DNA of 64,000 bases from Holosporaceae bacterium (GTDB lineage Bacteria > Pseudomonadota > Alphaproteobacteria > UBA3830): positions 327 through 64,326 of the forward strand of contig JAITQS010000011.1 in the NCBI GenBank assembly GCA_031288795.1, written 5' to 3'. The notes beneath the pieces were generated by a model. The model searched no databases, was not told the origin of the DNA, and saw only the letters and a program-made list of their open reading frames with translations. Both the position numbers and the translations under genes were made by a program. Below, piece by piece: positions 1-64,000 of this stretch. Numbering within the stretch: position 1 is the first letter of the stretch; the number at the start of each line of letters is the position of its first letter.

Positions 1-66
1 GAACAAAAGCGACGAAAGCATTAATATACTCTTTTTCATTCAAACCTCACATTTCAAAAAAGAACT

Positions 67-1017
67 CTAAATACACCATGAAACTATTAACCTGACCGCA
101 TAACTTTTTGTTTTTTGCTTATGATCAGCGACTCTAGACAAAACAAATCCTGCATCATCATCATCATCATAGGACATATCCGAGCAAACGATACTTCCAG
201 ATTTTTTACTCTCGAATCTATATTCTCCCTCCAAACGAACGGACACAGAACTATTGACGGCCAAATCGACTCCTGCAGCCACAATTGGCACCAACTTCGA
301 CACTTTTATCTTCTCGTTAGAACCAGAAAATTGTGCACTACCGGAAATATATGCTCCTCCACCTTTTACGTAGAGCAGCAAATCATGCCAATCCGAAACT
401 TTATACCCCAACCTAATGGCGGCACTAGGAATTAAACCGGAATTACTTAGAGTACATTTCAGATCCTCTCCCAGTGTTTTCGTAATTTTACTGGTACTTC
501 CAAAATCCAGAAGTGTCTCGATGGCAGCATAGAAACCGTTATCGAACAGCCTACCGTAACCGACTCCAACAACACCCGAAAGGTGCGTTTTATGTTCATT
601 GGATAGACGCAATCTACGATACATATCGAACGCAAGGACCTCTTCGTCATCCTCATTGTCACCGGCATCAGCATTGGACACGTCGATATCAACGAACCCA
701 TCTTCCTTAAGCAAAGGTACCAAGGATTCCTCAAAATCCAGTAGCCCTTCTTCATCGTCTTCAGCTTCATAGGAATACTTCACATTCGACTTTGCGTTAT
801 TCTCCGTAAAAAGACCTCCGACACCGGCAAGCAAATAAAAACCCTGGCTGCGCCTTTTCTTGCATTCCAAATTAGGCGACACGCTAGCGACATTATTCGT
901 AGGCAAATACTCTTCACTTACGGGAGTACTTTCACCTGTGTACTCATCGGCAGCTGCCATCCCTAACGTCACCATTGACGCCAGCACAAAACATGAAGCA
1001 AAACATTTACTTCTCAT
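67..1017 (-). CDS. putative outer-membrane beta-barrel protein with acidic loop insertions
   Basis: 316-aa ORF. It has a signal peptide (MRSKCFASCFVLASMVTLGMAAA). It has amphipathic strand-like segments (GFYLLAGVGGLF, VVGVGYGRLF, AAIRLGYKV, VSVRLEGEYRF) and D/E-rich loops. Confidence 0.45.
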   Translation of the reverse strand: MRSKCFASCFVLASMVTLGMAAADEYTGESTPVSEEYLPTNNVASVSPNLECKKRRSQGFYLLAGVGGLFTENNAKSNVKYSYEAEDDEEGLLDFEESLVPLLKEDGFVDIDVSNADAGDNEDDEEVLAFDMYRRLRLSNEHKTHLSGVVGVGYGRLFDNGFYAAIETLLDFGSTSKITKTLGEDLKCTLSNSGLIPSAAIRLGYKVSDWHDLLLYVKGGGAYISGSAQFSGSNEKIKVSKLVPIVAAGVDLAVNSSVSVRLEGEYRFESKKSGSIVCSDMSYDDDDDAGFVLSRVADHKQKTKSYAVRLIVSWCI

Positions 1018-1364
1018 GACCCCCTCCTAACAACATATATAGCTTCAAGGTACAAGCGAAAACACAATCTATAATTGATTATATCTGTCACTTGCAACTC
1101 AACCTACCCTATCTAAATAATGAATGCAATAGGTTTTTTAACCATTTTTTTATCATTCTTGGGGAAATTTACTTTTTCATGATCTGTAATGTATTTCGAA
1201 TCCAGTACATAAAAAATCGTTATTTATCATGATAATATCCGATTTTTATACAAAAAGATTATTTCGTTTGGCACATACGATATTGGGCACAATGTGCACA
1301 GGCAAAATTCTCTAGTGTTTCAGAAAGAATCCGAAAAAAACCAAACATTAATGCCCACTAGAGA

Positions 1365-2894
1365 TTATTTTTGTGCCGTGATGTTTTTTTTTTGCGTCAG
1401 GAGCTTTTTTAGGGAAATAATTCCGCCCGCAGCCAAAATTATCATCCAAAAAAACAGATTCCCGTGTTTTTTGTAGGGAGTTTCCTCCGATAATTTTTGC
1501 GGTATGCGAAAATCTGCCACTCCGGATGTCCCCAGGGGAATGCGACATATTTCTCGGCCGCAGGGATCGAACACGGCGCTGATGCCGTAGTTGGTGCAGC
1601 GCACCAGCGGTATTCCCAGCTCCACGGACCGCGCTCGCACAATCTGCAAATGCTGATACGGCTCCGACGTGGGACCAAACCATGCGTCATTGGTAAGATT
1701 TATGATCACATCGGCCGTTTCATTTTTCGCTAGAAAATCCAACGGGAACACCGCCTCATAGCAAATGGTCATGGCCATTTTCAAACCAATGTCCAGAACG
1801 CATGGCCCGTCTCCCACATCGAAATCTCCGATGTCGTTGGCTATTCCGCGAAATGGCAGCGGAATAATGCTGCGAAATGGAATATACTCCCCAAATGGAA
1901 CCAGATGAACTTTATCATAGTGGCCGATGTTGTCGCCCCGGTGATCCAGCACCACAATACTGTTGTGAATTTTTTCCGTTGGGAGATCCTCTCGCACTGC
2001 TCCCAAAATCAGGTGAGTTCCGGGATTTAGCACCGAACGGAAGCAATTTTTAAGATCTTCCTGCGTTTCGTTGTACAAATAGGGTAGCGACGCTTCCGGC
2101 CAAATCACGAAATCCAGATCGTCGGCACTTATGCTGTACCCCAGATGCTTCCACAAATGCTGCTCCGCTAGTCTATGAGCATTTTTCTCCCGTTGAGACA
2201 AATTACACTGAATTATGCGTCCCCGCCGGGATGTAAATTGCGTCTCGTGGGAATTTATGCGGAAAATCCCGAAAAATATCACGAAAATAAATAAAAACGC
2301 CAACACCGACGCCGAAATAATCGCGTTTTTTCCAGCGTGACGCCGAAGAAAAAAAACCCCAACCAGGCAGGACATTAGCATGGTAACAAAGCTGAATCCG
2401 TAAACCCCCCATAAACTCAGGGACTGGAGAAAAATTTCGTCGCAATTCCAGATGTAGGCCGGCAAAATCCACGGAAATCCCAGCGAAAAATGTCCATAAA
2501 AATACATTACGCCGGAGCAAATGGACGGTAGCAGCAGTGCCATCTCATATATGTCGGAGGAAATTCTTCTGGCAATCCAGCTGCCGATCGCCAATTGTAG
2601 AGAGAAATATCCCGGAACTACCACCACCGCAAACGGTATCAGAATCCAATGGCGAGCAAAGTCAATGGTCAGCGGATACGCCAGCCAATACAAACAACAG
2701 ACGTGCAACGTCAAAAAAAACATAAACGAAGGAAAAAAAACTTTTTTGGTCTCGTTCAGCTGCTGGAAAAACCATCCGAAGGCCAACAGAAACGCCGGAA
2801 AAAAATTCAGCGGTGCAAAACCGAGCGCCCCAACGGCTCCCGCCATACAATGCAAAAAAACGACATTATGTTTTAGTTTGGAGACTGTATTCAT
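1365..2894 (-). CDS. lnt: apolipoprotein N-acyltransferase
   Basis: 509 aa. A multi-TM N-terminus is followed by a CN-hydrolase domain with FVIWPEASLPY, MTICYEAVFP and INLTNDAWFG. Confidence 0.9.
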   Translation of the reverse strand: MNTVSKLKHNVVFLHCMAGAVGALGFAPLNFFPAFLLAFGWFFQQLNETKKVFFPSFMFFLTLHVCCLYWLAYPLTIDFARHWILIPFAVVVVPGYFSLQLAIGSWIARRISSDIYEMALLLPSICSGVMYFYGHFSLGFPWILPAYIWNCDEIFLQSLSLWGVYGFSFVTMLMSCLVGVFFLRRHAGKNAIISASVLAFLFIFVIFFGIFRINSHETQFTSRRGRIIQCNLSQREKNAHRLAEQHLWKHLGYSISADDLDFVIWPEASLPYLYNETQEDLKNCFRSVLNPGTHLILGAVREDLPTEKIHNSIVVLDHRGDNIGHYDKVHLVPFGEYIPFRSIIPLPFRGIANDIGDFDVGDGPCVLDIGLKMAMTICYEAVFPLDFLAKNETADVIINLTNDAWFGPTSEPYQHLQIVRARSVELGIPLVRCTNYGISAVFDPCGREICRIPLGTSGVADFRIPQKLSEETPYKKHGNLFFWMIILAAGGIISLKKLLTQKKNITAQK

Positions 2895-3182
2895 GAGATA
2901 ATGGATTTCAGTGAAACCTCAATCTCTCTATTTCAGCCACAAGAAGACCAGGAGATGTTGATGCGACATAGACTCCGGGCCGGCGGATAAAAGATTCGAG
3001 ACCACTGCATAATGGTGATCTTTTGGTAAAATTTTTCTCGTTTTCCCGTCTAAAAATCAGATTCCTAGTTATCGAATCCATTTAAACCTCCCCCCGATTA
3101 CATTATACATTGGAACCGTCGATGTCAAAAAAATCACGAATTCCAATGTCCCATAATATATTAAAAACGCGGCCCAGCGCAA

Positions 3183-3210
3183 GAGACCGTTGCACAATGA
3201 GATATTTTCC
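3183..3210 (+). repeat. relic left arm of the palindromic repeat family
   Basis: GAGACCGTTGCACAATGAGATATTTTCC matches the left terminus of the family. No right terminus is recognisable. Confidence 0.4.
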
Positions 3211-3410
3211 GAATTAACTTCGCCGAATCCGCTGCAGAGATTCTCGTCTACAGCCGCATATTTAAGGTTTTTTCGTCCTGCTATGCTAGTCGGAAAAACA
3301 ACGAAATTTTATATATAATTTTAATAAAAATTTACATCATCTATTGACTTAAAACATGTTTTTGGGGCATTCTAGAGGAAAGATTATTGCAGGCGGGAGA
3401 ATATAGCAGT

Positions 3411-3980
3411 ATGTCTACCGAAAATACACTAATAGCAAGAATATGTCATGATTTGATAACGCCATTTAACGCTATTAATCTTGGCTTGGAAGCTTTCGAA
3501 ATGTCGTCTGACATGTTCCTGATCGAAGACATCAAAAAAAGTACCGCCAAAGCCAACGTCACATTGAAATTTATCCGAGAACTGTTTTCTGAAAAATCAG
3601 ACGGGTTTTGCTATTCCGTCGATTCGCTGAAGTATGTGGTGGCCGATATGCTCAGCGTATGTGGTATTTCATACGCACTGGAATCTGACATCGGAAATAT
3701 TCCCAATGTTGCCGGAAAAATCATCATGTTTACGGCAATAGTAGCGAAGGAAATAATGCCGTTTGGAGGTACAGCCACTACGAATCTAAGCAACATGTCC
3801 GGAAGAATCATAACCTGCTGTAGCGGAAAAAGCGTGGCGATTCCGTCAATGGTCATCCATGAATTAAGTCACGGAAACATCATGAGACACTACCTGATAA
3901 AACTACTGCACAAGTCCGGATTCGAAATGACATCACATAAGGAAGGTACGAGCGTAGTAATTTGTCAAAAAATGATCTAG
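3411..3980 (+). CDS. chpT: histidine phosphotransferase ChpT-like protein
   Basis: N-terminal LIARICHDLITPFNAINLGLE matches the ChpT/HPTransfase His motif of Alphaproteobacteria. The size (189 aa from the ATG at 3411) fits. GGGAGA lies 10 nt upstream of the ATG. The track ORF starts at a TTG at 3387. Confidence 0.7.
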   Translation: MSTENTLIARICHDLITPFNAINLGLEAFEMSSDMFLIEDIKKSTAKANVTLKFIRELFSEKSDGFCYSVDSLKYVVADMLSVCGISYALESDIGNIPNVAGKIIMFTAIVAKEIMPFGGTATTNLSNMSGRIITCCSGKSVAIPSMVIHELSHGNIMRHYLIKLLHKSGFEMTSHKEGTSVVICQKMI

Positions 3981-4000
3981 GGAAGGATAGACCGCTAAGA

Positions 4001-4023
4001 GAGACTGTTGCATAATGAAATCG
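4001..4023 (+). repeat. solo terminus of the palindromic repeat family
   Basis: GAGACTGTTGCATAATGAAATCG is the left terminus only. It lies between the convergent chpT and yidD genes. Confidence 0.35.
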
Positions 4024-4045
4024 TTGCCCTGCGCCTATTTTCCCG

Positions 4046-4270
4046 TTACTTATCCGCCGATTCCGGAAAATCTACGCCGCCGGAAGTGAACGGATTGCAT
4101 TTCACCAGTCGCACAAGCGTTTTATGCAGTCCTTTCCATAATCCGAATTCTTTTATGGCCATAATGGCGTACTCCGAACAGGTCGGAAAAAATTTACACT
4201 GAAATAATTTTAGATGCGGCGAAATAATCATCTGATAAAACCGAATGAAAACAATTGCTATTTTTTGCAT
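4046..4270 (-). CDS. yidD: membrane protein insertion efficiency factor YidD
   Basis: 74 aa. Motifs: FIRFYQMIISP, CKFFPTCSEYA, VKCNPF..GG.D. It lies downstream of rnpA. Confidence 0.85.
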   Translation of the reverse strand: MQKIAIVFIRFYQMIISPHLKLFQCKFFPTCSEYAIMAIKEFGLWKGLHKTLVRLVKCNPFTSGGVDFPESADK

Positions 4271-4611
4271 TTAAGTAATTTCCGATTAAGTAGCAAAACA
4301 GCTCTGCGAGTATCATTAAGCAACAAAGACCAATCGGCGTGGCAAATGGCGGACTTCGCTATGAACACATAATCTACACCACTCATGCCAATATCGGTGA
4401 TGATTGCATCTGCCAGAGCCCGCATTCGGCGTTTACATCTGTTTCTTACGACGGCATTTCCAACTCTCCTGGACGCCGTAAATCCTACCCTGCAACGACC
4501 AAGGTTGTTCAGATCACTCTGCACAACCATGGCTCCAAATTTAAAATAAAAACCAGACTGAGCGATTTTTAAAAAATCACGCCGCGCTTGAATTCTCGAA
4601 TCTTTTTTCAA
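4258..4611 (-). CDS. rnpA: ribonuclease P protein component
   Basis: 117-aa basic protein with RVGFTASRRVGNAVVRNRCKRRMR. It sits between rpmH and yidD and overlaps yidD by 13 nt. Confidence 0.85.
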   Translation of the reverse strand: MKKDSRIQARRDFLKIAQSGFYFKFGAMVVQSDLNNLGRCRVGFTASRRVGNAVVRNRCKRRMRALADAIITDIGMSGVDYVFIAKSAICHADWSLLLNDTRRAVLLLNRKLLKCKK

Positions 4612-4628
4612 TGCAAAACTACGCCGAG

Positions 4629-4760
4629 CTATGCCGATAAACGCGCGCGCCCTTTTGCTCTTCTCGATTTCAAAACATGCCCGCCAGCTGCGGTTCTGGC
4701 TCTGAAACCGTGTCTACGTTTGCGAATCAATCTACTTGGGTTGTATGTTGGCTTGGCCAT
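4629..4760 (-). CDS. rpmH: 50S ribosomal protein L34
   Basis: Hand-translated; it is below the ORF-track length cutoff. The product is [43 protein letters not shown] (43 aa). AGGAAG Shine-Dalgarno sequence upstream. Confidence 0.9.
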
Positions 4761-4785
4761 ATCTTCCTCTGCAATTTACGGAAGT

Positions 4786-4813
4786 AGTATAGCTCTAATA
4801 TAACCAATGTCAA
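4786..4813 (-). promoter_or_regulatory. sigma70-like promoter for rpmH-rnpA-yidD
   Basis: On the minus strand: TTGACA, a 16-nt spacer, then TATACT. It ends about 25 nt upstream of the rpmH ATG. Confidence 0.45.
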
Positions 4814-5066
4814 GAGATACGCAACAATAGAAAGATTATATATCAGGGCTCTTTAATTCTTGCGTAAGAAGAAATATCAAAGATAGATTATATATGAACA
4901 ATCGTATTTGAATTGCGGAAATATTTTTTTTATTTTCTGAAAAATGTATTTATTTTAGACAATTAATTTTCAAAAGAAAAAATCATTGTGTAAAATATCA
5001 AAATTATATTCCGTAATGCCGGATGATGTGTTAAAGTGATCACCGTAAATTATTCCTCGGTATTTT

Positions 5067-5141
<75 letters not shown>

Positions 5142-5178
5142 TTCCTTATTTTAGCCAAGATTATTGGGAGGTAGCGTT

Positions 5179-7032
5179 ATGAACAAAATTTCCGGTTTTG
5201 AGTACATAAAAAAAAATGACATCAAAAAAGCTCTGGCCCTTGTGGTGGACGGAACTACCGTAGATTTATCAACTACCTTCGATGAAAATGCCAAGGTGGA
5301 AGTCATAACTAAGGATCATTCGCTGGCACTGGAAATCATGCGTCATACGACGGCGCACATTATGGCTCAGGCGCTCCAGGAGCTATATCCGCAGATCAAA
5401 ATTGCCATTGGTCCCACCATCGAAAATGGATTTTACTACGATGTGCAGTGCGATCATCAGATTACTCCGGACGATTTTGCCGCCATCGAAAAAAAAATGC
5501 AAGACATCATAAAAGCCGATTATAAAATTATCCGGGAGGTTGTATCCAAGGCGAACGCACTGGAGATATTCTTCGCCGAGCCGTTTAAACGAGAACTCAT
5601 TAGCGATCTGGATGTATCTGAGGTCAGCATATATCGCCACGAAGACAAATTCGCCGATCTGTGCCGTGGTCCCCATTTGCCCAAAACCGGAATGGCGTCA
5701 CATCATTTTAAGATTATGAAATTGGCAGGAGCCTACTGGCGCGGAGATTCCAAACGAGAAATGCTGCAGCGTATCTACGCCACGTCTTGGTTTTCCAAGG
5801 AAGATTTAGACACACACCTCTACAATCTTGCCGAAGCCGAAAAGCGGGATCATAGAAAAATCGCCCGAGACATGGATCTATTCCACATGCAGGAGGAAGC
5901 GGCGGGCTCGGTATTCTGGCATCCCCGCGGCTGGACCCTCTATAATACACTGCGGGACTATGTAAGAAAATGTATTCAGCAGGACGGATATCTGGAGGTT
6001 TGCACTCCCCAGATGATCGATAGATCACTGTGGGAAGCTTCCGGTCACTGGGAAAAATATCGGGAGCACATGTTTATCGCAGAATCGGAAGGCCGAGTCC
6101 TGGCCATTAAGCCCATGAACTGCCCCGGAGCTGTCCAAATTTTTAAGCAGGGTATGAAGAGCTATCGGGATCTGCCACTGCGTCTGGCGGAATTCGGCTG
6201 CTGCCACCGAAACGAGCCGTCGGGCTCACTCTACGGCGTCATGCGTGTCCGCGGATTCACCCAGGACGATGCACATATTTTCTGCACACCGGAGCAAATC
6301 AACTCCGAAACTAAAAAATTCTGTCAACTGCTCACGAAAATCTACAGCGACATGGGTTTCAATTCCTTCAGTGTAAAATTTTCCGATCGGCCGGAAGTAA
6401 GAACCGGCTCCGACGAAATCTGGGATATCGCCGAGGATCTACTGAAAAAAGCCACCGTTGAATCCGGACTCGAGTTCGTCACCAACAAAGGAGAAGGAGC
6501 ATTCTACGGTCCCAAACTAGAGTTCGTCCTGAAGGATAAACTGGGACGCGATTGGCAGTGCGGTACACTACAGGTGGATTTCCAAATGCCAGAACGATTG
6601 GGCGCCGTATACGTCGGCGAAGATGGCGAAAAACACCATCCTATTATGCTCCATCGAGCAGTTCTGGGATCTCTGGAGAGATTCATCGGTATACTTTTGG
6701 AAAATTACGCGGGAAAATTACCGCTGTGGCTGAGTCCAGTGCAAATGGTCGTCGCCACCATCACCAATGACTCAAACGCCTATGCCCAGAAGTTTTTTAA
6801 CGCTCTGGAACAAAATAATATTAGAGCAAAACTCGATTTGAGATCCGAAAAAGTTTCCTATAAAATAAGAGAACATTCGATTGCTAAAGTGCCACTAATG
6901 GCTATACTGGGAGCAAATGAGTCCGCTGCCAATACCATAACTATTAGAAAAATTGACGGCATCCAGGAAACTTTGTCCTGGGAAAAAGCACTGGACCTCA
7001 TAAAAAAATCATGCTCGACACCAACTATCTAA
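5179..7032 (+). CDS. thrS: threonine--tRNA ligase
   Basis: Motifs: HTTAHIMAQA, class II core CHRNEPSGSLYGVMRVRGFTQDDAHIF, QVDFQMPERL. An anticodon-binding C-terminus is present. GGGAGG lies 7 nt before the ATG at 5179. Confidence 0.95.
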   Translation: MNKISGFEYIKKNDIKKALALVVDGTTVDLSTTFDENAKVEVITKDHSLALEIMRHTTAHIMAQALQELYPQIKIAIGPTIENGFYYDVQCDHQITPDDFAAIEKKMQDIIKADYKIIREVVSKANALEIFFAEPFKRELISDLDVSEVSIYRHEDKFADLCRGPHLPKTGMASHHFKIMKLAGAYWRGDSKREMLQRIYATSWFSKEDLDTHLYNLAEAEKRDHRKIARDMDLFHMQEEAAGSVFWHPRGWTLYNTLRDYVRKCIQQDGYLEVCTPQMIDRSLWEASGHWEKYREHMFIAESEGRVLAIKPMNCPGAVQIFKQGMKSYRDLPLRLAEFGCCHRNEPSGSLYGVMRVRGFTQDDAHIFCTPEQINSETKKFCQLLTKIYSDMGFNSFSVKFSDRPEVRTGSDEIWDIAEDLLKKATVESGLEFVTNKGEGAFYGPKLEFVLKDKLGRDWQCGTLQVDFQMPERLGAVYVGEDGEKHHPIMLHRAVLGSLERFIGILLENYAGKLPLWLSPVQMVVATITNDSNAYAQKFFNALEQNNIRAKLDLRSEKVSYKIREHSIAKVPLMAILGANESAANTITIRKIDGIQETLSWEKALDLIKKSCSTPTI

Positions 7033-8327
7033 ATGCGATTTATAAAATGAAATTTTTTAAAGATCAAATTAGAGATTTTCCCATTGTGGTGAAAAAAATA
7101 CTACTAAAAATAGTAACCGCAGCCGAAATACAGGTAGAAAAATACGGCGCCCGCTACGTGTCTTTCGGCTCATTTTCTCTCATAAATTATGTCTTTCCAA
7201 TCTATATGTGGTCAGACCGCAATTGCCTGGACACATCAGTGCTGATAATAAGAGCATTAGCCGGTATGTTAAATTTTTTTCTGCTAATGCATGAATCCTG
7301 GAGCAGACCATTAAGAAGATATCTGCCGCTTTATTGGTATTTCACGGTTATGTTTTCGCAGTCGTTTTTTGCGTCCTATATGCTGTGCCTCGAAGGATTT
7401 ACCGTTTTTTGGATCATAAATATATCGTTAGCCATGATTTTATCCCTCATTGTGCTGGATTTCTATAGTTTTCTGATTGTATTTCCATTGGGGGTCGTGC
7501 TGGCCTATATTATTTTATATATCAATAATATTCCCATTAATCTGAGTTTTTCCAAGGATATCCCCTTCCAGGTGGTATATCTTATTGTGCTTTCCGGCAT
7601 AATTTCCATCGTTTTTTCCAGAAATAAGGAAAAAATCGAACAGGAAAAAATGAACGCGCTGCGGGTGCTGGGCGCTACGCTGGCCCATGAAATGAGAACC
7701 CCTCTGTCGACGGTCAGCATGATCTGCAAAATCATGAAGCGCAATTTGACTGCAGAACCAAAAGATGTAAAACAACTTTTCTCAAACGTAAAAAAAATAG
7801 AAAATGAATCAAAAGAAATGATGGTCACAGTCGATATGATCTTAACAAGAATAAATCAACTGCATACCGTCGATAATTTCGAAAAATGCAGCATAAAAGA
7901 ATGTATTAACGCTATGTTGGAAAGATATCCATTCTGCGATGATGAACGCAAATTAGTCAAAATAAACTGTAGTCGCGATTTTTTCTTTATGGGACAAAAA
8001 ACCATTGTTGTTCATATACTTTTCAATCTCATGCAGAACGCACTTTATCAAATTCATTCGGTTAATTGCGGATGGATTATGCTTTCCACCAAGAAAAAAC
8101 AAAAATACAACGTGCTACAGTTCAAAGACACCGCCTTCGGCATAGACCCCGCCATATACGCGCGATTGTTCGAACCCATGGTGACGGGAAAATTCGCCGG
8201 AACCGGACTGGGACTTCATTTTTGTAAAACCGCGATAGAATCCATCGGTGGAGAAATTACCTGCCAATCCGAATTCGGAAAATATACAGAATTCACACTT
8301 TCGTTTCCCCAAATAACAAAAATATAA
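7011..8327 (+). CDS. membrane sensor histidine kinase (orphan, no adjacent response regulator)
   Basis: Multi-TM N-terminal half. H box LAHEMRTPLS, N box LFNLMQNALYQ, F box LFEPMVTG, G2 box GTGLGLHFCK. The start is uncertain (ATG at 7011 overlaps the thrS end; alternative ATG at 7053). Confidence 0.8.
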   Translation: MLDTNYLNAIYKMKFFKDQIRDFPIVVKKILLKIVTAAEIQVEKYGARYVSFGSFSLINYVFPIYMWSDRNCLDTSVLIIRALAGMLNFFLLMHESWSRPLRRYLPLYWYFTVMFSQSFFASYMLCLEGFTVFWIINISLAMILSLIVLDFYSFLIVFPLGVVLAYIILYINNIPINLSFSKDIPFQVVYLIVLSGIISIVFSRNKEKIEQEKMNALRVLGATLAHEMRTPLSTVSMICKIMKRNLTAEPKDVKQLFSNVKKIENESKEMMVTVDMILTRINQLHTVDNFEKCSIKECINAMLERYPFCDDERKLVKINCSRDFFFMGQKTIVVHILFNLMQNALYQIHSVNCGWIMLSTKKKQKYNVLQFKDTAFGIDPAIYARLFEPMVTGKFAGTGLGLHFCKTAIESIGGEITCQSEFGKYTEFTLSFPQITKI

Positions 8328-8372
8328 CACCAAATCTCGCTTGGGGAGCCAAACTGCCGATCTAATATAAAA

Positions 8373-8514
8373 GAGACTGTTGCCTAATGGATTTTTCTCG
8401 TCATCGATTTCGTCAAATCCGTTGCTCAGATCCTCAAGTACAGACAGTACACTGCGGTCTTGCGCTACGTTTTTCCTCGTTCTTGCAAGAAAAATCTCAT
8501 TATGCAACAGTCTC
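8373..8514 (-). repeat. palindromic MITE-like element, full-length copy A (reverse orientation)
   Basis: 142 bp. Termini GAGACTGTTGCCTAATGG...TTATGCAACAGTCTC. The interior is near-identical to copies B, E and H. Confidence 0.85.
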
Positions 8515-8548
8515 TAAAAAACAGCTAAAGCGCAGATTTCAAAAAACT

Positions 8549-9514
8549 TTAATAATAATTGTATGTGGGCGATGTATTGTTATCGTTATCGCTATCGTTA
8601 TCGTTATCGCTATCGTAGACAAAGTTAGAAGACCAATAGTTCTGGGAAAGAAGCGGAGAAGCCGATCCAATTTCGTCATCTTGGGGAATATTTACTACAT
8701 CTTGTGCCTGGTTGTTGGTATTTTGATCTACAAAACCAGGATTGGTTTTCTGCATAATTAGCAATCTTTGCACAGATACATCGGATGTTCGAAGGTGATA
8801 GCCGGCGGTATCATAACTTATTACCATGGCGTCTATCAAACCATGTAGAGGGCTTCCCCCTTTAGTGCGCAATGCTTTGTTTATTTTAACTACTTCTGGA
8901 AATCTTTCAGTGCACTTTTCGGGCGCATATAGGGTGAATGTACCTCTGGTAATCCCCAACAATTTTATACTATCTGCGTTGGAAATAGTAGCTATCTCAA
9001 GCATTAGGGTGTTGAGCGTATTAAGATAATTACTCCACATATTTATAATACCTTCTTTTAGACCTTGACCTTGCTGCGTAAGATAATCGCTAAAATTATT
9101 AGCGAGCATTATACCCTTATTCCTTAGGTATTCGCTTACTTGTAAACATTGGGTAATTTCGTGGGAAATTTCTGAGTTATTTAGCACTGTTCTTTCTATA
9201 AAACCTAGAGTCTCAGTATTCGAATAAACCAATACTTTTCCACACATGGCGAACAATCTGGCCATGCTAATAAAATCATGGTTTGTCTGGGCCAATTGTC
9301 TTAGCGTTGTGTATCTACGCATTAGTAGCATACCAGCAATTGGAGCACTGAACGTATTGTTTACGCTGTTTTGCAACGTGTTATAAATACCTTCTTCGGT
9401 TACGACCTTATCAAAATAGCTGAAATCGCGCTCCTCTATCTCCATACAACTAGCAGAGCTGAAGGCTATTGCAGCTCCAAGTATACAAATGCTCTTTTGA
9501 ATATATTTTTTCAT
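8549..9514 (-). CDS. hypothetical secreted protein with C-terminal D/N/S microsatellite tail
   Basis: ATG at 9514 is preceded by AGGAGG. Signal peptide MKKYIQKSICILGAAIAFSSASC. C-terminus DSDNDNDSDNDNN is encoded by GTTATCGTTATCGCTATC repeats. No family recognised. Confidence 0.6.
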   Translation of the reverse strand: MKKYIQKSICILGAAIAFSSASCMEIEERDFSYFDKVVTEEGIYNTLQNSVNNTFSAPIAGMLLMRRYTTLRQLAQTNHDFISMARLFAMCGKVLVYSNTETLGFIERTVLNNSEISHEITQCLQVSEYLRNKGIMLANNFSDYLTQQGQGLKEGIINMWSNYLNTLNTLMLEIATISNADSIKLLGITRGTFTLYAPEKCTERFPEVVKINKALRTKGGSPLHGLIDAMVISYDTAGYHLRTSDVSVQRLLIMQKTNPGFVDQNTNNQAQDVVNIPQDDEIGSASPLLSQNYWSSNFVYDSDNDNDSDNDNNTSPTYNYY

Positions 9515-9990
9515 TTCGCCTCCTATATTTACCAAAATAATATCCACTACATTTATAATATATTATAAATAATAAAGTAAAGTTTTTAATCATTAAACAA
9601 AAAGATAAATTATATTCTAAGCATTACAGCCAAATATTATGAAAATATTTATTGCTGAGTTGAAATTTTTAAGAAAAAAAAAAGATTATCCTGAAGACAG
9701 ATTAAATTATTATGGTCTTCGTGATTTTATGTTCTCAATATTTTTATTATAATCATACTGATAATTATTTGCATATTATGGCACGAAAAGCAACGCGAAT
9801 TAATTTTGTTTTTTATTTAAAATTAAGTTGATTATTTTTTATTTGTAATTTACCCTATGATCCGTTATTGGAGGTTAGGGACAGAAGCGTCCCGAGCATA
9901 CGGAGCCAGTTTCGACAGAAATTAGAGTTCTTGCGAAAAAGTTTTATTGGCGATCGTATGAGGTTTCTAGAAAAATATGGAGAGTGAATT

Positions 9991-10404
9991 ATGGCTACAG
10001 CTACTAGTACAAATACAACGGACAAAGCAAAAGATTGTTCTTTTGCGGGCTTCAAAGCATCAACACTTGATATGGATGCCTTTTGGGATTCATACAAAAA
10101 AAATTTAGAAATACTCGGACTCATAAATAAGATGTCGATGGAAGTGTGCACAGGCATAGCCAAATTGCAAACTACATTCTTTAAGCAAGCTATGGAGGAT
10201 TTTGGAGGAATTTTCAGTTCAAAGCCTTCGGAAACGGCTTCAAAATTTTCGGAGGTTACTCAAAACACCCTAAACAGAGCCATCGGCAATGGAAAGCAGA
10301 TTTCCGAGATAGTAACCGCTGCCAATAAAGATATTTCCACTGTTGCTTCCGGGAGATTAAAAGACTCTTTCGAAGAAGCAAAAAAATTTATGGGGAAAAA
10401 ATAG
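9991..10404 (+). CDS. phasin-family (PHA granule-associated) protein, tentative
   Basis: 137 aa, helical and low complexity. The layout resembles the alphaproteobacterial phasin family (FWDSYKKNLE..., ...QTTFFKQAMEDF...). GGAGAG Shine-Dalgarno sequence. Confidence 0.5.
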   Translation: MATATSTNTTDKAKDCSFAGFKASTLDMDAFWDSYKKNLEILGLINKMSMEVCTGIAKLQTTFFKQAMEDFGGIFSSKPSETASKFSEVTQNTLNRAIGNGKQISEIVTAANKDISTVASGRLKDSFEEAKKFMGKK

Positions 10405-10406
10405 AA

Positions 10407-10545
10407 GAAACTGCCTAATGAGATTTTTCTTGCAAGAACGAGGAAAAATGTAGCGCAAGACCGCAGTGTACTGCCTGTACATGAGGATCCGAGCAACGAA
10501 TTCGACGAAATCGACGGCGAGAAAAATCCATTAGGCAACAGTCTC
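10407..10545 (+). repeat. palindromic MITE-like element, full-length copy B
   Basis: It starts 3 nt after the phasin stop. It shares the private variant GGAAAAATGTAGCGC with copy C. Confidence 0.85.
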
Positions 10546-10581
10546 ATAATGTAATAGCCTCATATGGTTCATTACATTCAA

Positions 10582-11103
10582 CTATTGGAATTTCCCTTGT
10601 TTTTCTCCAGAAATTATTGGCTGTTTCCCTCGATTAAAACCGCTCTTCCCCAGTTCCTCCTTTATAGGGCAATCCAAATTTTGCGACGTTTCTTCTGAAA
10701 TTTCCGAATTACCGCAGCAATTGCTCCCGGAAGCAACTTGCGCCGCCAAAATTTCAATAATGCTCCGATTATTCACCTTGAATTTATCCAACAATTCCAT
10801 TTTATGTTCCACTATCTTTTTTTCCTGCGCCAACAAAACTGCCTCATGACAACAACAGAGACTTTTAGCCCCCTCACTTTTCAATATAGTTTCCCTATGA
10901 TGGCAACAATGATTCTGGGATAAATCTTTTATTTTATTTTTTAAAATAGCATCTGCAAGATCAGCCTCCAGCTCATTCATAATTCTTTGGATCTCCTCCA
11001 CTTCAGCCGCTTTCGGAATCAAAATGTTCAGCGCCGATGCAGAAATTCCGCCTAAAAATGACGCCAACACAATAATCATAATTTTTTTGCCCAGATTTGC
11101 CAT
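10582..11103 (-). CDS. hypothetical N-terminally anchored protein with Cys/His clusters
   Basis: 173 aa. TM/signal anchor IMIIVLASFLGGISASALNIL, a coiled-coil-like middle, and clusters HCCHH, CCCH and NCCGN. Its ATG directly follows the TAA of the upstream gene (TAAATG). Confidence 0.55.
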   Translation of the reverse strand: MANLGKKIMIIVLASFLGGISASALNILIPKAAEVEEIQRIMNELEADLADAILKNKIKDLSQNHCCHHRETILKSEGAKSLCCCHEAVLLAQEKKIVEHKMELLDKFKVNNRSIIEILAAQVASGSNCCGNSEISEETSQNLDCPIKEELGKSGFNRGKQPIISGEKQGKFQ

Positions 11104-13326
11104 TTAAAATTGCTCACTTGTTAATATATCATCCTCATATTTCGAGATATCTTTCTTCTTTGTTGGGGTGGACGTGCCGGTACCCACACCGCCCCTGCCG
11201 AACGAATCCCATGCTTTTGAGCCTCCTCCGGTGGTCCACACCACATCATTGCCCGCAGACGGTTTGCTTCCCTTGACAACGGCTTTCCCCATCCAATTGG
11301 AATTTGCCCGAGAATCAACCAAAACTGCCGATTGCTCAGTAATTTCAGCTGCAGATTTTTCTTCAGCAGATTTTTTCGCGACGGATGAAACCTGCTTTTT
11401 TTCAGACTCATCTAAAGATTCGCCTTCTAAAAAACCACCGTTATCCGCATCGGAATTATCTTCTTCTACTTTATTATTTTCCGCATTGGAATTGTCTTTT
11501 TCGTTTTTGTTTTCTTTTTTAGCGCCATCTTCGTTGCCGCCTTGATCTTCGGCAGATTTTTCATCATTTTTCTCCTGATCTGATTTTTCGTCGTCCTGGT
11601 CGTCGCCCTCCTGATCTGGTTTTTCGTCGTCCTGGTCGTCGCCTTCCCGATCTGATTTTTCGTCGTCCTGGTCGTCGTCTTCCTGATCTGGTTTTTCGTC
11701 GTCCTGGTCGTCGTCTTCCTGATCTGGTTTTTCGTCGTCCTGGTCGTCGTCTTCCTGATCTGATTTTTCGTCGTCCTGGTCGTCGTCTTCCCGATCTGAT
11801 TTTTCGTCGTCCTGATCGTCGTCTTCCCGATCTGATTTTTCGTCGTCCTGGTCGTCGTCTTCCCGATCTGATTTTTCGCCATCCCGATCGTCGTCTTCCC
11901 GATCTGATTTTTCGCCATCCCGATCGTCGTCTTCCCGATCTGATTTTTCGTCATCCCGATCGTCGTCTTCCCCACTGCTATTGAACCGTTCTCCGCTATC
12001 CTTATCGCGATCTGACCTTCTGTCGTCCCGATCATCCTCCTCCCGATCTGATCTTCTATCATCCCGGTCATCGTCCTCCCGGTCTGACCTTCTGTCGTCC
12101 CGATCGTCGTCTAACCCACTACTATTGAACCGTTCTTCGTTATCGTCCCCTCGATCTGATCTCCTGTCATCCCGATCGTCGTCTGATATGCTAATATTGA
12201 ACTGCGTTTCATCATTGCGATCTCTATCCGATCTTTCATCGCTGTCCTCGTTATTGTCGTATCGATTTTTATCAGATCTACCATTGTCCTCATAGTTGTC
12301 ATCATCTAGTCTTCCGTCGTCATCTCTGATGTCAAAGTGCTCTTCTTCTTTGCGCTGAACCTGCTCTTGAGGTTCCGGAACATTGGAAATATTTTGCACA
12401 TTGTTTTCGTGGGGTATCAACTCGATTTTGGGAGTACTCGCCGGCTCGCTTTTTCCAGCGTTCCCAGATTCAACCGGAGAGATATTCACCGATTCATCTT
12501 CCGCCGTAGCCGACGATTCATCTTCCGCCGTAGCCGACGATTCACCTACCGCCGTAGCCGACGATTCATCTGCTGCCGTAGCCGACGATTCATCTGCTGC
12601 CGTAGCCGGCGATTCATCTGCTGCCGTAGCCGACGATTCATCTACCGCCGTAGCCGACGATTCATCTTCCGCCGTAGCCGACGATTCATCTACCGCCGTA
12701 GCCGACGATTCATCTAGCGCGGTACTTGGCGGTTTATTTTCTTCAACAACTATCTCTTCTTCTTCCCAGTCAGGAGATATTCCAGGAGGGGCTTTTTTTT
12801 CCGGCTGCATTTCCAGCTCCCAGTTTGGATAATTCATCTCCGGAGAGAATTCTCCCCAATTTGGAAATGGCTTTTCGGAAGGCTTAGCTTTTACGGGGAA
12901 TGTATTTAGATCCCAATCCGGATAATTGGGTTTTGAAAAAGCTTCATCTTCCCAGGTCGGTGGATTTTTTTTGGGAGGTCGCTTTCTTCCGAGCGGTATA
13001 TTTAGATCCCAATCCGGATAGTTTGCTTTGGTTTTTTGGGGAAGATTGTCGTTACGTTCATGATCTTCCGGTGGCAATAGCAAAATTTCCTCCAGAAGTT
13101 TTTGATTTTCCACGAACAATCTATTGATTGTTTTTTTTTGCTCGTTGTTGTAGCCGTTGTCGTGGGTTAGATGCAACAGCAAGTTATGTCCGACCAGGGC
13201 GAGTTTATCTTTCGGATGTAGACTGTATATGTCGAAGCTCACTGCAGCGCATGTGGCTCCAATGCTTTTTAGAAGCAAGAATATGACAAAAAATGCGTAG
13301 TGCAACCTAAACCTCGGCTGATACAT
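11104..13326 (-). CDS. hyper-acidic tandem-repeat secreted protein
   Basis: 740 aa. Signal-like N-terminus (FFVIFLLLKSIGATCAAVS). Trp motifs NYPDWDLN (x2), NYPNWELE, FPNWGEF and SPDWEEEE. About 10 copies of DESSATA(V/E/A). Many 12-aa D/E/R/K/S units (DDDRDDRRSDRE, DREDDDQDDEKS). Gly-rich basic C-terminus. Confidence 0.7.
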   Translation of the reverse strand: MYQPRFRLHYAFFVIFLLLKSIGATCAAVSFDIYSLHPKDKLALVGHNLLLHLTHDNGYNNEQKKTINRLFVENQKLLEEILLLPPEDHERNDNLPQKTKANYPDWDLNIPLGRKRPPKKNPPTWEDEAFSKPNYPDWDLNTFPVKAKPSEKPFPNWGEFSPEMNYPNWELEMQPEKKAPPGISPDWEEEEIVVEENKPPSTALDESSATAVDESSATAEDESSATAVDESSATAADESPATAADESSATAADESSATAVGESSATAEDESSATAEDESVNISPVESGNAGKSEPASTPKIELIPHENNVQNISNVPEPQEQVQRKEEEHFDIRDDDGRLDDDNYEDNGRSDKNRYDNNEDSDERSDRDRNDETQFNISISDDDRDDRRSDRGDDNEERFNSSGLDDDRDDRRSDREDDDRDDRRSDREEDDRDDRRSDRDKDSGERFNSSGEDDDRDDEKSDREDDDRDGEKSDREDDDRDGEKSDREDDDQDDEKSDREDDDQDDEKSDREDDDQDDEKSDQEDDDQDDEKPDQEDDDQDDEKPDQEDDDQDDEKSDREGDDQDDEKPDQEGDDQDDEKSDQEKNDEKSAEDQGGNEDGAKKENKNEKDNSNAENNKVEEDNSDADNGGFLEGESLDESEKKQVSSVAKKSAEEKSAAEITEQSAVLVDSRANSNWMGKAVVKGSKPSAGNDVVWTTGGGSKAWDSFGRGGVGTGTSTPTKKKDISKYEDDILTSEQF
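11575..12190. repeat. 36-bp coding tandem repeats
   Basis: Unit CTGATCTGATTTTTCGTCGTCCTGGTCGTCGTCTTC, with 11 near-perfect copies from 11575. More diverged 36-bp units follow up to about 12190. The repeats give open frames in several phases. Confidence 0.85.
12491..12722. repeat. 24-bp coding tandem repeats
   Basis: Unit GATTCATCTTCCGCCGTAGCCGAC, with about 9.5 consecutive copies carrying single-base variants. Confidence 0.9.
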
Positions 13327-13366
13327 CTACGCATTTTAGCAATTGTGTATTAACAAATTATAAAAT

Positions 13367-13849
13367 TTACTGAATTTTTAATTTTTCTAGTATGGTAGAT
13401 GAAATTTTGTCATCTTTATCTTTGCTTCCTCTGGAGGATCCGAATTCGAAGCTGTAGGCATCTTTCAGGCATGCGCCAAAAATTCCCGCTATGGTTGAGA
13501 CAATACCCACAACTTCGCCGGGTAAGTCTCCTTTGTAAGAAATGAGCATCAGCAGACAAAACACCAGTCCGAGCGCGGCTCCGATTACCATTATGTTCAA
13601 CCTTTTGTTGCGATTAAAGGCGTTGATCATGGAAATATGTGAGTTTGTTTTGGCGTCTTCAAAATTTTGAAAGCATTTTTTTTTCGTGGAATCTTGCGAA
13701 ATATTTTTTGGCAATGGGTCGTCATTTTTTTCAAATGATTTGATTGTATCATCATTGTTGTGGTTATTTTTTTGTATTGTTTCCTTTAGGGCTTTTTCTT
13801 TGATGGTGTCAATGGAATCCAACACGATTCTTTCCAGTATATTTTTCAT
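13367..13849 (-). CDS. hypothetical membrane protein, holin-like topology
   Basis: 160 aa. A hydrophilic N-terminal half is followed by two TM segments (LNIMVIGAALGLVFCLLMLISY, VVGIVSTIAGIFGACL) and a charged tail. It starts 9 nt downstream of the SleB-type hydrolase gene. Confidence 0.5.
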   Translation of the reverse strand: MKNILERIVLDSIDTIKEKALKETIQKNNHNNDDTIKSFEKNDDPLPKNISQDSTKKKCFQNFEDAKTNSHISMINAFNRNKRLNIMVIGAALGLVFCLLMLISYKGDLPGEVVGIVSTIAGIFGACLKDAYSFEFGSSRGSKDKDDKISSTILEKLKIQ

Positions 13850-13858
13850 TTTTTTCTC

Positions 13859-14269
13859 CTATTTTTTCAATTCATAAAAGCAATGCGATCCGAATACTCT
13901 TCGGGGATGTAGATGGGCGGCCCAGTGTGGTTTTATGAATTTTTGGTGATAGTGATCGCAGCCATCGGTGAGATCTGGCCATTTTTCCGTTAAAACATTT
14001 TCGGCTGTTTCTCTACATTTTTTAAAAATTGCGTCATTACTTATTTGGGTAACTATTTTGTAGTTGGGATCATTTTTATTCCAGCAGGAAAATTGATATG
14101 GAGCCAAGCAAACATCGTAGATTGTTGGAGCAAAATTTTTATTTTTCCGATTCACTACAACGTTTGCAATTGCCAGAAGAGATGTAATGCCATATATATA
14201 GAATTCTCCTCTTGCTTCTCCATAAATTGTTTTTGCCAATGTATCTAGATCCTGTTTTGTAAATTTCAT
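13859..14269 (-). CDS. SleB-family cell wall hydrolase (endolysin-like)
   Basis: 136 aa. Motifs: TIYGEARGE, IANVVVNR, YQFSCWN, GCDHYH, HCFY. These are characteristic of the Hydrolase_2/SleB family. Confidence 0.85.
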   Translation of the reverse strand: MKFTKQDLDTLAKTIYGEARGEFYIYGITSLLAIANVVVNRKNKNFAPTIYDVCLAPYQFSCWNKNDPNYKIVTQISNDAIFKKCRETAENVLTEKWPDLTDGCDHYHQKFIKPHWAAHLHPRRVFGSHCFYELKK

Positions 14270-14275
14270 TTTACT

Positions 14276-15175
14276 TTATCCTTGTATAAAATTGATGGTG
14301 ATTAAATTTGTATTTTGTGTATGTGTCAATCCGGTACTTTTATAAGGCGTAGAGGTACCGGTAGTTATGTCAGTTAATTTTATTTTACATAGTCCATTTT
14401 TTAGGTCATCGTACAGATTCGTTTTCTGATCTTCCGGGGAGTTTTCTAGACCGACGAATAACGTACCACTTTTCAGTATTTGCTTTGCAAAAGGGTTTAT
14501 TCCTTTGGTCATTAATGTTGTGATCCTACTAACTATTATCGATGTGGTTTTGGCATGCGGAGCCGTTTGGAAAACGCACAATTCTATACTTTTCGGATGT
14601 CCGCCATATTCATAAAATCCGCCGTAGGGATAAATTTTGTATGATGCTTTTTCGGGAGAATTTTTATCATATAAAGGACCACCAAGTGTAGAATTATATT
14701 TTTCCACTATGGGAGTTCGAAGCGTAGGAAAATTTTTTTCAAACAAAATATCATCTTTTTTTTCGAAATCCATAACATAATTATCAAAAGATTTATGGAA
14801 GAAAACGTTTTTTTCATTTTCCAGCAGATACGTGCCGGAGTTTTCAAAAATAACGACAACTTTTGCCCAGAAAGAATGGGGATTTTTCACATCAGAATCC
14901 CCGTGAATTATTGGAGATCCATATATATCATTTTTTCCAAGACTTTTGTCATTTTCTATACGTTCCACCAATATCGGTGATGTAATTTTTATGCCCTCAA
15001 GACGAGCATTTAGCCTAATATTTTCGGGCCAAGTGTCCGCTAATTTTACATGACAATCTCCGGATTCGGTTTCGAGCCAAATCGGCGATTTTATATTTTC
15101 TTCTGTATCCGGAGTATCAGTAAAATCGCGAATATATACGCTGGATATTGATTTTATTCCTCTTGATAAAAACAT
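14276..15175 (-). CDS. hypothetical protein, phage-cluster associated
   Basis: 299-aa intact ORF. AGAGGA Shine-Dalgarno sequence. It lies 15 nt downstream of the 584-aa ORF and 6 nt upstream of the hydrolase. No family recognised. Confidence 0.55.
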   Translation of the reverse strand: MFLSRGIKSISSVYIRDFTDTPDTEENIKSPIWLETESGDCHVKLADTWPENIRLNARLEGIKITSPILVERIENDKSLGKNDIYGSPIIHGDSDVKNPHSFWAKVVVIFENSGTYLLENEKNVFFHKSFDNYVMDFEKKDDILFEKNFPTLRTPIVEKYNSTLGGPLYDKNSPEKASYKIYPYGGFYEYGGHPKSIELCVFQTAPHAKTTSIIVSRITTLMTKGINPFAKQILKSGTLFVGLENSPEDQKTNLYDDLKNGLCKIKLTDITTGTSTPYKSTGLTHTQNTNLITINFIQG

Positions 15176-15190
15176 AATTTTCCTCTTTAT

Positions 15191-16945
15191 TTATACTAAA
15201 AAATCGGGGATAGGATGATTTTTCCTAATGGCCTTTGTGGTGCTTAGCGGATGTAGAACTACCTTTATTTTTGTGGGATATCTTCTTAATTCGGCCTTTA
15301 GTTCTGCTACGCTTTTTGCTCTAATTTTTGCCAGCTGCGCCTCCTGTTCTTCCGGAGAATTCTCAACCGAAATTTTGGTTACTATATCCTGAGAATTTAT
15401 TTTTTCCTCTTCGTTATTAATGGACAATTTTTGAAAATATTCGTTTATTTTTTCAGTAGAAATTTCCGCGAATCCACCTAGATTGCAGCAAATCGTAATG
15501 TTAAAAATTCGGTGATTGCAATCGGCGAAAAAGGCAGTTTTCGTGACTTTTCCCGAGATAGATCCACCGGAAAATCTGTCGTCAATTACGGTAATTTGAT
15601 CATTTAGAGTTACATTTATAAAATTTTTGGCATAGACATTAAAATTAAGCTCCACATATCGTGACGAGTATTTTATAAGTGCGATTGCCTTCTGGACCGC
15701 ATAGCGAATTGCATTTTTTCCGCGATCCGTAGCGAAAAAAGAAGATGCCGTTTCGTCCGGTAGCGCATCTGGTATTTTTTCCAGTAATCGCCATTTTTTT
15801 TCGTCGAATTTATCTTCCGCCACATGGGCCGCTAGACACTCGAAAATTTGTCCAGAATGAAGTACTTTTTCGCCGCGATTATAATCCCAAAAGCTGTGCC
15901 ATTTTCGCTGCGCTTTTGGCAATTGCAGTGGACCGAGTTTCAAATTAATATTTTTTTCTCGGCCACCATTAGATTTCGTATTTATAACTTTTATTGTTAT
16001 ATTCTCGTTTATTTTTTGTTTATGATGCCAATTTACAAGTATTTGCCCTTTGAAATAAAATTTTTTAAACCTCACAAACTTTTGGGGAGATATTTCATTT
16101 TTTTCAATAGCATACTCTGCAGACACCGGCGAAAAATTTTGAAAAAAGTGCCTGTTTTGGGTCGGATAAATTTCTTTTATTTTACTGCTTATTAGCTCAT
16201 ATCCGGTATTTTTGGAAAATTTGCAAAAATTTTCCATTGCTGTTCCGATGTTAGTATAAGAAGACACCACGGAATTTTTGAAATTGCTAGCAATCAGCGG
16301 ATATAAATTAATGCATCCGTAGGCATGCCGCAGCCAACTGGTTTCGATGCTTATGCTTATGCTTTTGTAGGGTTCCCGAAATAACCGCACTTTTAGAGAG
16401 TTTTGCATAATGTCACATTTTTTGATTTCAAAATTTTTTGCGCCATGATTGATGTCCGATAGCGACAATTTTCCATTTGTCATGTCCCAATAGAAAATTT
16501 TACAATCTCCCTCCAAAAAAACCGTTGGATTATTCATATCTTTAGTTGAAAAAAATAAATCGTCAAAAATAATCGGATGATCCGACAGTTTATGCTTATC
16601 GATATTTTTGTATTGTTCGTAATTTAGTTGGCAGAAGTTGTTCAATTGGTTTTGATAATCTTCCGGTTCGGAAATAAATTCCAATTTCAGACAAGAGTTT
16701 CCAAATCCGATGGGAAAAGATACCAATCTTCCGGAAAAAATTATTTCCACATTTTGGTCATCTTTTTGAACAGCGATTTTGGCATATTTTTTAGTTACCA
16801 ATGGTTCGGTTGTAGTCACAACGACTTTTGCCGAGGCAAATCCACATTCTCTATGAACGATTTCCAGAGATATTATTTTTGCATCGCCGCGCCAAGATTT
16901 TTTTTCTTCGTGAAAAGAAAAACACCAATCAAATATCAATTTCAT
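15191..16945 (-). CDS. hypothetical large protein, candidate tail/host-recognition component
   Basis: 584-aa intact ORF. GGAGA Shine-Dalgarno sequence. Internal motif KWHSFWDYNRGEKVLHSGQIFECLAAHVAEDKFDEKKW resembles small carbohydrate-binding (CBM5/12-like) modules found in phage tail proteins. Otherwise unrecognised. Confidence 0.55.
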   Translation of the reverse strand: MKLIFDWCFSFHEEKKSWRGDAKIISLEIVHRECGFASAKVVVTTTEPLVTKKYAKIAVQKDDQNVEIIFSGRLVSFPIGFGNSCLKLEFISEPEDYQNQLNNFCQLNYEQYKNIDKHKLSDHPIIFDDLFFSTKDMNNPTVFLEGDCKIFYWDMTNGKLSLSDINHGAKNFEIKKCDIMQNSLKVRLFREPYKSISISIETSWLRHAYGCINLYPLIASNFKNSVVSSYTNIGTAMENFCKFSKNTGYELISSKIKEIYPTQNRHFFQNFSPVSAEYAIEKNEISPQKFVRFKKFYFKGQILVNWHHKQKINENITIKVINTKSNGGREKNINLKLGPLQLPKAQRKWHSFWDYNRGEKVLHSGQIFECLAAHVAEDKFDEKKWRLLEKIPDALPDETASSFFATDRGKNAIRYAVQKAIALIKYSSRYVELNFNVYAKNFINVTLNDQITVIDDRFSGGSISGKVTKTAFFADCNHRIFNITICCNLGGFAEISTEKINEYFQKLSINNEEEKINSQDIVTKISVENSPEEQEAQLAKIRAKSVAELKAELRRYPTKIKVVLHPLSTTKAIRKNHPIPDFLV

Positions 16946-16998
16946 CTTTTATTCTCCGTAAAAAAAATGTAGTATACGCCCACATAAAATGGTGATTT

Positions 16999-17895
16999 AT
17001 GTCTATTGCGTTCAACAAAAATTATTATCGCGCTATTTTCTTTTTATTGCTCATGATGTTGATTAGCTGCCTCAACGATGTCATAGCAAAATTTATTGGA
17101 AAGCGACTTGATTCTGTAGAAGTTATTTTCTTTAGATTTTTTTTCAGTTTCATAACTCTTTTACCATTTGTGGTTGTGCGCGGCGCGGCAATTTTCCAAA
17201 CGTCCAATTGGCGACTTAATGTTCTAAGGGGGATTTTTGGCGCCCTTAGTTTTTACCTCTATACCCATTCGCTGATGCGAATACACCTAGTTGAAATCGT
17301 GACAATTATGTGGACGATACCTTTATTTGTCGTTGTTCTTTCAATATTTTTTTTGAAAGAGCAAGTGAATATTATCAGGTGGATCTCCACACTGGTGGGT
17401 TTTTTCGGGCTCGCATTCATAATGTTATATGACAGCGGATCGTCATTTTCTTTCAAATTTGTATATATAATTCCGATTGCATCAGCGTTTCTTTTCGCAC
17501 TTCAGGACGTAATGGTAAAAAAAATGCTGGACACAGATGACCGCATTACCATGCTTTTGTATTTTGCCATTATAAGTAGCCTTCTAACATTTATTCCTGC
17601 GATTTTCGTCTGGAAAACTCCCACACTATTCGAATTATCCCTGCTATTATTGCTGGGATTTTTCGCCAACCTCATGCAATTTTTTATTTTCCGCGCGTTC
17701 GAAGCGGTAGATTTATCGGCGTTGGCTCCGTTCAGATACATAGAATTTTTATTATCCGCCTTTGTGGGGTTTATCTTTTTTAGAGAAATCGCCGGATTAA
17801 ATGTTCTAATTGGGGGCATAATTCTAGTTCCAAGCACATTATATTTGGCCTACAGCGAAAGAAGTGCCTCCCGTAAACGAGAGCGCAAAAAATAG
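16999..17895 (+). CDS. EamA/DMT-family transporter
   Basis: 298 aa with about 10 TM segments in two EamA-like halves. It is on the opposite strand inside the phage-like cluster. Confidence 0.8.
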   Translation: MSIAFNKNYYRAIFFLLLMMLISCLNDVIAKFIGKRLDSVEVIFFRFFFSFITLLPFVVVRGAAIFQTSNWRLNVLRGIFGALSFYLYTHSLMRIHLVEIVTIMWTIPLFVVVLSIFFLKEQVNIIRWISTLVGFFGLAFIMLYDSGSSFSFKFVYIIPIASAFLFALQDVMVKKMLDTDDRITMLLYFAIISSLLTFIPAIFVWKTPTLFELSLLLLLGFFANLMQFFIFRAFEAVDLSALAPFRYIEFLLSAFVGFIFFREIAGLNVLIGGIILVPSTLYLAYSERSASRKRERKK

Positions 17896-17902
17896 CATCA
17901 TC

Positions 17903-18499
17903 TTATACTTCTTCCAGAACAATTTTCCAGCTGCCATTCATGTTCCATTCGTTGGTTTCGAAGGAAAAGTCCACCACCGTCATGATTAACCACGGGCGAA
18001 AACTAACAAATATTTTTTCATTGTATTTTTTTAAAAGTTCCACTTCATTGCTGCCGTCATTAAAATTAAATTTTATGGAATCTCCGGCGGTATTGAGAAC
18101 ATTTATGGAGTCCTTAACAACCGGTCTTATGAGTCGTATTTTTTGTTGTCCCGCTTCAATGGATTGCCATAAATTTTGTATACATCCTACATTGATTTGG
18201 GATCCAATCCAAATGCTGTCTATGATCGGAAAATTTACGTCTCGACAAGATATGATACTTTTATATTTTTTATTTTCGGAAGCTTTTAAAAATAATAAAT
18301 CGCCGTTTAGGGATTTTTTGAATTCTCCGTTAGGAATGGGATGTAGTTCCTGAGTACAGTTTCGTGCACTTTCCGGAGGCAATCCTACAATACCAAGTAT
18401 TAAATTTGTTTCATTCATTTTAGTCCATCCATTCGGGCATTGTTGTTGGGGTCGTTCGGGAGACATATTCCAGATATTCGGCCAATTTATCCATTGCAT
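17903..18499 (-). CDS. hypothetical protein following the neck genes
   Basis: 198-aa intact ORF, 38 nt downstream of the terminator-like ORF. It sits where a major tail protein would be expected, but no tail-family motif is recognised. Confidence 0.5.
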   Translation of the reverse strand: MQWINWPNIWNMSPERPQQQCPNGWTKMNETNLILGIVGLPPESARNCTQELHPIPNGEFKKSLNGDLLFLKASENKKYKSIISCRDVNFPIIDSIWIGSQINVGCIQNLWQSIEAGQQKIRLIRPVVKDSINVLNTAGDSIKFNFNDGSNEVELLKKYNEKIFVSFRPWLIMTVVDFSFETNEWNMNGSWKIVLEEV

Positions 18500-18537
18500 T
18501 TTCTTCTTCTGAATTCATATTTTGTATAATTGCAGTA

Positions 18538-18930
18538 TTAGTCATCGCTTTCTCCATCTTCATATATAGCTTTCAATTTTAGTATGGCAATCATATTCAA
18601 TAGGAGCAAATTTTTTCGACTCTCGATGGAATCAATTTTTATTTTTGCGGATCCTATGGCGACATTTCCTTGGCTTAGCGTCAATTCCTGGGCGGTTATT
18701 TTGCTAATGGATTTCATAATTTTCATACTTTCCGAAGTTACACATTTGTCGTCCACGATACTTACGACGAATTCCACCCGAGACATTAAATTTTTTCCAT
18801 GAATAATATTTTTTAATTCGAATATTAGATACGGTGTTTTGCGAAGTTCGTCGGGCGGAGTTGACGGAAATATTGCTGCGCTCAATTCTTTTTTTATGGC
18901 ATTTATGATGCCAAAATCCCAAGGTAGCAT
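18538..18930 (-). CDS. tail-terminator-like protein (DUF3168/RcGTA g8-like), tentative
   Basis: 130 aa. Assigned from its position after the adaptor, its size and its N-terminal pattern (...IFPSTPPDELRKTPYLIFEL...). It starts 2 nt after the upstream stop. Confidence 0.45.
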   Translation of the reverse strand: MLPWDFGIINAIKKELSAAIFPSTPPDELRKTPYLIFELKNIIHGKNLMSRVEFVVSIVDDKCVTSESMKIMKSISKITAQELTLSQGNVAIGSAKIKIDSIESRKNLLLLNMIAILKLKAIYEDGESDD

Positions 18931-18932
18931 TT

Positions 18933-19235
18933 TTATTCTCCTTTTGTTATTTGTGCCGCATGAAACATAATGTAGTCGTTGGATGGATCCACAATGGGAA
19001 TTTGAGTAGGCATAAAATTTTTATCATCCATTGTAATTCTAAAATTGTTGGGAAAGTATTTTCTCCATTTTATAATAAAAAAGTATATGACTCTTCTGAC
19101 GGAAACATATTTTATGGAAGCTGAAGCCCACAATTCATTCCAGAGAATATATTCCGGAATCCAAACATTGTCGCTGGACAATTTTTGTTTAATAATTTCT
19201 ATTTTTATTTTTTTATTAAATAATTTTTTTGACAT
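18933..19235 (-). CDS. head-tail adaptor / head closure protein (RcGTA g7-like), tentative
   Basis: 100 aa. The pattern KIKIEI...W.P...LW...WASASIKY...Y.F.I.WR...RI is typical of SPP1/HK97-type head-tail joining proteins. Confidence 0.5.
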   Translation of the reverse strand: MSKKLFNKKIKIEIIKQKLSSDNVWIPEYILWNELWASASIKYVSVRRVIYFFIIKWRKYFPNNFRITMDDKNFMPTQIPIVDPSNDYIMFHAAQITKGE

Positions 19236-19245
19236 TTTTTTTCTC

Positions 19246-19848
19246 CTAAAAAACTCTCAGATTCAGAAATGGAGCAAGCAACTTCCGTACCCCACTGGAC
19301 ACAATGTCGCCGTCCAAACAAGAATATCTTTCTTGGTAGGCGCTAGCCATCATCATCAAATTCGCCAATTTTACGGGATACGGAATATTATCTGCATTCA
19401 GCACGATACCCGCTTCGTAAAGGATGGATATAATCTTCGATTTACTACGCTGCAATGATTTATCCAACGTAAGCAGTAAATAAAATTTCGATTTAGTTTT
19501 ATCTAAAACGTAGCATTGTTTTTCCACATCCGTTTCATTTACCGATACTTTTAAAATTTTTATGATGGGTGGTTTTGGCAATGGAATTTGCAAACTATTT
19601 CCTCTAACCATACATGGATAATTATCGTTGGGAGCGGCCACAATGCGAACATTGTCACTATGTATCGTATATTTCCATGTCTGCCGCGGCAGCGTTTTTT
19701 GTATAATAGCTTCAATTGCTTCGCGCGTAGATTTGATGAGCATTAATATAAGATCATCATCAAAATTATGGTCGATGTGAAGATAATTTTTTGCTTCTTT
19801 CAACGAAATTATTTCGCTTTTGGGACCTTCGACCAGACATAAATCCAT
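19246..19848 (-). CDS. gp6-like head-tail connector protein
   Basis: 200 aa. The N-terminal ISLKEAKNYLHIDHNFDDDLILMLIKSTREAIE is the classic gp6/Phage_connect_1 signature. Confidence 0.7.
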   Translation of the reverse strand: MDLCLVEGPKSEIISLKEAKNYLHIDHNFDDDLILMLIKSTREAIEAIIQKTLPRQTWKYTIHSDNVRIVAAPNDNYPCMVRGNSLQIPLPKPPIIKILKVSVNETDVEKQCYVLDKTKSKFYLLLTLDKSLQRSKSKIISILYEAGIVLNADNIPYPVKLANLMMMASAYQERYSCLDGDIVSSGVRKLLAPFLNLRVF

Positions 19849-19930
19849 TTTATTTCTCCTAATATTTTGGGTGGGGAATCATTATTTTTAGCGTCGCAGA
19901 TGTTTTCGCTGTACTCTTATTTTTTAGTGA

Positions 19931-21058
19931 CTAGTTGGCGGAAAATTTCAAAAGTTTTATGGCATCGAAGTCCACGACGGCGCCTCCGGTACGTTTGGTA
20001 GCATAAAATTCCACAAACGGCTTGGATGTATATGGATCCCGCAATATTTTTAATCCCTGCCTATCAATAATTTGGTATCCGGAATAAAAATCTCCAAATG
20101 CAATGGAAACGGACGCTTTTCCATTCACAAGGTTTGGCATATCATCGTCAATTACCACTGGATATCCCAGCAACATTGATGGAGTACATTCCGCCAGCGA
20201 TGGTTGCCACAAGCATATGCCATCTGAACTTTTTAATTTTCTAATTGCCGCAAGAGCAGAACGAGACATTAACCATTTGGCGTTTTTCACGTAGATTGGT
20301 TTCAGCGAACAAGTCATGTTCAGCAGAATATCCAGGGGATTATTGTCGTCCGAAAATTGTCCATCGGCGCCGCTGCAGAAGTGCTGCAATTTTCCAAATT
20401 CTCTGGTGGAAGATGCTTCGGAAGTGTAATCCAGGAATCCTTTTGGTTTATTGCTGCCGTTTCCATTTATGAAGGCGTGATTTTCGAGAGCGGCGATTTT
20501 TTCTGCAATTTTATTTATGAGCCATTCTTCGACATTTATCTGGGCGTCGTCCAGGAGCTGCTGACTTGCTTTCGGTTTTGCATAAATTTCGTAAACGGGA
20601 ATTTTAATTTTTTGTATTTCCGGAGAGTCGGTTTCGTCTCGGGAGGCGGACGTCTCGGACGCCCAGCCGGCTCCCGGACTTTTAGAATTCACCAACATAT
20701 CCATGGAATTTGTCGATATGGTAGTGGTTTTAGCAACGGACCGCATTGGTGACAAAAATTTTAATCTATTTCCTATTTGCGTTGCGATTTTTATTGGCAC
20801 AAAGTGTCCGCCTTCGTCTCCATTTACGCCGTTTAGCGATTTTTTTGCAAATGATCCGATTCCTTTGCGAATATAATCGGAAAAATCACATTTTTGATCG
20901 CAGTTGTTTTCTAAATTTTCTGATAGTGGTAAAGACATATTTTTTTCTCCTTTTATCATTTTTGTTTTTGGTGCATTTAATTCTTTTTCGTTATTTTCCA
21001 ATAGGGCTTCGACGTTATGATTTAATTCTTCGATGGCGTTTTGAAAATCTATGTTCAT
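19931..21058 (-). CDS. HK97-family major capsid protein
   Basis: 375 aa. A coiled N-terminal delta-like region is followed by GGHFVPIKIATQI, GAGWASE, LLDDAQINVEEWL, ENHAFINGNGSNKPKGFL. Confidence 0.85.
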   Translation of the reverse strand: MNIDFQNAIEELNHNVEALLENNEKELNAPKTKMIKGEKNMSLPLSENLENNCDQKCDFSDYIRKGIGSFAKKSLNGVNGDEGGHFVPIKIATQIGNRLKFLSPMRSVAKTTTISTNSMDMLVNSKSPGAGWASETSASRDETDSPEIQKIKIPVYEIYAKPKASQQLLDDAQINVEEWLINKIAEKIAALENHAFINGNGSNKPKGFLDYTSEASSTREFGKLQHFCSGADGQFSDDNNPLDILLNMTCSLKPIYVKNAKWLMSRSALAAIRKLKSSDGICLWQPSLAECTPSMLLGYPVVIDDDMPNLVNGKASVSIAFGDFYSGYQIIDRQGLKILRDPYTSKPFVEFYATKRTGGAVVDFDAIKLLKFSAN

Positions 21059-21696
21059 GATATTTTTCCTTTCGTGGCGTGATTTATTTTTTGGGAGATA
21101 TTTTTTATGAGTTCTAGGTATTTTTGCATGTTATCCTCGGCGGGGACGCAATTTGCTTTTATGTCGCTAACAACGGCTTTTTCGCAGGCCGGAAACGTCA
21201 CAATAGACACTTCCAGCAATTCGATGTTTGTCAGATGATGCACGTTGTTGTCGAAATATTCGTCCTTAATTTTATAGCCGATAGAAAATCCGTCGAGGGC
21301 TTTATTTTTTAGTAGGGCGTAGACTTCTTTTGCTTTTGGAATTTCAAACAGCAGTCGCGCTTTTATAAAAAGACCGTAATCGTCTTCGTGGATGTCTGTT
21401 ATGACTCCGATGGGAAAATTTCCATCATGTTGCCAGAGTAGTTTCGGTTTTTTTCCGTTTTTGAATTCGCGAATAGCGTTTGCGAATGCTCCTTTTTCGA
21501 CGCTGTCGCCGTATCCGTCGATTACTCGAAAAACACTGGCATAGCCGGAGATTTCTCCATTTTCCTCCAGGGATTTTAAGAGACAGTTGCCCTGTGGATC
21601 TTTTCTACCATTAGCTTCATTGGATGGTATATGGGGGGTTAAAAATTTCATACTATTGGTTCCTATTTTTATTCCTATTTTTGTATTTCTATTCAT
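21055..21696 (-). CDS. HK97-family prohead protease
   Basis: 213 aa. Motifs: GYASVFRVIDGYGDSVEKGAFANAI, LLWQHD, GFSIGYK, LLEVSIVTFPACEKA. It has 4-nt overlaps with both neighbours. Confidence 0.85.
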   Translation of the reverse strand: MNRNTKIGIKIGTNSMKFLTPHIPSNEANGRKDPQGNCLLKSLEENGEISGYASVFRVIDGYGDSVEKGAFANAIREFKNGKKPKLLWQHDGNFPIGVITDIHEDDYGLFIKARLLFEIPKAKEVYALLKNKALDGFSIGYKIKDEYFDNNVHHLTNIELLEVSIVTFPACEKAVVSDIKANCVPAEDNMQKYLELIKNISQKINHATKGKIS

Positions 21697-22838
21697 TGAT
21701 TTATTTTTTCTTCATCGGATTCGTTCAGGGGAGGAAAACCAAGGATTTCTCTTTTTTCGTTGGTAGTCAGGAAATTGGCGTTGGATATTTTTTGCCACAG
21801 CATTTCCCGTTTTGAGGTAATGGCATGGACAGCCTCCAGATCGAAAATTATTTCCACCGATGTATTAAATTTTTTCGAAAACCAGTTGCTTAATTCCAGT
21901 CGAATTAATTCTCCCAGAGGCAGGATTGTGTCTTCCCATAGGTGCAGACGCGCCTCCCTATAACTGCCCAAGCTAGAGTTTTCATGTAGTTCCAGCATGG
22001 GGGGAGGCACTCCGAGCGCCAAAGCAATTTCGCGGGAACTGATATCTTTTCCGCTGCCAAAATCCAAATCTTTGGGAGAAAATCCCATTTCTTTCCATTC
22101 GAAACATCCTTCCAGCACCATCATTTTTCCGGCGTTGGAGGATCCGGCGTAGGCATTTTTTATATCTTCCCGCAGTTGTTCTCGTTGTTCGTCGGTAAGA
22201 TTTTCCGTACCATTTTTTACCATCAGACATCCGGAAGGGCGCCCACCATTTTGCAATATCGCAAGATTATGATCCGAAATGGCGTTATGCTGGTCGATGG
22301 ATCTGGACGCCACCTGCAGCGGACTCAATCCGTACCAATCATTGAGCGGATTGAATAATTTCAAGTGCAAAACATCGTCCCGGGAAAGAATAAAGGTCGA
22401 GGTATCAACTTCGTACTGGTAGGAGTCGACCGCCGTCTTGGATGCGTTCGGCACAACCCGTACCCGATCCGTCCGAAGGCAATTCAAGTCTCCGTTTTCT
22501 CCCAAATAAACAAACGCATTTCCGGAAATTAGCAGATAATTCACCAGGGTCTCGAAAAACATTCCCCGCGACTGATTTTCGTTCGGACGACTCAGCAGCT
22601 TTGTTAGCTTCCAATTCTCCGATTTGTCGTCACGATTTTTTGCGCTCATGGGTATCGAGGCAATTCCCCGAGATATTAAACTAATCGCCCGAAAAGCAAT
22701 GGCGTTTTTTTGAAAGCCGTTTTCGGAAATAGCGTCGTAGCGGCATGGCGTCCACTGGGGATCGCCTATGTTTTGGTAAGAAAAGAAAACATTGGAAGTC
22801 TTTTTCCCCATACCAAAATGCTTCAATAAATTTCGCAT
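21693..22838 (-). CDS. HK97-family phage portal protein
   Basis: 381 aa. Motifs: LSRPNENQSRGMFFETLVNYLLISGNAFVYL, YQYEV, NPLNDWYGLSPL. These are typical of the HK97 portal family. Confidence 0.85.
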   Translation of the reverse strand: MRNLLKHFGMGKKTSNVFFSYQNIGDPQWTPCRYDAISENGFQKNAIAFRAISLISRGIASIPMSAKNRDDKSENWKLTKLLSRPNENQSRGMFFETLVNYLLISGNAFVYLGENGDLNCLRTDRVRVVPNASKTAVDSYQYEVDTSTFILSRDDVLHLKLFNPLNDWYGLSPLQVASRSIDQHNAISDHNLAILQNGGRPSGCLMVKNGTENLTDEQREQLREDIKNAYAGSSNAGKMMVLEGCFEWKEMGFSPKDLDFGSGKDISSREIALALGVPPPMLELHENSSLGSYREARLHLWEDTILPLGELIRLELSNWFSKKFNTSVEIIFDLEAVHAITSKREMLWQKISNANFLTTNEKREILGFPPLNESDEEKINQ

Positions 22839-23077
22839 TTTCGTCTCCCTCTAGAATTTAATTATGTTTTATTGAATATTAATATGATCCTATGTTTTTT
22901 TATATAACGCAAGCACTATCTGAAATCTCTATATTTTTCAAGGCGGTAACTGCGTTTTTTGCTATAAAATAATTATCATTAGATCATTAAAAATAATATT
23001 ATTTTATTTTTAATATTGGGGAATTTTGTCGCGCTGTTGAATCAACGACTCCTAGAAAAGCGACCGACACCAGATTC

Positions 23078-23178
23078 GAGACTGTTGCCTAATGAGATTT
23101 TTCTTGCAAGAACGAGGAAAAATGTAGCGCAAGACCGCAGCGTACTAGCTGCACATGAGGATCCGAGCAACGGATTTG
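23078..23178 (+). repeat. palindromic MITE-like element, copy C (right arm missing)
   Basis: The left terminus and about 100 bp of interior are conserved. Similarity ends after GAGCAACGGATTTG. It shares GGAAAAATGTAGCGC with copy B. Confidence 0.75.
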
Positions 23179-23212
23179 CTCAAGACTTTGCGAGTCAAAG
23201 TTCAGGAATTTT

Positions 23213-24232
23213 TTAGCTCAGCAATAGGTGAGAAGCATCCAGCATACGATTGGAGAATCCCCATTCGTTGTCATACCAAGCCACCATATGGGCCATATCT
23301 CCGGCGATGACGGTGGTGAGCGGCATATCCACCACGGCGCTGAGCGGATTATGGTTGAAATCGGACGAAACAAGACTTTCGTTGGTATATCCCAAAATTC
23401 CTTTCAGAACATTTTCCGCATAGCAGACAACGGCATCGTTCAGCTCATTGGCGGTTGTTTTTCGCAGTGTCTGAAATGTGAAATCCACAACGGAAACATT
23501 AGACGTTGGCACTCTTATGGACAATCCGGAAATTTTACCTTTTAATTCCGGAAATATTTTTTCGATGGCCTTGGTGGCTCCCGTTGATGTAGGAATCATG
23601 TTGAGAGCGGCCGCTCGGGTGCGGCGCAGGTCCGGGTGATCGGCGTCTATGAGCCTTTGATCACCAGTATACGAGTGCACCGTAGTGGCAAAACCAGAGG
23701 CAATGCCAACATTCTCGTGAATCGCCTTCACAAGTGGCGCCAGACAGTTTGTGGTACAAGAGGCGTTGGAAATAATGACATCGTTAATTTTGTCCAGCGT
23801 ACCATCATTAACGCCGTATACTAAGGTGCAATCGACATCACTCGCCGGACACGAAATCAGGACCTTTCGGGCACCGGCATTCAGATGCTCCTGACACGCT
23901 GTCCTCGATTTGAACACTCCGGAGCACTCCAGCACTAAATCTATGCCAAATTCACTCCAGGGAAGATGCTGCGGAAACTTTTCCGAGGTATAGGTGATTC
24001 TTTTTCCGTCCACCGAAAATAATGTCTCGGATATTTTTTCGACGCTGTGTAAAAATGGTCCGTGAACGGAGTCATATTTCAGAAGATGCACCGCCGTATC
24101 GATGTTAAGCAGGTCATTTATGGCAACAATTTCGAAATTGTAATCACGCTTGGATTCAAAAAACGCCCTAAGTATCAATCTTCCAATTCTTCCAAATCCA
24201 TTTATGGCTATTTTCATTGATTTTTTTTTCAA
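23213..24232 (-). CDS. gap: glyceraldehyde-3-phosphate dehydrogenase
   Basis: Motifs: INGFGRIGR, SNASCTTNCLAP, WYDNEWGFSNR. Confidence 0.95.
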   Translation of the reverse strand: MKKKSMKIAINGFGRIGRLILRAFFESKRDYNFEIVAINDLLNIDTAVHLLKYDSVHGPFLHSVEKISETLFSVDGKRITYTSEKFPQHLPWSEFGIDLVLECSGVFKSRTACQEHLNAGARKVLISCPASDVDCTLVYGVNDGTLDKINDVIISNASCTTNCLAPLVKAIHENVGIASGFATTVHSYTGDQRLIDADHPDLRRTRAAALNMIPTSTGATKAIEKIFPELKGKISGLSIRVPTSNVSVVDFTFQTLRKTTANELNDAVVCYAENVLKGILGYTNESLVSSDFNHNPLSAVVDMPLTTVIAGDMAHMVAWYDNEWGFSNRMLDASHLLLS

Positions 24233-26202
24233 TTTATTTTCTCCAGCACTTGGCGATAAATTTTATGGGCTGTCAGTCCGAAATACTCGTACACATCTGC
24301 GCAAGGAGCTGATTTTCCGAAATTATTTACCCCAAAAAACAAGCCATCGGCCCCCAAATATTTTTCCCATCCGAACCCATTGGAGGCTTCAATACCTATG
24401 CGCAGGTCGTTTCCCAACACCTGTCGTTTGTAATTTTCCGGCTGCTTATCGAACAGGCGCCAGCAGGGAATACTGACGACATTAGCGGAAACATTATTAT
24501 CATTGAGCATTTTTTTTACATCGAGGGCTATGCCCACTTCGGATCCGCTAGCGATAAGCGTGACTCTCTCGTATAGATCCATGTTATCCTCGTACAGTAG
24601 GTAGGCGCCGTGTTCGCACAGATTTTCTTTGCCGCTAAAACGAGCACTGAGCACGTTTTGGCGTGTCAAAATAATAGCCGAAGGATTCGAGCTCGCCAAG
24701 GCACATTCCCAGCATTCTACTGTTTCCTGAGCGTCTGCCGGACGGAATACGTTCAAATTCGGTATGCTTCGGAGCGCCGAGATTTGCTCCACCGGTTGAT
24801 GCGTTGGTCCGTCCTCGCCAACCCCTATGGAATCGTGACTGAAGACGAAAATGGACGGAATGTTCATGAGGGCCGCCATGCGCACATCGGCCCGCATATA
24901 GTCGCTGAAGGCAAGAAATGTTCCTCCAACGGCGATTATTTTGCGTCCGGCCCCAATGCCATTCATGATGGCTCCCATTGCCTGTTCCCGCACTCCGTAG
25001 TGGATATAATTGCCTGAAAAATCTGTTTTTTCCAGAGGAGTCATGTTTTTCGCCCAGCATCCGGTGGAGCTTCCGAGGTCGCAGGAACCGGAAATTACCA
25101 GATTTGTTTCCGCCGTTAGTCGTGACAAAACATCCTGCGAATTTGTTCTGGTAGCGGCGAAAGGTCGAGAAACAAAATACTCTTTTTTTAGGCTTCTAAG
25201 AGTTTTTTTCAAATGTTCCGTATATTCGAATTTTTGAGATCCGAATTTTTCCGCCTGAGTTTTCATCCATTTTTCATAAGATTCCCGATGACGCAGTCCA
25301 ATTGCCTGCCATATTTTTGCAACATACTCGGGAATTTCAAACGGACCATAGGGCCATTGCAGATTTTTTTTCGTCTCCTCTATTTCCTGTGAACTGAGGG
25401 CTCCGGCATGAGCCTTTGGTGTACCGGCGCGGGGAGTTCCGAATCCAATCTGGGTTTTACAGGCCAGCAGCGATGGGCGCGGATCCAATTGGGCCGCCGC
25501 GATCGCCCGGTGAATGTCGTCTTCGCTATGCCCGTCCACCGACAGCACCTGCCATCCATAGGATTCGTAGCGCTTGAGAGTATCCTCGCTGGTGGATACA
25601 CTTACTTTTCCATCGATGGTCACGTCGTTATCATCGAAAAGCACAATTAAATGCCCCAGCGCCAGATGTCCGGCAATGGCACTGGCTTCATGCGTAATGC
25701 CCTCCATGAGATCACCATCACCGGCACAGACGTAGATGTAGTGGTTGATACACTCGTCGCCGAATCTCGCGTTCAGTAGTCGCTCTTCGATGGCCATGCC
25801 GACGGCGTTGGCAAATCCCTGCCCCAAAAGACCTGTACTCACCTCTATGCCACAATCCAGATTATATTCCGGATGACCGCCGGTGAGCGATCCCAGTTGT
25901 CGAAAACGCTTCAGTTCATCCAGGGTCATTTTTTCATAGCCACTCAAGTGCAGCAGGGCGTACAAAGCCGGTGAGCCGTGCCCTCCGGAAAACACTAGCC
26001 GGTCCCGATTGGGCCATCGGGGATCCTCCGGACAAAACCTAAGAAAATTTCTGAATAAAACCGTGAGACAATCTGCCATGCCCAGCGCCATCCCCAAATG
26101 ACCACCGTTGGCAACTCCCACCTCATGAATAGATAAAAAACGAACGGCATTTGCCAGACTTCTGAACATTATCCAATCCTTTGAAAAAAACCATAACAAC
26201 AT
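24229..26202 (-). CDS. tkt: transketolase
   Basis: 657 aa. Motifs: GHLGMALGMAD, GDGDLMEGI, EDGPTHQP. It overlaps gap by 4 nt. Confidence 0.95.
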   Translation of the reverse strand: MLLWFFSKDWIMFRSLANAVRFLSIHEVGVANGGHLGMALGMADCLTVLFRNFLRFCPEDPRWPNRDRLVFSGGHGSPALYALLHLSGYEKMTLDELKRFRQLGSLTGGHPEYNLDCGIEVSTGLLGQGFANAVGMAIEERLLNARFGDECINHYIYVCAGDGDLMEGITHEASAIAGHLALGHLIVLFDDNDVTIDGKVSVSTSEDTLKRYESYGWQVLSVDGHSEDDIHRAIAAAQLDPRPSLLACKTQIGFGTPRAGTPKAHAGALSSQEIEETKKNLQWPYGPFEIPEYVAKIWQAIGLRHRESYEKWMKTQAEKFGSQKFEYTEHLKKTLRSLKKEYFVSRPFAATRTNSQDVLSRLTAETNLVISGSCDLGSSTGCWAKNMTPLEKTDFSGNYIHYGVREQAMGAIMNGIGAGRKIIAVGGTFLAFSDYMRADVRMAALMNIPSIFVFSHDSIGVGEDGPTHQPVEQISALRSIPNLNVFRPADAQETVECWECALASSNPSAIILTRQNVLSARFSGKENLCEHGAYLLYEDNMDLYERVTLIASGSEVGIALDVKKMLNDNNVSANVVSIPCWRLFDKQPENYKRQVLGNDLRIGIEASNGFGWEKYLGADGLFFGVNNFGKSAPCADVYEYFGLTAHKIYRQVLEKIN

Positions 26203-26295
26203 CGTTATAGAAGCAACGCTTATATGCTAGAATAAATCATCTGTACTGGCAACCAATAACTGAAGCCTCGCTATATTTTTCCATATCCAACGAAG

Positions 26296-27468
26296 TTAAT
26301 TGCGAAAAGCATCGGTTATATTTTTTCCTACACCGTCCAGTTCACGAATAAATTCACTACATACGTCTTCGAGGTTTTGCAAAAAACTTTTCAGCCTGCT
26401 GGCTTCAATGGTTGGCCCACACCAGATTCTCAGATGCGGTTTCGTTAGAATATGTCCTCTGAAGTCAAATCCGATTTTTTTTAGCTCGCAGAATCTGACA
26501 ATTTTTTCCAAAAACTCCCATTTGTCCGTTTCCGGTAATTTTCGATACTTTTCCGAGGTTAGATCCAGGCAAGCAACGTGATGGGCGCGATATTTTTCGT
26601 CCACCAAAAATTTGCAACAGTAGCTGCGAGAAATCCAGTCGCAGACCACGGCATAATTATCCTCCACTCGCTGTATGAGAGCCGCCAAACCGCCGATTTG
26701 TTCCGCCCACAGCAGTGCATTGCGAAAATCTTCGATGCAGAGCATGGACGGAGTATTGATGGTATATCCCTTAAAAATACCGGAATTTACTTTTTTGTCA
26801 TCGGCGATGCGAAAAATTCTCGGTATGGGCCAGGGCGGCTGATGCGATTTTAATCGTGCCATCGCTCTTGGACTAAGAACAATTGTTCCCAATCCAGCTT
26901 CTCCTCCCAGTCCTTTTTGCCATGAAAACGCCGTAGCGTCCAACCTATTCCAGTCGAAATCGAACATAAACGCGGCGGAGGCGGCGTCGCAGATGGTAAG
27001 TCCTTTGCGGTCGGCGGATATCCAGTCGGTATTGCGGAATGACGTTCCGGAAGTAGTTGATGTCCAGCAGAACACAACGTCTCGGTCGAAATTTATGTCC
27101 CGGACGTCCGCCATTTTGGGAAAATCCTCTCTGAAAACACGGACATCCTGCAATTTCAGCTCTTCGACGATGTCTCTTTCCCAATGCCTACTGAAAACGC
27201 AATGGGAAATAATATCGATCCCATTGGCGCCCAACAGAGACCACAGCAATGTTTCCACAGCTCCTGTACTGGAAGCTCCCACAATTCCAACGTGATAATC
27301 ATCGGGAATTCTCAATATTTTTCGCTGGAGATCGAGAACTTCTTCCAGCAGTGCTAATCCGTCCACTGATCGGTGTGATCGTCCAACTAAAATGCCATTC
27401 GGCGATTCCCATTGGGGATACTTCGCGCATGGTCCCGAAGAAAAACTCACATTTTTCCATTTTTGCAT
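26296..27468 (-). CDS. serC: phosphoserine aminotransferase (alpha-proteobacterial/archaeal type)
   Basis: 390 aa. Motifs: FSSGPCAK, GRSHRS, ADRKGLTICDAASAAF, FSWQKGLGGE, INTPSMLCIED, LRIWCGPT. Confidence 0.85.
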   Translation of the reverse strand: MQKWKNVSFSSGPCAKYPQWESPNGILVGRSHRSVDGLALLEEVLDLQRKILRIPDDYHVGIVGASSTGAVETLLWSLLGANGIDIISHCVFSRHWERDIVEELKLQDVRVFREDFPKMADVRDINFDRDVVFCWTSTTSGTSFRNTDWISADRKGLTICDAASAAFMFDFDWNRLDATAFSWQKGLGGEAGLGTIVLSPRAMARLKSHQPPWPIPRIFRIADDKKVNSGIFKGYTINTPSMLCIEDFRNALLWAEQIGGLAALIQRVEDNYAVVCDWISRSYCCKFLVDEKYRAHHVACLDLTSEKYRKLPETDKWEFLEKIVRFCELKKIGFDFRGHILTKPHLRIWCGPTIEASRLKSFLQNLEDVCSEFIRELDGVGKNITDAFRN

Positions 27469-27959
27469 ATGCCCTCCTCTAATAAAATAATTCTATGATT
27501 CAAAAAGTCCAAGGCTCCTTGCAAAATATACACAGCTGCGGTTTTGTCTACAAGTTGTTTACGTCTTTTTCTGGATAAATCTGCTTCAATCATGATTTTG
27601 TCTACGACGCTGGTGGAGAATCTTTCATCCCATCTTGCAATGCCAACGTCCGTGTGTTTTGACAATTTTTCGATAAAATTTTCAACTTTTTCGCATTGCT
27701 TGCAGGCAAGACCATCCATTTGCAGTGGCCATCCACAGATGATTAAGCCAACATTATACGATTTTAGATGTCGCAAAATTCCAAAAAAATCACCGTTGTT
27801 TCCCTTTCGTGCAATAGTCCCGACGGAACTGGCAATTTTGTTCCGACGATCTGATACTGCCATGCCAATGGTCTTGCTTCCCACATCAAGTCCCATAAAA
27901 ACAGACTCCCGCCTATTCAGCTCATTTATTTTTATAGTCTCAAGCGGAATAAAATTCAT
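27447..27959 (-). CDS. ruvX: Holliday junction resolvase-like protein RuvX/YqgF
   Basis: Motif GLDVGSKTIGMAVSD. The ATG at 27959 gives 170 aa. The track ORF extends to 28136 only by reading through repeat copy D. Confidence 0.85.
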   Translation of the reverse strand: MNFIPLETIKINELNRRESVFMGLDVGSKTIGMAVSDRRNKIASSVGTIARKGNNGDFFGILRHLKSYNVGLIICGWPLQMDGLACKQCEKVENFIEKLSKHTDVGIARWDERFSTSVVDKIMIEADLSRKRRKQLVDKTAAVYILQGALDFLNHRIILLEEGICKNGKM

Positions 27960-28011
27960 TGCATTAACTTTCTTTTTAAGAAAACCATTCAAAATATTAT
28001 AGGTAATAAAT

Positions 28012-28107
28012 AGTTGCATAATGAGATATTTTTTGCAAGAACGAAGCTGAACAAGCTCTGAATCCCGCGAAGTTAATTGCGAAAAAAATCCATTGGGTAA
28101 CAGTCTC
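28012..28107 (+). repeat. palindromic element, short variant copy D
   Basis: TAGTTGCATAATGAGATATTTTTTGCAAGAACGAAGC...GAAAAAAATCCATTGGGTAACAGTCTC. About 96 bp with an internal deletion. Confidence 0.6.
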
Positions 28108-28126
28108 TGAAAGTAAGGGTATAACA

Positions 28127-28381
28127 ATGTTATCAAAACAGTCTTTGGATATATTGATAGATCTCGTCGAAATAAAGCTCAGCGCCATCATGGTAATTGA
28201 CGGTGAAGACCTGAAGGAAGTAAGAAAGTTGAAGCTTTGCCGAAATGAATTGCTAACGTCCCGCAAATTCTACACCAAGAACTTGACCATGTTGCAAGGA
28301 ACTTCGGACTCATATATGCCGTCCTACAGCCATGACCAAACTTCCTTCACCTCCAATGATTTTTTAGAAAAACATATCTAA
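28127..28381 (+). CDS. hypothetical small protein (doubtful)
   Basis: 84-aa ORF in the ruvX-prmA gap. No recognisable motif and no clear Shine-Dalgarno sequence. Confidence 0.25.
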   Translation: MLSKQSLDILIDLVEIKLSAIMVIDGEDLKEVRKLKLCRNELLTSRKFYTKNLTMLQGTSDSYMPSYSHDQTSFTSNDFLEKHI

Positions 28382-28453
28382 AAATCAATCATTGTGTAAA
28401 AAAAAGCAAATTCCATGACAAAAATGTCAAGGGAGGAAATTTGTGAGCGTTTT

Positions 28454-29296
28454 CTATTTTTCAAATACGACGGTGCTCCATTCCCGGTAATTATACACAT
28501 ATTTTACCGCTAATGCCAAAGATACGTACTGATCTATCACACTTTTATCGCCGGAGGTGAATCCCGACAGCACCAAAAGACCGCCCGGCGCCAAGCAATC
28601 CGTCACGTATGTTGACATTGCCACCAGCGGTTCAGATAATATGTTGGCCACTATAAAATCATAATTTTTTGCGGCAAATTCATGAGATTCGTTCCGAAAA
28701 ACCCCTACCCGATGATCGACTTTGTTGGTGATCAGATTATTTTTGGTGACGCGGACGGCTTCCGGATCATTATCGCAGGCCATCACACATTTGCAGCCCA
28801 GCTTGGCCAACGCAATACTGAGGATACCGGATCCTGATCCTATGTCCAGCGAAGTTTTGTGTCTTCTGGCATCAAAAAACGTCTGACACGCCATGAGACA
28901 GCGATTGGTGGTCGGATGCTCACCTGTACCAAAAGCCGTCGCCGCCGTGATTTCAATGGCAATTTTGTCGACGGGAATCGGAGTATTCCTCAGGTGATTT
29001 CCAAAAATATAAAAATTTCCCACCTCCAGCGGTTTGAAATTCTCAAAACATTTTTTTAGCCAATTGACGGGAGCAACTTTTTCAGATTTCAAAACAGAGT
29101 ATTGATAACTTTTCAGCATAACACTCATATGTTCAACTGCTATGGGTTTGTTGTCCAGCACTTCCAGCAGCCAGTGATCATTTTCTTCCACCGCAGACAC
29201 ACTAAGGTATCCGGCTTCGAAAAAAATATCCATCAGATCAAAGGCGTCTTTCAGGGAAAAGTTTCCCACAATGCAGCGGTGGATATTTTCATTCAT
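28454..29296 (-). CDS. prmA: ribosomal protein L11 methyltransferase
   Basis: Motifs: FGTGEHPTT, DIGSGSGILSIA, NILSEPL. Confidence 0.85.
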   Translation of the reverse strand: MNENIHRCIVGNFSLKDAFDLMDIFFEAGYLSVSAVEENDHWLLEVLDNKPIAVEHMSVMLKSYQYSVLKSEKVAPVNWLKKCFENFKPLEVGNFYIFGNHLRNTPIPVDKIAIEITAATAFGTGEHPTTNRCLMACQTFFDARRHKTSLDIGSGSGILSIALAKLGCKCVMACDNDPEAVRVTKNNLITNKVDHRVGVFRNESHEFAAKNYDFIVANILSEPLVAMSTYVTDCLAPGGLLVLSGFTSGDKSVIDQYVSLALAVKYVYNYREWSTVVFEK

Positions 29297-29826
29297 TTGG
29301 TTGTAATTGGAGACAATACCATCATCATTTGTCTTCCCTCCAATTGTGGAGCGCCCTCACATTTAGCGATTTCTTTTACATCGTCAACGATGCGCTTCAA
29401 TAATTTTGATCCAATCTCCTGATGGGAAAGCTCACGACCGCGAAATCTCAGCGTGACCTTTACCTTATTACCCTCGGAAACAAATCGACTAATACTCTGG
29501 AGTTTAACATTATAATCATGCTCACCAATCACCGGAGTAAACTTCACTTCCTTTATTTCGATAACTTTTTGCTTCTTTTTGGCTTCGGATTTTTTTTTCT
29601 GCAGCTCGTATTTTAATTTTCCATAATTTATTATCTTACAGACCGGAGGAACCGCCTGAGCAACAATTTCCACAAGATCGAGTCCTGCGTCGTTTGCCAT
29701 GAATTGCGCCTCTCGAGTGCTCACTATGCCAACCGGATTCCCGTTTTGATCGATCAGTCGAACCTGTGGCACAGTTATCATCTTGTTTATCCTATGTTTT
29801 TCTTCCGTGAACAAATTTTCTTCCAA
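29293..29826 (-). CDS. infC: translation initiation factor IF-3
   Basis: Motifs: INKMITVPQVRLIDQNG, CKIINYGKLKYELQKK, VKVTLRFRGRE. It has a non-ATG (TTG) start, which is common for infC. Confidence 0.9.
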   Translation of the reverse strand: MEENLFTEEKHRINKMITVPQVRLIDQNGNPVGIVSTREAQFMANDAGLDLVEIVAQAVPPVCKIINYGKLKYELQKKKSEAKKKQKVIEIKEVKFTPVIGEHDYNVKLQSISRFVSEGNKVKVTLRFRGRELSHQEIGSKLLKRIVDDVKEIAKCEGAPQLEGRQMMMVLSPITTK

Positions 29827-29914
29827 ATTTTAACTCCATAAATATATATGTCTCAGATTAATAATTTTTACGCAAAAATCAAGACCATTCTGCTTGAAAT
29901 CCATAGGTTTTGGA

Positions 29915-30005
29915 CAGAAAACAGCCCTCTCTGGAAATTACGCCGTTTCAAGCGGAGAGACGACATCCTCGCTTCACTACGCTCACAAGGATTTCGGAGC
30001 TGATA
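29915..30005. repeat. diverged relative of the palindromic family (subfamily shared with 51605-51747)
   Basis: GGAAATTACGCCGTTTCAAGCGGAGAGAC plus the arm CTCGCTTCACTACG match the core and the inverted arm of the 51.6-kb copy. Confidence 0.3.
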
Positions 30006-30158
30006 TTTAGCAAATACCGCCACTTGTGCTTGCATTCCTTGTTTTTGACTCAAATTAATCTACTTTCGAATCTTTCCCATGGTCCATCGTGGAACTTTTT
30101 GCATCCGCGATAAATCTTAACCTTTACGCAAAAAAAATCTCCAGACAATATTTTTAAC

Positions 30159-30187
30159 TTGACAAAACACGAAATACACTTTATACT
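30159..30187 (+). promoter_or_regulatory. consensus sigma70-type promoter
   Basis: TTGACA, a 17-nt spacer, then TATACT. It lies about 30 nt upstream of the ATG at 30216. AAGGA Shine-Dalgarno sequence at about 30203. Confidence 0.55.
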
Positions 30188-30215
30188 AATTGAGGTTAAA
30201 AAAAAGGATAAAAAA

Positions 30216-31220
30216 ATGAAAAAAATAATGATACTATCAGCTACTGTACTACTTGCTTGTGCCGGTGCAAACGCTGAATTCTCTTTTTTAGAGAAACAGG
30301 GCATGGAATATTTGCAAAAAAATCATAGTAACATCGCTACTATTATAGATGACAATATTGGCGACATGCCAGTAGATCTTAAAAAAGAAGTGAAGCATTT
30401 ATTGGCACATGTCAAAGAAGATAAAATCCTAGAACAACTGCAGGATTTGCTCTATACTTTTCCCCCAGCGAACGAAAGCTTAGAGCAGGGTATGTTGATG
30501 AAAGCGGATACAAATCAAAAGATGAGACAAAGAGCACAAACGAATAGAGAAAATTTGGAACAGGATATGTTGCTGAAAGCGGATATAAATCGAAAGGCGA
30601 GACAAATAGTACAGGCGGATGAAGAAGATTTGGAACAGGATATGTTGCTGAAAGCGGATATAAATCGAAAGGCGAGACAAATAGTACAGGCGGATGAAGA
30701 ACGTTTGGAAGCAATCAATATGCAGAAGGAGCTTGAGCAGCAGAAAGAGCGTGAGCAGCAGAAGGAGCTTGAGCGTAGAACATTAATAATATCAGGACTA
30801 TCTCTGCAAGATTATAGCAAAGGTTGCGATATATATGCAAGCGAGTATCTTGCGAAGAAGGATTCAGCTTACAAAAATATGTCCGCCATGAACATAAAGC
30901 AGACCCTTCATACCCAAGTAGTTAACTACTCCAAAAGTAATAATGCCGCTCATAGGCTATTAGCTCTTGAAATGACCAAAGCATACATAACACTAGGACA
31001 ACTTTCGCGTGAGTGCAAAAAAGCATTATCAGTATCTAGCAAAGCTCATTCTAAGAAGCTTTTAGAACTTAGGTGCGTGATAGGTATAATCGACATGCAT
31101 CGTCGTTTGGCCGCTAAGAACTCAATGCGTCAGGTAGAACAACATATGACCAAACTGTACAGTGAGGCAAAACTATCAACTACGCCGCCAATACCAAGTG
31201 TTGTATTCAAGTCCAATTAG
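30216..31220 (+). CDS. hypothetical secreted coiled-coil protein with 25-aa tandem repeats
   Basis: Signal peptide MKKIMILSATVLLACAGANA. Three copies of LEQDMLLKADINRKARQIVQADEED (the first degenerate). Also ELEQQKEREQQKELE. No family recognised. Confidence 0.65.
   Translation: MKKIMILSATVLLACAGANAEFSFLEKQGMEYLQKNHSNIATIIDDNIGDMPVDLKKEVKHLLAHVKEDKILEQLQDLLYTFPPANESLEQGMLMKADTNQKMRQRAQTNRENLEQDMLLKADINRKARQIVQADEEDLEQDMLLKADINRKARQIVQADEERLEAINMQKELEQQKEREQQKELERRTLIISGLSLQDYSKGCDIYASEYLAKKDSAYKNMSAMNIKQTLHTQVVNYSKSNNAAHRLLALEMTKAYITLGQLSRECKKALSVSSKAHSKKLLELRCVIGIIDMHRRLAAKNSMRQVEQHMTKLYSEAKLSTTPPIPSVVFKSN
30479..30710 (+). repeat. 75-bp coding tandem repeat, 3 copies
   Basis: Period 75 nt (TTTGGAA at 30554, 30629 and 30704). 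Copies 2 and 3 are near-identical. Confidence 0.85.
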
Positions 31221-31225
31221 AGAAC

Positions 31226-31324
31226 AGAGAACGTTGCTAAGAAGATATTCCCGCAAGAACGAATACAACCTATTGGTAGCAGACCTTAGGAAGTCGATTG
31301 CAAAAAATATCAACTTAGCAACAA
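31226..31324. repeat. diverged short palindromic element copy O
   Basis: Termini GAACGTTGCTAAGAAGATA...TATCAACTTAGCAAC, with CCGCAAGAACGA in the interior. Confidence 0.35.
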
Positions 31325-31483
31325 TTTTTTTTCTTGAGTGACCCCCAATGAGTAACCATAGATTAAACAACTTACATTATGCTAACATCACACGAGATTG
31401 TGCGCCGTCGAGAAAAGTTTCATAATATTTGGAGAAGCTAGAAGAATAAGGATAAATTAATACAGGGATGTTATGGTCTTATA

Positions 31484-32242
31484 ATGAAAATACATTTTAT
31501 TTGCTCATGCAATGTTAAATCTAGAAGCGCTTTTGATTACATGGTGAAAACCTATGGGCAATGGGAAGCGGAGTCCGCCGATTGCATCGTCGCTTTGTCC
31601 GGAGACGGCACGGTTCTGAGAGCTTTTCATGAAACTGCAGAGCTTGGAATCCCCGTATACGGCATGAATAGAGGGGGCGTAGGTTTTCTCACGAATGTAT
31701 ATCGGGAGGAGAATCTAATCGAAAGAATAGAAAAGGCTTCTCCGCTGAAAATTCATCCCATAAGAGTGATGGCGGAAAGGCAAAACGGCGAAACATTTAA
31801 CACCATAGCTGTAAATGAGTTATATCTTCTCCGGGAAACCCACCAGACCGCAAAGATCAGAGTAAAAGTTGATGGCATTTTGAGAATGCCCGAATTGGTG
31901 TGTGACGGTATTATTGTAGCGACGTCCACCGGTAGCAGCGCCTATAACTACTCGGCCAATGGTCCGATAATACCGCCCGGATCACGACTGATGGCCCTTA
32001 CGCCCATAAGCTCTTTTCGGCCCCGCGGCTGGAGAGGAGCGCTGCTGTCGTCGGACACGGTCCTGGATATGGAAGTGATAGATCACACCCAAAGACCCGT
32101 GTGCGCAGTGGCAGACTATGTCGAATTCAGATGCGTATCAAAAGTCAGAGTATATGAAGAAAAAAATATGACCCTGACGTTGCTGTTTGACGAAGAAAAC
32201 GAATTGCACAAAAAAATTCTGGACGAGCAATTCGCCACCTAA
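31484..32242 (+). CDS. nadK: NAD kinase
   Basis: Motifs: GDGTVLRA, NRGGVGFL, STGSSAYNYSANGPI. Confidence 0.85.
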   Translation: MKIHFICSCNVKSRSAFDYMVKTYGQWEAESADCIVALSGDGTVLRAFHETAELGIPVYGMNRGGVGFLTNVYREENLIERIEKASPLKIHPIRVMAERQNGETFNTIAVNELYLLRETHQTAKIRVKVDGILRMPELVCDGIIVATSTGSSAYNYSANGPIIPPGSRLMALTPISSFRPRGWRGALLSSDTVLDMEVIDHTQRPVCAVADYVEFRCVSKVRVYEEKNMTLTLLFDEENELHKKILDEQFAT

Positions 32243-32246
32243 ACTT

Positions 32247-32377
32247 GAGACTGCCTAATGAGATTTTTCCCGCAATAACGAGGAAAAACGTAGCGCAAGA
32301 CCGCCGTGTACTACCTACCCGTACATGATGATCTTGACGAAGTCGATGGCGAGAAAAAGCCATTAGGCAACAGTCTC
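32247..32377 (+). repeat. palindromic MITE-like element, full-length copy E
   Basis: It starts 5 nt after the nadK stop. Termini GAGACTGCCTAATGAG...CCATTAGGCAACAGTCTC. Confidence 0.85.
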
Positions 32378-32455
32378 TTCTAATCACAAATTTTTGTTTG
32401 CAACGGCGTTTAGACCTTATATTAAATGTGATTATTTAGTATGCTCAGGGGAGAT

Positions 32456-32518
32456 TTTTGCACAATGATGCCCTCTGCCAAAGTTACTGGCAGAAAAGAT
32501 TTGTTGCGCAACAGTCTC
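32456..32518. repeat. mini variant of the palindromic element, copy F
   Basis: TTGCACAATGATG...TTGTTGCGCAACAGTCTC. The termini are retained and the interior is replaced by a short hairpin (CTGCCAAAGTTACTGGCAG). Confidence 0.4.
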
Positions 32519-32610
32519 CATTATACCGGTTGACGCCACTGAAATAAAGGTTGGCACCATTTTCGGTTTATTTCGGTTAGTTGTTTTTAATTTTAGAAGG
32601 AATGTAGTTT

Positions 32611-33624
32611 ATGGATAAGGAAAAAGCTCTTGATGTCGCACTTTCTCAAATAGAGAAAGCGTTTGGTAAAGGTTCCATAATGAAGCTTGGTCAGCGGGGG
32701 AGTCTGGTAGAGATAGAAGCAGTTTCGACCGGATCCATCGGACTGGACATGGCTCTCGGCATAGGAGGATTTCCTAAAGGAAGGATTATCGAGATTTTTG
32801 GTCCCGAGAGTTCTGGAAAAACGACGTTGGCGCTGCACGCCGTTGCCGAAGCCCAGAAAAAAGGCGGCATCTGCGCCTACATCGACGCCGAGCACGCTCT
32901 TGATCCGATATACGCCAAGAATCTCGGAGTAAATGTGGATTCTCTGGTGCTGTCTCAGCCGGATACCGGAGAGCAAGCTCTGGAAATCGCTGACACGCTT
33001 GTGCGTTCCGGTGCCATCGACATCCTGGTGGTGGACAGCGTCGCCGCCCTCGTGCCAAAAGCAGAAATAGAAGGCGAAATGGGCGATGCTCACATGGGAT
33101 TGCAAGCAAGGCTCATGAGTCAGGCTCTGCGTAAGCTTACGGCAACCGTATCCAAGTCCAACAGCATCCTGATTTTCATAAATCAAATTCGCATGAAGAT
33201 AGGAGTATTTTTTGGCAATCCGGAAACCACAACCGGAGGAAATGCGCTCAAATTCTATGCGTCTGTTCGTCTGGATATCCGTCGCATCGGATCTCTGAAG
33301 GAAAAAGATCAGGTAATAGGCAATCAAGTGCGCGTCAAGGTGGTAAAAAACAAGGTCGCACCTCCGTTTAAGGTCATCGATTTTGATATCATATACGGCG
33401 AAGGCATTTCCAAAACCGGCGAGCTCATCGACATCGGTGTAAAAATCGGAGCCGTAGACAAATCCGGATCCTGGTACTCGTTCGGAGATCAAAAACTGGG
33501 ACAGGGCAAAGAAGCCGCACGTCAATTCCTGAAAGAACATCCGGAAGTAGCCGATAAAGTAGAACAAATGATAAGAAATAACGGCGAATTGGTGTCCGAA
33601 ATCACAAATATAGCCCCCGAATAA
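32611..33624 (+). CDS. recA: recombinase RecA
   Basis: Motifs: [37 protein letters not shown]. Confidence 0.97.
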
Positions 33625-33644
33625 CGCTCCATGCCCATTGTTAA

Positions 33645-34505
33645 ATGAATAGCATATCTAAAAAAAAGCTTGGTTATATTTTTGTGGTAGTGAGCGTATG
33701 TCTGTATTCATTTTCTGATGCCATCATGAAATATTTTATGCCGTATTATGGGGTAAATCAGATAGTATTTTTACGCACCATGTGCCGATTTATTCCGCTG
33801 ATGTGCTTCGCCGTTTATAAAAAAATTAATCCGGCCCAAACGAATCGGGTCGGAGAAAACATTTTTCGGTCGGTTCTCGCCTGTTTCGGAACGTATGCGT
33901 TTATGTTGGCCTATAAAGAGTCGAATATGGTGGACGTAATTGTCGTTGGCTACACGACGGCGATTTTTGTAATTCCCCTTAGTGTACTCTTGCTCCAGGA
34001 GAAATTTTATGCGCGGGACGCCATCGCGGTGGTGGTTGGATTTCTCGGAATACTATTGGCATTTAGACCTGGTTTAGGCATTTTCCGACCTGGAATTTTG
34101 TTAGCGGTCATTGGTGCCGTCATTAGTGCTCTAAATCAGGTGATTATCAAGCGATTATCGTTTACCGACAGCGAATTCACCATTATTTTTTACCATCATG
34201 TTACTCTTCTCATGACTTCCCTTGCCTTCGGATTCAATGATTTTTCGCGATTACCATTTGCGGACGCCATTTACATAATCGCAGGAGGTGTAATAGGCGC
34301 CATTGCCCAATACTGCGTGATTCATGCATTTAAATTGTCATCCAGCTCTCACCTGGCATCGGCCACCTACACAATGCTGATTCCGGCAACTTTTTGGGAT
34401 TTTTTCATATACCACCAAACGCCGGATTTTTTCATAATTGGCGGACTTGTGCTTATATCCATGGGGAGTTTTTGGGTGATTTCCGCAAGATCCCAAAAGC
34501 AATAA
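33645..34505 (+). CDS. EamA/DMT-family transporter
   Basis: 286 aa with about 10 TM segments in an EamA-like duplicated architecture. Confidence 0.8.
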   Translation: MNSISKKKLGYIFVVVSVCLYSFSDAIMKYFMPYYGVNQIVFLRTMCRFIPLMCFAVYKKINPAQTNRVGENIFRSVLACFGTYAFMLAYKESNMVDVIVVGYTTAIFVIPLSVLLLQEKFYARDAIAVVVGFLGILLAFRPGLGIFRPGILLAVIGAVISALNQVIIKRLSFTDSEFTIIFYHHVTLLMTSLAFGFNDFSRLPFADAIYIIAGGVIGAIAQYCVIHAFKLSSSSHLASATYTMLIPATFWDFFIYHQTPDFFIIGGLVLISMGSFWVISARSQKQ

Positions 34506-34739
34506 GCAAAATGTGATATATTTGTGAGTAGTTCCTAATATTTTAGCGTTGCGACGAAAAGAGAGTGATACCAATATGGAAAATTAACGTTTTTTATGCT
34601 AATATTGCATTATACTAGGGCTGTTGAGATCGAAATAATTTTCAGACATCAACAGCCCTATAATTTGTCGTGATGTTATGCTCGATCTCGTTTGTATACG
34701 GTGATACCTGGCATTTTTTGATTTTGGAGAGAATAACCT

Positions 34740-36551
34740 ATGGAATTTCGCAACTTTGCAATAATTGCGCACGTTGATCATGGAAAAACGACTCTGGTGG
34801 ACGCTATGTTCAAGCAAAGCGGTCTGTTCAGGAGCAATCAGCAGATGGAAAACTGCGCTATGGACTACAATGCTCTGGAGCGGGAGCGCGGCATTACCAT
34901 TCTTGCCAAATGCACTAGTTTTGTCTGGAACCACATAAAACTAAACATAGTCGACACTCCCGGCCACGCGGATTTCGGCGGAGAGGTGGAGCGTATTCTC
35001 AGCATGGTGGATGGAGTTCTGCTGCTGGTGGACGCGTCGGAAGGACCTATGCCCCAGACGAAATTCGTGCTCACAAAAGCTCTAGCGCTGAATCTCAATC
35101 CCATTGTGGTCATAAACAAGATAGACAAATCCGACGCCCGAGTCACCGAGGTAATAGACGAAGTATTTGATCTATTTGTGGCTCTTGGAGCCAACGAAAA
35201 ACAATTGGATTTTCCAATATTATACGCGTCCGGTCGAAACGGCTGGGCGGTCCAACACCTGGATGATGAGCGCCGGGATCTCACGCCACTGCTGAATACC
35301 ATTGTGCAACACGTTCATCACCCGGAAATAGATGAAAAAGCTCCATTTCAGATGTTGGTCACCATGCTGGACTACGATCAGTACCTGGGACGCGTGCTTA
35401 CCGGAAAAATTCTGAGGGGAAACGCCAAAATAAACGACGCTGTGCACGCCATTAGCCCCACCGGCGGAATCGTCGAGCGCGCACGACTTACAAAATTGTT
35501 GTCATTCGAGGGACTAAAGCGCATTCCCGTGGAAAATGCCTCCTGCGGCGACATCATCGCCATTGCCGGATTGGAAGTGGCAACCGTGGCGGACACCATC
35601 GCATCAACAGAAGTCACAACACCCCTAAAATCTCTGCCCATAGATCCACCAACCCTGTCCATGATTTTTTCCATTAACGATTCCCCTCTCGGAGGTCAGG
35701 AGGGAAAAAAATTAACCTCCCGCATGATCTGGGAAAGATTAGAAAAAGAAGCAGAAGGCAATATCTCCATCTCCATAAAAAAATCAGAAGACCAGGACTC
35801 ATTCGAAGTGGCCGGTCGCGGCGAATTGCAGCTGGGCATACTCATAGAAACTATGCGGCGAGAAGGATTCGAAATGTCCATTAGCAGACCACAGGTCCTC
35901 TACAAAAACGTCAACGGAGAAAAATTAGAACCTATGGAAGAATTGTACATAGATCTGGATGACGAATTTACCGGACTTGTCGTGGAAAAAATCACTCTCC
36001 GAAAAGGAATGCTGCAGGATATGCGTCCGTCCGGCATGGGAAAAACACGGCTGAAGTTCCTTATCCCCACCCGCGGACTCATCGGCTACCACAGCGAATT
36101 CCTCACGGATACACGCGGAAGCGGCATCATGAACCGATCCTTCTACGCCTATGAACCATACAAGGGACCCCTCGAAGGCAGAACTAAAGGTGTGCTTATC
36201 TCGAATTCTATGGGTAATGCCATCCCCTACGCACTTTTTTTCCTGGAAGAAAGAGGTACACTGTTTGTAAAACCCGGTGACCCCGTCTACGAAGGCATGA
36301 TCATTGGCGAAAATAATAAAAATAACGATCTGGATGTCAATCCCACAAAAACCAAACAGTTAACCAATATGAGAGCCTCCGGAAAAGATGAAAATATTAA
36401 ACTATCTCCTCCCCGGGCTATTTCATTGGAACAGGCTTTGTCATATATTCAGGACGATGAGCGAGTGGAAGTTACGCCAACCTCAATCCGATTGAGAAAA
36501 AGGTACCTTGACCAAAATACTCGCAAAAAAATGAGTAGATTGGAAAAATGA
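34740..36551 (+). CDS. typA: translational GTPase TypA/BipA
   Basis: Motifs: AIIAHVDHGKTTL, DTPGHADFGGEV, NKID. An EF-G-like C-terminal domain set is present. Confidence 0.95.
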   Translation: MEFRNFAIIAHVDHGKTTLVDAMFKQSGLFRSNQQMENCAMDYNALERERGITILAKCTSFVWNHIKLNIVDTPGHADFGGEVERILSMVDGVLLLVDASEGPMPQTKFVLTKALALNLNPIVVINKIDKSDARVTEVIDEVFDLFVALGANEKQLDFPILYASGRNGWAVQHLDDERRDLTPLLNTIVQHVHHPEIDEKAPFQMLVTMLDYDQYLGRVLTGKILRGNAKINDAVHAISPTGGIVERARLTKLLSFEGLKRIPVENASCGDIIAIAGLEVATVADTIASTEVTTPLKSLPIDPPTLSMIFSINDSPLGGQEGKKLTSRMIWERLEKEAEGNISISIKKSEDQDSFEVAGRGELQLGILIETMRREGFEMSISRPQVLYKNVNGEKLEPMEELYIDLDDEFTGLVVEKITLRKGMLQDMRPSGMGKTRLKFLIPTRGLIGYHSEFLTDTRGSGIMNRSFYAYEPYKGPLEGRTKGVLISNSMGNAIPYALFFLEERGTLFVKPGDPVYEGMIIGENNKNNDLDVNPTKTKQLTNMRASGKDENIKLSPPRAISLEQALSYIQDDERVEVTPTSIRLRKRYLDQNTRKKMSRLEK

Positions 36552-37855
36552 ATTTTACGTCTATTTTAGGCGATTTTCTAAAAACTTACCGGAATCCAAA
36601 GGTTTGCTCCATATTTTTTATCGGATTCTCCTGCGGATTACCGTTTCTTCTGACTCTTACAATTTTAGACCTCTGGCTAAAGGAGTGCGGCGTATCAAAC
36701 ACCGTAATAGGATTGTTTACGCTGCTCCATTGGCCGTTTACGCTGAAATTTCTGTGGGCACCATTCATAGATAAGTACAATATTCCATTTTGGCCGAAAA
36801 AATTTGGTCGATTGCGGGGCTGGGCCATTGGCAGTCAGCTGCTGCTGTTTATTGGCATCTACGGCATGTCCTGCAGCAGCCCGATTTCCAGTCCATTTCA
36901 GCTGATTCTGTGGGCGTCGCTGGTGGCGTTTGCCGATGGATGCCAGGACATATCTCTCTACGCCTATCAGCTCGATCGAGCTCGAAAAGATCTGCTGGGA
37001 CCCGTCGCCGGAGTCGTAATCTTCGGCTATAAAACCGGTATGCTCTTTGCCAAAAGCTCCGCCTTGTACCTGGCCTATTATCTCGGATGGAATAGGGCTT
37101 ATCTCCTAATGGCAGTTGTTATCCTGATTTGCACCATTGTTATATGCTGCATTCCCGAGCCCGTAACCAATGACGCAGACGCTGACGCATCCGTGCCCTA
37201 CCATTCAAATTCCAGTTCTGAATTTATTAAATTTCTTAAAAAAACAATTTTTGAGTGTCTGGTGTGCCCATTTAGAATTTTTATGAAAAAAGAAAACTGG
37301 AAAAGCCTGGTTGCCTTGGTAATTTTATTCAAGGCCGGCTATATCCTGACTCAAAAAATGGCAAAGCCGTTCTATGTGGACATGGGATTCAGTATTCTGG
37401 AAATAGCCAATGTGGTCCAGGTGTTTGGTACATTGGCAGCCTTGGCCGGAGGAATGATCGGCGGTTACCTCGTAAAAAAAATTACTCTTCACAAAGTTAT
37501 GTTTTACACGGCAATAGCGCATGCCGTATCCTGTATGGCCTATCTACTGCTGTCGCAGGTCGGTCACAGCATAACGATGCTCTACGTTACCGTTTTTGTT
37601 GAGAATGTCACCGAAGGAGCCATGGGAACGTCATTTATTGCTTTTTTATACAGCCTCTGCGAAATAAGATACTGCGCCACCCAGTACGCTCTGCTCTGGG
37701 CTTTCTACGACTTCGGAGGCATGTTATGCCGCATAATATCCGGAGTCCTCGCAGACGCTCTGGGCTGGACAAATTTCTTCCTCTTCATGCCACTGACATT
37801 TATTCCGAGTCTAGCCATTCTCCGAAAAATGATTCGATCCGAACAACGAACCTGA
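36548..37855 (+). CDS. ampG: AmpG-family muropeptide/MFS transporter
   Basis: 435 aa, multi-TM, with GFSCGLPFLL near the N-terminus. The ATGA overlaps the typA stop. Confidence 0.75.
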   Translation: MNFTSILGDFLKTYRNPKVCSIFFIGFSCGLPFLLTLTILDLWLKECGVSNTVIGLFTLLHWPFTLKFLWAPFIDKYNIPFWPKKFGRLRGWAIGSQLLLFIGIYGMSCSSPISSPFQLILWASLVAFADGCQDISLYAYQLDRARKDLLGPVAGVVIFGYKTGMLFAKSSALYLAYYLGWNRAYLLMAVVILICTIVICCIPEPVTNDADADASVPYHSNSSSEFIKFLKKTIFECLVCPFRIFMKKENWKSLVALVILFKAGYILTQKMAKPFYVDMGFSILEIANVVQVFGTLAALAGGMIGGYLVKKITLHKVMFYTAIAHAVSCMAYLLLSQVGHSITMLYVTVFVENVTEGAMGTSFIAFLYSLCEIRYCATQYALLWAFYDFGGMLCRIISGVLADALGWTNFFLFMPLTFIPSLAILRKMIRSEQRT

Positions 37856-38132
37856 TGTATAAAAAACCACTCCAAGCAGGTTTTGCAAGAACTCTAACGT
37901 AATGAAATTCTCCCGATACTTTATTGGTCCACCATGTCCTAAAAGCATGTCATGAAAGCTGAAAATACAATGTATCCTTGTTCTGACGCCGTTGCTTTTT
38001 TTCATGGACCAGAGTATCATTCAACTATGAAGATATTGCAAGCATATAAGAAACTGTTGCCGGTCTGTTGGAAACCATGTGTCGGCATTGGAAAAGAAAA
38101 ATATAAAAAAAGTATTTTAATGGACCCTAATA

Positions 38133-40763
38133 ATGGAAGAAGATAGTTTATTCTACTGCACATCAAAAGACGCAACTCCGATGATGACCCAATACCTCTC
38201 GACGAAATCCCAATATCCCGGATGCCTGCTTCTGTTTCGCATGGGAGATTTCTATGAAATGTTTTTCGATGATGCAAAAATTGCCTCTTCGGTCTTAAAT
38301 ATAGCCCTAACCAGCCGCGGCAAGCACTTGGGCGACGATATTCCCATGTGCGGTGTACCGGTGGTCAGCCTGGAGAGCTATCTGGAACGCCTCGTTAAAT
38401 ACGGCTATAAGGTGGCCATATGTGAGCAAATGGAGGATCCCAAAGAAGCCAAAAAACGCGGCTATAAGGCCATAGTTAGACGAGAAGTCACTCGGATAAT
38501 TACCGCTGGCACGCTCGTGGAAGACAACCTTCTCAGCTCTCGAAAAAATAATTTTCTCATGGCCATCGTGCCGGACATTTGTAAAAAAACACTGAAGGTC
38601 AAAACGATCAGCTTTGCCGCCATCGACATATCTACCGGCGATTTCATCGTAAACACACTTCCGGGTAGCGAATTTTCTATGGCGATAGAAATGTATCAGC
38701 CGAGCGAACTGCTGGTACCGGCACACTACGAACGCTCCGAGTTTGCGAAATATCTGGCCAGCATGACGGAAGCGGGAATCACCTATCTGCCGGACTCAAA
38801 ATTTAATCCCGTCGTGGAAAAAGAGAGGCTAGAAAAATATTTTAAGGTGAAAACCCTTGACAGTTGCGGCATAAATACGGCAAACGAGCTGTCTTCCTGC
38901 GGATCCGTACTCGAATATTTGCTAATCACCCAGAGAGATAATTTTTCCGCTCTGCCTATGCCCAAAAAAACAACCTTCAGCAATTATTTGGTGCTGGATC
39001 CGGCCACCGCCAAAAGCCTGGAGGTAACCAGTTCAATTCACGGAGAATACGACTACTGCCTCCTGGGAGTCGTTGACAAAACATGTACATCGTTTGGCGC
39101 TAGAACGCTGGCGTCGCGGGTTTCCACCCCCATTGTGGATCTGCCACTGCTGCAAAAACGACTGGATTGTGTCACGTTCTTTATAGAAAATACAAAAATT
39201 ACCGGATTAATTCGGGAAAATTTGCGCTATTGCCCAGATTTTGAACGCGCCATAAACCGCATAAGATTTAATAAATTTTCTCCCCGAGACGTGGGAGATA
39301 TCCGGGAATCTCTGCGGGTAATTAAGGTAATTCAGTCCATTGTAAAGGACGTGGCTATTCCATCCGAAGGAGAATACTTTTTCGAAAATCTCGCAGATTT
39401 TTCAAATTTGCTGAAATTGCTGCAGACGGCGCTGGTGGAAAAACTACCCGCCCGCGACGGAGGAGTCATCGCCGACGGCTATTTCCCGAGACTCGATGAA
39501 CTGAAGTACATAAAAAGCCACAGCGAAGACCTGATTTCCAACCTACAGGCCAAATATGTGGCCCAAACCGGCATAAGCACTCTCAAAATAAGAAATAACG
39601 CGATTTTAGGATGGTACGTGGAAATTCCGCTATCCCAAAAAAATAAAATAGACGAAAAACTGTTCATGCACAAGCAGACACTGGTCAACGGCATACGCTA
39701 CACCACCAGCGAATTGGGAGTGCTGCAGACAAAATTGTCCGAGGTATCCGACGAATGGAGCAACCTAGAGCAGGAAATCTACCACAAAATTATCACGGAA
39801 ATCATGGACCACTACGATAAAATTTCCTACGCCATAAAATTGCTCTCCTGTATTGATGTGTATACAAATTTCGCCCACATTGCAATGGAAAGAAAATACA
39901 TACGTCCTGAAATGAGCGATCACCCAATTCTGGAAATCGAAAGCGGTCGCCATCCGATACTGGAGACGCACACCCAGGACTTTACCAACAACGACTGCGA
40001 TCTCGGCGAAAATAATCGCATATGCCTGCTAACAGGACCCAATATGGCGGGAAAGAGCACCTATCTGCGGCAAAACGCATTGATTGTGCTCATGGCTCAA
40101 ATCGGCAGCTATGTGCCCGCAGAAAAAGCGTCCATTGGGATCGTGGATCGGCTGTTTTCCCGCATCGGCGCCTCCGACGACATCGCTCGAGGACGCTCAA
40201 CATTCATGGTGGAAATGATAGAAACAGCCAGCATTCTAAATCAGGCCACCGCCAAATCGTTTGTTATTCTGGACGAGGTCGGCCGTGGCACATCTACCTA
40301 CGACGGACTCTCCATCGCCTGGGCAGTCGTGGAAAATCTGCACAACGTCAATAAATGCCGAGTACTGTTCGCCACCCACTATCGGGAACTCACGGTCCTG
40401 CGTAATACATTGCCCCACATAAAATGCAAAACCCTAAAAGTACAAGAATGGAACGGTGACGTCATTTTTTATCATAAAATAATAGATGGCATTGCCGATA
40501 AATCCTACGGAATCCACGTGGCCAGCATCGCAGGCGTTCCGAAAAATGTCGTAAAAAGAGCAACAGAGCTGCTAAAAATCTTCGAAAAAAACGACGATAA
40601 ACAGGAAATTACCGCCTACGACACAATGGCCGAACAAATGGAATTGACCTACACTCCTCCGGTAAATCCGACCCTGCTGCAGCGTCTAGGTGAGATTAAT
40701 CTGAACAATATCACTCCCAAAAATGCCCTGGATATCCTCTACGAACTTAAGGGATTGATTTAA
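38133..40763 (+). CDS. mutS: DNA mismatch repair protein MutS
   Basis: Motifs: TPMMTQYL, GDFYEMF, Walker A GPNMAGKST, STFMVEM, DEVGRGTSTYDG. Confidence 0.95.
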   Translation: MEEDSLFYCTSKDATPMMTQYLSTKSQYPGCLLLFRMGDFYEMFFDDAKIASSVLNIALTSRGKHLGDDIPMCGVPVVSLESYLERLVKYGYKVAICEQMEDPKEAKKRGYKAIVRREVTRIITAGTLVEDNLLSSRKNNFLMAIVPDICKKTLKVKTISFAAIDISTGDFIVNTLPGSEFSMAIEMYQPSELLVPAHYERSEFAKYLASMTEAGITYLPDSKFNPVVEKERLEKYFKVKTLDSCGINTANELSSCGSVLEYLLITQRDNFSALPMPKKTTFSNYLVLDPATAKSLEVTSSIHGEYDYCLLGVVDKTCTSFGARTLASRVSTPIVDLPLLQKRLDCVTFFIENTKITGLIRENLRYCPDFERAINRIRFNKFSPRDVGDIRESLRVIKVIQSIVKDVAIPSEGEYFFENLADFSNLLKLLQTALVEKLPARDGGVIADGYFPRLDELKYIKSHSEDLISNLQAKYVAQTGISTLKIRNNAILGWYVEIPLSQKNKIDEKLFMHKQTLVNGIRYTTSELGVLQTKLSEVSDEWSNLEQEIYHKIITEIMDHYDKISYAIKLLSCIDVYTNFAHIAMERKYIRPEMSDHPILEIESGRHPILETHTQDFTNNDCDLGENNRICLLTGPNMAGKSTYLRQNALIVLMAQIGSYVPAEKASIGIVDRLFSRIGASDDIARGRSTFMVEMIETASILNQATAKSFVILDEVGRGTSTYDGLSIAWAVVENLHNVNKCRVLFATHYRELTVLRNTLPHIKCKTLKVQEWNGDVIFYHKIIDGIADKSYGIHVASIAGVPKNVVKRATELLKIFEKNDDKQEITAYDTMAEQMELTYTPPVNPTLLQRLGEINLNNITPKNALDILYELKGLI

Positions 40764-40764
40764 T

Positions 40765-40775
40765 GAGACTGTCTC
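40765..40775. repeat. minimal palindrome GAGACTGTCTC (the two element termini joined)
   Basis: It lies between the convergent stops of mutS (40763) and the MATE gene (40778). It is identical to the outermost bases of the repeat family. Confidence 0.4.
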
Positions 40776-40777
40776 TC

Positions 40778-42127
40778 TTAGCTCAGCCTGTTATACCATT
40801 TTAGACTTTTATACCTTCTATACATGCAAATTTGGGCGGCAACAACCCACATGGTCATAAAGGCATATACCGCAGGCACATAATACAGTACATCCAGCAC
40901 ATAGAGCAGCACCGTGGGAAAAACCACCAGCAGCCATAAACATATTTGATAGACAATGGCAGCATATTTGGTGTCTCCGCCGGCAATGAGGACTCCCCAG
41001 GTCGACAGCATCAGCATTTCGAAGGCAACATTTACCGTCACAAAACAAAGTACGATTTTTATATCTCCGTACAAAACCGATAAATTGTCCGGCAGCATAC
41101 TCAGTAGACTGAAAATGCATTCGGGAAAAAATACCAGCGGAATCGATATAACCACTCCACAAAACAACGATATGGCCACAAAAATTCTGTAGGTTTTTTT
41201 TATGGCCTGAAGATCTTGGCGCCCTATCATATTTGCACAGATGGTGGCTATGGCTTTGTTCATGCCCTCCCCCACAAAAATAAAAAAAATGTATATGGTT
41301 ATGCCAATGTTATAAACCGTGGCAATGTCTTTGGAAATATGAGCGGTTATGATTTGTATTGCGTACCAGGCCAACATGGAGACTAGATTTCCAAACATCT
41401 GGGGAAAACCAATGCGAACGCAATCGCCGAACAACGGTGGGTTAAATTTTCGATTTTCAAGGGTTTGGTAAAATTTTCTGTTTTTTTTGCCGAAGAATAT
41501 TGCGATCAAAACAGCAATTTGAAAAAATTCCGCGACAACGGTGGCTATGGCCGCGCCAACGCATCCCATATCGGGAATCACATTATCGATTCCGTATATG
41601 AGAACGTAGTCCAGTACAATATTTATGATGCCGGCCATAATAACGGACAAAGTTATAATTTTTGTCTTGCCCTGTCCTATGAAAAATGCCGCTATGGCGG
41701 TTTTTAGGGGAGATATCATGCCGAAATACATTAGGATTTTTTGATATTCCAAACCTTCTTTCAGGCAATAATCCGGCAGCGTGTTGATGCTGTCAGAAAA
41801 ATACCCGATGGGCACAAACACCAGCGACGACGCCAGCGCCAGATAAATCATTTGCCACACCGGATCTGCGAGTTTGTGGTATTGTCTGGCTCCGTTGTAT
41901 TGGCCGACGAATATTTCGGCGCTGTCGGTCATACCGGTAAACATAAATGAAAAAATTCCAGCAAAAGTGCCTGCTATGGACGCAGCATTCATCGCATTGA
42001 CGGAATATCCGGCCAACATAAATTTATCGATGGTGTACATTAGATTCGTCGACATAAATGATAATACCATCGGCATAGTTATGTTAAAAATGCTTTTTAG
42101 AGAGTCATCTACTATTTTATGTTCCAT
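40778..42127 (-). CDS. MATE-family efflux transporter
   Basis: 12-TM protein. The start is set at ATG 42127 (MEHKIV...), which overlaps the upstream stop as TAATG. The track ORF extends to 42181. Confidence 0.8.
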   Translation of the reverse strand: MEHKIVDDSLKSIFNITMPMVLSFMSTNLMYTIDKFMLAGYSVNAMNAASIAGTFAGIFSFMFTGMTDSAEIFVGQYNGARQYHKLADPVWQMIYLALASSLVFVPIGYFSDSINTLPDYCLKEGLEYQKILMYFGMISPLKTAIAAFFIGQGKTKIITLSVIMAGIINIVLDYVLIYGIDNVIPDMGCVGAAIATVVAEFFQIAVLIAIFFGKKNRKFYQTLENRKFNPPLFGDCVRIGFPQMFGNLVSMLAWYAIQIITAHISKDIATVYNIGITIYIFFIFVGEGMNKAIATICANMIGRQDLQAIKKTYRIFVAISLFCGVVISIPLVFFPECIFSLLSMLPDNLSVLYGDIKIVLCFVTVNVAFEMLMLSTWGVLIAGGDTKYAAIVYQICLWLLVVFPTVLLYVLDVLYYVPAVYAFMTMWVVAAQICMYRRYKSLKWYNRLS

Positions 42128-42558
42128 TATTTCACCAGTAGACTGTCCAGTTGTTTTTTGTAATCCGGATTTTGTTTGCAAAATTCCTCCGTGAACTCAT
42201 AAAATTCGCTTATTCTATCGAACAGCGCTTCCGACATCACGTGTTCGATTTTGCAGGAATTTGCTATGGCTTCTTCGCGACTAAGCTTCAGAATATGCAG
42301 GAAGAAATTATTCATGGTTTCGAAGCGTTTTATGATTTCCCTAGCTTTTTTCAAGCCGATTTCCGTGAGTGTTATTTTGGCATAGGGAGTATAGTTGATC
42401 AATTTTTTATCCGCCAGAATATTCAGCGCGGCGTTTACGGACGATTTGCGCACCGATAGCAATGCCGCCACGTCTGACATTTTGGCATAGCCCTTTTCTT
42501 CCACCTCCAAATATATTGTTTTCAGATAATTTTCCTGATTTGGTGTTATTTCTGTCAT
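42127..42558 (-). CDS. DtxR/MntR-family metal-dependent transcriptional regulator
   Basis: 143 aa. NQENYLKTIYLEVEEKGYAKMSDVAALLSVRKSSVNAALNIL forms a winged HTH. A dimerisation/metal-binding helix follows. Confidence 0.8.
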   Translation of the reverse strand: MTEITPNQENYLKTIYLEVEEKGYAKMSDVAALLSVRKSSVNAALNILADKKLINYTPYAKITLTEIGLKKAREIIKRFETMNNFFLHILKLSREEAIANSCKIEHVMSEALFDRISEFYEFTEEFCKQNPDYKKQLDSLLVK

Positions 42559-42573
42559 TTTTCTCTCTTTTTT

Positions 42574-44400
42574 TCAAGCGATTGATATGGTTAGGAGCCA
42601 CCCGACGAAAATCGATATAAAAAACGATGCAAACCACAAAGCGACGGCCTCTCTCCAGCCTCTTTCCTTAAAAATTACCACGAGCGCATTAATGCAGGGA
42701 ACAAAAAGCGAAATCACCACCGTTGCCGTCAAGATCTGGATGTTCGTCAACGCGCTTTGGGCTCCAATACCGGACATCTGCAGTAAACTAGCAGCGGCAA
42801 CATCTTTGCGAATCATTCCCATTACAAAAATATTAGCAAAATCTTTTGGAAGATTTAACATATTTTCAATCAGCGGAGCCATACTATTCTGAATATAATA
42901 CAATACGCGAAATTCATTCAATACAGTCATGATTAGGCAGGTGATGGTAAACATAAACAACATGCTGCGAATGAATCCTACACTTCGGAATACCGTTTTG
43001 CGAACGCAGTTTCTCAGCGACGGAAACCGCAGTGGAGGAATATCCATTAGCAGATAACTGTTTTTACTCGACAGAAAAAAGTCCAGGACTTTTCCCGTAA
43101 CACATATCACCGCCAGCATAACGAAAATATACACCAACCATATTTCGTAGCTGTTGGTGAACGACAATAGCGCAATGATTATGCCCTGCTGAGCAGCACA
43201 GGGTATGGCAATGCCTATGATGGCCGTCGCAATGGTTCTGTCTTTTTTGGTCTCCAGCATTCTGGTGGAAAAAATTCCCATGGTGCTGCAGCCGAATCCC
43301 AACAGAATCGGAATTGCGGCTTTGCCGTTTAGACCCAGGTGGGAGAAAAAATTATCCGTCAGCACCGAGAGACGCGGCAAATAGCCGGAATCCTCCAGCA
43401 GCGACATCGCCGCATTGTAGGCGGTCACCAGCGGCAGCAGCACCACAAACAGCGTTTTCAGCTCCATGGTGAGTATCCCAAAGTCCCCCAGCAGCACCCT
43501 TTTTATAAAAGGACTGCAGTCCGCCAACGCAGCAGATACGGCAGCTTCATAGGTGAAACCAAAAAAAGAAGAGAGATAATCCACCAGGTCTCCGGCAACG
43601 TATATTCCCAGAAATTTGAACATTAAAAAAAATATCAGCAGCGCAATGGGCCAGGCAAAATACGGATTCAGCAGAACTGTATCCGGAAATACCTTTTCTT
43701 CGCTACTCTCCGGAATGCTTTTGGTGGTCACCTGCGACACCAGCTCATCGATATCACTGCGACGTAGCTCGGTCTCGGAAAAAGAATCAGCGGAAAAATC
43801 ATTGCTCACGGCTTCGACCAGGGCCGTCAGTAGCTCCGGTGTTCCGAGAGACTTCGGTGCCACCGTCTTTATTACTGGAATTCCAAGAAACTGCGATAAT
43901 TTTTGCGCATCCACCGAGAAACCTCTTTTTTCGGCCTCGTCCATTTGGTTTACCACTAATATCGTTTTTATGTTCATGTGGAGTAGCTGCAGCGTCAGCC
44001 GCAGATCCCGTTCCAGCATGAGCGCATTCACAACGTTTATCACCAGATCAGCTTCGCTCAGCATTTTTTTGGTGACCATTTCGTCGTCGCTCCCGCGACC
44101 GTGCAGATCGTAAATACCAGGAGCGTCCAGAAGATCGCCGGAAATACCACCAATGGAAATTTTCGTGCGGGATATGGAAACCGTCGTACCGGAATAATTA
44201 CTTACGTCCACATATTTACGGGATAAGGCATTGAAAATCGAAGATTTTCCAACGTTTGGCTGTCCCACCAGCATAATTTTTTTGCTCCTGCCGGAATCGA
44301 CGCCGTCGCCGAAGCGAAGCATCTGACGGCGCCCCTGTGACCTAAAAAAATTACATCCCCACTCGATGCAGGAACGAAAAAATCCAACCATGACATTCAT
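42574..44400 (-). CDS. feoB: ferrous iron transporter FeoB
   Basis: G domain with GQPNVGKSS, DAPG and NQMD, followed by a multi-TM permease domain. The start is uncertain within the first 30 codons. Confidence 0.9.
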   Translation of the reverse strand: MNVMVGFFRSCIEWGCNFFRSQGRRQMLRFGDGVDSGRSKKIMLVGQPNVGKSSIFNALSRKYVDVSNYSGTTVSISRTKISIGGISGDLLDAPGIYDLHGRGSDDEMVTKKMLSEADLVINVVNALMLERDLRLTLQLLHMNIKTILVVNQMDEAEKRGFSVDAQKLSQFLGIPVIKTVAPKSLGTPELLTALVEAVSNDFSADSFSETELRRSDIDELVSQVTTKSIPESSEEKVFPDTVLLNPYFAWPIALLIFFLMFKFLGIYVAGDLVDYLSSFFGFTYEAAVSAALADCSPFIKRVLLGDFGILTMELKTLFVVLLPLVTAYNAAMSLLEDSGYLPRLSVLTDNFFSHLGLNGKAAIPILLGFGCSTMGIFSTRMLETKKDRTIATAIIGIAIPCAAQQGIIIALLSFTNSYEIWLVYIFVMLAVICVTGKVLDFFLSSKNSYLLMDIPPLRFPSLRNCVRKTVFRSVGFIRSMLFMFTITCLIMTVLNEFRVLYYIQNSMAPLIENMLNLPKDFANIFVMGMIRKDVAAASLLQMSGIGAQSALTNIQILTATVVISLFVPCINALVVIFKERGWREAVALWFASFFISIFVGWLLTISIA

Positions 44401-44427
44401 AATTAGGTTTTACTCCTCAGCGACTTC

Positions 44428-44643
44428 TCAATGTATGTATATTTTGGATGCTAAACTTTTTCCCAGCGCCATTTTCTGAAATCTGTTTTCTATGACAATG
44501 GGACCATTTTTGGCAACGCATTTTATGATTTTGCCGCGGAATAATCCAAATTTCTCTGACAATTCCCGGACATTTTCGTCAAAAAAATCCACTATTTCCG
44601 CTTTATTTCCAACGGCCAAATCATAGAGGGTTTCGGTTTTCAT
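44428..44643 (-). CDS. feoA: FeoA-family protein
   Basis: 71 aa, SH3-like FeoA size and pattern (L.DL..G..A.I...). It lies immediately upstream of feoB. Confidence 0.7.
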   Translation of the reverse strand: MKTETLYDLAVGNKAEIVDFFDENVRELSEKFGLFRGKIIKCVAKNGPIVIENRFQKMALGKSLASKIYIH

Positions 44644-44772
44644 GATCGCTTTTTATCCAGTGTTAGCTCAGCCTAACATGATATTATTAATATTTTCTAA
44701 AGTCAATGGATAATTTTTTATTCGAGTTGTCTATAAGTATAGCAAAATATGAAAAATTTACTGACCTTACAA

Positions 44773-44829
44773 GAGACTGTTGCATAATGAGATTTTTCTT
44801 GCAAGAACGAGGAAAAACATAGCGCAAGA
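44773..44829 (+). repeat. palindromic element, left-half copy G
   Basis: GAGACTGTTGCATAATGAGATTTTTCTTGCAAGAACGAGGAAAAACATAGCGCAAGAAC, after which similarity stops. Confidence 0.75.
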
Positions 44830-44936
44830 ACTAAATGGACCTAATCTTCCCCAATTCCCAAAAAATACAGCTTGACCAATTTCTGTGTTTTGATTAAAAT
44901 ACATACTAAATTATTCGCATTGGTCGGAGATCAAAT

Positions 44937-46433
44937 ATGAAAAAAAAAGTTATGAATTATATGCCCGGTGTCTTTCTGCTTGTAACTGCAGTTTCCACTA
45001 GTTTCATGGTCCAGGGAAAAAGCTTCTTTCCGGCAGAGAGCGAAAGAAAAAAATCACTACCTGAAAAAAGAGAAACAGTCTTTCAAAAAAAAACAAAATC
45101 GATAAATCTTGAAAAAAAACCCCAAACGGAAACTCTAAAATACGAAAACAAGAAAATAAAACCAGAAGAAAAAATACAAATAACAGAAAAAAAATTCAAA
45201 AACTTCGAAAAGCCTAAACAAAAAAATCTCCGCGAAGAAGAATTAGAAGAAGAATCGGAAGAAGAGTCGGAAGAAGAGTCGCTACCGGAAGAAAACGACA
45301 CGAAAATATATTCATCCCCGAAAGGAAAAAATGAAAGAAAATCCACCGGTGTCCCCAAAGAAAAGGAGAAAAAAGCTGAAGTCGTTGCCACCAAAAGCGT
45401 TCCCCTGAAAGAAGTAACGAGAGCAACAAAATACGTCAACAAATATTTCAATTCGCTATTCAGTGATCCGCATCATGACGCAGTTGCCGATTCCTCAGCA
45501 GCTGTCTCTCCTCGATTGAAAAATATTGACGAAATTCTAGCTAAAGCAATTGGAAAAGTAACCTATCTCAACGAAGATCAAGTATCTCTTGGCAGTTTCA
45601 TTGCAGCAACGGTATATTTAGTCATGGGATTACGCATAACGGGCGATATCTATAGGCAAATTTCCAACGTAATAGTGTTTTTGGAGGATCGCTACGGTAG
45701 CTTCAGCATCAACGATCGCAAGCTCATCGCAAACGCATGTAAAAAAATAATAAACGATCCCGATATGGAAAAAAATCTGCTGCACTGCCTTAGTTCTCCC
45801 GAAATCACCAATCAGCTCGGAGAAAAAACCAAAAAATGTATGGAAGAACTATGCTATCTGTTGCTGGGAAGAAATTCAGATAATTCCGATGATTTGCCCA
45901 CTTTCTATGGAAATATAAATGAAATACTTCCCCAAGTCGCACACCAAATTGAAAGATTGCAGGAATTGAATTGGATTTCTTCGATATATTGTCCCGTATG
46001 CTCTGTACTGTTAAAACTCAAGGGCGACGGTAAAAAAAATACAACCCTGACGGTGGCATCTCTAAAAGATAATAAAGAACTGCGAGAAGCTTTGATATCC
46101 ATAAAAAAGACAAATAAATTCTACGGAATAAATATCGATGAGCAGAGGAAAAGATTTACGGATATTGCTCTAAAATCACTTCAGGAAAACGTCATAGAAA
46201 AAATATACGATACCTACAGCAATGCCATCCAAAAAAAAGCCGGTCTAAAGGAGCAAATATCCGAAATAATAGCGGATAAAGTACCTGACCTGGTAAATTT
46301 CGTCGGCGGCAACGAGGATACGGAAAATCTCCAGGAGGAAATCGAAGAAGAAATTGAGGAATTCGCCAATATCATTGTTGAAATTAGCACCGCCATAAAT
46401 GCTTTGACAAAAGATACCAAAAAGAAAAAATAA
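44937..46433 (+). CDS. hypothetical secreted K/E-rich protein
   Basis: 498 aa. Signal-like N-terminus (MNYMPGVFLLVTAVSTSFMVQG). A 130-aa K/E low-complexity region includes EEELEEESEEESEEES. A structured C-terminal part follows. No family recognised. Confidence 0.6.
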   Translation: MKKKVMNYMPGVFLLVTAVSTSFMVQGKSFFPAESERKKSLPEKRETVFQKKTKSINLEKKPQTETLKYENKKIKPEEKIQITEKKFKNFEKPKQKNLREEELEEESEEESEEESLPEENDTKIYSSPKGKNERKSTGVPKEKEKKAEVVATKSVPLKEVTRATKYVNKYFNSLFSDPHHDAVADSSAAVSPRLKNIDEILAKAIGKVTYLNEDQVSLGSFIAATVYLVMGLRITGDIYRQISNVIVFLEDRYGSFSINDRKLIANACKKIINDPDMEKNLLHCLSSPEITNQLGEKTKKCMEELCYLLLGRNSDNSDDLPTFYGNINEILPQVAHQIERLQELNWISSIYCPVCSVLLKLKGDGKKNTTLTVASLKDNKELREALISIKKTNKFYGINIDEQRKRFTDIALKSLQENVIEKIYDTYSNAIQKKAGLKEQISEIIADKVPDLVNFVGGNEDTENLQEEIEEEIEEFANIIVEISTAINALTKDTKKKK

Positions 46434-46512
46434 ATCTCCCTACTTTCTTGAAAATTCGATGGGCGTATGATAATATTGCGTAAATTACGCTATAAATTTC
46501 GGAAATAATAAT

Positions 46513-48210
46513 ATGTCATGTAAAATAGTTTCGTTGACGCAAAAAGTATGGGATGTCCAAGAAGGAAGCACCCCTCTTAAAATACCAGATGATTTGTTTT
46601 TGACTTTATTGAAAAATAGAGGTATTGAAAAAATAAACGAATTCGTTAATGTATCGCTGTCGGCATGGCTGCCGGATCCTTTTGAATTCGTTGACATGGA
46701 AAAAGCTATCCAGCGCATTATAAAGTCCATCGTTAGCGGTGAAAAAATTACGATTTTAGGCGATTATGATGTGGATGGTGTATCGTCCACCGCTTTGTTT
46801 ATCAATTTTTTTAACCACCTGGGAGTCGATCATTCCTATCATATTCCTCATCGGGCCGAAGAGGGGTATGGTCTAAATATCAATAATATTCGACGCTATG
46901 GCGATTCCTTGATTATAGCCGTCGATTGTGGATCCAGTTCCCGAGATGAGTTGCACTATGCTCGCAGCCAAAATATTGACGTGGTTGTTCTGGATCACCA
47001 CAAAATGTCTTTTATACCAGAAGCCGTTGCCATTGTGAATCCGCATCGCCCCGACGAAAAAGGCCAATATAAAAATTTGTGCGCCTGCGGATTGGTTTTC
47101 CTATGCATCTGGGGCATTCATAAAATATTATCCCAAAATGGCTTCTACGATGCGAAAAAAATAAAAGAACCGGACGTCATGGAATATACAGATCTGGTTG
47201 CCCTGGCCACCGTGTGCGATGTGGTGGATTTGGTGGGACTCAATCGCGCTTTCGTAAGCCACGGCATACAAATGATAAAAAGAAGAAAAAATCTCGGAAT
47301 AGATGCCATGATCAGCATTAACAAAGAAAGCGAAATAACATCAGATACCATTGCGTTTTTCTTCGGTCCCCGCATAAACGCCGCCGGAAGAATCGCATCC
47401 GCCGACACAAGCCTAAAATTGCTCACCACCCGGAATCCCATCGAAGCTAAAAAATTGGCACTGCAGCTGGACGAACTCAATAGAGAACGGCAGGCTATAG
47501 AAGCTCAAATTGTGGAAGAAGCATCGGATTTGGTAGACGAAAATCTGAAATTCATATGTTCCTGGAATGAAAATTGGCACGTGGGAGTGGTAGGAATCGT
47601 AGCCGGAAGACTGAAGGAAAAATATAATAAACCGTGCATTATCATTTCCATCGACAAAAACGGAGATGGAAAAGCTTCATGCCGATCAATTGCAGGATTC
47701 GACATCGCCGATGTAATAAATAAGGGCATAGCCAAAGGAATCATTACATCCGGAGGTGGACATGCTCTAGCAGCTGGTTTTTCGATATCGGCAAAAAAAA
47801 TTAATGAACTAATGGATTTTTTAAAAGCAGAAATAAAATACGAAGTCACTCCACACGAACTTTATGCCGATTGCTTTTTGCCTCTGGACTCTATTTCAAT
47901 GCACTTGATGAAAAATATATCCGCCCTTGGACCTTTCGGTATGGGAAATAGGCATCCGAAGTTTGTGATACCAAATTTGAAAATCACATCGGTGAGAATT
48001 ATCGGACAAAATCACATTCAAACGACTCTAAAAGATAACAAAAACAATACGATAAAGGCGATATCATTTAAGTCCGTAAATACTAAACTCGGTGATATCC
48101 TGCTGAATTACCGGGCCACCGTGGATGTGCTCGGTGGATTGTCCGTTGGCGAATGGAAGGGAGAAAAATACATAAATCTGTTTCTGGAAGACATTGCCGA
48201 ATGCGCCTAA
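46513..48210 (+). CDS. recJ: single-stranded-DNA-specific exonuclease RecJ
   Basis: DHH motifs: GDYDVDGVSS, DCGS, VLDHH. DHHA1 motif: GGGHALAAG. Confidence 0.9.
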   Translation: MSCKIVSLTQKVWDVQEGSTPLKIPDDLFLTLLKNRGIEKINEFVNVSLSAWLPDPFEFVDMEKAIQRIIKSIVSGEKITILGDYDVDGVSSTALFINFFNHLGVDHSYHIPHRAEEGYGLNINNIRRYGDSLIIAVDCGSSSRDELHYARSQNIDVVVLDHHKMSFIPEAVAIVNPHRPDEKGQYKNLCACGLVFLCIWGIHKILSQNGFYDAKKIKEPDVMEYTDLVALATVCDVVDLVGLNRAFVSHGIQMIKRRKNLGIDAMISINKESEITSDTIAFFFGPRINAAGRIASADTSLKLLTTRNPIEAKKLALQLDELNRERQAIEAQIVEEASDLVDENLKFICSWNENWHVGVVGIVAGRLKEKYNKPCIIISIDKNGDGKASCRSIAGFDIADVINKGIAKGIITSGGGHALAAGFSISAKKINELMDFLKAEIKYEVTPHELYADCFLPLDSISMHLMKNISALGPFGMGNRHPKFVIPNLKITSVRIIGQNHIQTTLKDNKNNTIKAISFKSVNTKLGDILLNYRATVDVLGGLSVGEWKGEKYINLFLEDIAECA

Positions 48211-48242
48211 TGCAGAACTAAATACACTGTCTACGACTTTTT

Positions 48243-50711
48243 TCAGGCTGCTTCGATGGAGTTGTCAATGCTTGGCTGCTTTTTTTCATAATGAGGAGAA
48301 CCATGTATGGGCAACGAACAGATGACATAGGTATTACCGTTTTTATCGGTGTTGACCACGAGAGTGCCCCCATGTAATTCCAAAAGAGAACGAACCAACG
48401 GCATGCTAACGGTATTATAATCCACGTATTTCAGGGTATTTTTTTTGTAGGATTTTTTTAGGATCTCCGGGTTATTATTTTTATTGGATCCCAGGGCTTC
48501 GTCCTTGATAATAATTTTCACATTATTGCCATCCAATATCATCTTAAGATCGACTTTTCCACTTATGGGAGTGAATTGAATGGCATTGATGAGCACATTA
48601 AATAACGCCTGCTTAATGCATTTTCTATCGCCGTTGAATTTTATTTTTGTATCATCGAAATGAGTGATGATTTCTATATTTTTTTCACGGGCACGCTTCT
48701 CGACGTTGGTGATGACTTCTTTTATGGCATCATATATGGAAAAAGTAGACTTGTCTAACTTAGTGGAGTCGATATCGATGGAAACCATTTCCAGCAGATT
48801 GTTAATAAGCTGATGCAGCTGATTGGAGGAGCCCAAGATATATTTACAATATTCCGTCTGTTTTTCGTTCAGCATACCGTAGTATTGGTTGAGCAGCAGT
48901 TCCGAGAAACCGATGAGGGCGTTTAGCGGTTCTTTCAGCTCCGTTGATATGCCATATATGAACTCATAGCGAAGCTTTTGGGCTGCTTTTAGGGCCTGAT
49001 TTTTTTCCATAATGGCTTTTTCCACCATGTAGCTATCGGTTATATCGGTATAGCTGAGCATGTGAGCGCCGTCCGGCAGAGGAATATAGGAGAACATAAC
49101 GACGGAATTATCTTTTTTCAGTAGTTTTCCACTTTTGGCGATTCTATCCGTTAAGCTACTGATGGTATTTTCCTGATAACTTTTCCAATCGTCTCCGTAG
49201 TCGAGGGAATCCCTCATGATATCCAGCATCTCGGACAAATGCACACCCTTGAGATCGGAGGTTTGTCGATTTTCCATATTCCATATGCGCAGAATGGCAT
49301 TATTAACGATTTTTAGGCGATTATTGCTGCCGTAAACTGCTATTCCTTCCTGCAGATGATCAATGGTTTCTTTTTGTACCGCCTGCAGAGTATTATTTTG
49401 GCGCTGCAGCGTCAGTGAGTCGGTGACATCTTCAAATATGAATAACAAGCCGCCCAGCGTGTAAGGAGCTATTATCGTTCGCAGAGTGTTTCCGTTGGGT
49501 AGATGCGTCAGCTCCTGCTGGGGATCCGCAATGGAACCAAATAAAGCCAACTGGGATTTTTTAAATGCCTGAAAATCAGCGTGCTCCGGCAATTGACGAT
49601 TGTTGCGGCGTTCGTCCAGTATTTCTCCGTAAGTTGGCTTGGATTGTAGCCAATTCGGCTCTAGTTTCATGAGCCTCTGGTACGCGCTGTTGAAAAATAC
49701 CAGTCGCGTATTTTCGCCGAATATGGCAATGGCGGTGGATAAATTTTCCAGAACTTCGTAGTTGGCGGTCACTACCCTATCCAAATTCGAAGTTAGATTC
49801 TCTTCCAATGTGATATCCGTAGCAAAGCCCAGCATATTGCCATTAGACAATGGAATTTCATGCACAGATAATTTTTTACGCACTCCGCCTATGGTGGCAA
49901 ATTGAGAAATTATCTGCGTTCGATTACATTTTTTGGCATTTTCCGCAAGGGAAGAATGTCCCTGGCCAAATAAATTTCCCGGAATCAACGGAATGTTATG
50001 GGACAAAATTCCATCAACGGAACTGCCAACGGCAGCGGCGCAGGCTTTGTTGCAATAGGTTATTTCGAGATCGTTGTTTCTCTTCCAGATGGGGATCGGG
50101 ACCATATCCAGCGTTTCGCGGAATTCTGCGGTGGACGCTTCGGCGGCATTTAGTCTGCCGTACAAATTATTCATCTTTTGTGATGACTCGCTTATGTCAC
50201 TGCACCACAAAACCAAGGTCTCTAGCCGATTGATTAGCATCTTGGAACCGGATATTTCGATTTTGCTCGGACCAAATAACGTTGATACAACTATTCTAAA
50301 CGAAGCGCCGGTCTTTTTCATCTGCCCGAATAAAAATGACAATTGATCTGCGTTGCTGTCGTCGATGGATCTGGTGATCTCGGAAATAAAAATTGATGAA
50401 TTGTGCTTAATACCAAAAAATGCTCGGAATTTTTGCGACGAGCCGATATATTCATTACTGTTATTCCAGGCAATCCACCCATTGCAGGAAGATGATAGAA
50501 CCGCCTGATAATGGCAAAGCGCCTCCCGAAATTTAACAACCTCGTATCTCGACCGATACACACAATGGAGAAGAATTATGGAAGCCAGTATAAAACAAGA
50601 AAGAGTGAGAATCGAAGAATTAGAGAAAATCAGAGAAATTCCCCCGAATATCACCAGAAAAGAACCAAATAACTCAGTCTTGTACCAGGTTTTCATAAAA
50701 TGTAACCACAA
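48243..50711 (-). CDS. PAS-domain histidine-kinase homologue with Thr at the phospho-acceptor position (DivL-like pseudokinase)
   Basis: 822 aa. Two N-terminal TM segments and several PAS-like segments. The DHp helix reads FIYGISTELKEPLNALIGFSELL, where a canonical kinase has S-H-E-L. The N box is present (LFNVLINAIQFTP). G1 is degenerate (DEALG). No G2 GxGxG box. Confidence 0.8.
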   Translation of the reverse strand: MWLHFMKTWYKTELFGSFLVIFGGISLIFSNSSILTLSCFILASIILLHCVYRSRYEVVKFREALCHYQAVLSSSCNGWIAWNNSNEYIGSSQKFRAFFGIKHNSSIFISEITRSIDDSNADQLSFLFGQMKKTGASFRIVVSTLFGPSKIEISGSKMLINRLETLVLWCSDISESSQKMNNLYGRLNAAEASTAEFRETLDMVPIPIWKRNNDLEITYCNKACAAAVGSSVDGILSHNIPLIPGNLFGQGHSSLAENAKKCNRTQIISQFATIGGVRKKLSVHEIPLSNGNMLGFATDITLEENLTSNLDRVVTANYEVLENLSTAIAIFGENTRLVFFNSAYQRLMKLEPNWLQSKPTYGEILDERRNNRQLPEHADFQAFKKSQLALFGSIADPQQELTHLPNGNTLRTIIAPYTLGGLLFIFEDVTDSLTLQRQNNTLQAVQKETIDHLQEGIAVYGSNNRLKIVNNAILRIWNMENRQTSDLKGVHLSEMLDIMRDSLDYGDDWKSYQENTISSLTDRIAKSGKLLKKDNSVVMFSYIPLPDGAHMLSYTDITDSYMVEKAIMEKNQALKAAQKLRYEFIYGISTELKEPLNALIGFSELLLNQYYGMLNEKQTEYCKYILGSSNQLHQLINNLLEMVSIDIDSTKLDKSTFSIYDAIKEVITNVEKRAREKNIEIITHFDDTKIKFNGDRKCIKQALFNVLINAIQFTPISGKVDLKMILDGNNVKIIIKDEALGSNKNNNPEILKKSYKKNTLKYVDYNTVSMPLVRSLLELHGGTLVVNTDKNGNTYVICSLPIHGSPHYEKKQPSIDNSIEAA

Positions 50712-51056
50712 AATAAAATCCCAAACATCCCGTAGGATTTCGGGAACATCCCCCCCTTTGCATCGATATCCATCTCATTATCACGAGAATATATATGAAA
50801 TACAAGTCCTACATAATTATATTTAATAAAAAACACATAATAATTTATGAAAAATCAATCGCTTTGTTCTATACCATGTCCAATTTGGTGACACAAACCG
50901 TCCGAAATATTTTTTGTAAAATAGTAAACGTAAAAACAAATAACTTCAAATTAATTTTTTATTTAGAATCAAAAAAAAAGAATAGAATACTTGACTAAAT
51001 ATTTTTTACGATATATCTTTTTATTCGAATAAAAGTTTTTAGAAAAAGGGAAAAAA

Positions 51057-51515
51057 ATGAAAAAAATTCTGCTACTATTAATTGCATTACCTTTCGGATT
51101 TATGTCTTCGGGGTATTGTGTACTGCCGGCAGCAATAATGCAACGGCAAGCGGTTACCAATGAATTACTAAACGCCATAGGAGGAAACGCAGAGGACTTG
51201 GTCAAGATTGATAAAGGAATTGTTACTTTAGATTATAATAACAATTTTTTAAAACCTTTCAATGAAATTATTGATATAATAGGCCGTATGGAATGGGTTT
51301 GGGCTCTTAGCATTAGGAATAATAATGACTTGCAAATACTGCCTAATCTTCCGCAAAATCTGGAGAATTTGCGCCTAGGGAATTGCCAAAATCTAACGAC
51401 GCTGCCGAATGAGTTTCCACCAAAACTGAAGAGGTTGTTCTTGGAAAACTGCCCAAATCTGGGTGAGAATGAGCTTGATAATATTCCGCCTAGCTGCTGC
51501 TATATTGTAAAATGA
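51057..51515 (+). CDS. secreted leucine-rich-repeat protein
   Basis: Signal peptide MKKILLLLIALPFGFMSSGYC. LRR units: LQILPNLPQNLENLRLGNCQNLTTLPNEFPPKLKRLFLENCPNL. Confidence 0.7.
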   Translation: MKKILLLLIALPFGFMSSGYCVLPAAIMQRQAVTNELLNAIGGNAEDLVKIDKGIVTLDYNNNFLKPFNEIIDIIGRMEWVWALSIRNNNDLQILPNLPQNLENLRLGNCQNLTTLPNEFPPKLKRLFLENCPNLGENELDNIPPSCCYIVK

Positions 51516-51556
51516 GCTTGATAATATTCCGCCTAGTTGCTGCTATATTATAAATT
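51471..51556 (+). repeat. 43-bp tandem duplication spanning the 3' end of the LRR gene
   Basis: The first copy is GAGCTTGATAATATTCCGCCTAGCTGCTGCTATATTGTAAAAT. The second copy is GAGCTTGATAATATTCCGCCTAGTTGCTGCTATATTATAAATT. The TGA stop is formed at the junction. Confidence 0.9.
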
Positions 51557-51604
51557 GATAATTGCAAAAATCTAATGAAGCTGTCTGAGGAGCTTCCACA
51601 GACG

Positions 51605-51747
51605 GCCGTCATTCTTGCGAACGTAGTGAAGCGAGAGGATCCAGGAAATTTCGCCGCCTCAAACGAAGAGACTGGATCCTCGTAGTGCTGTACTTGCAAG
51701 GATACGGAAAAGCAGGAGAAAAATGAGACTGTTGCATAACTGGTCTC
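51605..51747. repeat. diverged palindromic element copy M (subfamily)
   Basis: Arms CGTAGTGAAGCGAGAGGATCC / GGATCCTCGTAGTGC flank a core of about 30 bp. It ends with GAGACTGTTGCATAACTGGTCTC and abuts the comF stop. Confidence 0.45.
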
Positions 51748-51753
51748 ACGGCT

Positions 51754-52494
51754 TCAGTGCTTCCAGTAGAGGACGACTTTGGCAAGAGTTACTACGGTCA
51801 CCACTTCTGCGCCATGTTTTTTAAGCACCCGTGCGCATTCATTGACGGTGGCGCCGGTGGTGTAGACATCGTCCACAAGCACAATTTTTTTATGGGAAAG
51901 CAGATGAACATAGTCCTTGGCAACATCAAAGGAGCCAATTACATTTAGTAGACGTCTTTTCCGAGTCAATCCTTCCTGCTGTGGAGTCCGTTTTGATTTT
52001 TGCAGAATCCGAGGCTCGTAGGACACACCTCCCAGCAGTGCAATTTCCCTCGCTAACAACTCCGACTGATTGTATTTTCTTTTTAGAAGCTTTCGAAAAT
52101 GTATGGGAACAGGAATAATGAGATCCGCCTCCTTGATGTATTTTTCCACTACCCTATACATCCAGCAGGCAAATTGTGGACATAAATATGTTGAATCCAT
52201 GTGCTTAAAGCGCAAAATCATGCCTTTCGAGCAATCATCGTAATGAAAAACAGAAACCGCTCTGTCAAAAAAAGGTCTTTTTAGGGCACAGATGCCGCAA
52301 ATTTCCGCGATATCCAATTCAAACGGATTACTACAAATACTGCATTTGGGATCAGATATCCACATAATTTTGTTCCAGCACTGCGCGCATAATCCCACCG
52401 ATTCCACAAATCCATGACAACACTCACATTTGAGGGGAAAAAATATATCTTTTATGGTGTCCAGCAGATTCTTTATTTTATTCGAAATATTCAT
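51754..52494 (-). CDS. comF: ComF-family protein (zinc ribbon plus phosphoribosyltransferase domain)
   Basis: Two CxxC pairs (CECC...CAQCW, CSICS...CGIC). PRTase motif VLVDDVYTTGATV. Confidence 0.8.
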   Translation of the reverse strand: MNISNKIKNLLDTIKDIFFPLKCECCHGFVESVGLCAQCWNKIMWISDPKCSICSNPFELDIAEICGICALKRPFFDRAVSVFHYDDCSKGMILRFKHMDSTYLCPQFACWMYRVVEKYIKEADLIIPVPIHFRKLLKRKYNQSELLAREIALLGGVSYEPRILQKSKRTPQQEGLTRKRRLLNVIGSFDVAKDYVHLLSHKKIVLVDDVYTTGATVNECARVLKKHGAEVVTVVTLAKVVLYWKH

Positions 52495-52550
52495 ATATTT
52501 TTAAGTCCCGAAATTTTAATATATCCATAAGGATATTCTATAGGCTGATT

Positions 52551-54371
52551 ATGAATTTTTCGATAAATCTATTTGGTACAGAAGTTCCAAAATTGCATTT
52601 TGTGGGCTCGATCGAATCTGCATGTGTAATTGCTTCTGCGATGACAATGGTAATTATTATTTCTTTTTTTCTTTCCAGGAAATTTATAAACATAGAATTT
52701 GATAAGCTAAAGGACGTTATTGATTGTAAATTTGATCAATTTATCATTTTAGCATCTGGAGTTGTGTTATCGGCGCTGATTGTGGTCATTGGCGTATCGG
52801 CCCTTGGATTAATGATGCGCTCCTTTATTCAAGACGCCGATAAAGTATGCGATTCCTATCTGCGATTAATGCTTATATTTTCCAGTCTGATGATAACCAG
52901 CTATACGGTGGCTGCTCCCAATCACACAAATCTCGGATTAATAATACTTACTCCGGAAGAATCTCAGAAGCTTTACAAAACTTTCATGCGAATATTATCT
53001 CTGTCGTTTGCGATAACGGTGGCAATTTATCCGTTTATAGCGATTATCACCAATAGAAAAAATATATTGCTCTGGGAACATATACTAATGGGAATAATGA
53101 TAGTATTTTATTTTTTCCAGATGGTCGTATCCAATCATCTTCTCAAAAACATTTTTGATGTTAAAAAGACCAATATGCCGAGCATGTCGTCGAAAATAAC
53201 GAACTTCATAAACGAGAAATTCACGTATCTTGCGCTGGTGGGCATGATTGCGGTGGTCATGATTAATAACAGTAGTCTTTCGCCGTCTTCCACGAAGTTT
53301 TTTGTCAATGTAAACGACGTTTTTTCACTTTTATTTGAAATGTTTGCTTTTCAGATACTCATCGTATGCATTATAAATAAGTTTTTTTCGAAATTGGAGG
53401 AGCTGGAGGAAGCAGACAAGCAATCGAAAGTGGCACTCAAAAGAATGGAAAATCTCATTTGGATCTGTGATATCATTGTACTGGCCTTGTATTTTGTTGT
53501 GCTGTGCTTTGTGATGAAATTTGCTGGAATTGACGTAGGCAAGTACGTATTTCATGACAAAATAGTCACATTGGCATGGATCATATTCATAACAACCATT
53601 TTTTACAAGGGGTTTCACGAGTTTGAAGAAGCTCTTTTGGAAAAGGCAAAGAATGAAGATGTTGCTTATTATACAAAATTACAAACTTTTCTTCCAACTG
53701 TATCTATTTCGTTTCATACGCTATTATTTTTGGTAGCGATGCTTATTGGACTGGCGAATTTTAGCATAAATGTTACACCGATTCTTGCTGCTTTTTCTGT
53801 ATTCAGTGCCGCGGTAGGCTTGGCTGCCAAGGATGTCATTCAAGCATTTTTGCAAGGGGTCACGCTTTTGATGGAGAGGAATCTCTACGTAGGAGAAAAA
53901 GTAAAAATAAATGATGTTGTTGGGGTTATAGAAAAATTATCCGTAAGAATTATTCATTTGCGATTGGATGACGGTAGTTTACATTCCATACCGTACAATC
54001 ATGTGAATTCCATAACCAATTACTCCAACGGCTACATTCGTCATTTTGATGATCTTCGGATTTTACGTATGGAAGATGTGTCTAAAGCGTTTGAGATTCT
54101 CCGGGAGGTTGTTGCCGACATGCGCCAGAGTCCCACATATGCAGGAAAAATAGTGGCTGACGTAACGATATACGGCATAAAACCATTTGATCTCAGCGGC
54201 ATAAGAATTTCTTGGATGATTCTTACAACGCCGGAGGTAAATGATTCCGCTATGAAATGTGATCTATACAACAGGCTTATGCTTGAGTTCACAAAGCAAA
54301 ATCTTGAAATACCGATGGCCAGCAACGTAACGAATTTCATATCCGTTAATGGTTCCACCGGAGTGAATTAA
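52551..54371 (+). CDS. mechanosensitive ion channel (MscS-family) protein
   Basis: 606 aa. A long multi-TM N-terminus is followed by the MscS core (AAKDVIQAFLQGVTLLMERNLYVGEKVKINDVVGVIEKLSVRIIHLRLDDGSLHSIPYN). Confidence 0.8.
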   Translation: MNFSINLFGTEVPKLHFVGSIESACVIASAMTMVIIISFFLSRKFINIEFDKLKDVIDCKFDQFIILASGVVLSALIVVIGVSALGLMMRSFIQDADKVCDSYLRLMLIFSSLMITSYTVAAPNHTNLGLIILTPEESQKLYKTFMRILSLSFAITVAIYPFIAIITNRKNILLWEHILMGIMIVFYFFQMVVSNHLLKNIFDVKKTNMPSMSSKITNFINEKFTYLALVGMIAVVMINNSSLSPSSTKFFVNVNDVFSLLFEMFAFQILIVCIINKFFSKLEELEEADKQSKVALKRMENLIWICDIIVLALYFVVLCFVMKFAGIDVGKYVFHDKIVTLAWIIFITTIFYKGFHEFEEALLEKAKNEDVAYYTKLQTFLPTVSISFHTLLFLVAMLIGLANFSINVTPILAAFSVFSAAVGLAAKDVIQAFLQGVTLLMERNLYVGEKVKINDVVGVIEKLSVRIIHLRLDDGSLHSIPYNHVNSITNYSNGYIRHFDDLRILRMEDVSKAFEILREVVADMRQSPTYAGKIVADVTIYGIKPFDLSGIRISWMILTTPEVNDSAMKCDLYNRLMLEFTKQNLEIPMASNVTNFISVNGSTGVN

Positions 54372-54392
54372 AATTTTTTTGTAGGGATAGAT

Positions 54393-54491
54393 ACTATTGC
54401 GTAATGAGATATTTTTTGCAGGAGCGAAGCAGGATGGTCCAGGCAGCGGATCTAGCAAAGTCAATTGCAGAAAAAATTGGGGCAGCGGTCT
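54393..54491 (+). repeat. palindromic element, short variant copy J
   Basis: ACTATTGCGTAATGAGATATTTTTTGCAGGAGCGAAGC...AGAAAAAATTGGGGCAGCGGTCT. It lies 22 nt after the channel-gene stop. Confidence 0.55.
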
Positions 54492-54501
54492 TGTGAAATC
54501 G

Positions 54502-54933
54502 ATGGCGAGAGGGAAAGTCTATTATGCCTCCGCGATGCGTATGCTGCTTTTGGCATTGTTACTGGCATCCTGCTCCGGTGAAGACAATTGTTGTCCCAGC
54601 GCCACGGACATCGCAACGGGTCACAAAGAAAAACTAAGAGCTCATTTTCGGGGAAATGGCAGAACTACTGACATATCTACACTTATAGCCGAAACTCGTC
54701 GAATTTCCGCCCGGTTAAAAAGAGAAAATAGATATGCCGAAGCCAGAAAATTCGATTCCTATACGGATGTTCTCATGTTCGGCAATAATACTTTGGAGGA
54801 ATCCCTGAACGACGTTATGGAATTGATAGGGTACGAAAATACTACAAGTGCAGTCGGGAACACAGCAGTTGAAAGCGGCAAAAAGCATTGTCCGTCGCTG
54901 CTGGAATCGCTCTACGAGTTGCTCCAGATTTAG
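54502..54933 (+). CDS. putative lipoprotein
   Basis: The ATG at 54502 gives MARGKVYYASAMRMLLLALLLASCSG, with a lipobox-like LLASC. The track ORF start at 54397 lies inside repeat copy J. Confidence 0.45.
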   Translation: MARGKVYYASAMRMLLLALLLASCSGEDNCCPSATDIATGHKEKLRAHFRGNGRTTDISTLIAETRRISARLKRENRYAEARKFDSYTDVLMFGNNTLEESLNDVMELIGYENTTSAVGNTAVESGKKHCPSLLESLYELLQI

Positions 54934-54940
54934 GAAGAGG

Positions 54941-56227
54941 CTATTTGGGCGCAGCATCTTCCATCTGAATAGTCTCTTTCATGAAAATCGACAGCACCAG
55001 GGCCACCAGAAGGCAGATTGGCAAAGTGGCGATTGCCTTCTGATAGCAGGAAATCTCGTAAAGTCGTATTCCCTGTAGAGATAATTTTCCCGTCCAAAAA
55101 ATATCCAGCAGCAGTCCCAGCAGGGGCTGAAAGATTGATCCGGCCAGCATGACCAATCCGTTGGCGAACGCAATGGCGGTACCGGAATTTTTGGGAGACT
55201 CACAATTTTTAGCGCAGGTGAAAATCATTACTTCGGCGGCCGTCAAGAGTCCCATTAGAAACACAATGGCAAAGGATAAAACCATGTTTTGGATATATAT
55301 TAATGGAATAAACAGCAGTGCCGTTGCCACTATCGAGAATTTTATGGTTTTTATGTAGCCATTTACTTTTTTGGCGATGATGGCAATGGGAATGCTGCCA
55401 ATGGCGAATCCTATGAAGAGAATCGACGATGCAAAAGATGCGATTTCGTTAGTCACGTTATATTTAGTCATGAAGAATGGAATGGCCCACAATTCTGAAA
55501 ACACCGAAACCGGCAGATACATGAATCCTCCCACCATTCCGGCCAGTATGATTTGTTTATTTTTTGTGACTTTTTTTAATATTGAGCCAAAAGATTTTTG
55601 GATATTTTTATCGTGGGGAATTTTTATCACTTTAGGAATGAACAAGAAGGTCATCGCTGCTATTACGACTCCCAGGGTTGCCAAAAAGAATATGGTTGTT
55701 CGCCAGCCGAATACGTTTACAGCTCTTGCCACGGGAAATCCTCCGCACAATGCTCCGAGGGTTCCCATCATATTGGTTATGCCGGAAAGCAGCGCGAACT
55801 GTCGAACAGGAAACACCAGTGATGCAATTTGGAGGCTTGATATGAACGCGCAAGCTGCTCCGGCTCCGACCAAGCAGCGGCCGCACTGGGCGATGTACAC
55901 CTGTTTTGTCAACGCGAACAAGACCGATCCTCCAATGGATAAAATAACGGAGGCTCCGATGAGATTTCTGGGACCGAGTTTATCCAGAATCAATCCGCAA
56001 GGCAGCTGCAGAGCGGTATAGGAATAATAGAAGCAGGAGATCATGACTCCCAACATGCCGGTCGTGATGTCGTAGTGGGACATAAGATCGTTTGTCATAA
56101 CTCCGGGAGAAACCCGCAGAATTACCTCATACAGATAAAATACGTTGGCAATTCCCCAGATAATCCATGGTTTATAATTATTTTTTGCTCTATTACTGGT
56201 TATAGCATGATCATTCATAATTTTCAT
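54941..56227 (-). CDS. MFS transporter
   Basis: 12-TM protein. The start is set at ATG 56227 (MKIMNDH...). The TTG at 56254 used by the track lies inside repeat copy I. Confidence 0.8.
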   Translation of the reverse strand: MKIMNDHAITSNRAKNNYKPWIIWGIANVFYLYEVILRVSPGVMTNDLMSHYDITTGMLGVMISCFYYSYTALQLPCGLILDKLGPRNLIGASVILSIGGSVLFALTKQVYIAQCGRCLVGAGAACAFISSLQIASLVFPVRQFALLSGITNMMGTLGALCGGFPVARAVNVFGWRTTIFFLATLGVVIAAMTFLFIPKVIKIPHDKNIQKSFGSILKKVTKNKQIILAGMVGGFMYLPVSVFSELWAIPFFMTKYNVTNEIASFASSILFIGFAIGSIPIAIIAKKVNGYIKTIKFSIVATALLFIPLIYIQNMVLSFAIVFLMGLLTAAEVMIFTCAKNCESPKNSGTAIAFANGLVMLAGSIFQPLLGLLLDIFWTGKLSLQGIRLYEISCYQKAIATLPICLLVALVLSIFMKETIQMEDAAPK

Positions 56228-56239
56228 CCAAGAATCAAG

Positions 56240-56376
56240 GAGGCCGTTGCCCAATGGATTTTTTTTGCAATTGATTCGTTGAATACGCTGTTGGGATTCT
56301 CATATACAGCAAGTACACTTCGATCCTGCACTCCATTTCGCGTCGTTCCTGCAGAAATACATTAGGCGACGGTCTC
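56240..56376 (-). repeat. palindromic element, diverged full-length copy I
   Basis: GAGGCCGTTGCCCAATGGATTTTTT...AAATACATTAGGCGACGGTCTC. It lies between the MFS start and tRNA-Leu. Confidence 0.6.
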
Positions 56377-56399
56377 TTCGAACAAACTATAGTACAAAC

Positions 56400-56485
56400 T
56401 GGTGCCCGTGAAGGGACTCGAACCCCTACGTTCAATTGAACAACAGATTTTAAGTCTGTAGCGTCTACCATTCCGCCACACGGGC
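56400..56485 (-). tRNA. tRNA-Leu (anticodon TAA), CCA encoded
   Basis: The reverse complement is GCCCGTGTGGCGGAATGGTAGACGCTACAGACTTAAAATCTGTTGTTCAATTGAACGTAGGGGTTCGAGTCCCTTCACGGGCACCA. It has a long variable arm and the anticodon loop CTTAAAA. Confidence 0.9.
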
Positions 56486-56518
56486 TTTATTCGGGAGCAT
56501 TTTATCATCAAATTAAAT

Positions 56519-56905
56519 TCAAATCAATACGGTTACTTGTCCCGGTGATACAGGTTTTATTACTCCGCCGTAGGCGCAGATAAGCATGGTATCACTATTC
56601 AATATGGGACCAAGCTTTGACATTACCGTAGGTTTCATGGGAAGCCATACGCCGGCCGGAGTTGGAATACATGGTCCCGGCGTCAAAATACCGAACGCTG
56701 CCGCCGTCAGGGCCGCCGTTGTTGGATTCGCCATGCTCATACAGACTCCAAATGGCACTATATTGAGAAAAGGAGCGCAATCCGGAACGCTTCCGATGGG
56801 GCCGGTCTTGCCCATTACCATGCTGGCCGGCAGAACTGTCAGCGGAGTCGGAGCAACTCCCATCGGACATGTAAGCAACGCCGTAGCGGATACCCCCAAC
56901 CCCAT
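56519..56905 (-). CDS. DUF4280 (PAAR-like) domain protein
   Basis: 128 aa. Motifs: LTCPMGVAPTPL, PDCAPFLNIVPFGVCMSMANP, PGPCIPTPAGVWLP, MLICAYGGVIKPVSPGQ. These match the DUF4280 pattern. AGGGAGG Shine-Dalgarno sequence. Confidence 0.8.
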   Translation of the reverse strand: MGLGVSATALLTCPMGVAPTPLTVLPASMVMGKTGPIGSVPDCAPFLNIVPFGVCMSMANPTTAALTAAAFGILTPGPCIPTPAGVWLPMKPTVMSKLGPILNSDTMLICAYGGVIKPVSPGQVTVLI

Positions 56906-57478
56906 TTACATAGCCTCCCTTGATATAAGATTACCATCCATGTCGTATTTTTCCCTAAATCCACACGGATTCCCATTCTGAAAACTAAACGTCTCCATGA
57001 TATTCCCGTTGGGAAAATATCTAATGGCATCGCCGTCCTGGAGATTATTTTTATAGGAAGACTCTTCCATCAGCGTGCCATCGGGATAGTAGAGCAGACA
57101 CGGCCCTTCCTGCTGGCCAGCCACATATTTGGCAACGCGAACCACATTCTCCGCCGCATCAAACGACGTAAAGTCCCCATCAAAAAGACCCAACTTGAAA
57201 TAGGCAACGCCAACCTTAATCCCATTGGAAAAAAATATCGCCTCTCCTTCCTGAAGACCATTTTTAAAAAAAGTGTTCATGAGTGGCTTGCCGGCAAAAA
57301 AAAATTCTGCTGCACCGGCTAATACTCCATTTTCGTACATTAGCCTGTGGGTCAGCTGCCCAACTCCGTCGTAGATGAGCGTTTCCCCATCCGGAACGCC
57401 ATTTTTCAGGGTTATACTTTGGATGAGAACCCCCTTCTCGTCGCGGACTTCATGAATAATAGGAGCGTCATCTTCCAC
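56906..57478 (-). CDS. MORN-repeat variant (YwqK-like) protein
   Basis: 190 aa made of iterated NG..(D/E)G....Y...G units (KNGVPDGETLIYDGVG, YENGVLAGAAEFF, FKNGLQEGEAIFFSNG, YKNNLQDGDAIRYFPNG, FQNGNPCGFREKYDMDG). Its TAA directly abuts the ATG of the DUF4280 gene. Confidence 0.75.
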   Translation of the reverse strand: MEDDAPIIHEVRDEKGVLIQSITLKNGVPDGETLIYDGVGQLTHRLMYENGVLAGAAEFFFAGKPLMNTFFKNGLQEGEAIFFSNGIKVGVAYFKLGLFDGDFTSFDAAENVVRVAKYVAGQQEGPCLLYYPDGTLMEESSYKNNLQDGDAIRYFPNGNIMETFSFQNGNPCGFREKYDMDGNLISREAM

Positions 57479-57519
57479 TATAAATTGTCTCCGCTAAAAT
57501 CCCAAAACACACTAAAAAA

Positions 57520-57765
57520 TCATTCTAATAAAAGCAAGGCGTTATTTATTATTTTGTTGATTTTTCTGACCTCGGTTTTTATGTAGTAATCGCGATAAAT
57601 TCTATATATATGTTTGCGATTTCCATCAAGATACGCTTTTGCTGCCCCGTATTTTCCTAACTCAAAACAAGATTTCGCCATAAAATAAATAAATGTCGAA
57701 TAAAAATATCGATATTCATTCTTGTCGTAATAGACACAATTATATTTATGATATTTTTTTTTCAT
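57520..57765 (-). CDS. hypothetical small protein (doubtful)
   Basis: 81 aa, Y/K-rich, with one TPR-like stretch (AKSCFELGKYGAAKAYLD). It lies upstream of and co-directional with the MORN gene. Confidence 0.3.
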   Translation of the reverse strand: MKKKYHKYNCVYYDKNEYRYFYSTFIYFMAKSCFELGKYGAAKAYLDGNRKHIYRIYRDYYIKTEVRKINKIINNALLLLE

Positions 57766-57813
57766 ATTTTATTGCTTTTTTAGACAATAATATGTTACAA
57801 TACAAATATATAC

Positions 57814-58443
57814 ATGGGGAATAGGAATTTGCATCCGCGCTTATTTTACAAGCTTTTCTCTTTTTGCCTTGCCTTTTTAGGAATGCGGGAAAGTATTTCT
57901 GCTGTTCAAAACGATGTGGCACTGATGCCTGATTTATTCTATATCTATCAGGAGTCTGTGTCAAAATTTCCGGCACCCGCGATAGCCGAAGGAATTTCAT
58001 CGCAGGAATTACTCCGGTGGCTATATTTTAATTTGCATCGATTGGAGTTATACCTAAAAAGCAATTCCAACACTGAAAATATTAGTTTTCTACTCATCAT
58101 AGGCGAGGCAAAAGAGAAATTGCGAGTGGTAGCCCAATATCTCGATCCTGGAGTGGTAACCAACAAAGATAATTTTAAAGCATCGGCAGATTTGATTAAT
58201 TACATGAAAACTGCATTTGAATGCTATAGTCGTCTATGGAAAGAAATCGATAAATTCGGAAGAGATAATAAAAAATTCCGAGAAATTTTCCAAATATTTC
58301 CAATTTTTGGTCAGAGCATCATCGATTTTTGCTATAAACGCATAACAATCGACATGATCTACCACGCAAAAAGTAATATGACGGAACCGATTTTAATTGA
58401 GGATCTGCAAAAACTTTTGGACCAACTGAATTCCCAATCATAG
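57814..58443 (+). CDS. hypothetical protein
   Basis: 209-aa ORF divergent from the MORN/DUF4280 unit. No motif recognised. Confidence 0.45.
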   Translation: MGNRNLHPRLFYKLFSFCLAFLGMRESISAVQNDVALMPDLFYIYQESVSKFPAPAIAEGISSQELLRWLYFNLHRLELYLKSNSNTENISFLLIIGEAKEKLRVVAQYLDPGVVTNKDNFKASADLINYMKTAFECYSRLWKEIDKFGRDNKKFREIFQIFPIFGQSIIDFCYKRITIDMIYHAKSNMTEPILIEDLQKLLDQLNSQS

Positions 58444-58450
58444 GATGAAA

Positions 58451-58504
58451 GAGACCGTCATGTATTTAAATACATTAGAATGATTTAAATACACGAATAG
58501 TCTC
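58451..58504. repeat. mini palindromic element / bidirectional terminator candidate
   Basis: GAGACCGTC...AATAGTCTC termini enclose a perfect 16-bp palindrome, ATGTATTTAAATACAT (58460-58475). It lies between convergent genes. Confidence 0.4.
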
Positions 58505-58547
58505 CAACCATTTTCTAAAAAATCTTCCGGAAACTTGGGTAGATTTG

Positions 58548-58919
58548 TTATTTTAGTTCGACTTTTGCGCCGGCTTCTTCCAATTTTGTTTTAATTTTAT
58601 TGGCTTCATCTTTGGAGACTGCTTCCTTTACGGCTTTTGGAGCGGCTTCCACCAAAGCTTTTGCCTCCGTGAGGCCCAGACCGGTGAGTTCTCTTACCAC
58701 CTTAATAACGCCGATTTTTGAAGCGCCGGCGGCGGTAAGGATCACGTCAAATTCCGTTTTTTCTTCGACGACGGCGGCGACGGGAGCTGCGGCGGCGACT
58801 GCAACAGGAGCAGCTGCCGAGACACCCCAGGCTTCCTCGAGTTTTTTACTCAGTTCGGCGGCTTCCAAAACCGTTAATTTTGATAATTCTTCCACTAATT
58901 TTTCTAAATGTGCACTCAT
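58548..58919 (-). CDS. rplL: 50S ribosomal protein L7/L12
   Basis: 123 aa with an Ala-rich hinge. Motifs: [39 protein letters not shown]. Confidence 0.95.
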
Positions 58920-58949
58920 TTTTTTTCCTCCAGTTTACTAACACATATT

Positions 58950-59471
58950 TTATTTTTCAGCATAGGCGCTTAGAACGCGAGCGATCTGGGCTGCCGGTGC
59001 CTGCAACAATGTAGCCATACGTTGTGCCGGTGTCTGAATAACGGCGATGATCATGGCCCGCAGTTCGTCCATGGACGGCAATTTGGCCAATGTGACTACT
59101 TCTGCAGCGGACAATGTTTTAGCACCATATCCACCGCACCTAATGACGATTTTACCATCGTTCTTGGAAGCGTACTCATGTATTACTTTCGCAGAACCGG
59201 TAATGTTCCTAGAAAACACCAGAGCAGTTTGTCCTTCCAGATGTGGAAGAATACCTTCGAACGATGTATTTTTTACTCCCAGTCGGGCCAGTGTATTTTT
59301 GCAAACAAGATAGCTGGACGAGACTGCTCTCAGCTGTTTTCTGAGATCTTCCGTATTGGAGACCGTCATTTTATTTTGATTAACCACGAAAACCGCTTCA
59401 CTTTCGTTGAAGCTTTTTTTTATTCTCGCGATTACGTCAGGTTTTTTATTTTTTTCCACAGTAATCTCCAC
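58950..59471 (-). CDS. rplJ: 50S ribosomal protein L10
   Basis: 173 aa, located between rplA and rplL, with a typical L10 pattern (MTVSNTEDLRKQLR...). Confidence 0.9.
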   Translation of the reverse strand: MEITVEKNKKPDVIARIKKSFNESEAVFVVNQNKMTVSNTEDLRKQLRAVSSSYLVCKNTLARLGVKNTSFEGILPHLEGQTALVFSRNITGSAKVIHEYASKNDGKIVIRCGGYGAKTLSAAEVVTLAKLPSMDELRAMIIAVIQTPAQRMATLLQAPAAQIARVLSAYAEK

Positions 59472-59604
59472 AAAAAAATAACAAATAGTTGGGAGGATAC
59501 CAAAGGGCAGAAAAACGAGAATTTAGAAAATCCGGTCAATCTGCAACGGCATATTTAAGCTTACGCACCGATGGTCTCCGATAGACTCCCGAGAAATTGC
59601 AGCG

Positions 59605-60303
59605 CTAGAATGTAAACACTTCGGCGATGTCCAATTTCAATCCGACTCCCATAGTACTGGAAAGTGTTACGGATTTCAAGTATGATCCTTTCACACTGGT
59701 AGGTTTTGCTTTTACCACAGTTCCCACGAAGGCTTTAATATTTTCTTCGATTTTATCTGGGGAAAAGCTTATTTTACAGAGTCCAGCATGGACGATGCCA
59801 TTTTTATCAAGGCGATATTCCACCTGACCGGCTTTTGAATTTCTAACAGCGGCGGCGACGTTAGGAGTGACAGTTCCCAATTTTGGATTAGGCATTAGTC
59901 CTTTTGGTCCCAGGATTTTTCCCAGACGTCCCACAAGGCCCATCATGTCCGGACTTGCTATGCAGACGTCAAATTCGATATCTCCGGAGGTGATTTTTTC
60001 CACCAGGTCTTCGGCACCGACGAAATCGGCTCCGGCGGCTCGGGCGTCATCGGCGACGGTACCACGAGCAAACACCGCGACCCGCGCCTGTTTACCGGTT
60101 CCGGCCGGCATGGAAACCATGCCACGAATATTTTGATCTGCATTTCTCGGATCGAGGTTTAAATTAATGGCAACTTCGACGGTTTCGTCAAATTTACAGG
60201 AGGAATTTTCCTTTAGGAACGAAACAGCCTCTGCCAAACCATAGACTCTAGAGGTTTGAACCTTTTCGGCGATTTTTCTATATCTTTTTCCAGAACTAGC
60301 CAT
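59605..60303 (-). CDS. rplA: 50S ribosomal protein L1
   Basis: Motifs: FDETVEVAINLNLDPRNADQNIRG, LGPKGLMPNPKLGTVT. Confidence 0.95.
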   Translation of the reverse strand: MASSGKRYRKIAEKVQTSRVYGLAEAVSFLKENSSCKFDETVEVAINLNLDPRNADQNIRGMVSMPAGTGKQARVAVFARGTVADDARAAGADFVGAEDLVEKITSGDIEFDVCIASPDMMGLVGRLGKILGPKGLMPNPKLGTVTPNVAAAVRNSKAGQVEYRLDKNGIVHAGLCKISFSPDKIEENIKAFVGTVVKAKPTSVKGSYLKSVTLSSTMGVGLKLDIAEVFTF

Positions 60304-60305
60304 AA

Positions 60306-60734
60306 TTAAACAACCTCCAATCCCATGGAACGCGCAGATCCCAGTACCATCATAGTAGCACCATCGATATCATTGGCGTTCAAATCTTTCATTTTTTTTT
60401 CGGCGATTTCCCGAGCCTGAGCCATTGTCACAGAAGCGATATTGGCACCTCTTCCCGGAGTAGCTGATCCTTTGGTTACCTTTGCCGCTTGCTTTAGGTA
60501 GTAGGAAACCGGCGGAAGCTTTATTATAAACGAAAACGTTCTATCGGCATAGGCGGTAATAATGACCGGCAAAGGGGTACCAACCTCATACGACTGCGTC
60601 TGCGCGTTAAATGCTTTACAAAATTCCATAATATTCAGTCCCCTCTGACCCAACGCTGGACCAATGGGAGGAGACGGATTTGCTTTTCCCGCAGATACCT
60701 GCAGCTTGACATATCCAACAATCTTTTTAGCCAT
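60306..60734 (-). CDS. rplK: 50S ribosomal protein L11
   Basis: Motifs: [34 protein letters not shown]. Confidence 0.95.
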
Positions 60735-60875
60735 AAACCCTCAATATGCGAATTAGATTACCGTTTTTACCACAGATAATCCTATTCTGCAAGAGTCACC
60801 TGCCATAGCTAATGTTTTTTTTGGTGCTTTAGGAATGTAAGCAGGATTCTTTAATTCTTGCGCTAGAGAATTAAA

Positions 60876-61017
60876 GAGACTGTTGCCTCATGAGATTTTT
60901 CTTGCAAGAACGAGGAAAAACCTAGCGCAAGACCGCAGTATACTGCCTGTACATGAGGATCTGAGCAACGGATTTGACGAAGTCGATGGCGAGAAAAAGC
61001 CATTAGGCAACTGTCTC
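60876..61017 (+). repeat. palindromic MITE-like element, full-length copy H
   Basis: 142 bp. It lies in the divergent region between rplK and the radical SAM gene. Termini GAGACTGTTGCCTCATGAG...CCATTAGGCAACTGTCTC. Confidence 0.85.
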
Positions 61018-61093
61018 TTAAATGCACCTGGTAGCTAGATACCTTTTTAATTTCGCTGTGGCTTTGGCTAGCCCAATATATTATCATTCGCTT

Positions 61094-61978
61094 ATGTCCA
61101 TAAAAGAAATAAAGGCCAAGACCTCTCTTCATTATCACGACAACAAATTCGCAAGCAATTGGGATTTAAATGTTTATCGCGGTTGCGGCCATCACTGCAT
61201 CTACTGTTTTGCCCAATATTCACATAAATACCTGGAAACCGAACAATTTTTCGATGACATTTTCGTAAAAACAAACATAGCTGAAGCCCTTAACGCAGAT
61301 TTTTCCAAACGATCCTGGGATGGAAGTCCGGTAAATATTTGCGGTGTAACCGATGGATATCAGCCGCTGGAAGCGCAGTATCTGCTCATGCCGCAGATTA
61401 TCCGGACATTCATTCGTCACCGCAACCCCATGATAATAACGACAAAATCAACTCTTCTACTGCGGGATATAGATCTTTTGGAGGAACTGCACAAAGTCGC
61501 AAGTGTGTATGTGCAGGTGTCTGCTTCAGCCATTGACGAATCCATTCGAGCAAAAATCGAGCCTCATGCTCCTCCCACCAGCGACCGTCTGCATATGCTG
61601 GGCGAGCTTCATAAACGAGGCATCAGTGGCGGCGTGTTGATGATGCCCATAATCCCGCATCTGACCGATAATGACGAAAATCTAGACGCCATCTTCAGAC
61701 TGGCAAAAGAAAATAACGCCCAAACGCTGCACGCGCAGGTGCTGCATCTGCGGGGAAATACCAAAAAGGTCTTTTTCGACCATATGCAAAATTTATTTCC
61801 GGAATTCGTGGGAAAAATTAAATTTCTCTACAACGGCAGCTATGTAAACCAAGAGTACACCACCACGTTTTATCAGAAAATTAGTTTTTTGCGAAAAAAA
61901 TATAATCTCCACAACAAAATTCCTCCCCACGAGTGCCCGAAACAAAATGTTCAGCTCAGTTTAATTCCGGAAATGTAG
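61094..61978 (+). CDS. radical SAM protein (SPL/DNA-photolyase-like family)
   Basis: CxxxCxxC cluster: GCGHHCIYCF. The N-terminus MSIKEIKAKTSL fits the family-typical start. The track start at 61022 abuts repeat copy H. Confidence 0.75.
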   Translation: MSIKEIKAKTSLHYHDNKFASNWDLNVYRGCGHHCIYCFAQYSHKYLETEQFFDDIFVKTNIAEALNADFSKRSWDGSPVNICGVTDGYQPLEAQYLLMPQIIRTFIRHRNPMIITTKSTLLLRDIDLLEELHKVASVYVQVSASAIDESIRAKIEPHAPPTSDRLHMLGELHKRGISGGVLMMPIIPHLTDNDENLDAIFRLAKENNAQTLHAQVLHLRGNTKKVFFDHMQNLFPEFVGKIKFLYNGSYVNQEYTTTFYQKISFLRKKYNLHNKIPPHECPKQNVQLSLIPEM

Positions 61979-62067
61979 AGAAATCGCCTAGATCTTCGTT
62001 TTTACCGAGCTCCACTATTGACGTTTTTACCAGACAAGTATAAATATAAAGCTATCGCCAAAAAAGA

Positions 62068-62141
62068 GGCTGGGTGGCAGAGTGGTTATGCAGAGGACTG
62101 CAAATCCTTGTACGTCGGTTCGATTCCGGTCCTAGCCTCCA
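62068..62141 (+). tRNA. tRNA-Cys (anticodon GCA), CCA encoded
   Basis: Acceptor GGCTGGG/CCTAGCC, anticodon loop CTGCAAA, T loop TTCGATT. The discriminator is U, the known tRNA-Cys identity base. Confidence 0.85.
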
Positions 62142-62184
62142 GATTTTTCAGCTGTCCCCGAGAGTTCTTGCAAAAAAATCAATT

Positions 62185-62757
62185 TTACGCATTTCCATGA
62201 ATATCGAGAAATAAATTTGTTTGAAAACCTATCTTCAAGAGGGCCTTGCTCCACTTATCCGCCTTAGGATCGCCGAAAATCAGCGCTTCGTCGGCGTCTA
62301 TGGGGATCCAAGCGCTGGAGGCAACTTCATTTTCAAGCTGATACGGCTCCCAGAGGCAGCATCCAATGCATAGCAGTTTTTTTTGCGGACCCCCGGAAGA
62401 TGTCAAAGCTCGTACTATGTCCGAATTTATGGTAAGCGCTATGTTATTGCTTATCAAGGTGCTTTCACTCGACATGTAATCGTCGGAATGCAAAATAAAG
62501 CAGCGATTGACTTCTTCTATGCCTCCAAAAAATGTTTCTACATTTTCTATACCGTTGGAGTTGATGTTCAACCGCTCCAATATCTCGCGGATGCTCATGT
62601 TGGGGATTAATTTATTTACCACGACTCCCATCGCACCATTCTTATCATGGCTACATACGTACACCATGGATTTATTTATGTATTCATTTGAAATTGCTGG
62701 AGTTGATAACAATATCTTTCCAGCTAGATTGTGTATATCGCTATAACTATTGTTCAT
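62185..62757 (-). CDS. YqgE/AlgH-family protein (UPF0301)
   Basis: 190 aa. GKILLSTPAISNEYINKSMVYVCSHDKNGAMGVVVNK matches the family N-terminal pattern. Confidence 0.75.
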   Translation of the reverse strand: MNNSYSDIHNLAGKILLSTPAISNEYINKSMVYVCSHDKNGAMGVVVNKLIPNMSIREILERLNINSNGIENVETFFGGIEEVNRCFILHSDDYMSSESTLISNNIALTINSDIVRALTSSGGPQKKLLCIGCCLWEPYQLENEVASSAWIPIDADEALIFGDPKADKWSKALLKIGFQTNLFLDIHGNA

Positions 62758-62814
62758 TTATTTCACCTGCTCTATAATGAAATTATAAGTTGTTTTTGTT
62801 AATATTTTACTAAT

Positions 62815-64000
62815 ATGCGATTTCGATGGAAATTTTTCTTGATTTTTTTGTCAATGCTGCTGTTCCCTGCATTTTTACATGCTGGTCCGGGGATAAATTG
62901 CAACATAACGATAAATCATACTCTGATTGAAAAAAATACGATCTCGTGTCAGCTGCTGATGACGGTTCCGGAAGGATGGAAAATTCCGAAAATTCCGAAA
63001 ATCTCGGCGGCAAATGCCGAAGATGCCTCAGATTTTGTCCTGGACAACATCGGCAAACTGAAAAAAATCAGCAAAACCACCTATCAAATGAATTTTCAAA
63101 TAAAGATACCAATCACTGCCAATAAAAAAAGACAACTAAAATTACAAATAACATGCCCTCTATGCAATGATATCTGTACCATGGTCTCCCAAAATATCCT
63201 AATAGATTTCGACAGCTCGGAGGAATACGAAAATTTTTTGCTCACCCTATTCCTTGGTTTTCTCGGAGGATTAATACTGAACTTTATGCCCTGCGTACTT
63301 CCGGTGCTGCTGCTGAAGCTGCGCTCTTTCCTGCCGGATGATCGCAGAAATTTGGCTCTGGTGGGAGGAATTTGCGGAAATTGCGTGAGTTTTTTTGCAT
63401 TTGCAATATTTTTGACGCTGCTAAAAATGGTCGGAAACGTTGTCGGATGGGGCATGCATTTCCAAAATATCTGGTTTTTGAAGATCATTACCGTTGTGCT
63501 ATTTCTGCTAACACTATATGCTTTTGAAATCGTAACGTTTTTTCCATCGGTGTCGTGGGAAAATAAATCACGTCTGGTGTTTTGGAAAAATTTTATGGCC
63601 AGTGGGGTGACGGTCCTGATGGCGATTCCCTGTACAGCGCAGTTTCTCGGAACCGCAGCGGCATTTGCTCTCCAGGGAACAATCCCCGAGATGTTGGGGA
63701 TATTTTTCGCCATTGCAACCGGATTCTCGCTACCCTATATTATTTTTCTGGCGGTTCCTTTTGGGGAGATACCGAAAAAAATACTGAAATACTCCGATGT
63801 CGTAAAAACAGCCAGTAACTACGGCATTTTGCTGGCATTTGGCTGGATATTTTTTCTGCTTTGCAATCATTTATCTTTGCCCATGATCCTGCTGTGCCTA
63901 TTAATATTTTTGCTGAGCAGTCTATTTTTTAAGTACGAAAAACACGTTGCGGCGCTAATTTTGATAGCGATTCTGCCGGTAATTCCTCCGGAGCAGAATT
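62815..64000 (+). CDS. dsbD: DsbD-family thiol:disulfide interchange protein (3' end beyond the window)
   Basis: Hand-translated from the ATG at 62815. It is open to the window end and absent from the track because no stop is reached. It has a signal peptide and a periplasmic Cys pair (CPLCNDIC). TM motifs: GGLILNFMPCVLPVLLLK and IPCTAQFLG. Confidence 0.7.
   Translation, partial: MRFRWKFFLIFLSMLLFPAFLHAGPGINCNITINHTLIEKNTISCQLLMTVPEGWKIPKIPKISAANAEDASDFVLDNIGKLKKISKTTYQMNFQIKIPITANKKRQLKLQITCPLCNDICTMVSQNILIDFDSSEEYENFLLTLFLGFLGGLILNFMPCVLPVLLLKLRSFLPDDRRNLALVGGICGNCVSFFAFAIFLTLLKMVGNVVGWGMHFQNIWFLKIITVVLFLLTLYAFEIVTFFPSVSWENKSRLVFWKNFMASGVTVLMAIPCTAQFLGTAAAFALQGTIPEMLGIFFAIATGFSLPYIIFLAVPFGEIPKKILKYSDVVKTASNYGILLAFGWIFFLLCNHLSLPMILLCLLIFLLSSLFFKYEKHVAALILIAILPVIPPEQN

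What the first reader, a model, noticed from the sequence alone, without database searches (positions are those of the whole stretch)
10582..16945. Six tightly packed minus-strand genes with almost no recognisable families: candidate novel phage-derived delivery/lysis module
Six ORFs run head to tail with gaps of only 15, 6, 9, 40 and 0 nt:
- 15191-16945 (584 aa)
- 14276-15175 (299 aa)
- 13859-14269 (SleB-type hydrolase)
- 13367-13849 (2-TM protein)
- 11104-13326 (740-aa acidic repeat protein)
- 10582-11103 (Cys-rich anchor)

The layout suggests one transcription unit starting at the divergent region shared with the EamA gene. The array sits where an RcGTA-type or siphovirus cluster would carry tail tube, chaperones, tape measure, distal tail, hub, peptidase and host-specificity genes. 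Only the hydrolase is recognisable. The two large ORFs and the 198-aa ORF at 17903-18499 match nothing I can name. All are intact in a gene-dense genome.

The combination is a head-neck module, unknown structural-size proteins, a lysis-type pair and an exported hyper-acidic repeat protein. I do not know it as a described system.
Basis: partly seen in the sequence, partly recalled or inferred. Interest (0 to 1): 0.75.

Follow-up and report, generated by a model that had tools for sequence, protein, structure and literature searches.

The report
Hidden tail end of endosymbiont GTA
Four of the six genes are the previously undetected tail-tip and cell-wall-lysis half of a domesticated virus-like particle (gene transfer agent) that Holosporaceae endosymbionts were thought to keep only as a tail-less head. 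The other two genes are fast-evolving, lineage-specific add-ons.

Summary
Only four of them form a conserved unit:
- a 584-aa protein
- a 299-aa protein
- a SleB-type hydrolase
- a small membrane protein

This unit, always preceded by a divergently oriented EamA gene, recurs in all 35 related Holosporaceae/alphaproteobacterial MAG loci with upstream sequence. It usually lies directly downstream of portal, protease, capsid, adaptor and neck genes.

- **Head genes:** capsid and portal are RcGTA-type (PDB best hits Rcc01687 at 2e-76 and Rcc01684 at 6e-69).
- **584-aa protein:** it models confidently (pLDDT 86) as a gp27 / Mu gp44 / VgrG-Afp8-like baseplate hub with an inserted CBM5/12 glycan-binding motif.
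- **299-aa protein:** it models confidently but matches no fold in PDB or BFVD.
- **Selection:** every gene is under purifying selection (dN/dS 0.05-0.20).
- **The other two genes:** the acidic repeat protein occurs only in the closest relatives and the Cys-rich protein in none of the loci. Neither belongs to the module.

The published view (George et al. 2022) is that Holosporaceae GTAs lack detectable tails. This locus shows a non-RcGTA-type tail tip plus a lysis pair, with no tube or tape-measure gene. I rate it a new variant of a known kind, of moderate interest.

The parts
21693..22838 (-). Portal protein (RcGTA g3 type)
   Evidence: Pfam Phage_portal at 7e-75. The best PDB sequence hit is the RcGTA portal Rcc01684 at 5.6e-69, against 5.5e-18 for the next portal.
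21055..21696 (-). Prohead serine protease (g4 type)
   Evidence: Pfam Peptidase_S78 at 4e-30.
19931..21058 (-). HK97-fold major capsid protein (g5 type)
   Evidence: Pfam Phage_capsid at 2.5e-79. The best PDB hit is the RcGTA capsid Rcc01687 at 1.8e-76 over the full length.
19246..19848 (-). Head-tail adaptor (g6 type)
   Evidence: NCBIfam TIGR02215 scores 56 bits against a cut-off of 39. Also phrog_442 head-tail adaptor at 1e-13 and Pfam Phage_connect_1.
18933..19235 (-). 100-aa neck protein, probably head-closure/stopper (g7-like); weak evidence
   Evidence: A profile of 26 orthologues hits PDB 2kz4 'putative head-tail adaptor' at only E = 0.11. Orthologues in L042 and L046 carry weak PF05521 Phage_HCP hits. 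Position is conserved in all loci.
18538..18930 (-). 130-aa neck protein, possibly tail terminator/completion (g8-like); weak evidence
   Evidence: 2 of 25 orthologues give weak PF11367 Tail_completion_gp17 hits (best E = 0.022). dN/dS is 0.05.
18420..18545 (-). Conserved ~41-aa acidic ORF, function unknown
   Evidence: It translates to ...LAEYLEYVSRTTPTTMPEWMD*. The same small ORF ends immediately before the start of the 170-aa gene in L001, L005, L008, L010, L021 and L022.
17903..18415 (-). 170-aa protein of unknown fold, the most conserved unknown in the cluster. Inferred to be the ring (Dit / tube-initiator-like or tube) between neck and hub.
   Evidence: 130 homologues, nearly all 164-178 aa, all unnamed and without a Pfam domain. 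It has three invariant Cys. There are no PDB, Pfam or phage hits, and the only PHROG hit is phrog_21344 (unknown function) at E = 0.007. dN/dS is 0.09. The function is inferred from position only.
16999..17895 (+). EamA/DMT transporter gene embedded on the opposite strand, a conserved neighbour of the hub gene
   Evidence: Pfam EamA at 1.4e-26. It lies next to the hub gene in all 35 loci with upstream sequence, including relatives with only 24% hub identity.
16946..16998 (.). 53-bp divergent intergenic region, the presumed promoter region of the tail module
   Evidence: The spacer is typically 48-60 bp across loci. A recurrent TACAAyATT-like box lies about 10-25 nt upstream of the hub RBS. A promoter function is inferred.
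15191..16945 (-). Baseplate hub protein (gp27 / Mu gp44 / VgrG-Afp8-like fold) with an inserted CBM5/12-like glycan-binding motif at residues ~346-382
   Evidence: AF2 model with pLDDT 86 and pTM 0.78. Foldseek against PDB gives 52 hits at E<=1e-3; the 50 listed are all tail-tip/baseplate hub or spike assemblies. They include 7aef_q eCIS spike (1.7e-11), 6j0m_A PVC, Mu gp44 (1wru, 3cdd, 9ki1_G), pyocin R2 hub, T6SS VgrG, T4 gp27 and siphophage tips. CBM_5_12 hits are. A profile finds 1,627 related proteins. dN/dS is 0.12.
14276..15175 (-). 299-aa all-beta protein of orphan fold. Inferred to be a peripheral tail-tip or receptor-binding component.
   Evidence: AF2 model with pLDDT 85 (residues 50-299 above 90). 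No fold match in PDB (best E = 0.13) or BFVD (best E = 0.044). It follows the hub in 34 loci, directly in all but three (L012, L014, L017). dN/dS is 0.20.
13859..14269 (-). SleB/CwlJ-type peptidoglycan hydrolase (catalytic domain only, no signal peptide)
   Evidence: Pfam Hydrolase_2 at 6e-16 and phrog_938 endolysin at 3e-19. It is 57-89% identical across loci. In distant loci L046 and L047, Phage_lysozyme PF00959 replaces it (in the same slot in L047).
13367..13849 (-). Small membrane protein with a variable N-terminus and an ultra-conserved C-terminal two-helix hairpin plus charged tail; inferred holin-like partner of the hydrolase
   Evidence: The alignment of 27 orthologues conserves RNKRLNIMVIGAALGL...GIFGACLKDAYSFEFGSSRGSKDKD. 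Also phrog_1544 at 4e-5. dN/dS is 0.10.
11104..13326 (-). 740-aa secreted-looking acidic tandem-repeat protein; a lineage-specific neighbour, not part of the conserved module
   Evidence: It occurs only in L005 (38% identity while its neighbours are 80-92%) and as a fragment in L006. Tandem arrays of 36 nt and 24 nt.
10582..11103 (-). 173-aa Cys-rich protein with an N-terminal hydrophobic segment; strain-specific, no homologue in any related locus
   Evidence: No tblastn hit in the 43 related loci. It was found only on a contig from the same sample. No family hit.

Best explanation
The window carries a chromosomal, domesticated RcGTA-type gene transfer agent (GTA) cluster of a Holosporaceae endosymbiont. 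The finding covers its second half.

Genes 15191-16945, 14276-15175, 13859-14269 and 13367-13849 form a separately transcribed tail-tip and lysis module:
- a trimeric gp27/gp44/VgrG-like hub carrying a CBM5/12 glycan-binding insertion
- an orphan-fold 299-aa protein that probably decorates the hub (adhesin or tip)
- a SleB-type peptidoglycan hydrolase
- a holin-like two-helix membrane protein

The head operon lies upstream. It runs portal, protease, capsid, g6 adaptor, ~100-aa g7-like, ~130-aa g8-like, tiny ORF, 170-aa protein.

Proposed mechanism (inferred). The neck proteins and the 170-aa ring dock the hub directly. This gives a very short tail with no tube and no tape measure. The CBM5/12 modules bind a surface glycan. 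The hydrolase and membrane protein open the producer's wall for release, and possibly the target's wall as well.

The tail tip is not the lambda-like g12-g15 set of RcGTA. It is either a non-orthologous replacement or diverged beyond recognition.

The acidic repeat protein and the Cys-rich protein are unrelated, fast-evolving, lineage-specific genes, probably surface or host-interaction proteins, that happen to lie downstream.

Shown: gene order, conservation, purifying selection, RcGTA-type head, hub fold, hydrolase domain. Inferred: assembly of the hub onto the neck, the short tail, the holin role, and what is packaged and delivered.
For: **Head genes.** Capsid and portal are RcGTA-type. Their best PDB hits are Rcc01687 (1.8e-76) and Rcc01684 (5.6e-69). 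The adaptor passes the TIGR02215 cut-off.

**Hub.** The fold assignment rests on a confident model and 52 Foldseek hits at E<=1e-3; the 50 listed are all tail-tip/baseplate hub or spike assemblies.

**Synteny.** The order portal...170-aa / EamA(-) / hub / ~300-aa / PG hydrolase / TM protein is conserved in loci L001-L043 and L047, down to 24% hub identity. Flanking genes are unrelated from locus to locus.

**Selection.** dN/dS is 0.05-0.20 for all 12 genes at unsaturated dS of 0.38-0.78.

**The hydrolase slot.**
- The hydrolase is replaced by a T4-type Phage_lysozyme in L046 and L047, in the same slot in L047.
- That lysozyme sits next to a multi-TM holin-like protein.
- The TM protein in L042 and L043 keeps an extra N-terminal hydrophobic helix resembling those proteins.

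**Context.**
- There is no integrase, terminase, sheath, tube or tape-measure family in the cluster or among the ORFs of the window that were scanned. Flanks are housekeeping genes.
- George et al. 2022 independently identified the head half as a GTA in Holosporaceae. They predicted that divergent tail genes might lie downstream of the adaptor.
Against: - The 170-aa, 130-aa and 100-aa proteins have no significant matches, so the physical link between neck and hub is inferred from gene order only.
- The hub module is on its own transcription unit. In five loci (L011, L016, L018, L029, L040) no head genes lie within the 3.5-9 kb of available upstream sequence, so it could act independently.
- No tube, chaperone or tape-measure gene was found, which is unusual for a hub-bearing tail. 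They could be elsewhere in the genome, and only a 64-kb window was seen.
- No terminase is present in the window.
- Foldseek query-normalised TM-scores are modest (0.3-0.35; 0.5-0.58 when normalised to gp44-size targets), because this is a multi-domain model.
- George et al. saw no particles in more than 850 endosymbiont cells by TEM.
- The holin assignment rests on topology and context, not on a family match.
Confidence: 0.68

Rival explanations
1. The EamA-linked hub module (hub, 299-aa protein, hydrolase, TM protein) is an autonomous phage-tail-derived device that does not assemble on the GTA capsid. It might be an envelope-anchored spike/adhesin and peptidoglycan-remodelling complex, co-regulated with the EamA transporter and used in symbiont-host or envelope biology.
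For: - It is a separate transcription unit, divergent from EamA across a conserved 48-60-bp spacer.
- The EamA-hub linkage is unbroken in all 35 loci. The head-EamA linkage is broken by 1-3.4-kb inserts in six loci. In five loci head genes are absent from the 3.5-9 kb of available upstream sequence.
- No tube or tape-measure genes were found.
- The hub's best structural matches are eCIS and T6SS spikes.
Against: - In most loci, including the most distant ones, the module directly follows the neck genes.
- gp27-like hubs are only known as caps of a tube or ring (established knowledge of tail assembly).
- No sheath, tube, gp25/gp6 wedge or ATPase genes lie nearby.
- The hydrolase lacks an export signal.
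- Split GTA loci are normal in Rickettsiales and for RcGTA accessory genes.
Confidence: 0.15
2. The hydrolase is a virion-associated wall-penetrating enzyme, the functional analogue of the RcGTA g14 peptidase. On this reading it is not an endolysin, and the 160-aa membrane protein is not a holin. That protein would instead be an assembly, anchoring or immunity factor, and release would use other genes.
For: - The hydrolase sits where RcGTA carries g14, right after the hub genes (gene order; the RcGTA order is from established knowledge).
- The RcGTA lysis genes lie outside the head-tail cluster (established knowledge).
- The membrane hairpin is far more conserved (about 80% identity) than holins usually are.
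Against: - The best PHROG match is to endolysins.
- In L046 and L047 it is replaced by a T4-type lysozyme adjacent to a multi-TM holin-like gene, a classical lysis cassette.
- The protein is a bare catalytic domain with no docking domain.
- The two roles are not mutually exclusive.
Confidence: 0.3
3. The region is a decaying prophage remnant with no present function. The six-gene array is only leftover open reading frames.
For: - There is no terminase, tube or tape measure in the window.
- GC content of 14-20 kb is 0.35-0.36, against about 0.43 for the window.
- Sequence searches find no named families.
Against: - All genes are intact, and gene order is largely conserved across dozens of genomes down to 24% identity.
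- dN/dS is 0.05-0.20.
- Both modelled proteins fold confidently.
- Gene lengths are strikingly uniform, for example 169-171 aa in most of about 130 homologues.
Confidence: 0.03

Closest known systems
Holosporaceae / Rickettsiales 'small-cluster' GTAs (George et al. 2022, Genome Biol Evol, PMC9254644)
   Same: - Same host group.
- Same syntenic portal, protease, capsid and adaptor cluster.
- The terminase is not adjacent.
- Genes are under purifying selection.
- The window's head genes are this element.
   Different: That work reports Holosporaceae clusters as head/portal complexes with tail components missing or undetected. Here the downstream unknown genes resolve into a hub-fold protein, an orphan-fold partner, a peptidoglycan hydrolase and a holin-like protein. 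They are conserved with an embedded EamA gene.
RcGTA head-tail cluster of Rhodobacter capsulatus (g1-g15; structures 6TBA, 6TE9 and related, Bardy et al. 2020)
   Same: - Capsid and portal are by far the closest solved relatives.
- The g6 family matches.
- The general order head, neck, tail tip, wall hydrolase is the same.
- It is chromosomal and non-mobile.
   Different: - No g9 tube, g10 chaperones or g11 tape measure.
- No family match to g12, g13, g14 or g15.
- The tip is a single-chain gp27/gp44-like hub rather than the lambda-like M/L/K/J-type set (the RcGTA architecture is from established knowledge).
- The wall enzyme is SleB-type, not NlpC/P60.
- A transporter gene is embedded on the opposite strand.
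Baseplate hub / central spike proteins: phage Mu gp44, T4 gp27, R-pyocin hub, eCIS Afp8/Pvc8, T6SS VgrG, siphophage Tal
   Same: The predicted fold of the 584-aa protein matches these at Foldseek probability 1.0, with E down to 1.7e-11.
   Different: - No sequence-family membership.
- No long C-terminal beta-helical needle in the model's secondary structure.
- A CBM5/12-like insertion.
- No sheath, wedge or tube genes alongside.
Phage endolysin-holin cassettes (SleB-type Hydrolase_2 endolysins, phrog_938)
   Same: - A signal-less catalytic-domain hydrolase is followed by a small protein with two TM helices and a charged C-terminus.
- The slot is filled by lysozyme plus a multi-TM protein in distant relatives.
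   Different: - The membrane protein matches no curated holin family.
- It is unusually conserved.
- The pair sits inside a tail module rather than a separate lysis module.

Membership tests
RcGTA-type gene transfer agent (head-tail cluster) | HK97-type portal, S78 prohead protease and major capsid protein most similar to RcGTA g3-g5 | tested here: met
   Pfam hits at 7e-75, 4e-30 and 2.5e-79. The best solved relatives are RcGTA Rcc01684 (5.6e-69) and Rcc01687 (1.8e-76), tens of orders of magnitude better than any phage.
RcGTA-type gene transfer agent (head-tail cluster) | g6 adaptor (TIGR02215) plus g7 stopper and g8 terminator neck proteins | tested here: inconclusive
   g6 is met: TIGR02215 scores 56 bits against a cut-off of 39. 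For the g7-like and g8-like proteins there are only weak hits: 2kz4 at E = 0.11, PF05521 weak, and PF11367 in 2 of 25 orthologues at E = 0.022.
RcGTA-type gene transfer agent (head-tail cluster) | Tail tube (g9), chaperones (g10, g10.1) and tape measure (g11) | tested here: not met
   Between the g8-like gene and the hub there are only a ~41-aa ORF, the 170-aa gene and EamA. No tube, chaperone or tape-measure family hit appears in the cluster or in the scanned ORFs of the window. These genes could lie elsewhere in the genome.
RcGTA-type gene transfer agent (head-tail cluster) | Lambda-like tail tip g12-g15 (TIGR02217, TIGR02218 / DUF2163+BR0599, NlpC/P60 TIGR02219, Phage-tail_3 megatron) | tested here: not met
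   None of these families hits the 170-, 584-, 299- or 136-aa proteins or 10 distant hub homologues. Profiles give no RcGTA chain in PDB. No RcGTA chain is among the top 50 fold matches.
RcGTA-type gene transfer agent (head-tail cluster) | Chromosomal and non-autonomous (no integrase, replication or lysogeny genes), inherited with the host lineage | tested here: met
   Housekeeping flanks and no mobility genes in the window. The module is conserved across Holosporaceae MAGs with different flanks. The dS of the embedded EamA is similar to that of the GTA genes. Strict vertical inheritance was not tested phylogenetically.
RcGTA-type gene transfer agent (head-tail cluster) | Particles package random host DNA and deliver it to recipient cells | not testable with these tools
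   Needs particle purification and sequencing. George et al. saw transcripts but no particles.
gp27 / Mu gp44 / VgrG-type baseplate hub | Hub fold (tube-like beta-barrel domains plus alpha/beta domains) | tested here: met
   AF2 model with pLDDT 86 and pTM 0.78. Foldseek hits to Mu gp44, MuSo2 43-kDa protein, pyocin R2 hub, T4 gp27, eCIS Afp8/Pvc8-type spikes and VgrG, at E from 1.7e-11 to 1e-5 and probability 1.0.
gp27 / Mu gp44 / VgrG-type baseplate hub | Sequence-family membership (Pfam/NCBIfam/PHROG hub, VgrG or Phage_GPD-type models) | tested here: not met
   No family hit except a sub-threshold CBM_5_12 motif.
gp27 / Mu gp44 / VgrG-type baseplate hub | C-terminal gp5-like beta-helical needle, usually capped by PAAR (for VgrG/Afp8 proper) | tested here: not met
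   The model's C-terminal 160 residues are mixed short strands and helices, not a long beta-helix. A DUF4280 PAAR-like gene exists at 56519-56905 but is unlinked and is not near the hub in other loci.
Extracellular contractile injection system / T6SS | Sheath, inner tube, gp25/gp6/gp7 wedge and AAA+ ATPase genes in the locus | tested here: not met
   None appear among the cluster genes or the other window ORFs scanned.
Endolysin-holin lysis cassette | Peptidoglycan hydrolase domain without an export signal | tested here: met
   Hydrolase_2 at 6e-16 and phrog_938 endolysin at 3e-19. The N-terminus MKFTKQDLDTLAKTIYGEARGE has no hydrophobic leader (by inspection).
Endolysin-holin lysis cassette | Adjacent small protein with TM helices and a charged C-terminus that belongs to a holin family and forms lethal membrane lesions | tested here: inconclusive
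   The topology fits. The only family hits are PHROGs of unknown function, and there is no curated holin family hit. Context in L046 and L047 supports a lysis slot. Activity is not testable here.

The most novel reading that the evidence does not exclude
Holosporaceae and related endosymbionts build a new architectural class of GTA-like particle. It combines an RcGTA-type head and neck joined directly to a gp44/VgrG-like hub, with no tube and no tape measure. The hub carries CBM5/12 glycan-binding modules and an orphan-fold 299-aa tip protein. The divergently transcribed EamA transporter gene is an integral regulatory or functional part of the system, kept next to the hub gene across the whole clade. 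Such a stub-tailed particle may have been retargeted from sister bacteria to another surface, such as host or co-symbiont glycans. That would answer the open question of why clonal endosymbionts keep GTAs.
Probability: 0.2. Interest if true: 0.8.

Novelty: new variant of a known kind. Interest (0 to 1): 0.55.

Why it matters
The literature treats Holosporaceae GTAs as tail-less heads and asks whether they are functional, reduced to storage capsids, or repurposed (George et al. 2022).

This analysis shows that a conserved hub-type tail tip, a wall hydrolase and a holin-like gene travel with the head genes under purifying selection. That makes a DNA- or cargo-delivering particle much more plausible. 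It also supplies concrete candidate tail proteins for proteomics, cryo-EM and multimer modelling.

Three further points follow:
- The tail tip is not the RcGTA type, which implies module replacement during GTA evolution.
- The 299-aa protein has an orphan fold, and the 170-aa family remains unassigned (no sequence-level match; not modelled).
- A transporter gene is persistently embedded in the cluster, without explanation.

Tried and rejected
**Sequence searches that found nothing.**
- Pfam, PHROGs and NCBIfam on the 584-, 299-, 198/170-, 130-, 100-, 740- and 173-aa proteins gave nothing above threshold. The same held for scans of every alignment member.
- tblastn of the hub and the 170-aa protein against 50,697 phage records gave no match.
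- Profile searches against PDB sequences for the 170-aa and 130-aa families gave no hits. The 100-aa family gave only a marginal adaptor hit.
- The hub profile hit only the CBM5/12 motif. The 299-aa profile hit nothing.
- hhalign of the 170-aa profile against the hub and the 130-aa profiles found no relation.

**Structure search.** Foldseek of the 299-aa model against PDB and BFVD found no match.

**Regulation.**
- Promoter and terminator scans gave counts equal to shuffles, so they are uninformative.
- The TACAAyATT box is not enriched in the window.

**Ideas rejected or left open.**
- The DUF4280 PAAR-like gene as a partner of the hub was rejected. It is unlinked here, absent near hubs elsewhere, and the hub model has no beta-helix tip.
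- A reading as eCIS or T6SS was rejected for lack of sheath, tube, wedge and ATPase genes.
- Flank synteny as a test of vertical inheritance failed. The window's flanking genes are not next to the cluster in any related locus fetched; even in the closest (86%) relative none lies in the ~4 kb upstream of the portal gene. That leaves mobility versus genome rearrangement unresolved.

Full report
**1. Observation**

The six minus-strand ORFs exist at exactly the coordinates given, and the gaps of 15, 6, 9, 40 and 0 nt follow from them.

Family searches bear out the phrase 'almost no recognisable families':
- Among the six ORFs of the finding, only the 136-aa protein reaches a curated threshold. 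It hits Pfam Hydrolase_2 at 6e-16 and phrog_938 endolysin at 3e-19.
- The 584-aa protein shows a sub-threshold CBM_5_12 motif at residues 349-378.
- The 160-aa protein hits two PHROGs of unknown function.
- The 299-, 740-, 173-, 130- and 100-aa proteins hit nothing significant; the 198-aa ORF has only a marginal PHROG match (E = 0.01).

One correction concerns the 198-aa ORF at 17903-18499, which is over-extended. Its homologues are 169-171 aa, and the conserved start is the ATG at 18415. The sequence in front of it encodes, in another frame, a conserved ~41-aa acidic ORF at 18420-18545 (…LAEYLEYVSRTTPTTMPEWMD*). That ORF overlaps the end of the 130-aa gene by 8 nt, the same geometry as in relative L001.

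**2. Organism and setting**

The 584-aa protein is identical to a hypothetical protein of a Holosporaceae MAG (LBT70_00835, on a 67-kb contig).

Upstream on the same strand lie:

| Coordinates | Gene | Evidence |
|---|---|---|
| 21693-22838 | portal | Pfam |
| 21055-21696 | S78 prohead protease | Pfam |
| 19931-21058 | HK97-type capsid | Pfam |
| 19246-19848 | adaptor | passes the TIGR02215 cut-off |

Against all PDB sequences, the capsid's best hit is the RcGTA capsid Rcc01687 (1.8e-76, full length). The portal's best hit is the RcGTA portal Rcc01684 (5.6e-69). Both are tens of orders of magnitude better than any phage protein.

Everything else scanned in the window is housekeeping: GAPDH, transketolase, RuvX, PrmA, RecA, BipA, MutS, FeoB, RecJ, ThrS and Lnt. 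There is no integrase and no terminase. The element is therefore a chromosomal RcGTA-type head cluster without adjacent mobility genes.

**3. What is conserved**

Homologues of the 584-aa protein were found as follows:
- 78 in the word-indexed search, all full length, at 38-86% identity.
- 1,627 at E<=1e-3 in the exhaustive profile search.

All named hits are 'hypothetical' proteins from Holosporaceae, Holosporales or alphaproteobacterial MAGs. MAG names and record titles suggest termite-gut and ruminant (rumen/gut) sources.

Across the 43 related loci first compared (L001-L043), tblastn of every cluster protein shows a fixed order. The order is portal, protease, capsid, adaptor, ~100 aa, ~125-130 aa, tiny ORF(s), ~170 aa, EamA on the opposite strand, hub, ~290-305 aa, Hydrolase_2, TM protein. 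The called genes agree. This order holds even in relatives whose hub is only 24% identical (L042, L043) or 23% identical (L047).

Flanking genes differ between loci. The window's own flanking genes are not next to the cluster in any of the related loci fetched, including the 86%-identical relative L005.

Linkage strength differs along the cluster:
- EamA-hub is never broken in the 35 loci that have upstream sequence.
- The head block is separated from EamA by 1-3.4-kb inserts in six loci.
- In five loci the head block is absent from the 3.5-9 kb of available upstream sequence.
- In three loci (L012, L014, L017) something is inserted between the hub and the ~300-aa gene.

The 740-aa acidic protein is found only in L005, and as a fragment in L006. 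In L005 it has the same architecture but only 38% identity, while its neighbours are 80-92% identical. The 173-aa Cys-rich protein has no counterpart in any of the 43 related loci. Hence four of the six genes form an old conserved module and two are recent additions.

**4. Selection**

Nei-Gojobori estimates against L005 (dS 0.38-0.78, unsaturated) give the following dN/dS values:

| Gene | dN/dS |
|---|---|
| hub | 0.12 |
| 299-aa | 0.20 |
| hydrolase | 0.14 |
| TM protein | 0.10 |
| 170-aa | 0.09 |
| 130-aa | 0.05 |
| 100-aa | 0.20 |
| portal, protease, capsid, adaptor | 0.12-0.20 |
| EamA | 0.13 |

The unknown genes are as constrained as the head genes.

**5. What the unknown proteins are**

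*The 584-aa protein.*
- It was modelled with a 42-sequence alignment at pLDDT 86.1 and pTM 0.78.
- Foldseek against PDB returned 52 hits at E<=1e-3; the 50 listed are all tail-tip or baseplate hub/spike assemblies:
  - eCIS spikes: 7aef_q at 1.7e-11, 6j0m_A, 7b5h_AJ, 9qgm_8A
  - Mu gp44 and homologues: 1wru, 3cdd, 3d37, 9ki1_G, with target-normalised TM 0.52-0.58
  - the pyocin R2 hub
  - T6SS VgrG
  - T4 gp27
  - siphophage tips: 80alpha, Bxb1, T5
- No RcGTA chain appears in the top 50.
- The secondary structure of the model's C-terminal 160 residues is mixed, not a beta-helical needle.
- At sequence level the only detectable element is a CBM5/12 chitin-binding-type motif at residues 346-382. 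It matches, for example, chitinase A1 ChBD 1ed7 at 0.014 and chitin deacetylase CBMs at 0.007-0.011. The motif recurs in distant homologues.

*The 299-aa protein.* It was modelled at pLDDT 85, with residues 50-299 above 90 and an all-beta structure. It has no match in PDB (best E = 0.13) or BFVD (best E = 0.044).

*The neck proteins.*
- The 100-aa family weakly resembles head-closure and adaptor proteins. It hits 2kz4 at E = 0.11, and orthologues carry weak PF05521 hits.
- The 130-aa family weakly resembles PF11367 tail-completion proteins, in 2 of 25 members.

*The 170-aa family.* It has 130 members, most of them 169-171 aa. They are about 60-69% identical in lineages where the hub is only 45-50% identical, and three Cys are invariant. 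It matches nothing significant in any library; its only hit is phrog_21344 (unknown function) at E = 0.007.

**6. Hydrolase and membrane protein**

The hydrolase is a bare catalytic domain without a leader peptide.

The downstream protein has a variable N-terminal part and an extremely conserved C-terminal hairpin of two hydrophobic helices. The hairpin is followed by AYSFEFGSSRGSKDKD.

Three observations from distant loci bear on the role of this pair:
- In L046 and L047 Hydrolase_2 is replaced by Phage_lysozyme (PF00959), in L047 in the same slot after the hub and the ~300-aa gene.
- In both loci that lysozyme is preceded by a multi-TM protein with a holin-like layout.
- The L042 and L043 orthologues of the 160-aa protein keep an additional N-terminal hydrophobic helix resembling those proteins.

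This non-orthologous replacement implies that the slot needs a peptidoglycan-cleaving enzyme paired with a membrane protein, that is, a lysis-type cassette. A virion-associated entry role, as for RcGTA g14, cannot be excluded.

**7. Transcription**

EamA (+) is convergent with the 170-aa gene, with 7 nt between their stops. It is divergent from the hub gene, with 53 nt between their starts. The head-neck genes and the hub module must therefore be separate transcription units.

The EamA-hub spacer is typically 48-60 bp across loci. It carries a recurrent TACAAyATT-like box upstream of the hub ribosome-binding site. I read this as a -10-like promoter element, which is an inference. Generic promoter and terminator scans are at background level.

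**8. Comparison with the literature**

George et al. 2022 (PMC9254644) described exactly this kind of cluster in Holosporaceae and Rickettsiales endosymbionts. They concluded that Holosporaceae retain GTA head/portal complexes 'with missing tail components'.

Their other relevant points:
- The terminase is not adjacent.
- They found purifying selection and transcripts, but no particles by TEM.
- They raised the possibility of repurposing.

Two further full-text searches found no later work assigning tail genes in Holosporaceae.

**9. Best explanation**

The four conserved genes are the tail-tip and lysis module of the Holosporaceae RcGTA-type element. They comprise a gp27/gp44/VgrG-like hub with a glycan-binding insertion, an orphan-fold partner, a SleB-type hydrolase and a holin-like protein.

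The cluster has no tube, chaperone or tape-measure gene. Its neck genes are followed only by a tiny ORF and the 170-aa gene. The simplest structural model is a stub tail in which a ring of the 170-aa protein joins the terminator-like neck to the hub. This model is inferred.

The tip is architecturally different from the lambda-like g12-g15 tip of RcGTA (family tests not met). This points to module replacement, or to divergence beyond recognition.

Confidence that the four genes are the GTA's tail and lysis half is about 0.68. Confidence in the stub-tail detail is lower.

**10. Rivals**

| Rival | Confidence |
|---|---|
| Autonomous EamA-linked hub device that does not assemble on the capsid | 0.15 |
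| Hydrolase acts in entry rather than release | 0.30 (a sub-question, not exclusive of the main explanation) |
| Dead prophage remnant | 0.03 |

**11. The two non-module genes**

- The 740-aa protein has a hydrophobic N-terminal leader, NYPDW-type repeats and long acidic arrays. The arrays are encoded by near-perfect 36-nt and 24-nt tandem repeats. It diverges far faster than its neighbours.
- The 173-aa protein has an N-terminal hydrophobic segment and CC/CCC/CCHH clusters.

Both look like fast-evolving surface or secreted proteins of an endosymbiont. Their functions are unknown, and nothing ties them to the particle except adjacency.

**12. Verdict**

This is a new variant of a known kind, of moderate interest (0.55).

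Its value lies in four things:
- It converts the 'tail-less' Holosporaceae GTA into a testable tailed particle.
- It reveals one orphan-fold protein (299 aa) and one family (170 aa) with no detectable sequence relatives.
- It shows a tail tip that is not the RcGTA type.
- It flags the conserved embedded EamA gene, which remains unexplained.

Noticed in passing
window 16999-17895 (+); L001-L043, L047: An EamA/DMT transporter gene sits on the opposite strand between the 170-aa gene and the hub gene. The arrangement holds in every related locus with upstream sequence, down to 24% hub identity. The EamA-hub junction is never broken, even where the head genes have moved away. No explanation was found. 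It could reflect a shared bidirectional promoter, a functional link, or mere constraint on a 50-bp spacer.
   Followed up: partly
window 18420-18545 (-) and 17903-18499 (-): The '198-aa ORF' is an over-extension. The real gene is 170 aa and starts at 18415. A conserved ~41-aa acidic ORF (…LAEYLEYVSRTTPTTMPEWMD) precedes it in another frame and overlaps the 130-aa gene's end by 8 nt. Its role is unknown. A remnant chaperone or a mini tape measure is pure speculation.
   Followed up: partly
window 56519-56905 (-) and 56906-57478 (-): A 128-aa DUF4280 (PAAR-like spike-tip domain, 1.5e-21) gene directly follows a 190-aa protein with faint MORN-repeat (PF02493/PF07661) hits. It lies 40 kb from the hub gene. 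No T6SS or eCIS genes were seen in the window, and no DUF4280 lies near hubs in other loci.
   Followed up: partly
L046 (ENA ERZ4224321 NODE_71), 1-16300: A distant relative has a scrambled cluster. Its order is capsid, 170-like, EamA(-), adaptor, HCP, 133 aa, EamA(-), DUF1016, terminase-C fragment, holin-like, lysozyme, 161 aa, EamA(-), protease, hub, portal. Three EamA genes, one orthologue and two paralogues 49% identical to each other, each precede a block of GTA genes.
   Followed up: partly
L046 7081-7973; L047 8921-9951: In these distant loci Hydrolase_2 is replaced by a T4-type Phage_lysozyme (in L047 in the same slot after the hub and ~300-aa genes), preceded by a multi-TM holin-like protein (…WVDAL.G.VRP…FWFGQRAL).
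   Followed up: partly
L042 12864-13295; L043 13527-14051: Extra 143-174-aa genes lie between the ~300-aa gene and the hydrolase. They start with a tail-fibre-like motif (MTI.YR..KGAPL.AAE.D.NF) and contain a CBM5/12-like W…Y…GD…Y.C…H motif. This suggests small fibre or adhesin proteins that are absent from the window.
   Followed up: no
window 11573-12184 and 12490-12724: Near-perfect tandem DNA repeats lie inside the acidic protein gene: 36 nt x 11 copies at 95% and 24 nt x 9.8 copies at 93%. The orthologue in L005 has different repeat units, so the arrays turn over rapidly.
   Followed up: partly
window 3387-3980 (+), 7011-8327 (+), 48243-50711 (-): Three signalling genes lie in the same window as the GTA cluster: a weak HPTransfase (ChpT-like) hit at 7e-4, a HisKA/HATPase kinase, and an 822-aa PAS-HisKA-HATPase kinase (CckA-like layout). 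The CckA-ChpT-CtrA relay controls RcGTA (established knowledge). No regulatory link was tested.
   Followed up: no
window 14001-20000: The neck and tail-tip genes have GC of 0.35-0.36, against about 0.40-0.48 for most of the window. The head genes and the acidic repeat gene are near 0.40-0.44.
   Followed up: no
window 17903-18415 (-): The 170-aa family has three invariant cysteines (C20, C57, C78) in a protein assembled in the cytoplasm. This hints at a metal or Fe-S site.
   Followed up: no
window 33645-34505 (+): A second EamA-family gene lies next to recA. It is only 22% identical to the cluster-linked EamA.
   Followed up: partly
L012 11737-20201; L014 and L017 between hub and ~300-aa gene: Insertions of 8.4 kb (L012) and about 1.1-1.4 kb (L014, L017) separate the hub from the ~300-aa gene in some relatives. 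Their content was not examined.
   Followed up: no

Follow-up and report, generated by a model that had tools for sequence, protein, structure and literature searches.

The closest described systems are the reduced GTA-like gene clusters of Holosporaceae and Rickettsiales endosymbionts reported by George et al. 2022 (Genome Biol Evol, PMC9254644); in those of Holosporaceae, head genes are kept under purifying selection, a tail was undetected, and the large terminase was reported at a separate locus. Only head and portal components were detected in most Holosporaceae, and the study remarked that the unknown genes that follow the adaptor could represent tail genes of divergent sequence. No particle was found in >850 endosymbiont cells. 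The idea of a domesticated Holosporaceae particle is not new, as its core was published in that study.

Two other systems share the order of the head and neck genes. The HK97-like temperate siphophages, for example ppBeUSDA76-1 and Azospirillum phage Cd, are complete: they have a terminase beside the portal, a tail tube, a tape measure, and lysogeny and replication modules. The structure of RcGTA (Rhodobacter capsulatus) was reportedly described by Bardy et al. 2020 (PDB 6TBA, 6TOA, 6TE9).

The locus analysed here lies in the window, the whole stretch of 64,000 nucleotides, from the chromosome of a protist endosymbiont; its MAG belongs to a termite-gut/rumen clade of Holosporaceae MAGs and was apparently not in the sample of PMC9254644. 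We consider it likely that this chromosomal, vertically inherited locus of Holosporales endosymbionts encodes a particle domesticated from a siphophage (a GTA-like 'viriform'). It shares with the published clusters the bacterial family, a single syntenic portal-protease-capsid-adaptor cluster, a tail tube that is not recognisable, a terminase that is not adjacent, purifying selection, and the reading as a domesticated particle. In contrast to those clusters, where the genes after the adaptor were unknown, candidates for a stopper, a terminator, a distal tail protein (Dit), a hub, and a hydrolase follow here, and the locus spans an EamA gene and includes a 47-aa ORF. Part of the supposedly missing tail thus appears to be present just downstream, where a ring protein of the distal tail and a baseplate hub are encoded along with a cell-wall hydrolase.

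Features of the locus, with positions in the window and the basis of each assignment
Feature	Position	Strand	Basis
Portal protein, 381 aa	21693..22838	-	PF04860, phrog_12, Rcc01684 match
Prohead serine protease, S78 family, 213 aa	21055..21696	-	PF04586, phrog_80
HK97-fold major capsid protein, 375 aa	19931..21058	-	PF05065, Rcc01687 match
Head-tail adaptor (gp6 / RcGTA g6 class), 200 aa	19246..19848	-	TIGR02215, Phage_connect_1, phrog_442
Putative stopper / head-completion protein (g7 class), 100 aa	18933..19235	-	family profile, syntenic homologue
Putative tail terminator / tail completion protein (DUF3168 class), 130 aa	18538..18930	-	distant syntenic homologues
47-aa ORF	18420..18563	-	spacer translation, conservation
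Predicted distal tail protein (Dit), 171 aa	17903..18418	-	tail-tube fold, synteny in viral contigs
EamA/DMT-family transporter	16999..17895	+	PF00892
Predicted baseplate hub / tail-associated protein, gp27-VgrG type, 584 aa	15191..16945	-	AF2 model, Foldseek, synteny
CBM5/12-like insertion in hub, residues ~349-378	15812..15901	-	PF02839
Lineage-specific 299-aa protein	14276..15175	-	synteny
SleB-type cell-wall hydrolase, 136 aa	13859..14269	-	PF07486, phrog_938
Membrane protein, 160 aa	13367..13849	-	alignment A11, phrog_1544
Upstream boundary: AT-rich spacer, portal RBS, repeat	22839..23223	.	sequence read directly

The ORF listing bears out the first-pass annotation of six intact minus-strand ORFs, from portal to terminator, in coordinates and spacing: two 4-nt ATGA overlaps (protease/portal, 21693-21696; capsid/protease, 21055-21058), gaps of 82, 10 and 2 nt elsewhere, and no frameshifts. 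That annotation described a head-neck module alone, lacking tail-tube and tape-measure genes, which holds in part. No tail tube, chaperone, full-length tape measure, or terminase genes occur at the locus, but Dit, hub, and hydrolase genes lie downstream. The locus does not end at 17903; it continues past the EamA gene to 13367. Operon 1 (22838 to 17903) runs from portal through Dit, and operon 2 (16945 to 13367), divergent from the EamA gene between the operons, comprises the genes for the hub, the 299-aa protein, the hydrolase, and the membrane protein.

The profile searches proposed in the first-pass annotation gave clear results for the portal, the S78 protease, the HK97 capsid, and the gp6-like adaptor. 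The portal matches PF04860 over its full length (7e-75) and phrog_12 (2e-78). Among PDB sequences it is closest to the RcGTA portal Rcc01684 (5.6e-69), and phage portals score comparably (205-246 bits). The protease matches PF04586 (Peptidase_S78, 4.4e-30) and phrog_80 (2.7e-45). The capsid matches PF05065 at residues 83-372 (2.5e-79), with an N-terminal extension of ~80 aa ahead of this domain, and its best PDB sequence match is the RcGTA capsid Rcc01687 (1.8e-76, 43% identity); identity to the capsids of phages Cd, P27, ppBeUSDA76-1, and MW462191 is 41-43%, equal to that with RcGTA. The adaptor exceeds the family cutoff of TIGR02215 (3.6e-15) and matches Phage_connect_1 (7.3e-6) and the head-tail adaptor family phrog_442 (1.2e-13).

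The locus and RcGTA have in common the order portal, protease, capsid, adaptor, stopper, terminator, a chromosomal location, and the absence of replication/integration genes. In contrast to RcGTA, there are here no terminase genes at the cluster head and no tube (g9), chaperones, tape measure (g11), or megatron; lysis-type genes are contiguous with the cluster, and Dit and hub come from other sequence families. No profile matches to DUF2460, DUF2163, NlpC/P60, or the GTA TIM-barrel were obtained in the locus, and the 50 highest-ranking structural matches of the hub do not include the RcGTA baseplate. The RcGTA gene order was read correctly at first pass but is not diagnostic, as Bradyrhizobium phage ppBeUSDA76-1 also has it. 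A specific RcGTA ancestry is not supported: RcGTA and true phages lie at equal distance from the capsid, and the capsid phylogeny that had been proposed (an NJ tree) places RcGTA with phages, apart from the Holosporales clade. GTA-Hunter found no RcGTA-like clusters in the listed related orders (Rickettsiales, Rhodospirillales, Paracaedibacterales). The HK97-like temperate siphophages resemble the locus in head-neck order, whereas the locus is without their terminase, tail tube, tape measure, and lysogeny/replication modules.

The two smaller neck proteins are matched at the family level. Direct profile searches with the 100-aa and 130-aa ORFs returned no match. However, the family profile of the 100-aa ORF (A6) matches PDB 2kz4, a 'putative head-tail adaptor' (1.3e-5), and its syntenic homologue (locus L037) matches Phage_HCP (5.8e-5), a weak but consistent indication of a stopper or head-completion homologue (dN/dS 0.20). 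For the 130-aa ORF (dN/dS 0.05), 4 of 24 family members match PF11367 (Tail_completion_gp17, best 1.1e-5), and the Holosporaceae subfamily aligns with the distant subfamily at an hhalign E of 3.3e-4. These distant syntenic homologues suggest, weakly but consistently, a tail terminator.

Translation of the spacer between the 130-aa ORF and the Dit gene reveals a 47-aa ORF, acidic and ending in ...LAEYLEYVSRTTPTTMPEWMD, whose stop codon lies 1 nt ahead of the Dit gene start. It occupies the slot of the tape measure gene in phages, precedes the Dit-like gene in ~30 related loci, carries the motif [DE]xLxEYLExxxR..P.W[MY]x*, and has a dN/dS of 0.057 against the closest relative (L001). An hhalign comparison with the C-termini of phage tape measures yields no significant similarity (E 0.09-0.25).

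The next ORF, 198 aa long in the first-pass annotation and regarded there as unplaceable, most likely starts at Met28 (18418), the start shared by 27 of 31 homologues (alignment A1), which gives a predicted protein of 171 aa. No Pfam or PHROG family matches it. Its AF2 model (pLDDT 87.6) retrieves tube-fold neck, tail-tube, and Dit proteins in Foldseek (E 1.5e-5 to 1e-2), including RcGTA 6toa_G; its BFVD matches are major tail or structural proteins. The family HMM matches 44 IMG/VR contigs. In 34 of these the match is directly followed by an ORF resembling the 584-aa protein; most of the 44 also have an ORF of ~500-2100 aa that terminates shortly before the match, and one such ORF has partial matches to annotated tape measure proteins. 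Because its homologue sits beside a hub homologue and after a tape-measure-sized ORF in viral contigs, the 171-aa protein is predicted to be a Dit with a tail-tube fold. The siphophage-like contigs (L070-L113) share this Dit-like protein (27-38% identity) and the hub-like protein in the same order. They differ from the locus in that the pair there follows a 500-2100-aa tape-measure-sized ORF, whereas here the terminator and the 47-aa ORF precede it and EamA interrupts it. Portal identity between these contigs and the window is only ~25%.

The EamA gene (PF00892, 1.4e-26; dN/dS 0.13) separates the Dit-like gene from the hub-like gene wherever a locus has enough flank, even at ~40% capsid identity. 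It is an ancient insertion whose position is kept in every lineage of the cluster, and the transporter is probably not a component of the particle. Beyond it, the 584-aa protein has no match at the sequence level in Pfam (apart from an insert), PDB, or the phage collection. Its AF2 model (pLDDT 87.2, pTM 0.76) gives 49 Foldseek matches in PDB at E<=1e-3, all of them hub or spike proteins: AlgoCIS (1.6e-11), PVC (1.1e-9), MuSo2/Mu gp44 (1e-7 to 1e-8), and also VgrG1, T4 gp27, T5 pb3, and the Bxb1 and 80alpha tips. In 34 viral contigs, the ORF adjoining the Dit-like ORF is a match to the family HMM (E 1e-30 to 1e-59). The protein is thus confidently predicted to be a hub of the gp27/VgrG type. 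Its CBM5/12 insert matches PF02839 at 1.2e-3 in the window protein and in 9 of 24 family members (best 1.2e-5), the insert profile matches chitin-binding domains in PDB (2e-3), and the insert is missing from Paracaedibacteraceae-like homologues.

The 299-aa gene that follows is syntenic in at least 15 loci (dN/dS 0.20). Its protein has no match in Pfam, PHROG, NCBIfam, or PDB. Of 1.84 billion representatives, only 40 belong to its family, and 8 columns are invariant in alignment with distant positional homologues. It is a conserved hub-operon partner and possibly a tail-tip or receptor-binding accessory. The SleB-type hydrolase (PF07486, 6.3e-16; phrog_938 endolysin, 3.2e-19) is syntenic in 22 loci (dN/dS 0.14) and could be either an endolysin or a tail-associated lysin. 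The 160-aa protein has two hydrophobic helices at its C-terminus and a near-invariant motif, LPGExVGIxSTIAGIFGACLKDAYSFEFGSSRGSK, with no Pfam family and a match to phrog_1544 (unknown function, 4e-5). It is holin-like by position, yet far more conserved than holins usually are, with 21 invariant columns in alignment A11 over lineages whose capsids are only ~38% identical. Its gene also adjoins lone capsid genes in a second Holosporales group.

Upstream of the portal, the arrangement is as annotated at first pass, with no terminase: a 239-nt AT-rich spacer that includes the portal RBS, then a repeat copy, then the gap gene. The copy, at 23075-23223, belongs to an interspersed repeat of ~145 nt (repeat families D3-D5, I3) and abuts gap (23213-24232). 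Collinearity with L001 (85% nt identity) ends at 23045, beside the repeat. The cluster is contiguous with its flanks, which carry gap and tkt at one end and a secreted-repeat protein gene, a phasin gene, and thrS at the other. A terminase was found neither in the 64-kb window nor, for 63 related loci, at a distance of up to 10 kb from the cluster. Dit and hub have no homologue in 50,697 phage genomes (tblastn), and the locus is therefore not a recent prophage.

All 12 genes have a dN/dS of 0.05-0.20 against the closest relative (dS ~0.4-0.8), so the selection check proposed at first pass gives no sign of relaxation. The gene order is the same in dozens of Holosporales MAGs, and the whole set including EamA is syntenic in ~22 Holosporales genome loci, in both cases down to ~40% capsid identity. 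Intact genes, these ratios, the shared order, and the housekeeping flanks agree with the first-pass view of a selected, domesticated particle locus and not a decaying prophage.

In such a particle, the capsid would assemble on the portal and mature through the action of the protease. A hexamer of Dit and a trimer of the hub would directly close off the neck formed by adaptor, stopper, and terminator, and the outcome would be a stub tail without a tube. A terminator normally caps a tube ring, whose fold the Dit ring shares. The CBM-like insert of the hub, with the hydrolase, would serve to bind and locally digest a surface of glycan or peptidoglycan, and the hydrolase with the membrane protein might release particles by lysis. 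This scheme assumes co-expression of operons 1 and 2, with an unrelated opposite-strand gene between them. Should the tail tube, tape measure, and terminase be encoded elsewhere in the MAG, the tail would be other than a stub. As a large terminase at a separate locus has been reported for Holosporaceae (PMC9254644), DNA packaging and gene transfer by the particle are plausible.

Alternatively, the six genes from portal to terminator could form a tail-less head-neck particle, a capsid-like container, with unrelated neighbours downstream. The absence of a tube or tape measure gene from the locus, the head and portal components that alone were detected in most Holosporaceae (PMC9254644), and the lone capsid gene of the second Holosporales group, a sign that further reduction happens, would all fit. 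We regard this as unlikely: the Dit-like gene after the terminator has a predicted tube fold, and its synteny in viral contigs marks it as a Dit, the hub, an obligate phage partner of Dit, is kept in every lineage, and both are as constrained as the capsid (dN/dS 0.09 and 0.12). Comparably doubtful is a pair of adjacent, independent systems, namely a reduced GTA head-neck and a hub-hydrolase-membrane module, for example for envelope remodelling or a spike-based effector device. The opposite-strand EamA gene, the need of the hub operon for its own promoter, the contractile-injection-system spikes that are the hub's best structural matches, and the membrane protein found beside lone capsids without hub or Dit speak for it. 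However, partners adjacent in 34 viral contigs here flank EamA, so the split falls inside one module and not between two; sheath, tube, and wedge genes are missing from the vicinity, and head genes, Dit, and hub occur together in all loci with enough flank.

A domesticated particle is also preferred to readings of the locus as a prophage. A decaying or cryptic remnant without present function would account for the incomplete set, with terminase, tube, tape measure, integrase, and replication genes not found in the 64 kb, but it is very improbable given that every ORF is intact and under the constraint described above, that gene order is identical in such diverged lineages, and that housekeeping genes fill the rest of the streamlined genome. 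The window comes from a 67-kb MAG contig, and chimeric contigs can arise in MAG assemblies; an ordinary inducible prophage with its missing genes beyond an assembly break is nevertheless less probable still, since both flanks are contiguous with the cluster and the same truncated set recurs in >20 independently assembled MAGs, in some of them on contigs of 175-274 kb.

The six ORFs at the head of the cluster lie on the minus strand exactly where the first-pass annotation had placed them, with two 4-nt overlaps and gaps of 82, 10, and 2 nt. Profile searches identify the first four as portal (PF04860, 7e-75), S78 protease (4e-30), HK97 capsid (PF05065, 2.5e-79), and gp6-type adaptor (Phage_connect_1, 7e-6; TIGR02215, 3.6e-15, above cutoff; phrog_442). 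A PDB search with the adaptor alone did not match the RcGTA adaptor. The next ORFs, of 100, 130, and 198 aa (o100, o130, and o198), have no direct matches in Pfam, PHROGs, or NCBIfam. The family profile of o100 matches PDB entry 2kz4, a "putative head-tail adaptor" (1.3e-5), and a syntenic o100 homologue matches Phage_HCP (5.8e-5). Four of the 24 members of the o130 family match PF11367 (Tail_completion_gp17, formerly DUF3168; best 1.1e-5), and hhalign connects the Holosporaceae o130 subfamily to the distant PF11367-matching members (E 3.3e-4). Together with size and position, these weak and not decisive hits support the earlier guess that o100 is the stopper and o130 the terminator. In terms of RcGTA genes, homologues of g3 (portal), g4 (protease), and g5 (capsid) are all present, bona fide phage proteins being equally similar; homologues of g6, g7, and g8 follow in that order, g6 clearly and g7 and g8 by weak profile hits.

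A capsid-based scan with one genome per species yielded 63 related loci, nearly all of them in Holosporaceae/Holosporales MAGs from termite guts and rumen, along with Paracaedibacteraceae and unclassified Alphaproteobacteria. By tblastn, about 22 loci, including lineages with a capsid identity of ~40%, keep the order portal, protease, capsid, adaptor, o100, o130, o198, EamA (on the opposite strand), o584, o299, hydrolase, and o160, where numbers again denote length in aa. Because this synteny continues beyond 17903, the element reaches to about 13367. It consists of two operons, from portal to o198 and from o584 to the membrane protein o160, and the EamA/DMT transporter gene lies between them in every lineage of the cluster. 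EamA matches phrog_18638 (3.6e-46) and is under purifying selection. Upstream of the portal there are, as first described, 239 nt of AT-rich DNA and an interspersed repeat copy, then the genes gap and tkt. Elsewhere the window contains ordinary chromosomal genes (thrS, lnt, recA, mutS, recJ, ruvX, typA, feoB, transporters, and histidine kinases). A scan for promoters and terminators gave counts at chance level.

Coordinates of the cluster genes and of other features. Loci L045, L050, and L058 are in related genomes; all other features are in the window.
Feature	Coordinates	Strand
Portal	21693-22838	-
Prohead protease	21055-21696	-
Capsid	19931-21058	-
Adaptor	19246-19848	-
o100, putative stopper	18933-19235	-
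o130, putative terminator	18538-18930	-
47-aa ORF	18420-18563	-
o198, Dit (171 aa)	17903-18418	-
EamA/DMT transporter	16999-17895	+
Operon 2 (hub to o160)	13367-16945	-
o160, membrane protein	13367-13849	-
740-aa acidic-repeat protein	11104-13326	-
Cys-rich 173-aa ORF	10582-11103	-
Second EamA gene	33645-34505	+
~145-nt repeat copies	8371-8515, 10407-10549, 23075-23223, 32247-32382, 44772-44845, 60875-61021	
~145-nt repeat, shorter copies	at 3189, 28013, 54396	
353-aa ORF	30159-31220	+
Three tandem 75-nt repeats	30474-30698	
ruvX	27447-28136	
recA	32611-33624	
mutS	38133-40763	
recJ	46513-48210	
Lone-capsid locus L045	9956-12854	
Lone-capsid locus L050	9740-11447	
Lone-capsid locus L058	6053-7713	

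The last gene of operon 1, o198, had been called unplaceable; it is a distal tail protein (Dit). An alignment of 32 homologues puts the start of the conserved protein at Met28 (18418). The 198-aa reading (17903-18499) is found only where a 1-nt frame difference opens the Dit frame back through the small ORF in front of it, namely in the window and in loci L009, L023, and L061. The resulting N-terminal extension (W..IW.ICPE..Q.C.NGW) was rejected as a real domain, being the +1-frame shadow of the conserved sequence of the small ORF. The Dit-like family matches no family among PDB sequences, Pfam, PHROG, or NCBIfam. An AlphaFold2 model built from 59 database homologues (pLDDT 87.6) matches tail-tube-fold proteins in Foldseek (E 1.5e-5 to ~1e-2). 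These include phage 812 neck proteins, the YSD1 and Chi tail tubes, proteins from the tube and baseplate of 80alpha and R4C, an RcGTA neck chain of 134 aa, and a DT57C (T5-like) baseplate chain of ~204 aa, which we take, by T5 pb9, to be the DT57C Dit. The BFVD matches are major tail and structural proteins. By itself the fold does not discriminate between tube, Dit, and terminator; synteny does.

The synteny comes from IMG/VR, where a search with the Dit family profile retrieved 46 contigs. In 44 of the contigs, HMMs made from the Holosporales alignments detect an ORF resembling o198 (~142-157 aa, E 1e-15 to 1e-33), and in 34 of the 44 the ORF directly after it resembles o584 (E 1e-30 to 1e-59). 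In most of the 44, an ORF of ~500-2100 aa ends at the o198-like start, and one such large ORF partially matches annotated tape measure proteins. The standard order in siphophages is tape measure, Dit, and Tal. Since this order in the viral contigs is combined with the tail-tube fold, o198 is assigned as Dit, its viral homologues lying between tape measure and hub/Tal. A terminator of the P2 gpU type, as in myophages, was considered and rejected: no sheath-sized gene lies upstream in the ten mapped viral contigs, and in at least one contig (L080) two small overlapping ORFs immediately precede the tape-measure-sized ORF. Neither Dit nor hub has a tblastn match in 50,697 phage genomes, and a viral-contig Dit homologue used as the query likewise finds nothing in them.

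Operon 2 begins with o584, a predicted baseplate hub of the gp27/VgrG type (the N-terminal module of Tal), as judged from its modelled fold and the location of its homologues next to Dit in the viral contigs. Its sequence is identical to that of a hypothetical protein on a 67-kb contig of a Holosporaceae MAG (locus tag LBT70_). The AlphaFold2 model (66 homologues, pLDDT 87.2, pTM 0.76) has 49 structural matches in the PDB at E<=1e-3, and all 49 are central hub or spike proteins: the AlgoCIS, PVC, and AFP spikes, Mu gp44 and its relatives, VgrG1, T4 gp27, the pyocin R2 hub, T5 pb3, and the tail tips of Bxb1 and 80alpha. The sole sequence-level signal is a CBM5/12-like insert (residues ~349-378), present in Holosporaceae hubs and absent from Paracaedibacteraceae-like homologues. 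Apart from this insert, the hub family matches nothing among PDB sequences and no family in Pfam, PHROG, or NCBIfam. A pattern scan of IMG/VR with the hub profile returned no locus; the HMM later matched hub homologues in the contigs fetched via Dit. The o299 family has only 40 representatives among 1.84 billion proteins and no recognisable relatives among PDB sequences, Pfam, PHROG, or NCBIfam. The 136-aa protein belongs to the SleB-type cell-wall hydrolases (PF07486, 6e-16; phrog_938 endolysin, 3e-19). The last gene encodes o160, with a pair of hydrophobic segments at the C-terminus and a 40-residue motif that hardly varies in any lineage; no Pfam family matches it, and the PHROGs that do are all of unknown function. 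Its position is that of a holin, but such strong conservation would be unusual for a holin.

The earlier reading of the locus as a head-neck module only needs correction. No tail tube (g9), chaperones (g10/g10.1), or tape measure (g11) is encoded between terminator and Dit in the window or in any related locus, but Dit, hub, and hydrolase follow downstream; the locus is tube-less but tip-bearing. The absence of a terminase was borne out. The place of g1/g2 before the portal is taken by the genes gap and tkt, and the large ORFs of the window carry no terminase domain. No terminase, integrase, or replication domain occurs in the scanned window ORFs, and tblastn with phage TerL finds nothing in the window or the 63 related loci.

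All that lies between terminator and Dit is a 47-aa ORF, revealed when the 119-nt "spacer" is translated. It overlaps the end of the terminator gene, and its stop codon is 1 nt before the Dit start. Homologues of 29-62 aa are encoded at the same place in about 30 loci and share a C-terminal pattern of a helix (LxEYLE..R), ~8 residues, and a terminal P-x-W-[MY]. Compared with L001, the closest relative, its dN/dS is 0.057. The ORF occupies exactly the slot of the phage tape measures, which end in ...GRKPGWY, so that a P-x-W-[YM] end is common to both. Alignment to tape measures by hhalign is not significant (E 0.25 global; 0.09 local, over 6 columns), and hmmsearch with the 47-aa ORF family leaves tape-measure-like ORFs unmatched. 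Position and motif hint at a "vestigial ruler", a relic of the C-terminus of a tape measure, which we offer as a hypothesis only.

All 12 genes, including EamA, have dN/dS values of 0.05-0.20 against L001, which is collinear with the window from 23045 to 12904 at 85% nucleotide identity (dS 0.38-0.79, unsaturated); values against locus L002 are similar but saturated. None of the cluster genes has a frameshift. Purifying selection, intact genes, and the lack of Dit and hub matches in phage genomes therefore make this a long-resident selected element, neither a recent nor, as already argued in the first-pass annotation, a decaying prophage.

The relationship to RcGTA is less direct than the head genes may suggest. 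The best PDB sequence matches of portal and capsid are RcGTA proteins, but the PDB is sparse, and both proteins also match those of true phages, at 205-269 bits, about as strongly as those of RcGTA. The capsid is 43% identical to that of RcGTA and 41-43% identical to those of phages Cd, P27, ppBeUSDA76-1, and MW462191. In a distance-based neighbour-joining tree of 27 capsids with one GTA reference, RcGTA groups with the four phages and a Micavibrio-like group (bootstrap 100), and Holosporales fall outside. Nor does "RcGTA gene order" distinguish the two, as phage ppBeUSDA76-1 has the same order with a terminase next to the portal. Pfam and NCBIfam scans of the window proteins and of 24-28 members per family detect none of the hallmark tail-tip families of RcGTA: g12 (DUF2460), g13 (DUF2163/BR0599), g14 (NlpC/P60), and g15 (GTA TIM-barrel/Phage-tail_3). 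Unlike in RcGTA, the analogous tail-tip roles are filled here by other families, namely Dit, hub, and SleB-type hydrolase. For Rickettsiales, Rhodospirillales, and Paracaedibacterales, GTA-Hunter reported no clusters of the RcGTA kind. In its putative function the locus resembles a GTA-type domesticated particle; descent from an RcGTA ancestor is not established here; caution is advised against an "RcGTA-type" label based on gene order and head similarity alone. A bolder and rather unlikely reading is that Holosporales independently domesticated a siphophage of their own, not an RcGTA descendant, giving a tube-less "stub-tailed" particle in which the terminator docks on the Dit-hub tip and the 47-aa ORF is a shrunken, zero-length ruler. 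If that were true, loci with a lone capsid and the ultra-conserved membrane protein would be a still more reduced state and point to a capsid-membrane function beyond classical gene transfer.

Such loci form a second Holosporales group (L045-L063), with a lone RcGTA/HK97-type capsid of ~320 aa that aligns only from window capsid residue ~71-87. The examined flanks contain no portal, protease, adaptor, Dit, or hub. An o160 homologue is adjacent to the capsid or within about 2 kb of it.

In Holosporaceae, capsid and portal complexes have been reported to be encoded in one syntenic cluster, with no identifiable tail and with the large terminase located away from it (George et al. 2022, PMC9254644). 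In that study dN/dS was below 1 (0.02-0.6 for head domains), TEM revealed no particles, and the genes downstream of the adaptor were unknown and might be divergent tail genes. The locus described here has the same features, a single portal/protease/capsid/adaptor cluster, no adjacent terminase, no detected tube, and purifying selection. It belongs, as a genuine and well-preserved case, to a class that was described before, and the interpretation first given to it therefore restates a published finding. A literature search found no later paper on Holosporaceae clusters. What is new here is that the genes beyond the adaptor are identified and that the locus is traced over its full length.

Since 2022 the question about endosymbiont "GTAs" has been whether their shells lack tails altogether or carry tails that have diverged beyond recognition; on the answer depends whether another cell can receive anything from them. 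For Holosporaceae, our results suggest a middle answer: tube and ruler are gone, and the tip (Dit, hub with a glycan-binding insert, and wall hydrolase) is kept under selection. In the proposed particle, the capsid would be assembled with portal and neck, and the terminator would be closed, with no tube in between, by a Dit ring, which shares the fold of a tube ring, and then by a hub trimer. The CBM insert of the hub and the hydrolase would act on a glycan or peptidoglycan surface, and hydrolase and membrane protein may release particles. Terminase would be supplied from elsewhere, a step taken from the literature alone. The outcome is a concrete, testable particle model and a gene list for proteomics and cryo-ET; with profiles from two family alignments (A3 and A2), these genes could be annotated afresh in further genomes of Holosporales.

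Three IMG/VR contigs, L068, L069, and L072 (UViG_3300028797_005954, 3300047994_000542, and 3300008093_000902), show the Holosporales chromosomal arrangement. They carry the run from protease and capsid, through the stopper and terminator homologues, to a Dit-like gene, with a portal in L068 and L069 and EamA in L068, and are probably endosymbiont chromosome fragments filed as viruses. EamA is retained in L025, L028, L037, and L040 although other genes are inserted around it, and the window has a second EamA gene.

Directly downstream of the particle operon are a 740-aa protein and a Cys-rich 173-aa ORF. The former combines a signal-like N-terminus with long tandem repeats of acidic, low-complexity sequence (a 36-nt unit x15 and a 24-nt unit x10); its conservation is limited to L001 and to a short part in L002. 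It was rejected as a tape measure on account of this N-terminus, its low-complexity D/E/S repeats, and its poor conservation, and is probably secreted or exposed at the surface rather than built into the particle.

The interspersed repeat of ~145 nt is intergenic and MITE/REP-like, with copies 75-93% alike in both orientations. The collinearity with L001 stops beside one copy, and in L002 a copy lies between the capsid and adaptor genes. Three tandem repeats, 76-77% alike, lie inside a 353-aa ORF that has no Pfam or PHROG match. Lastly, the reduced genome keeps ruvX, recA, mutS, and recJ, all of them in this window, so that a recipient would be able to take up incoming DNA by homologous recombination.
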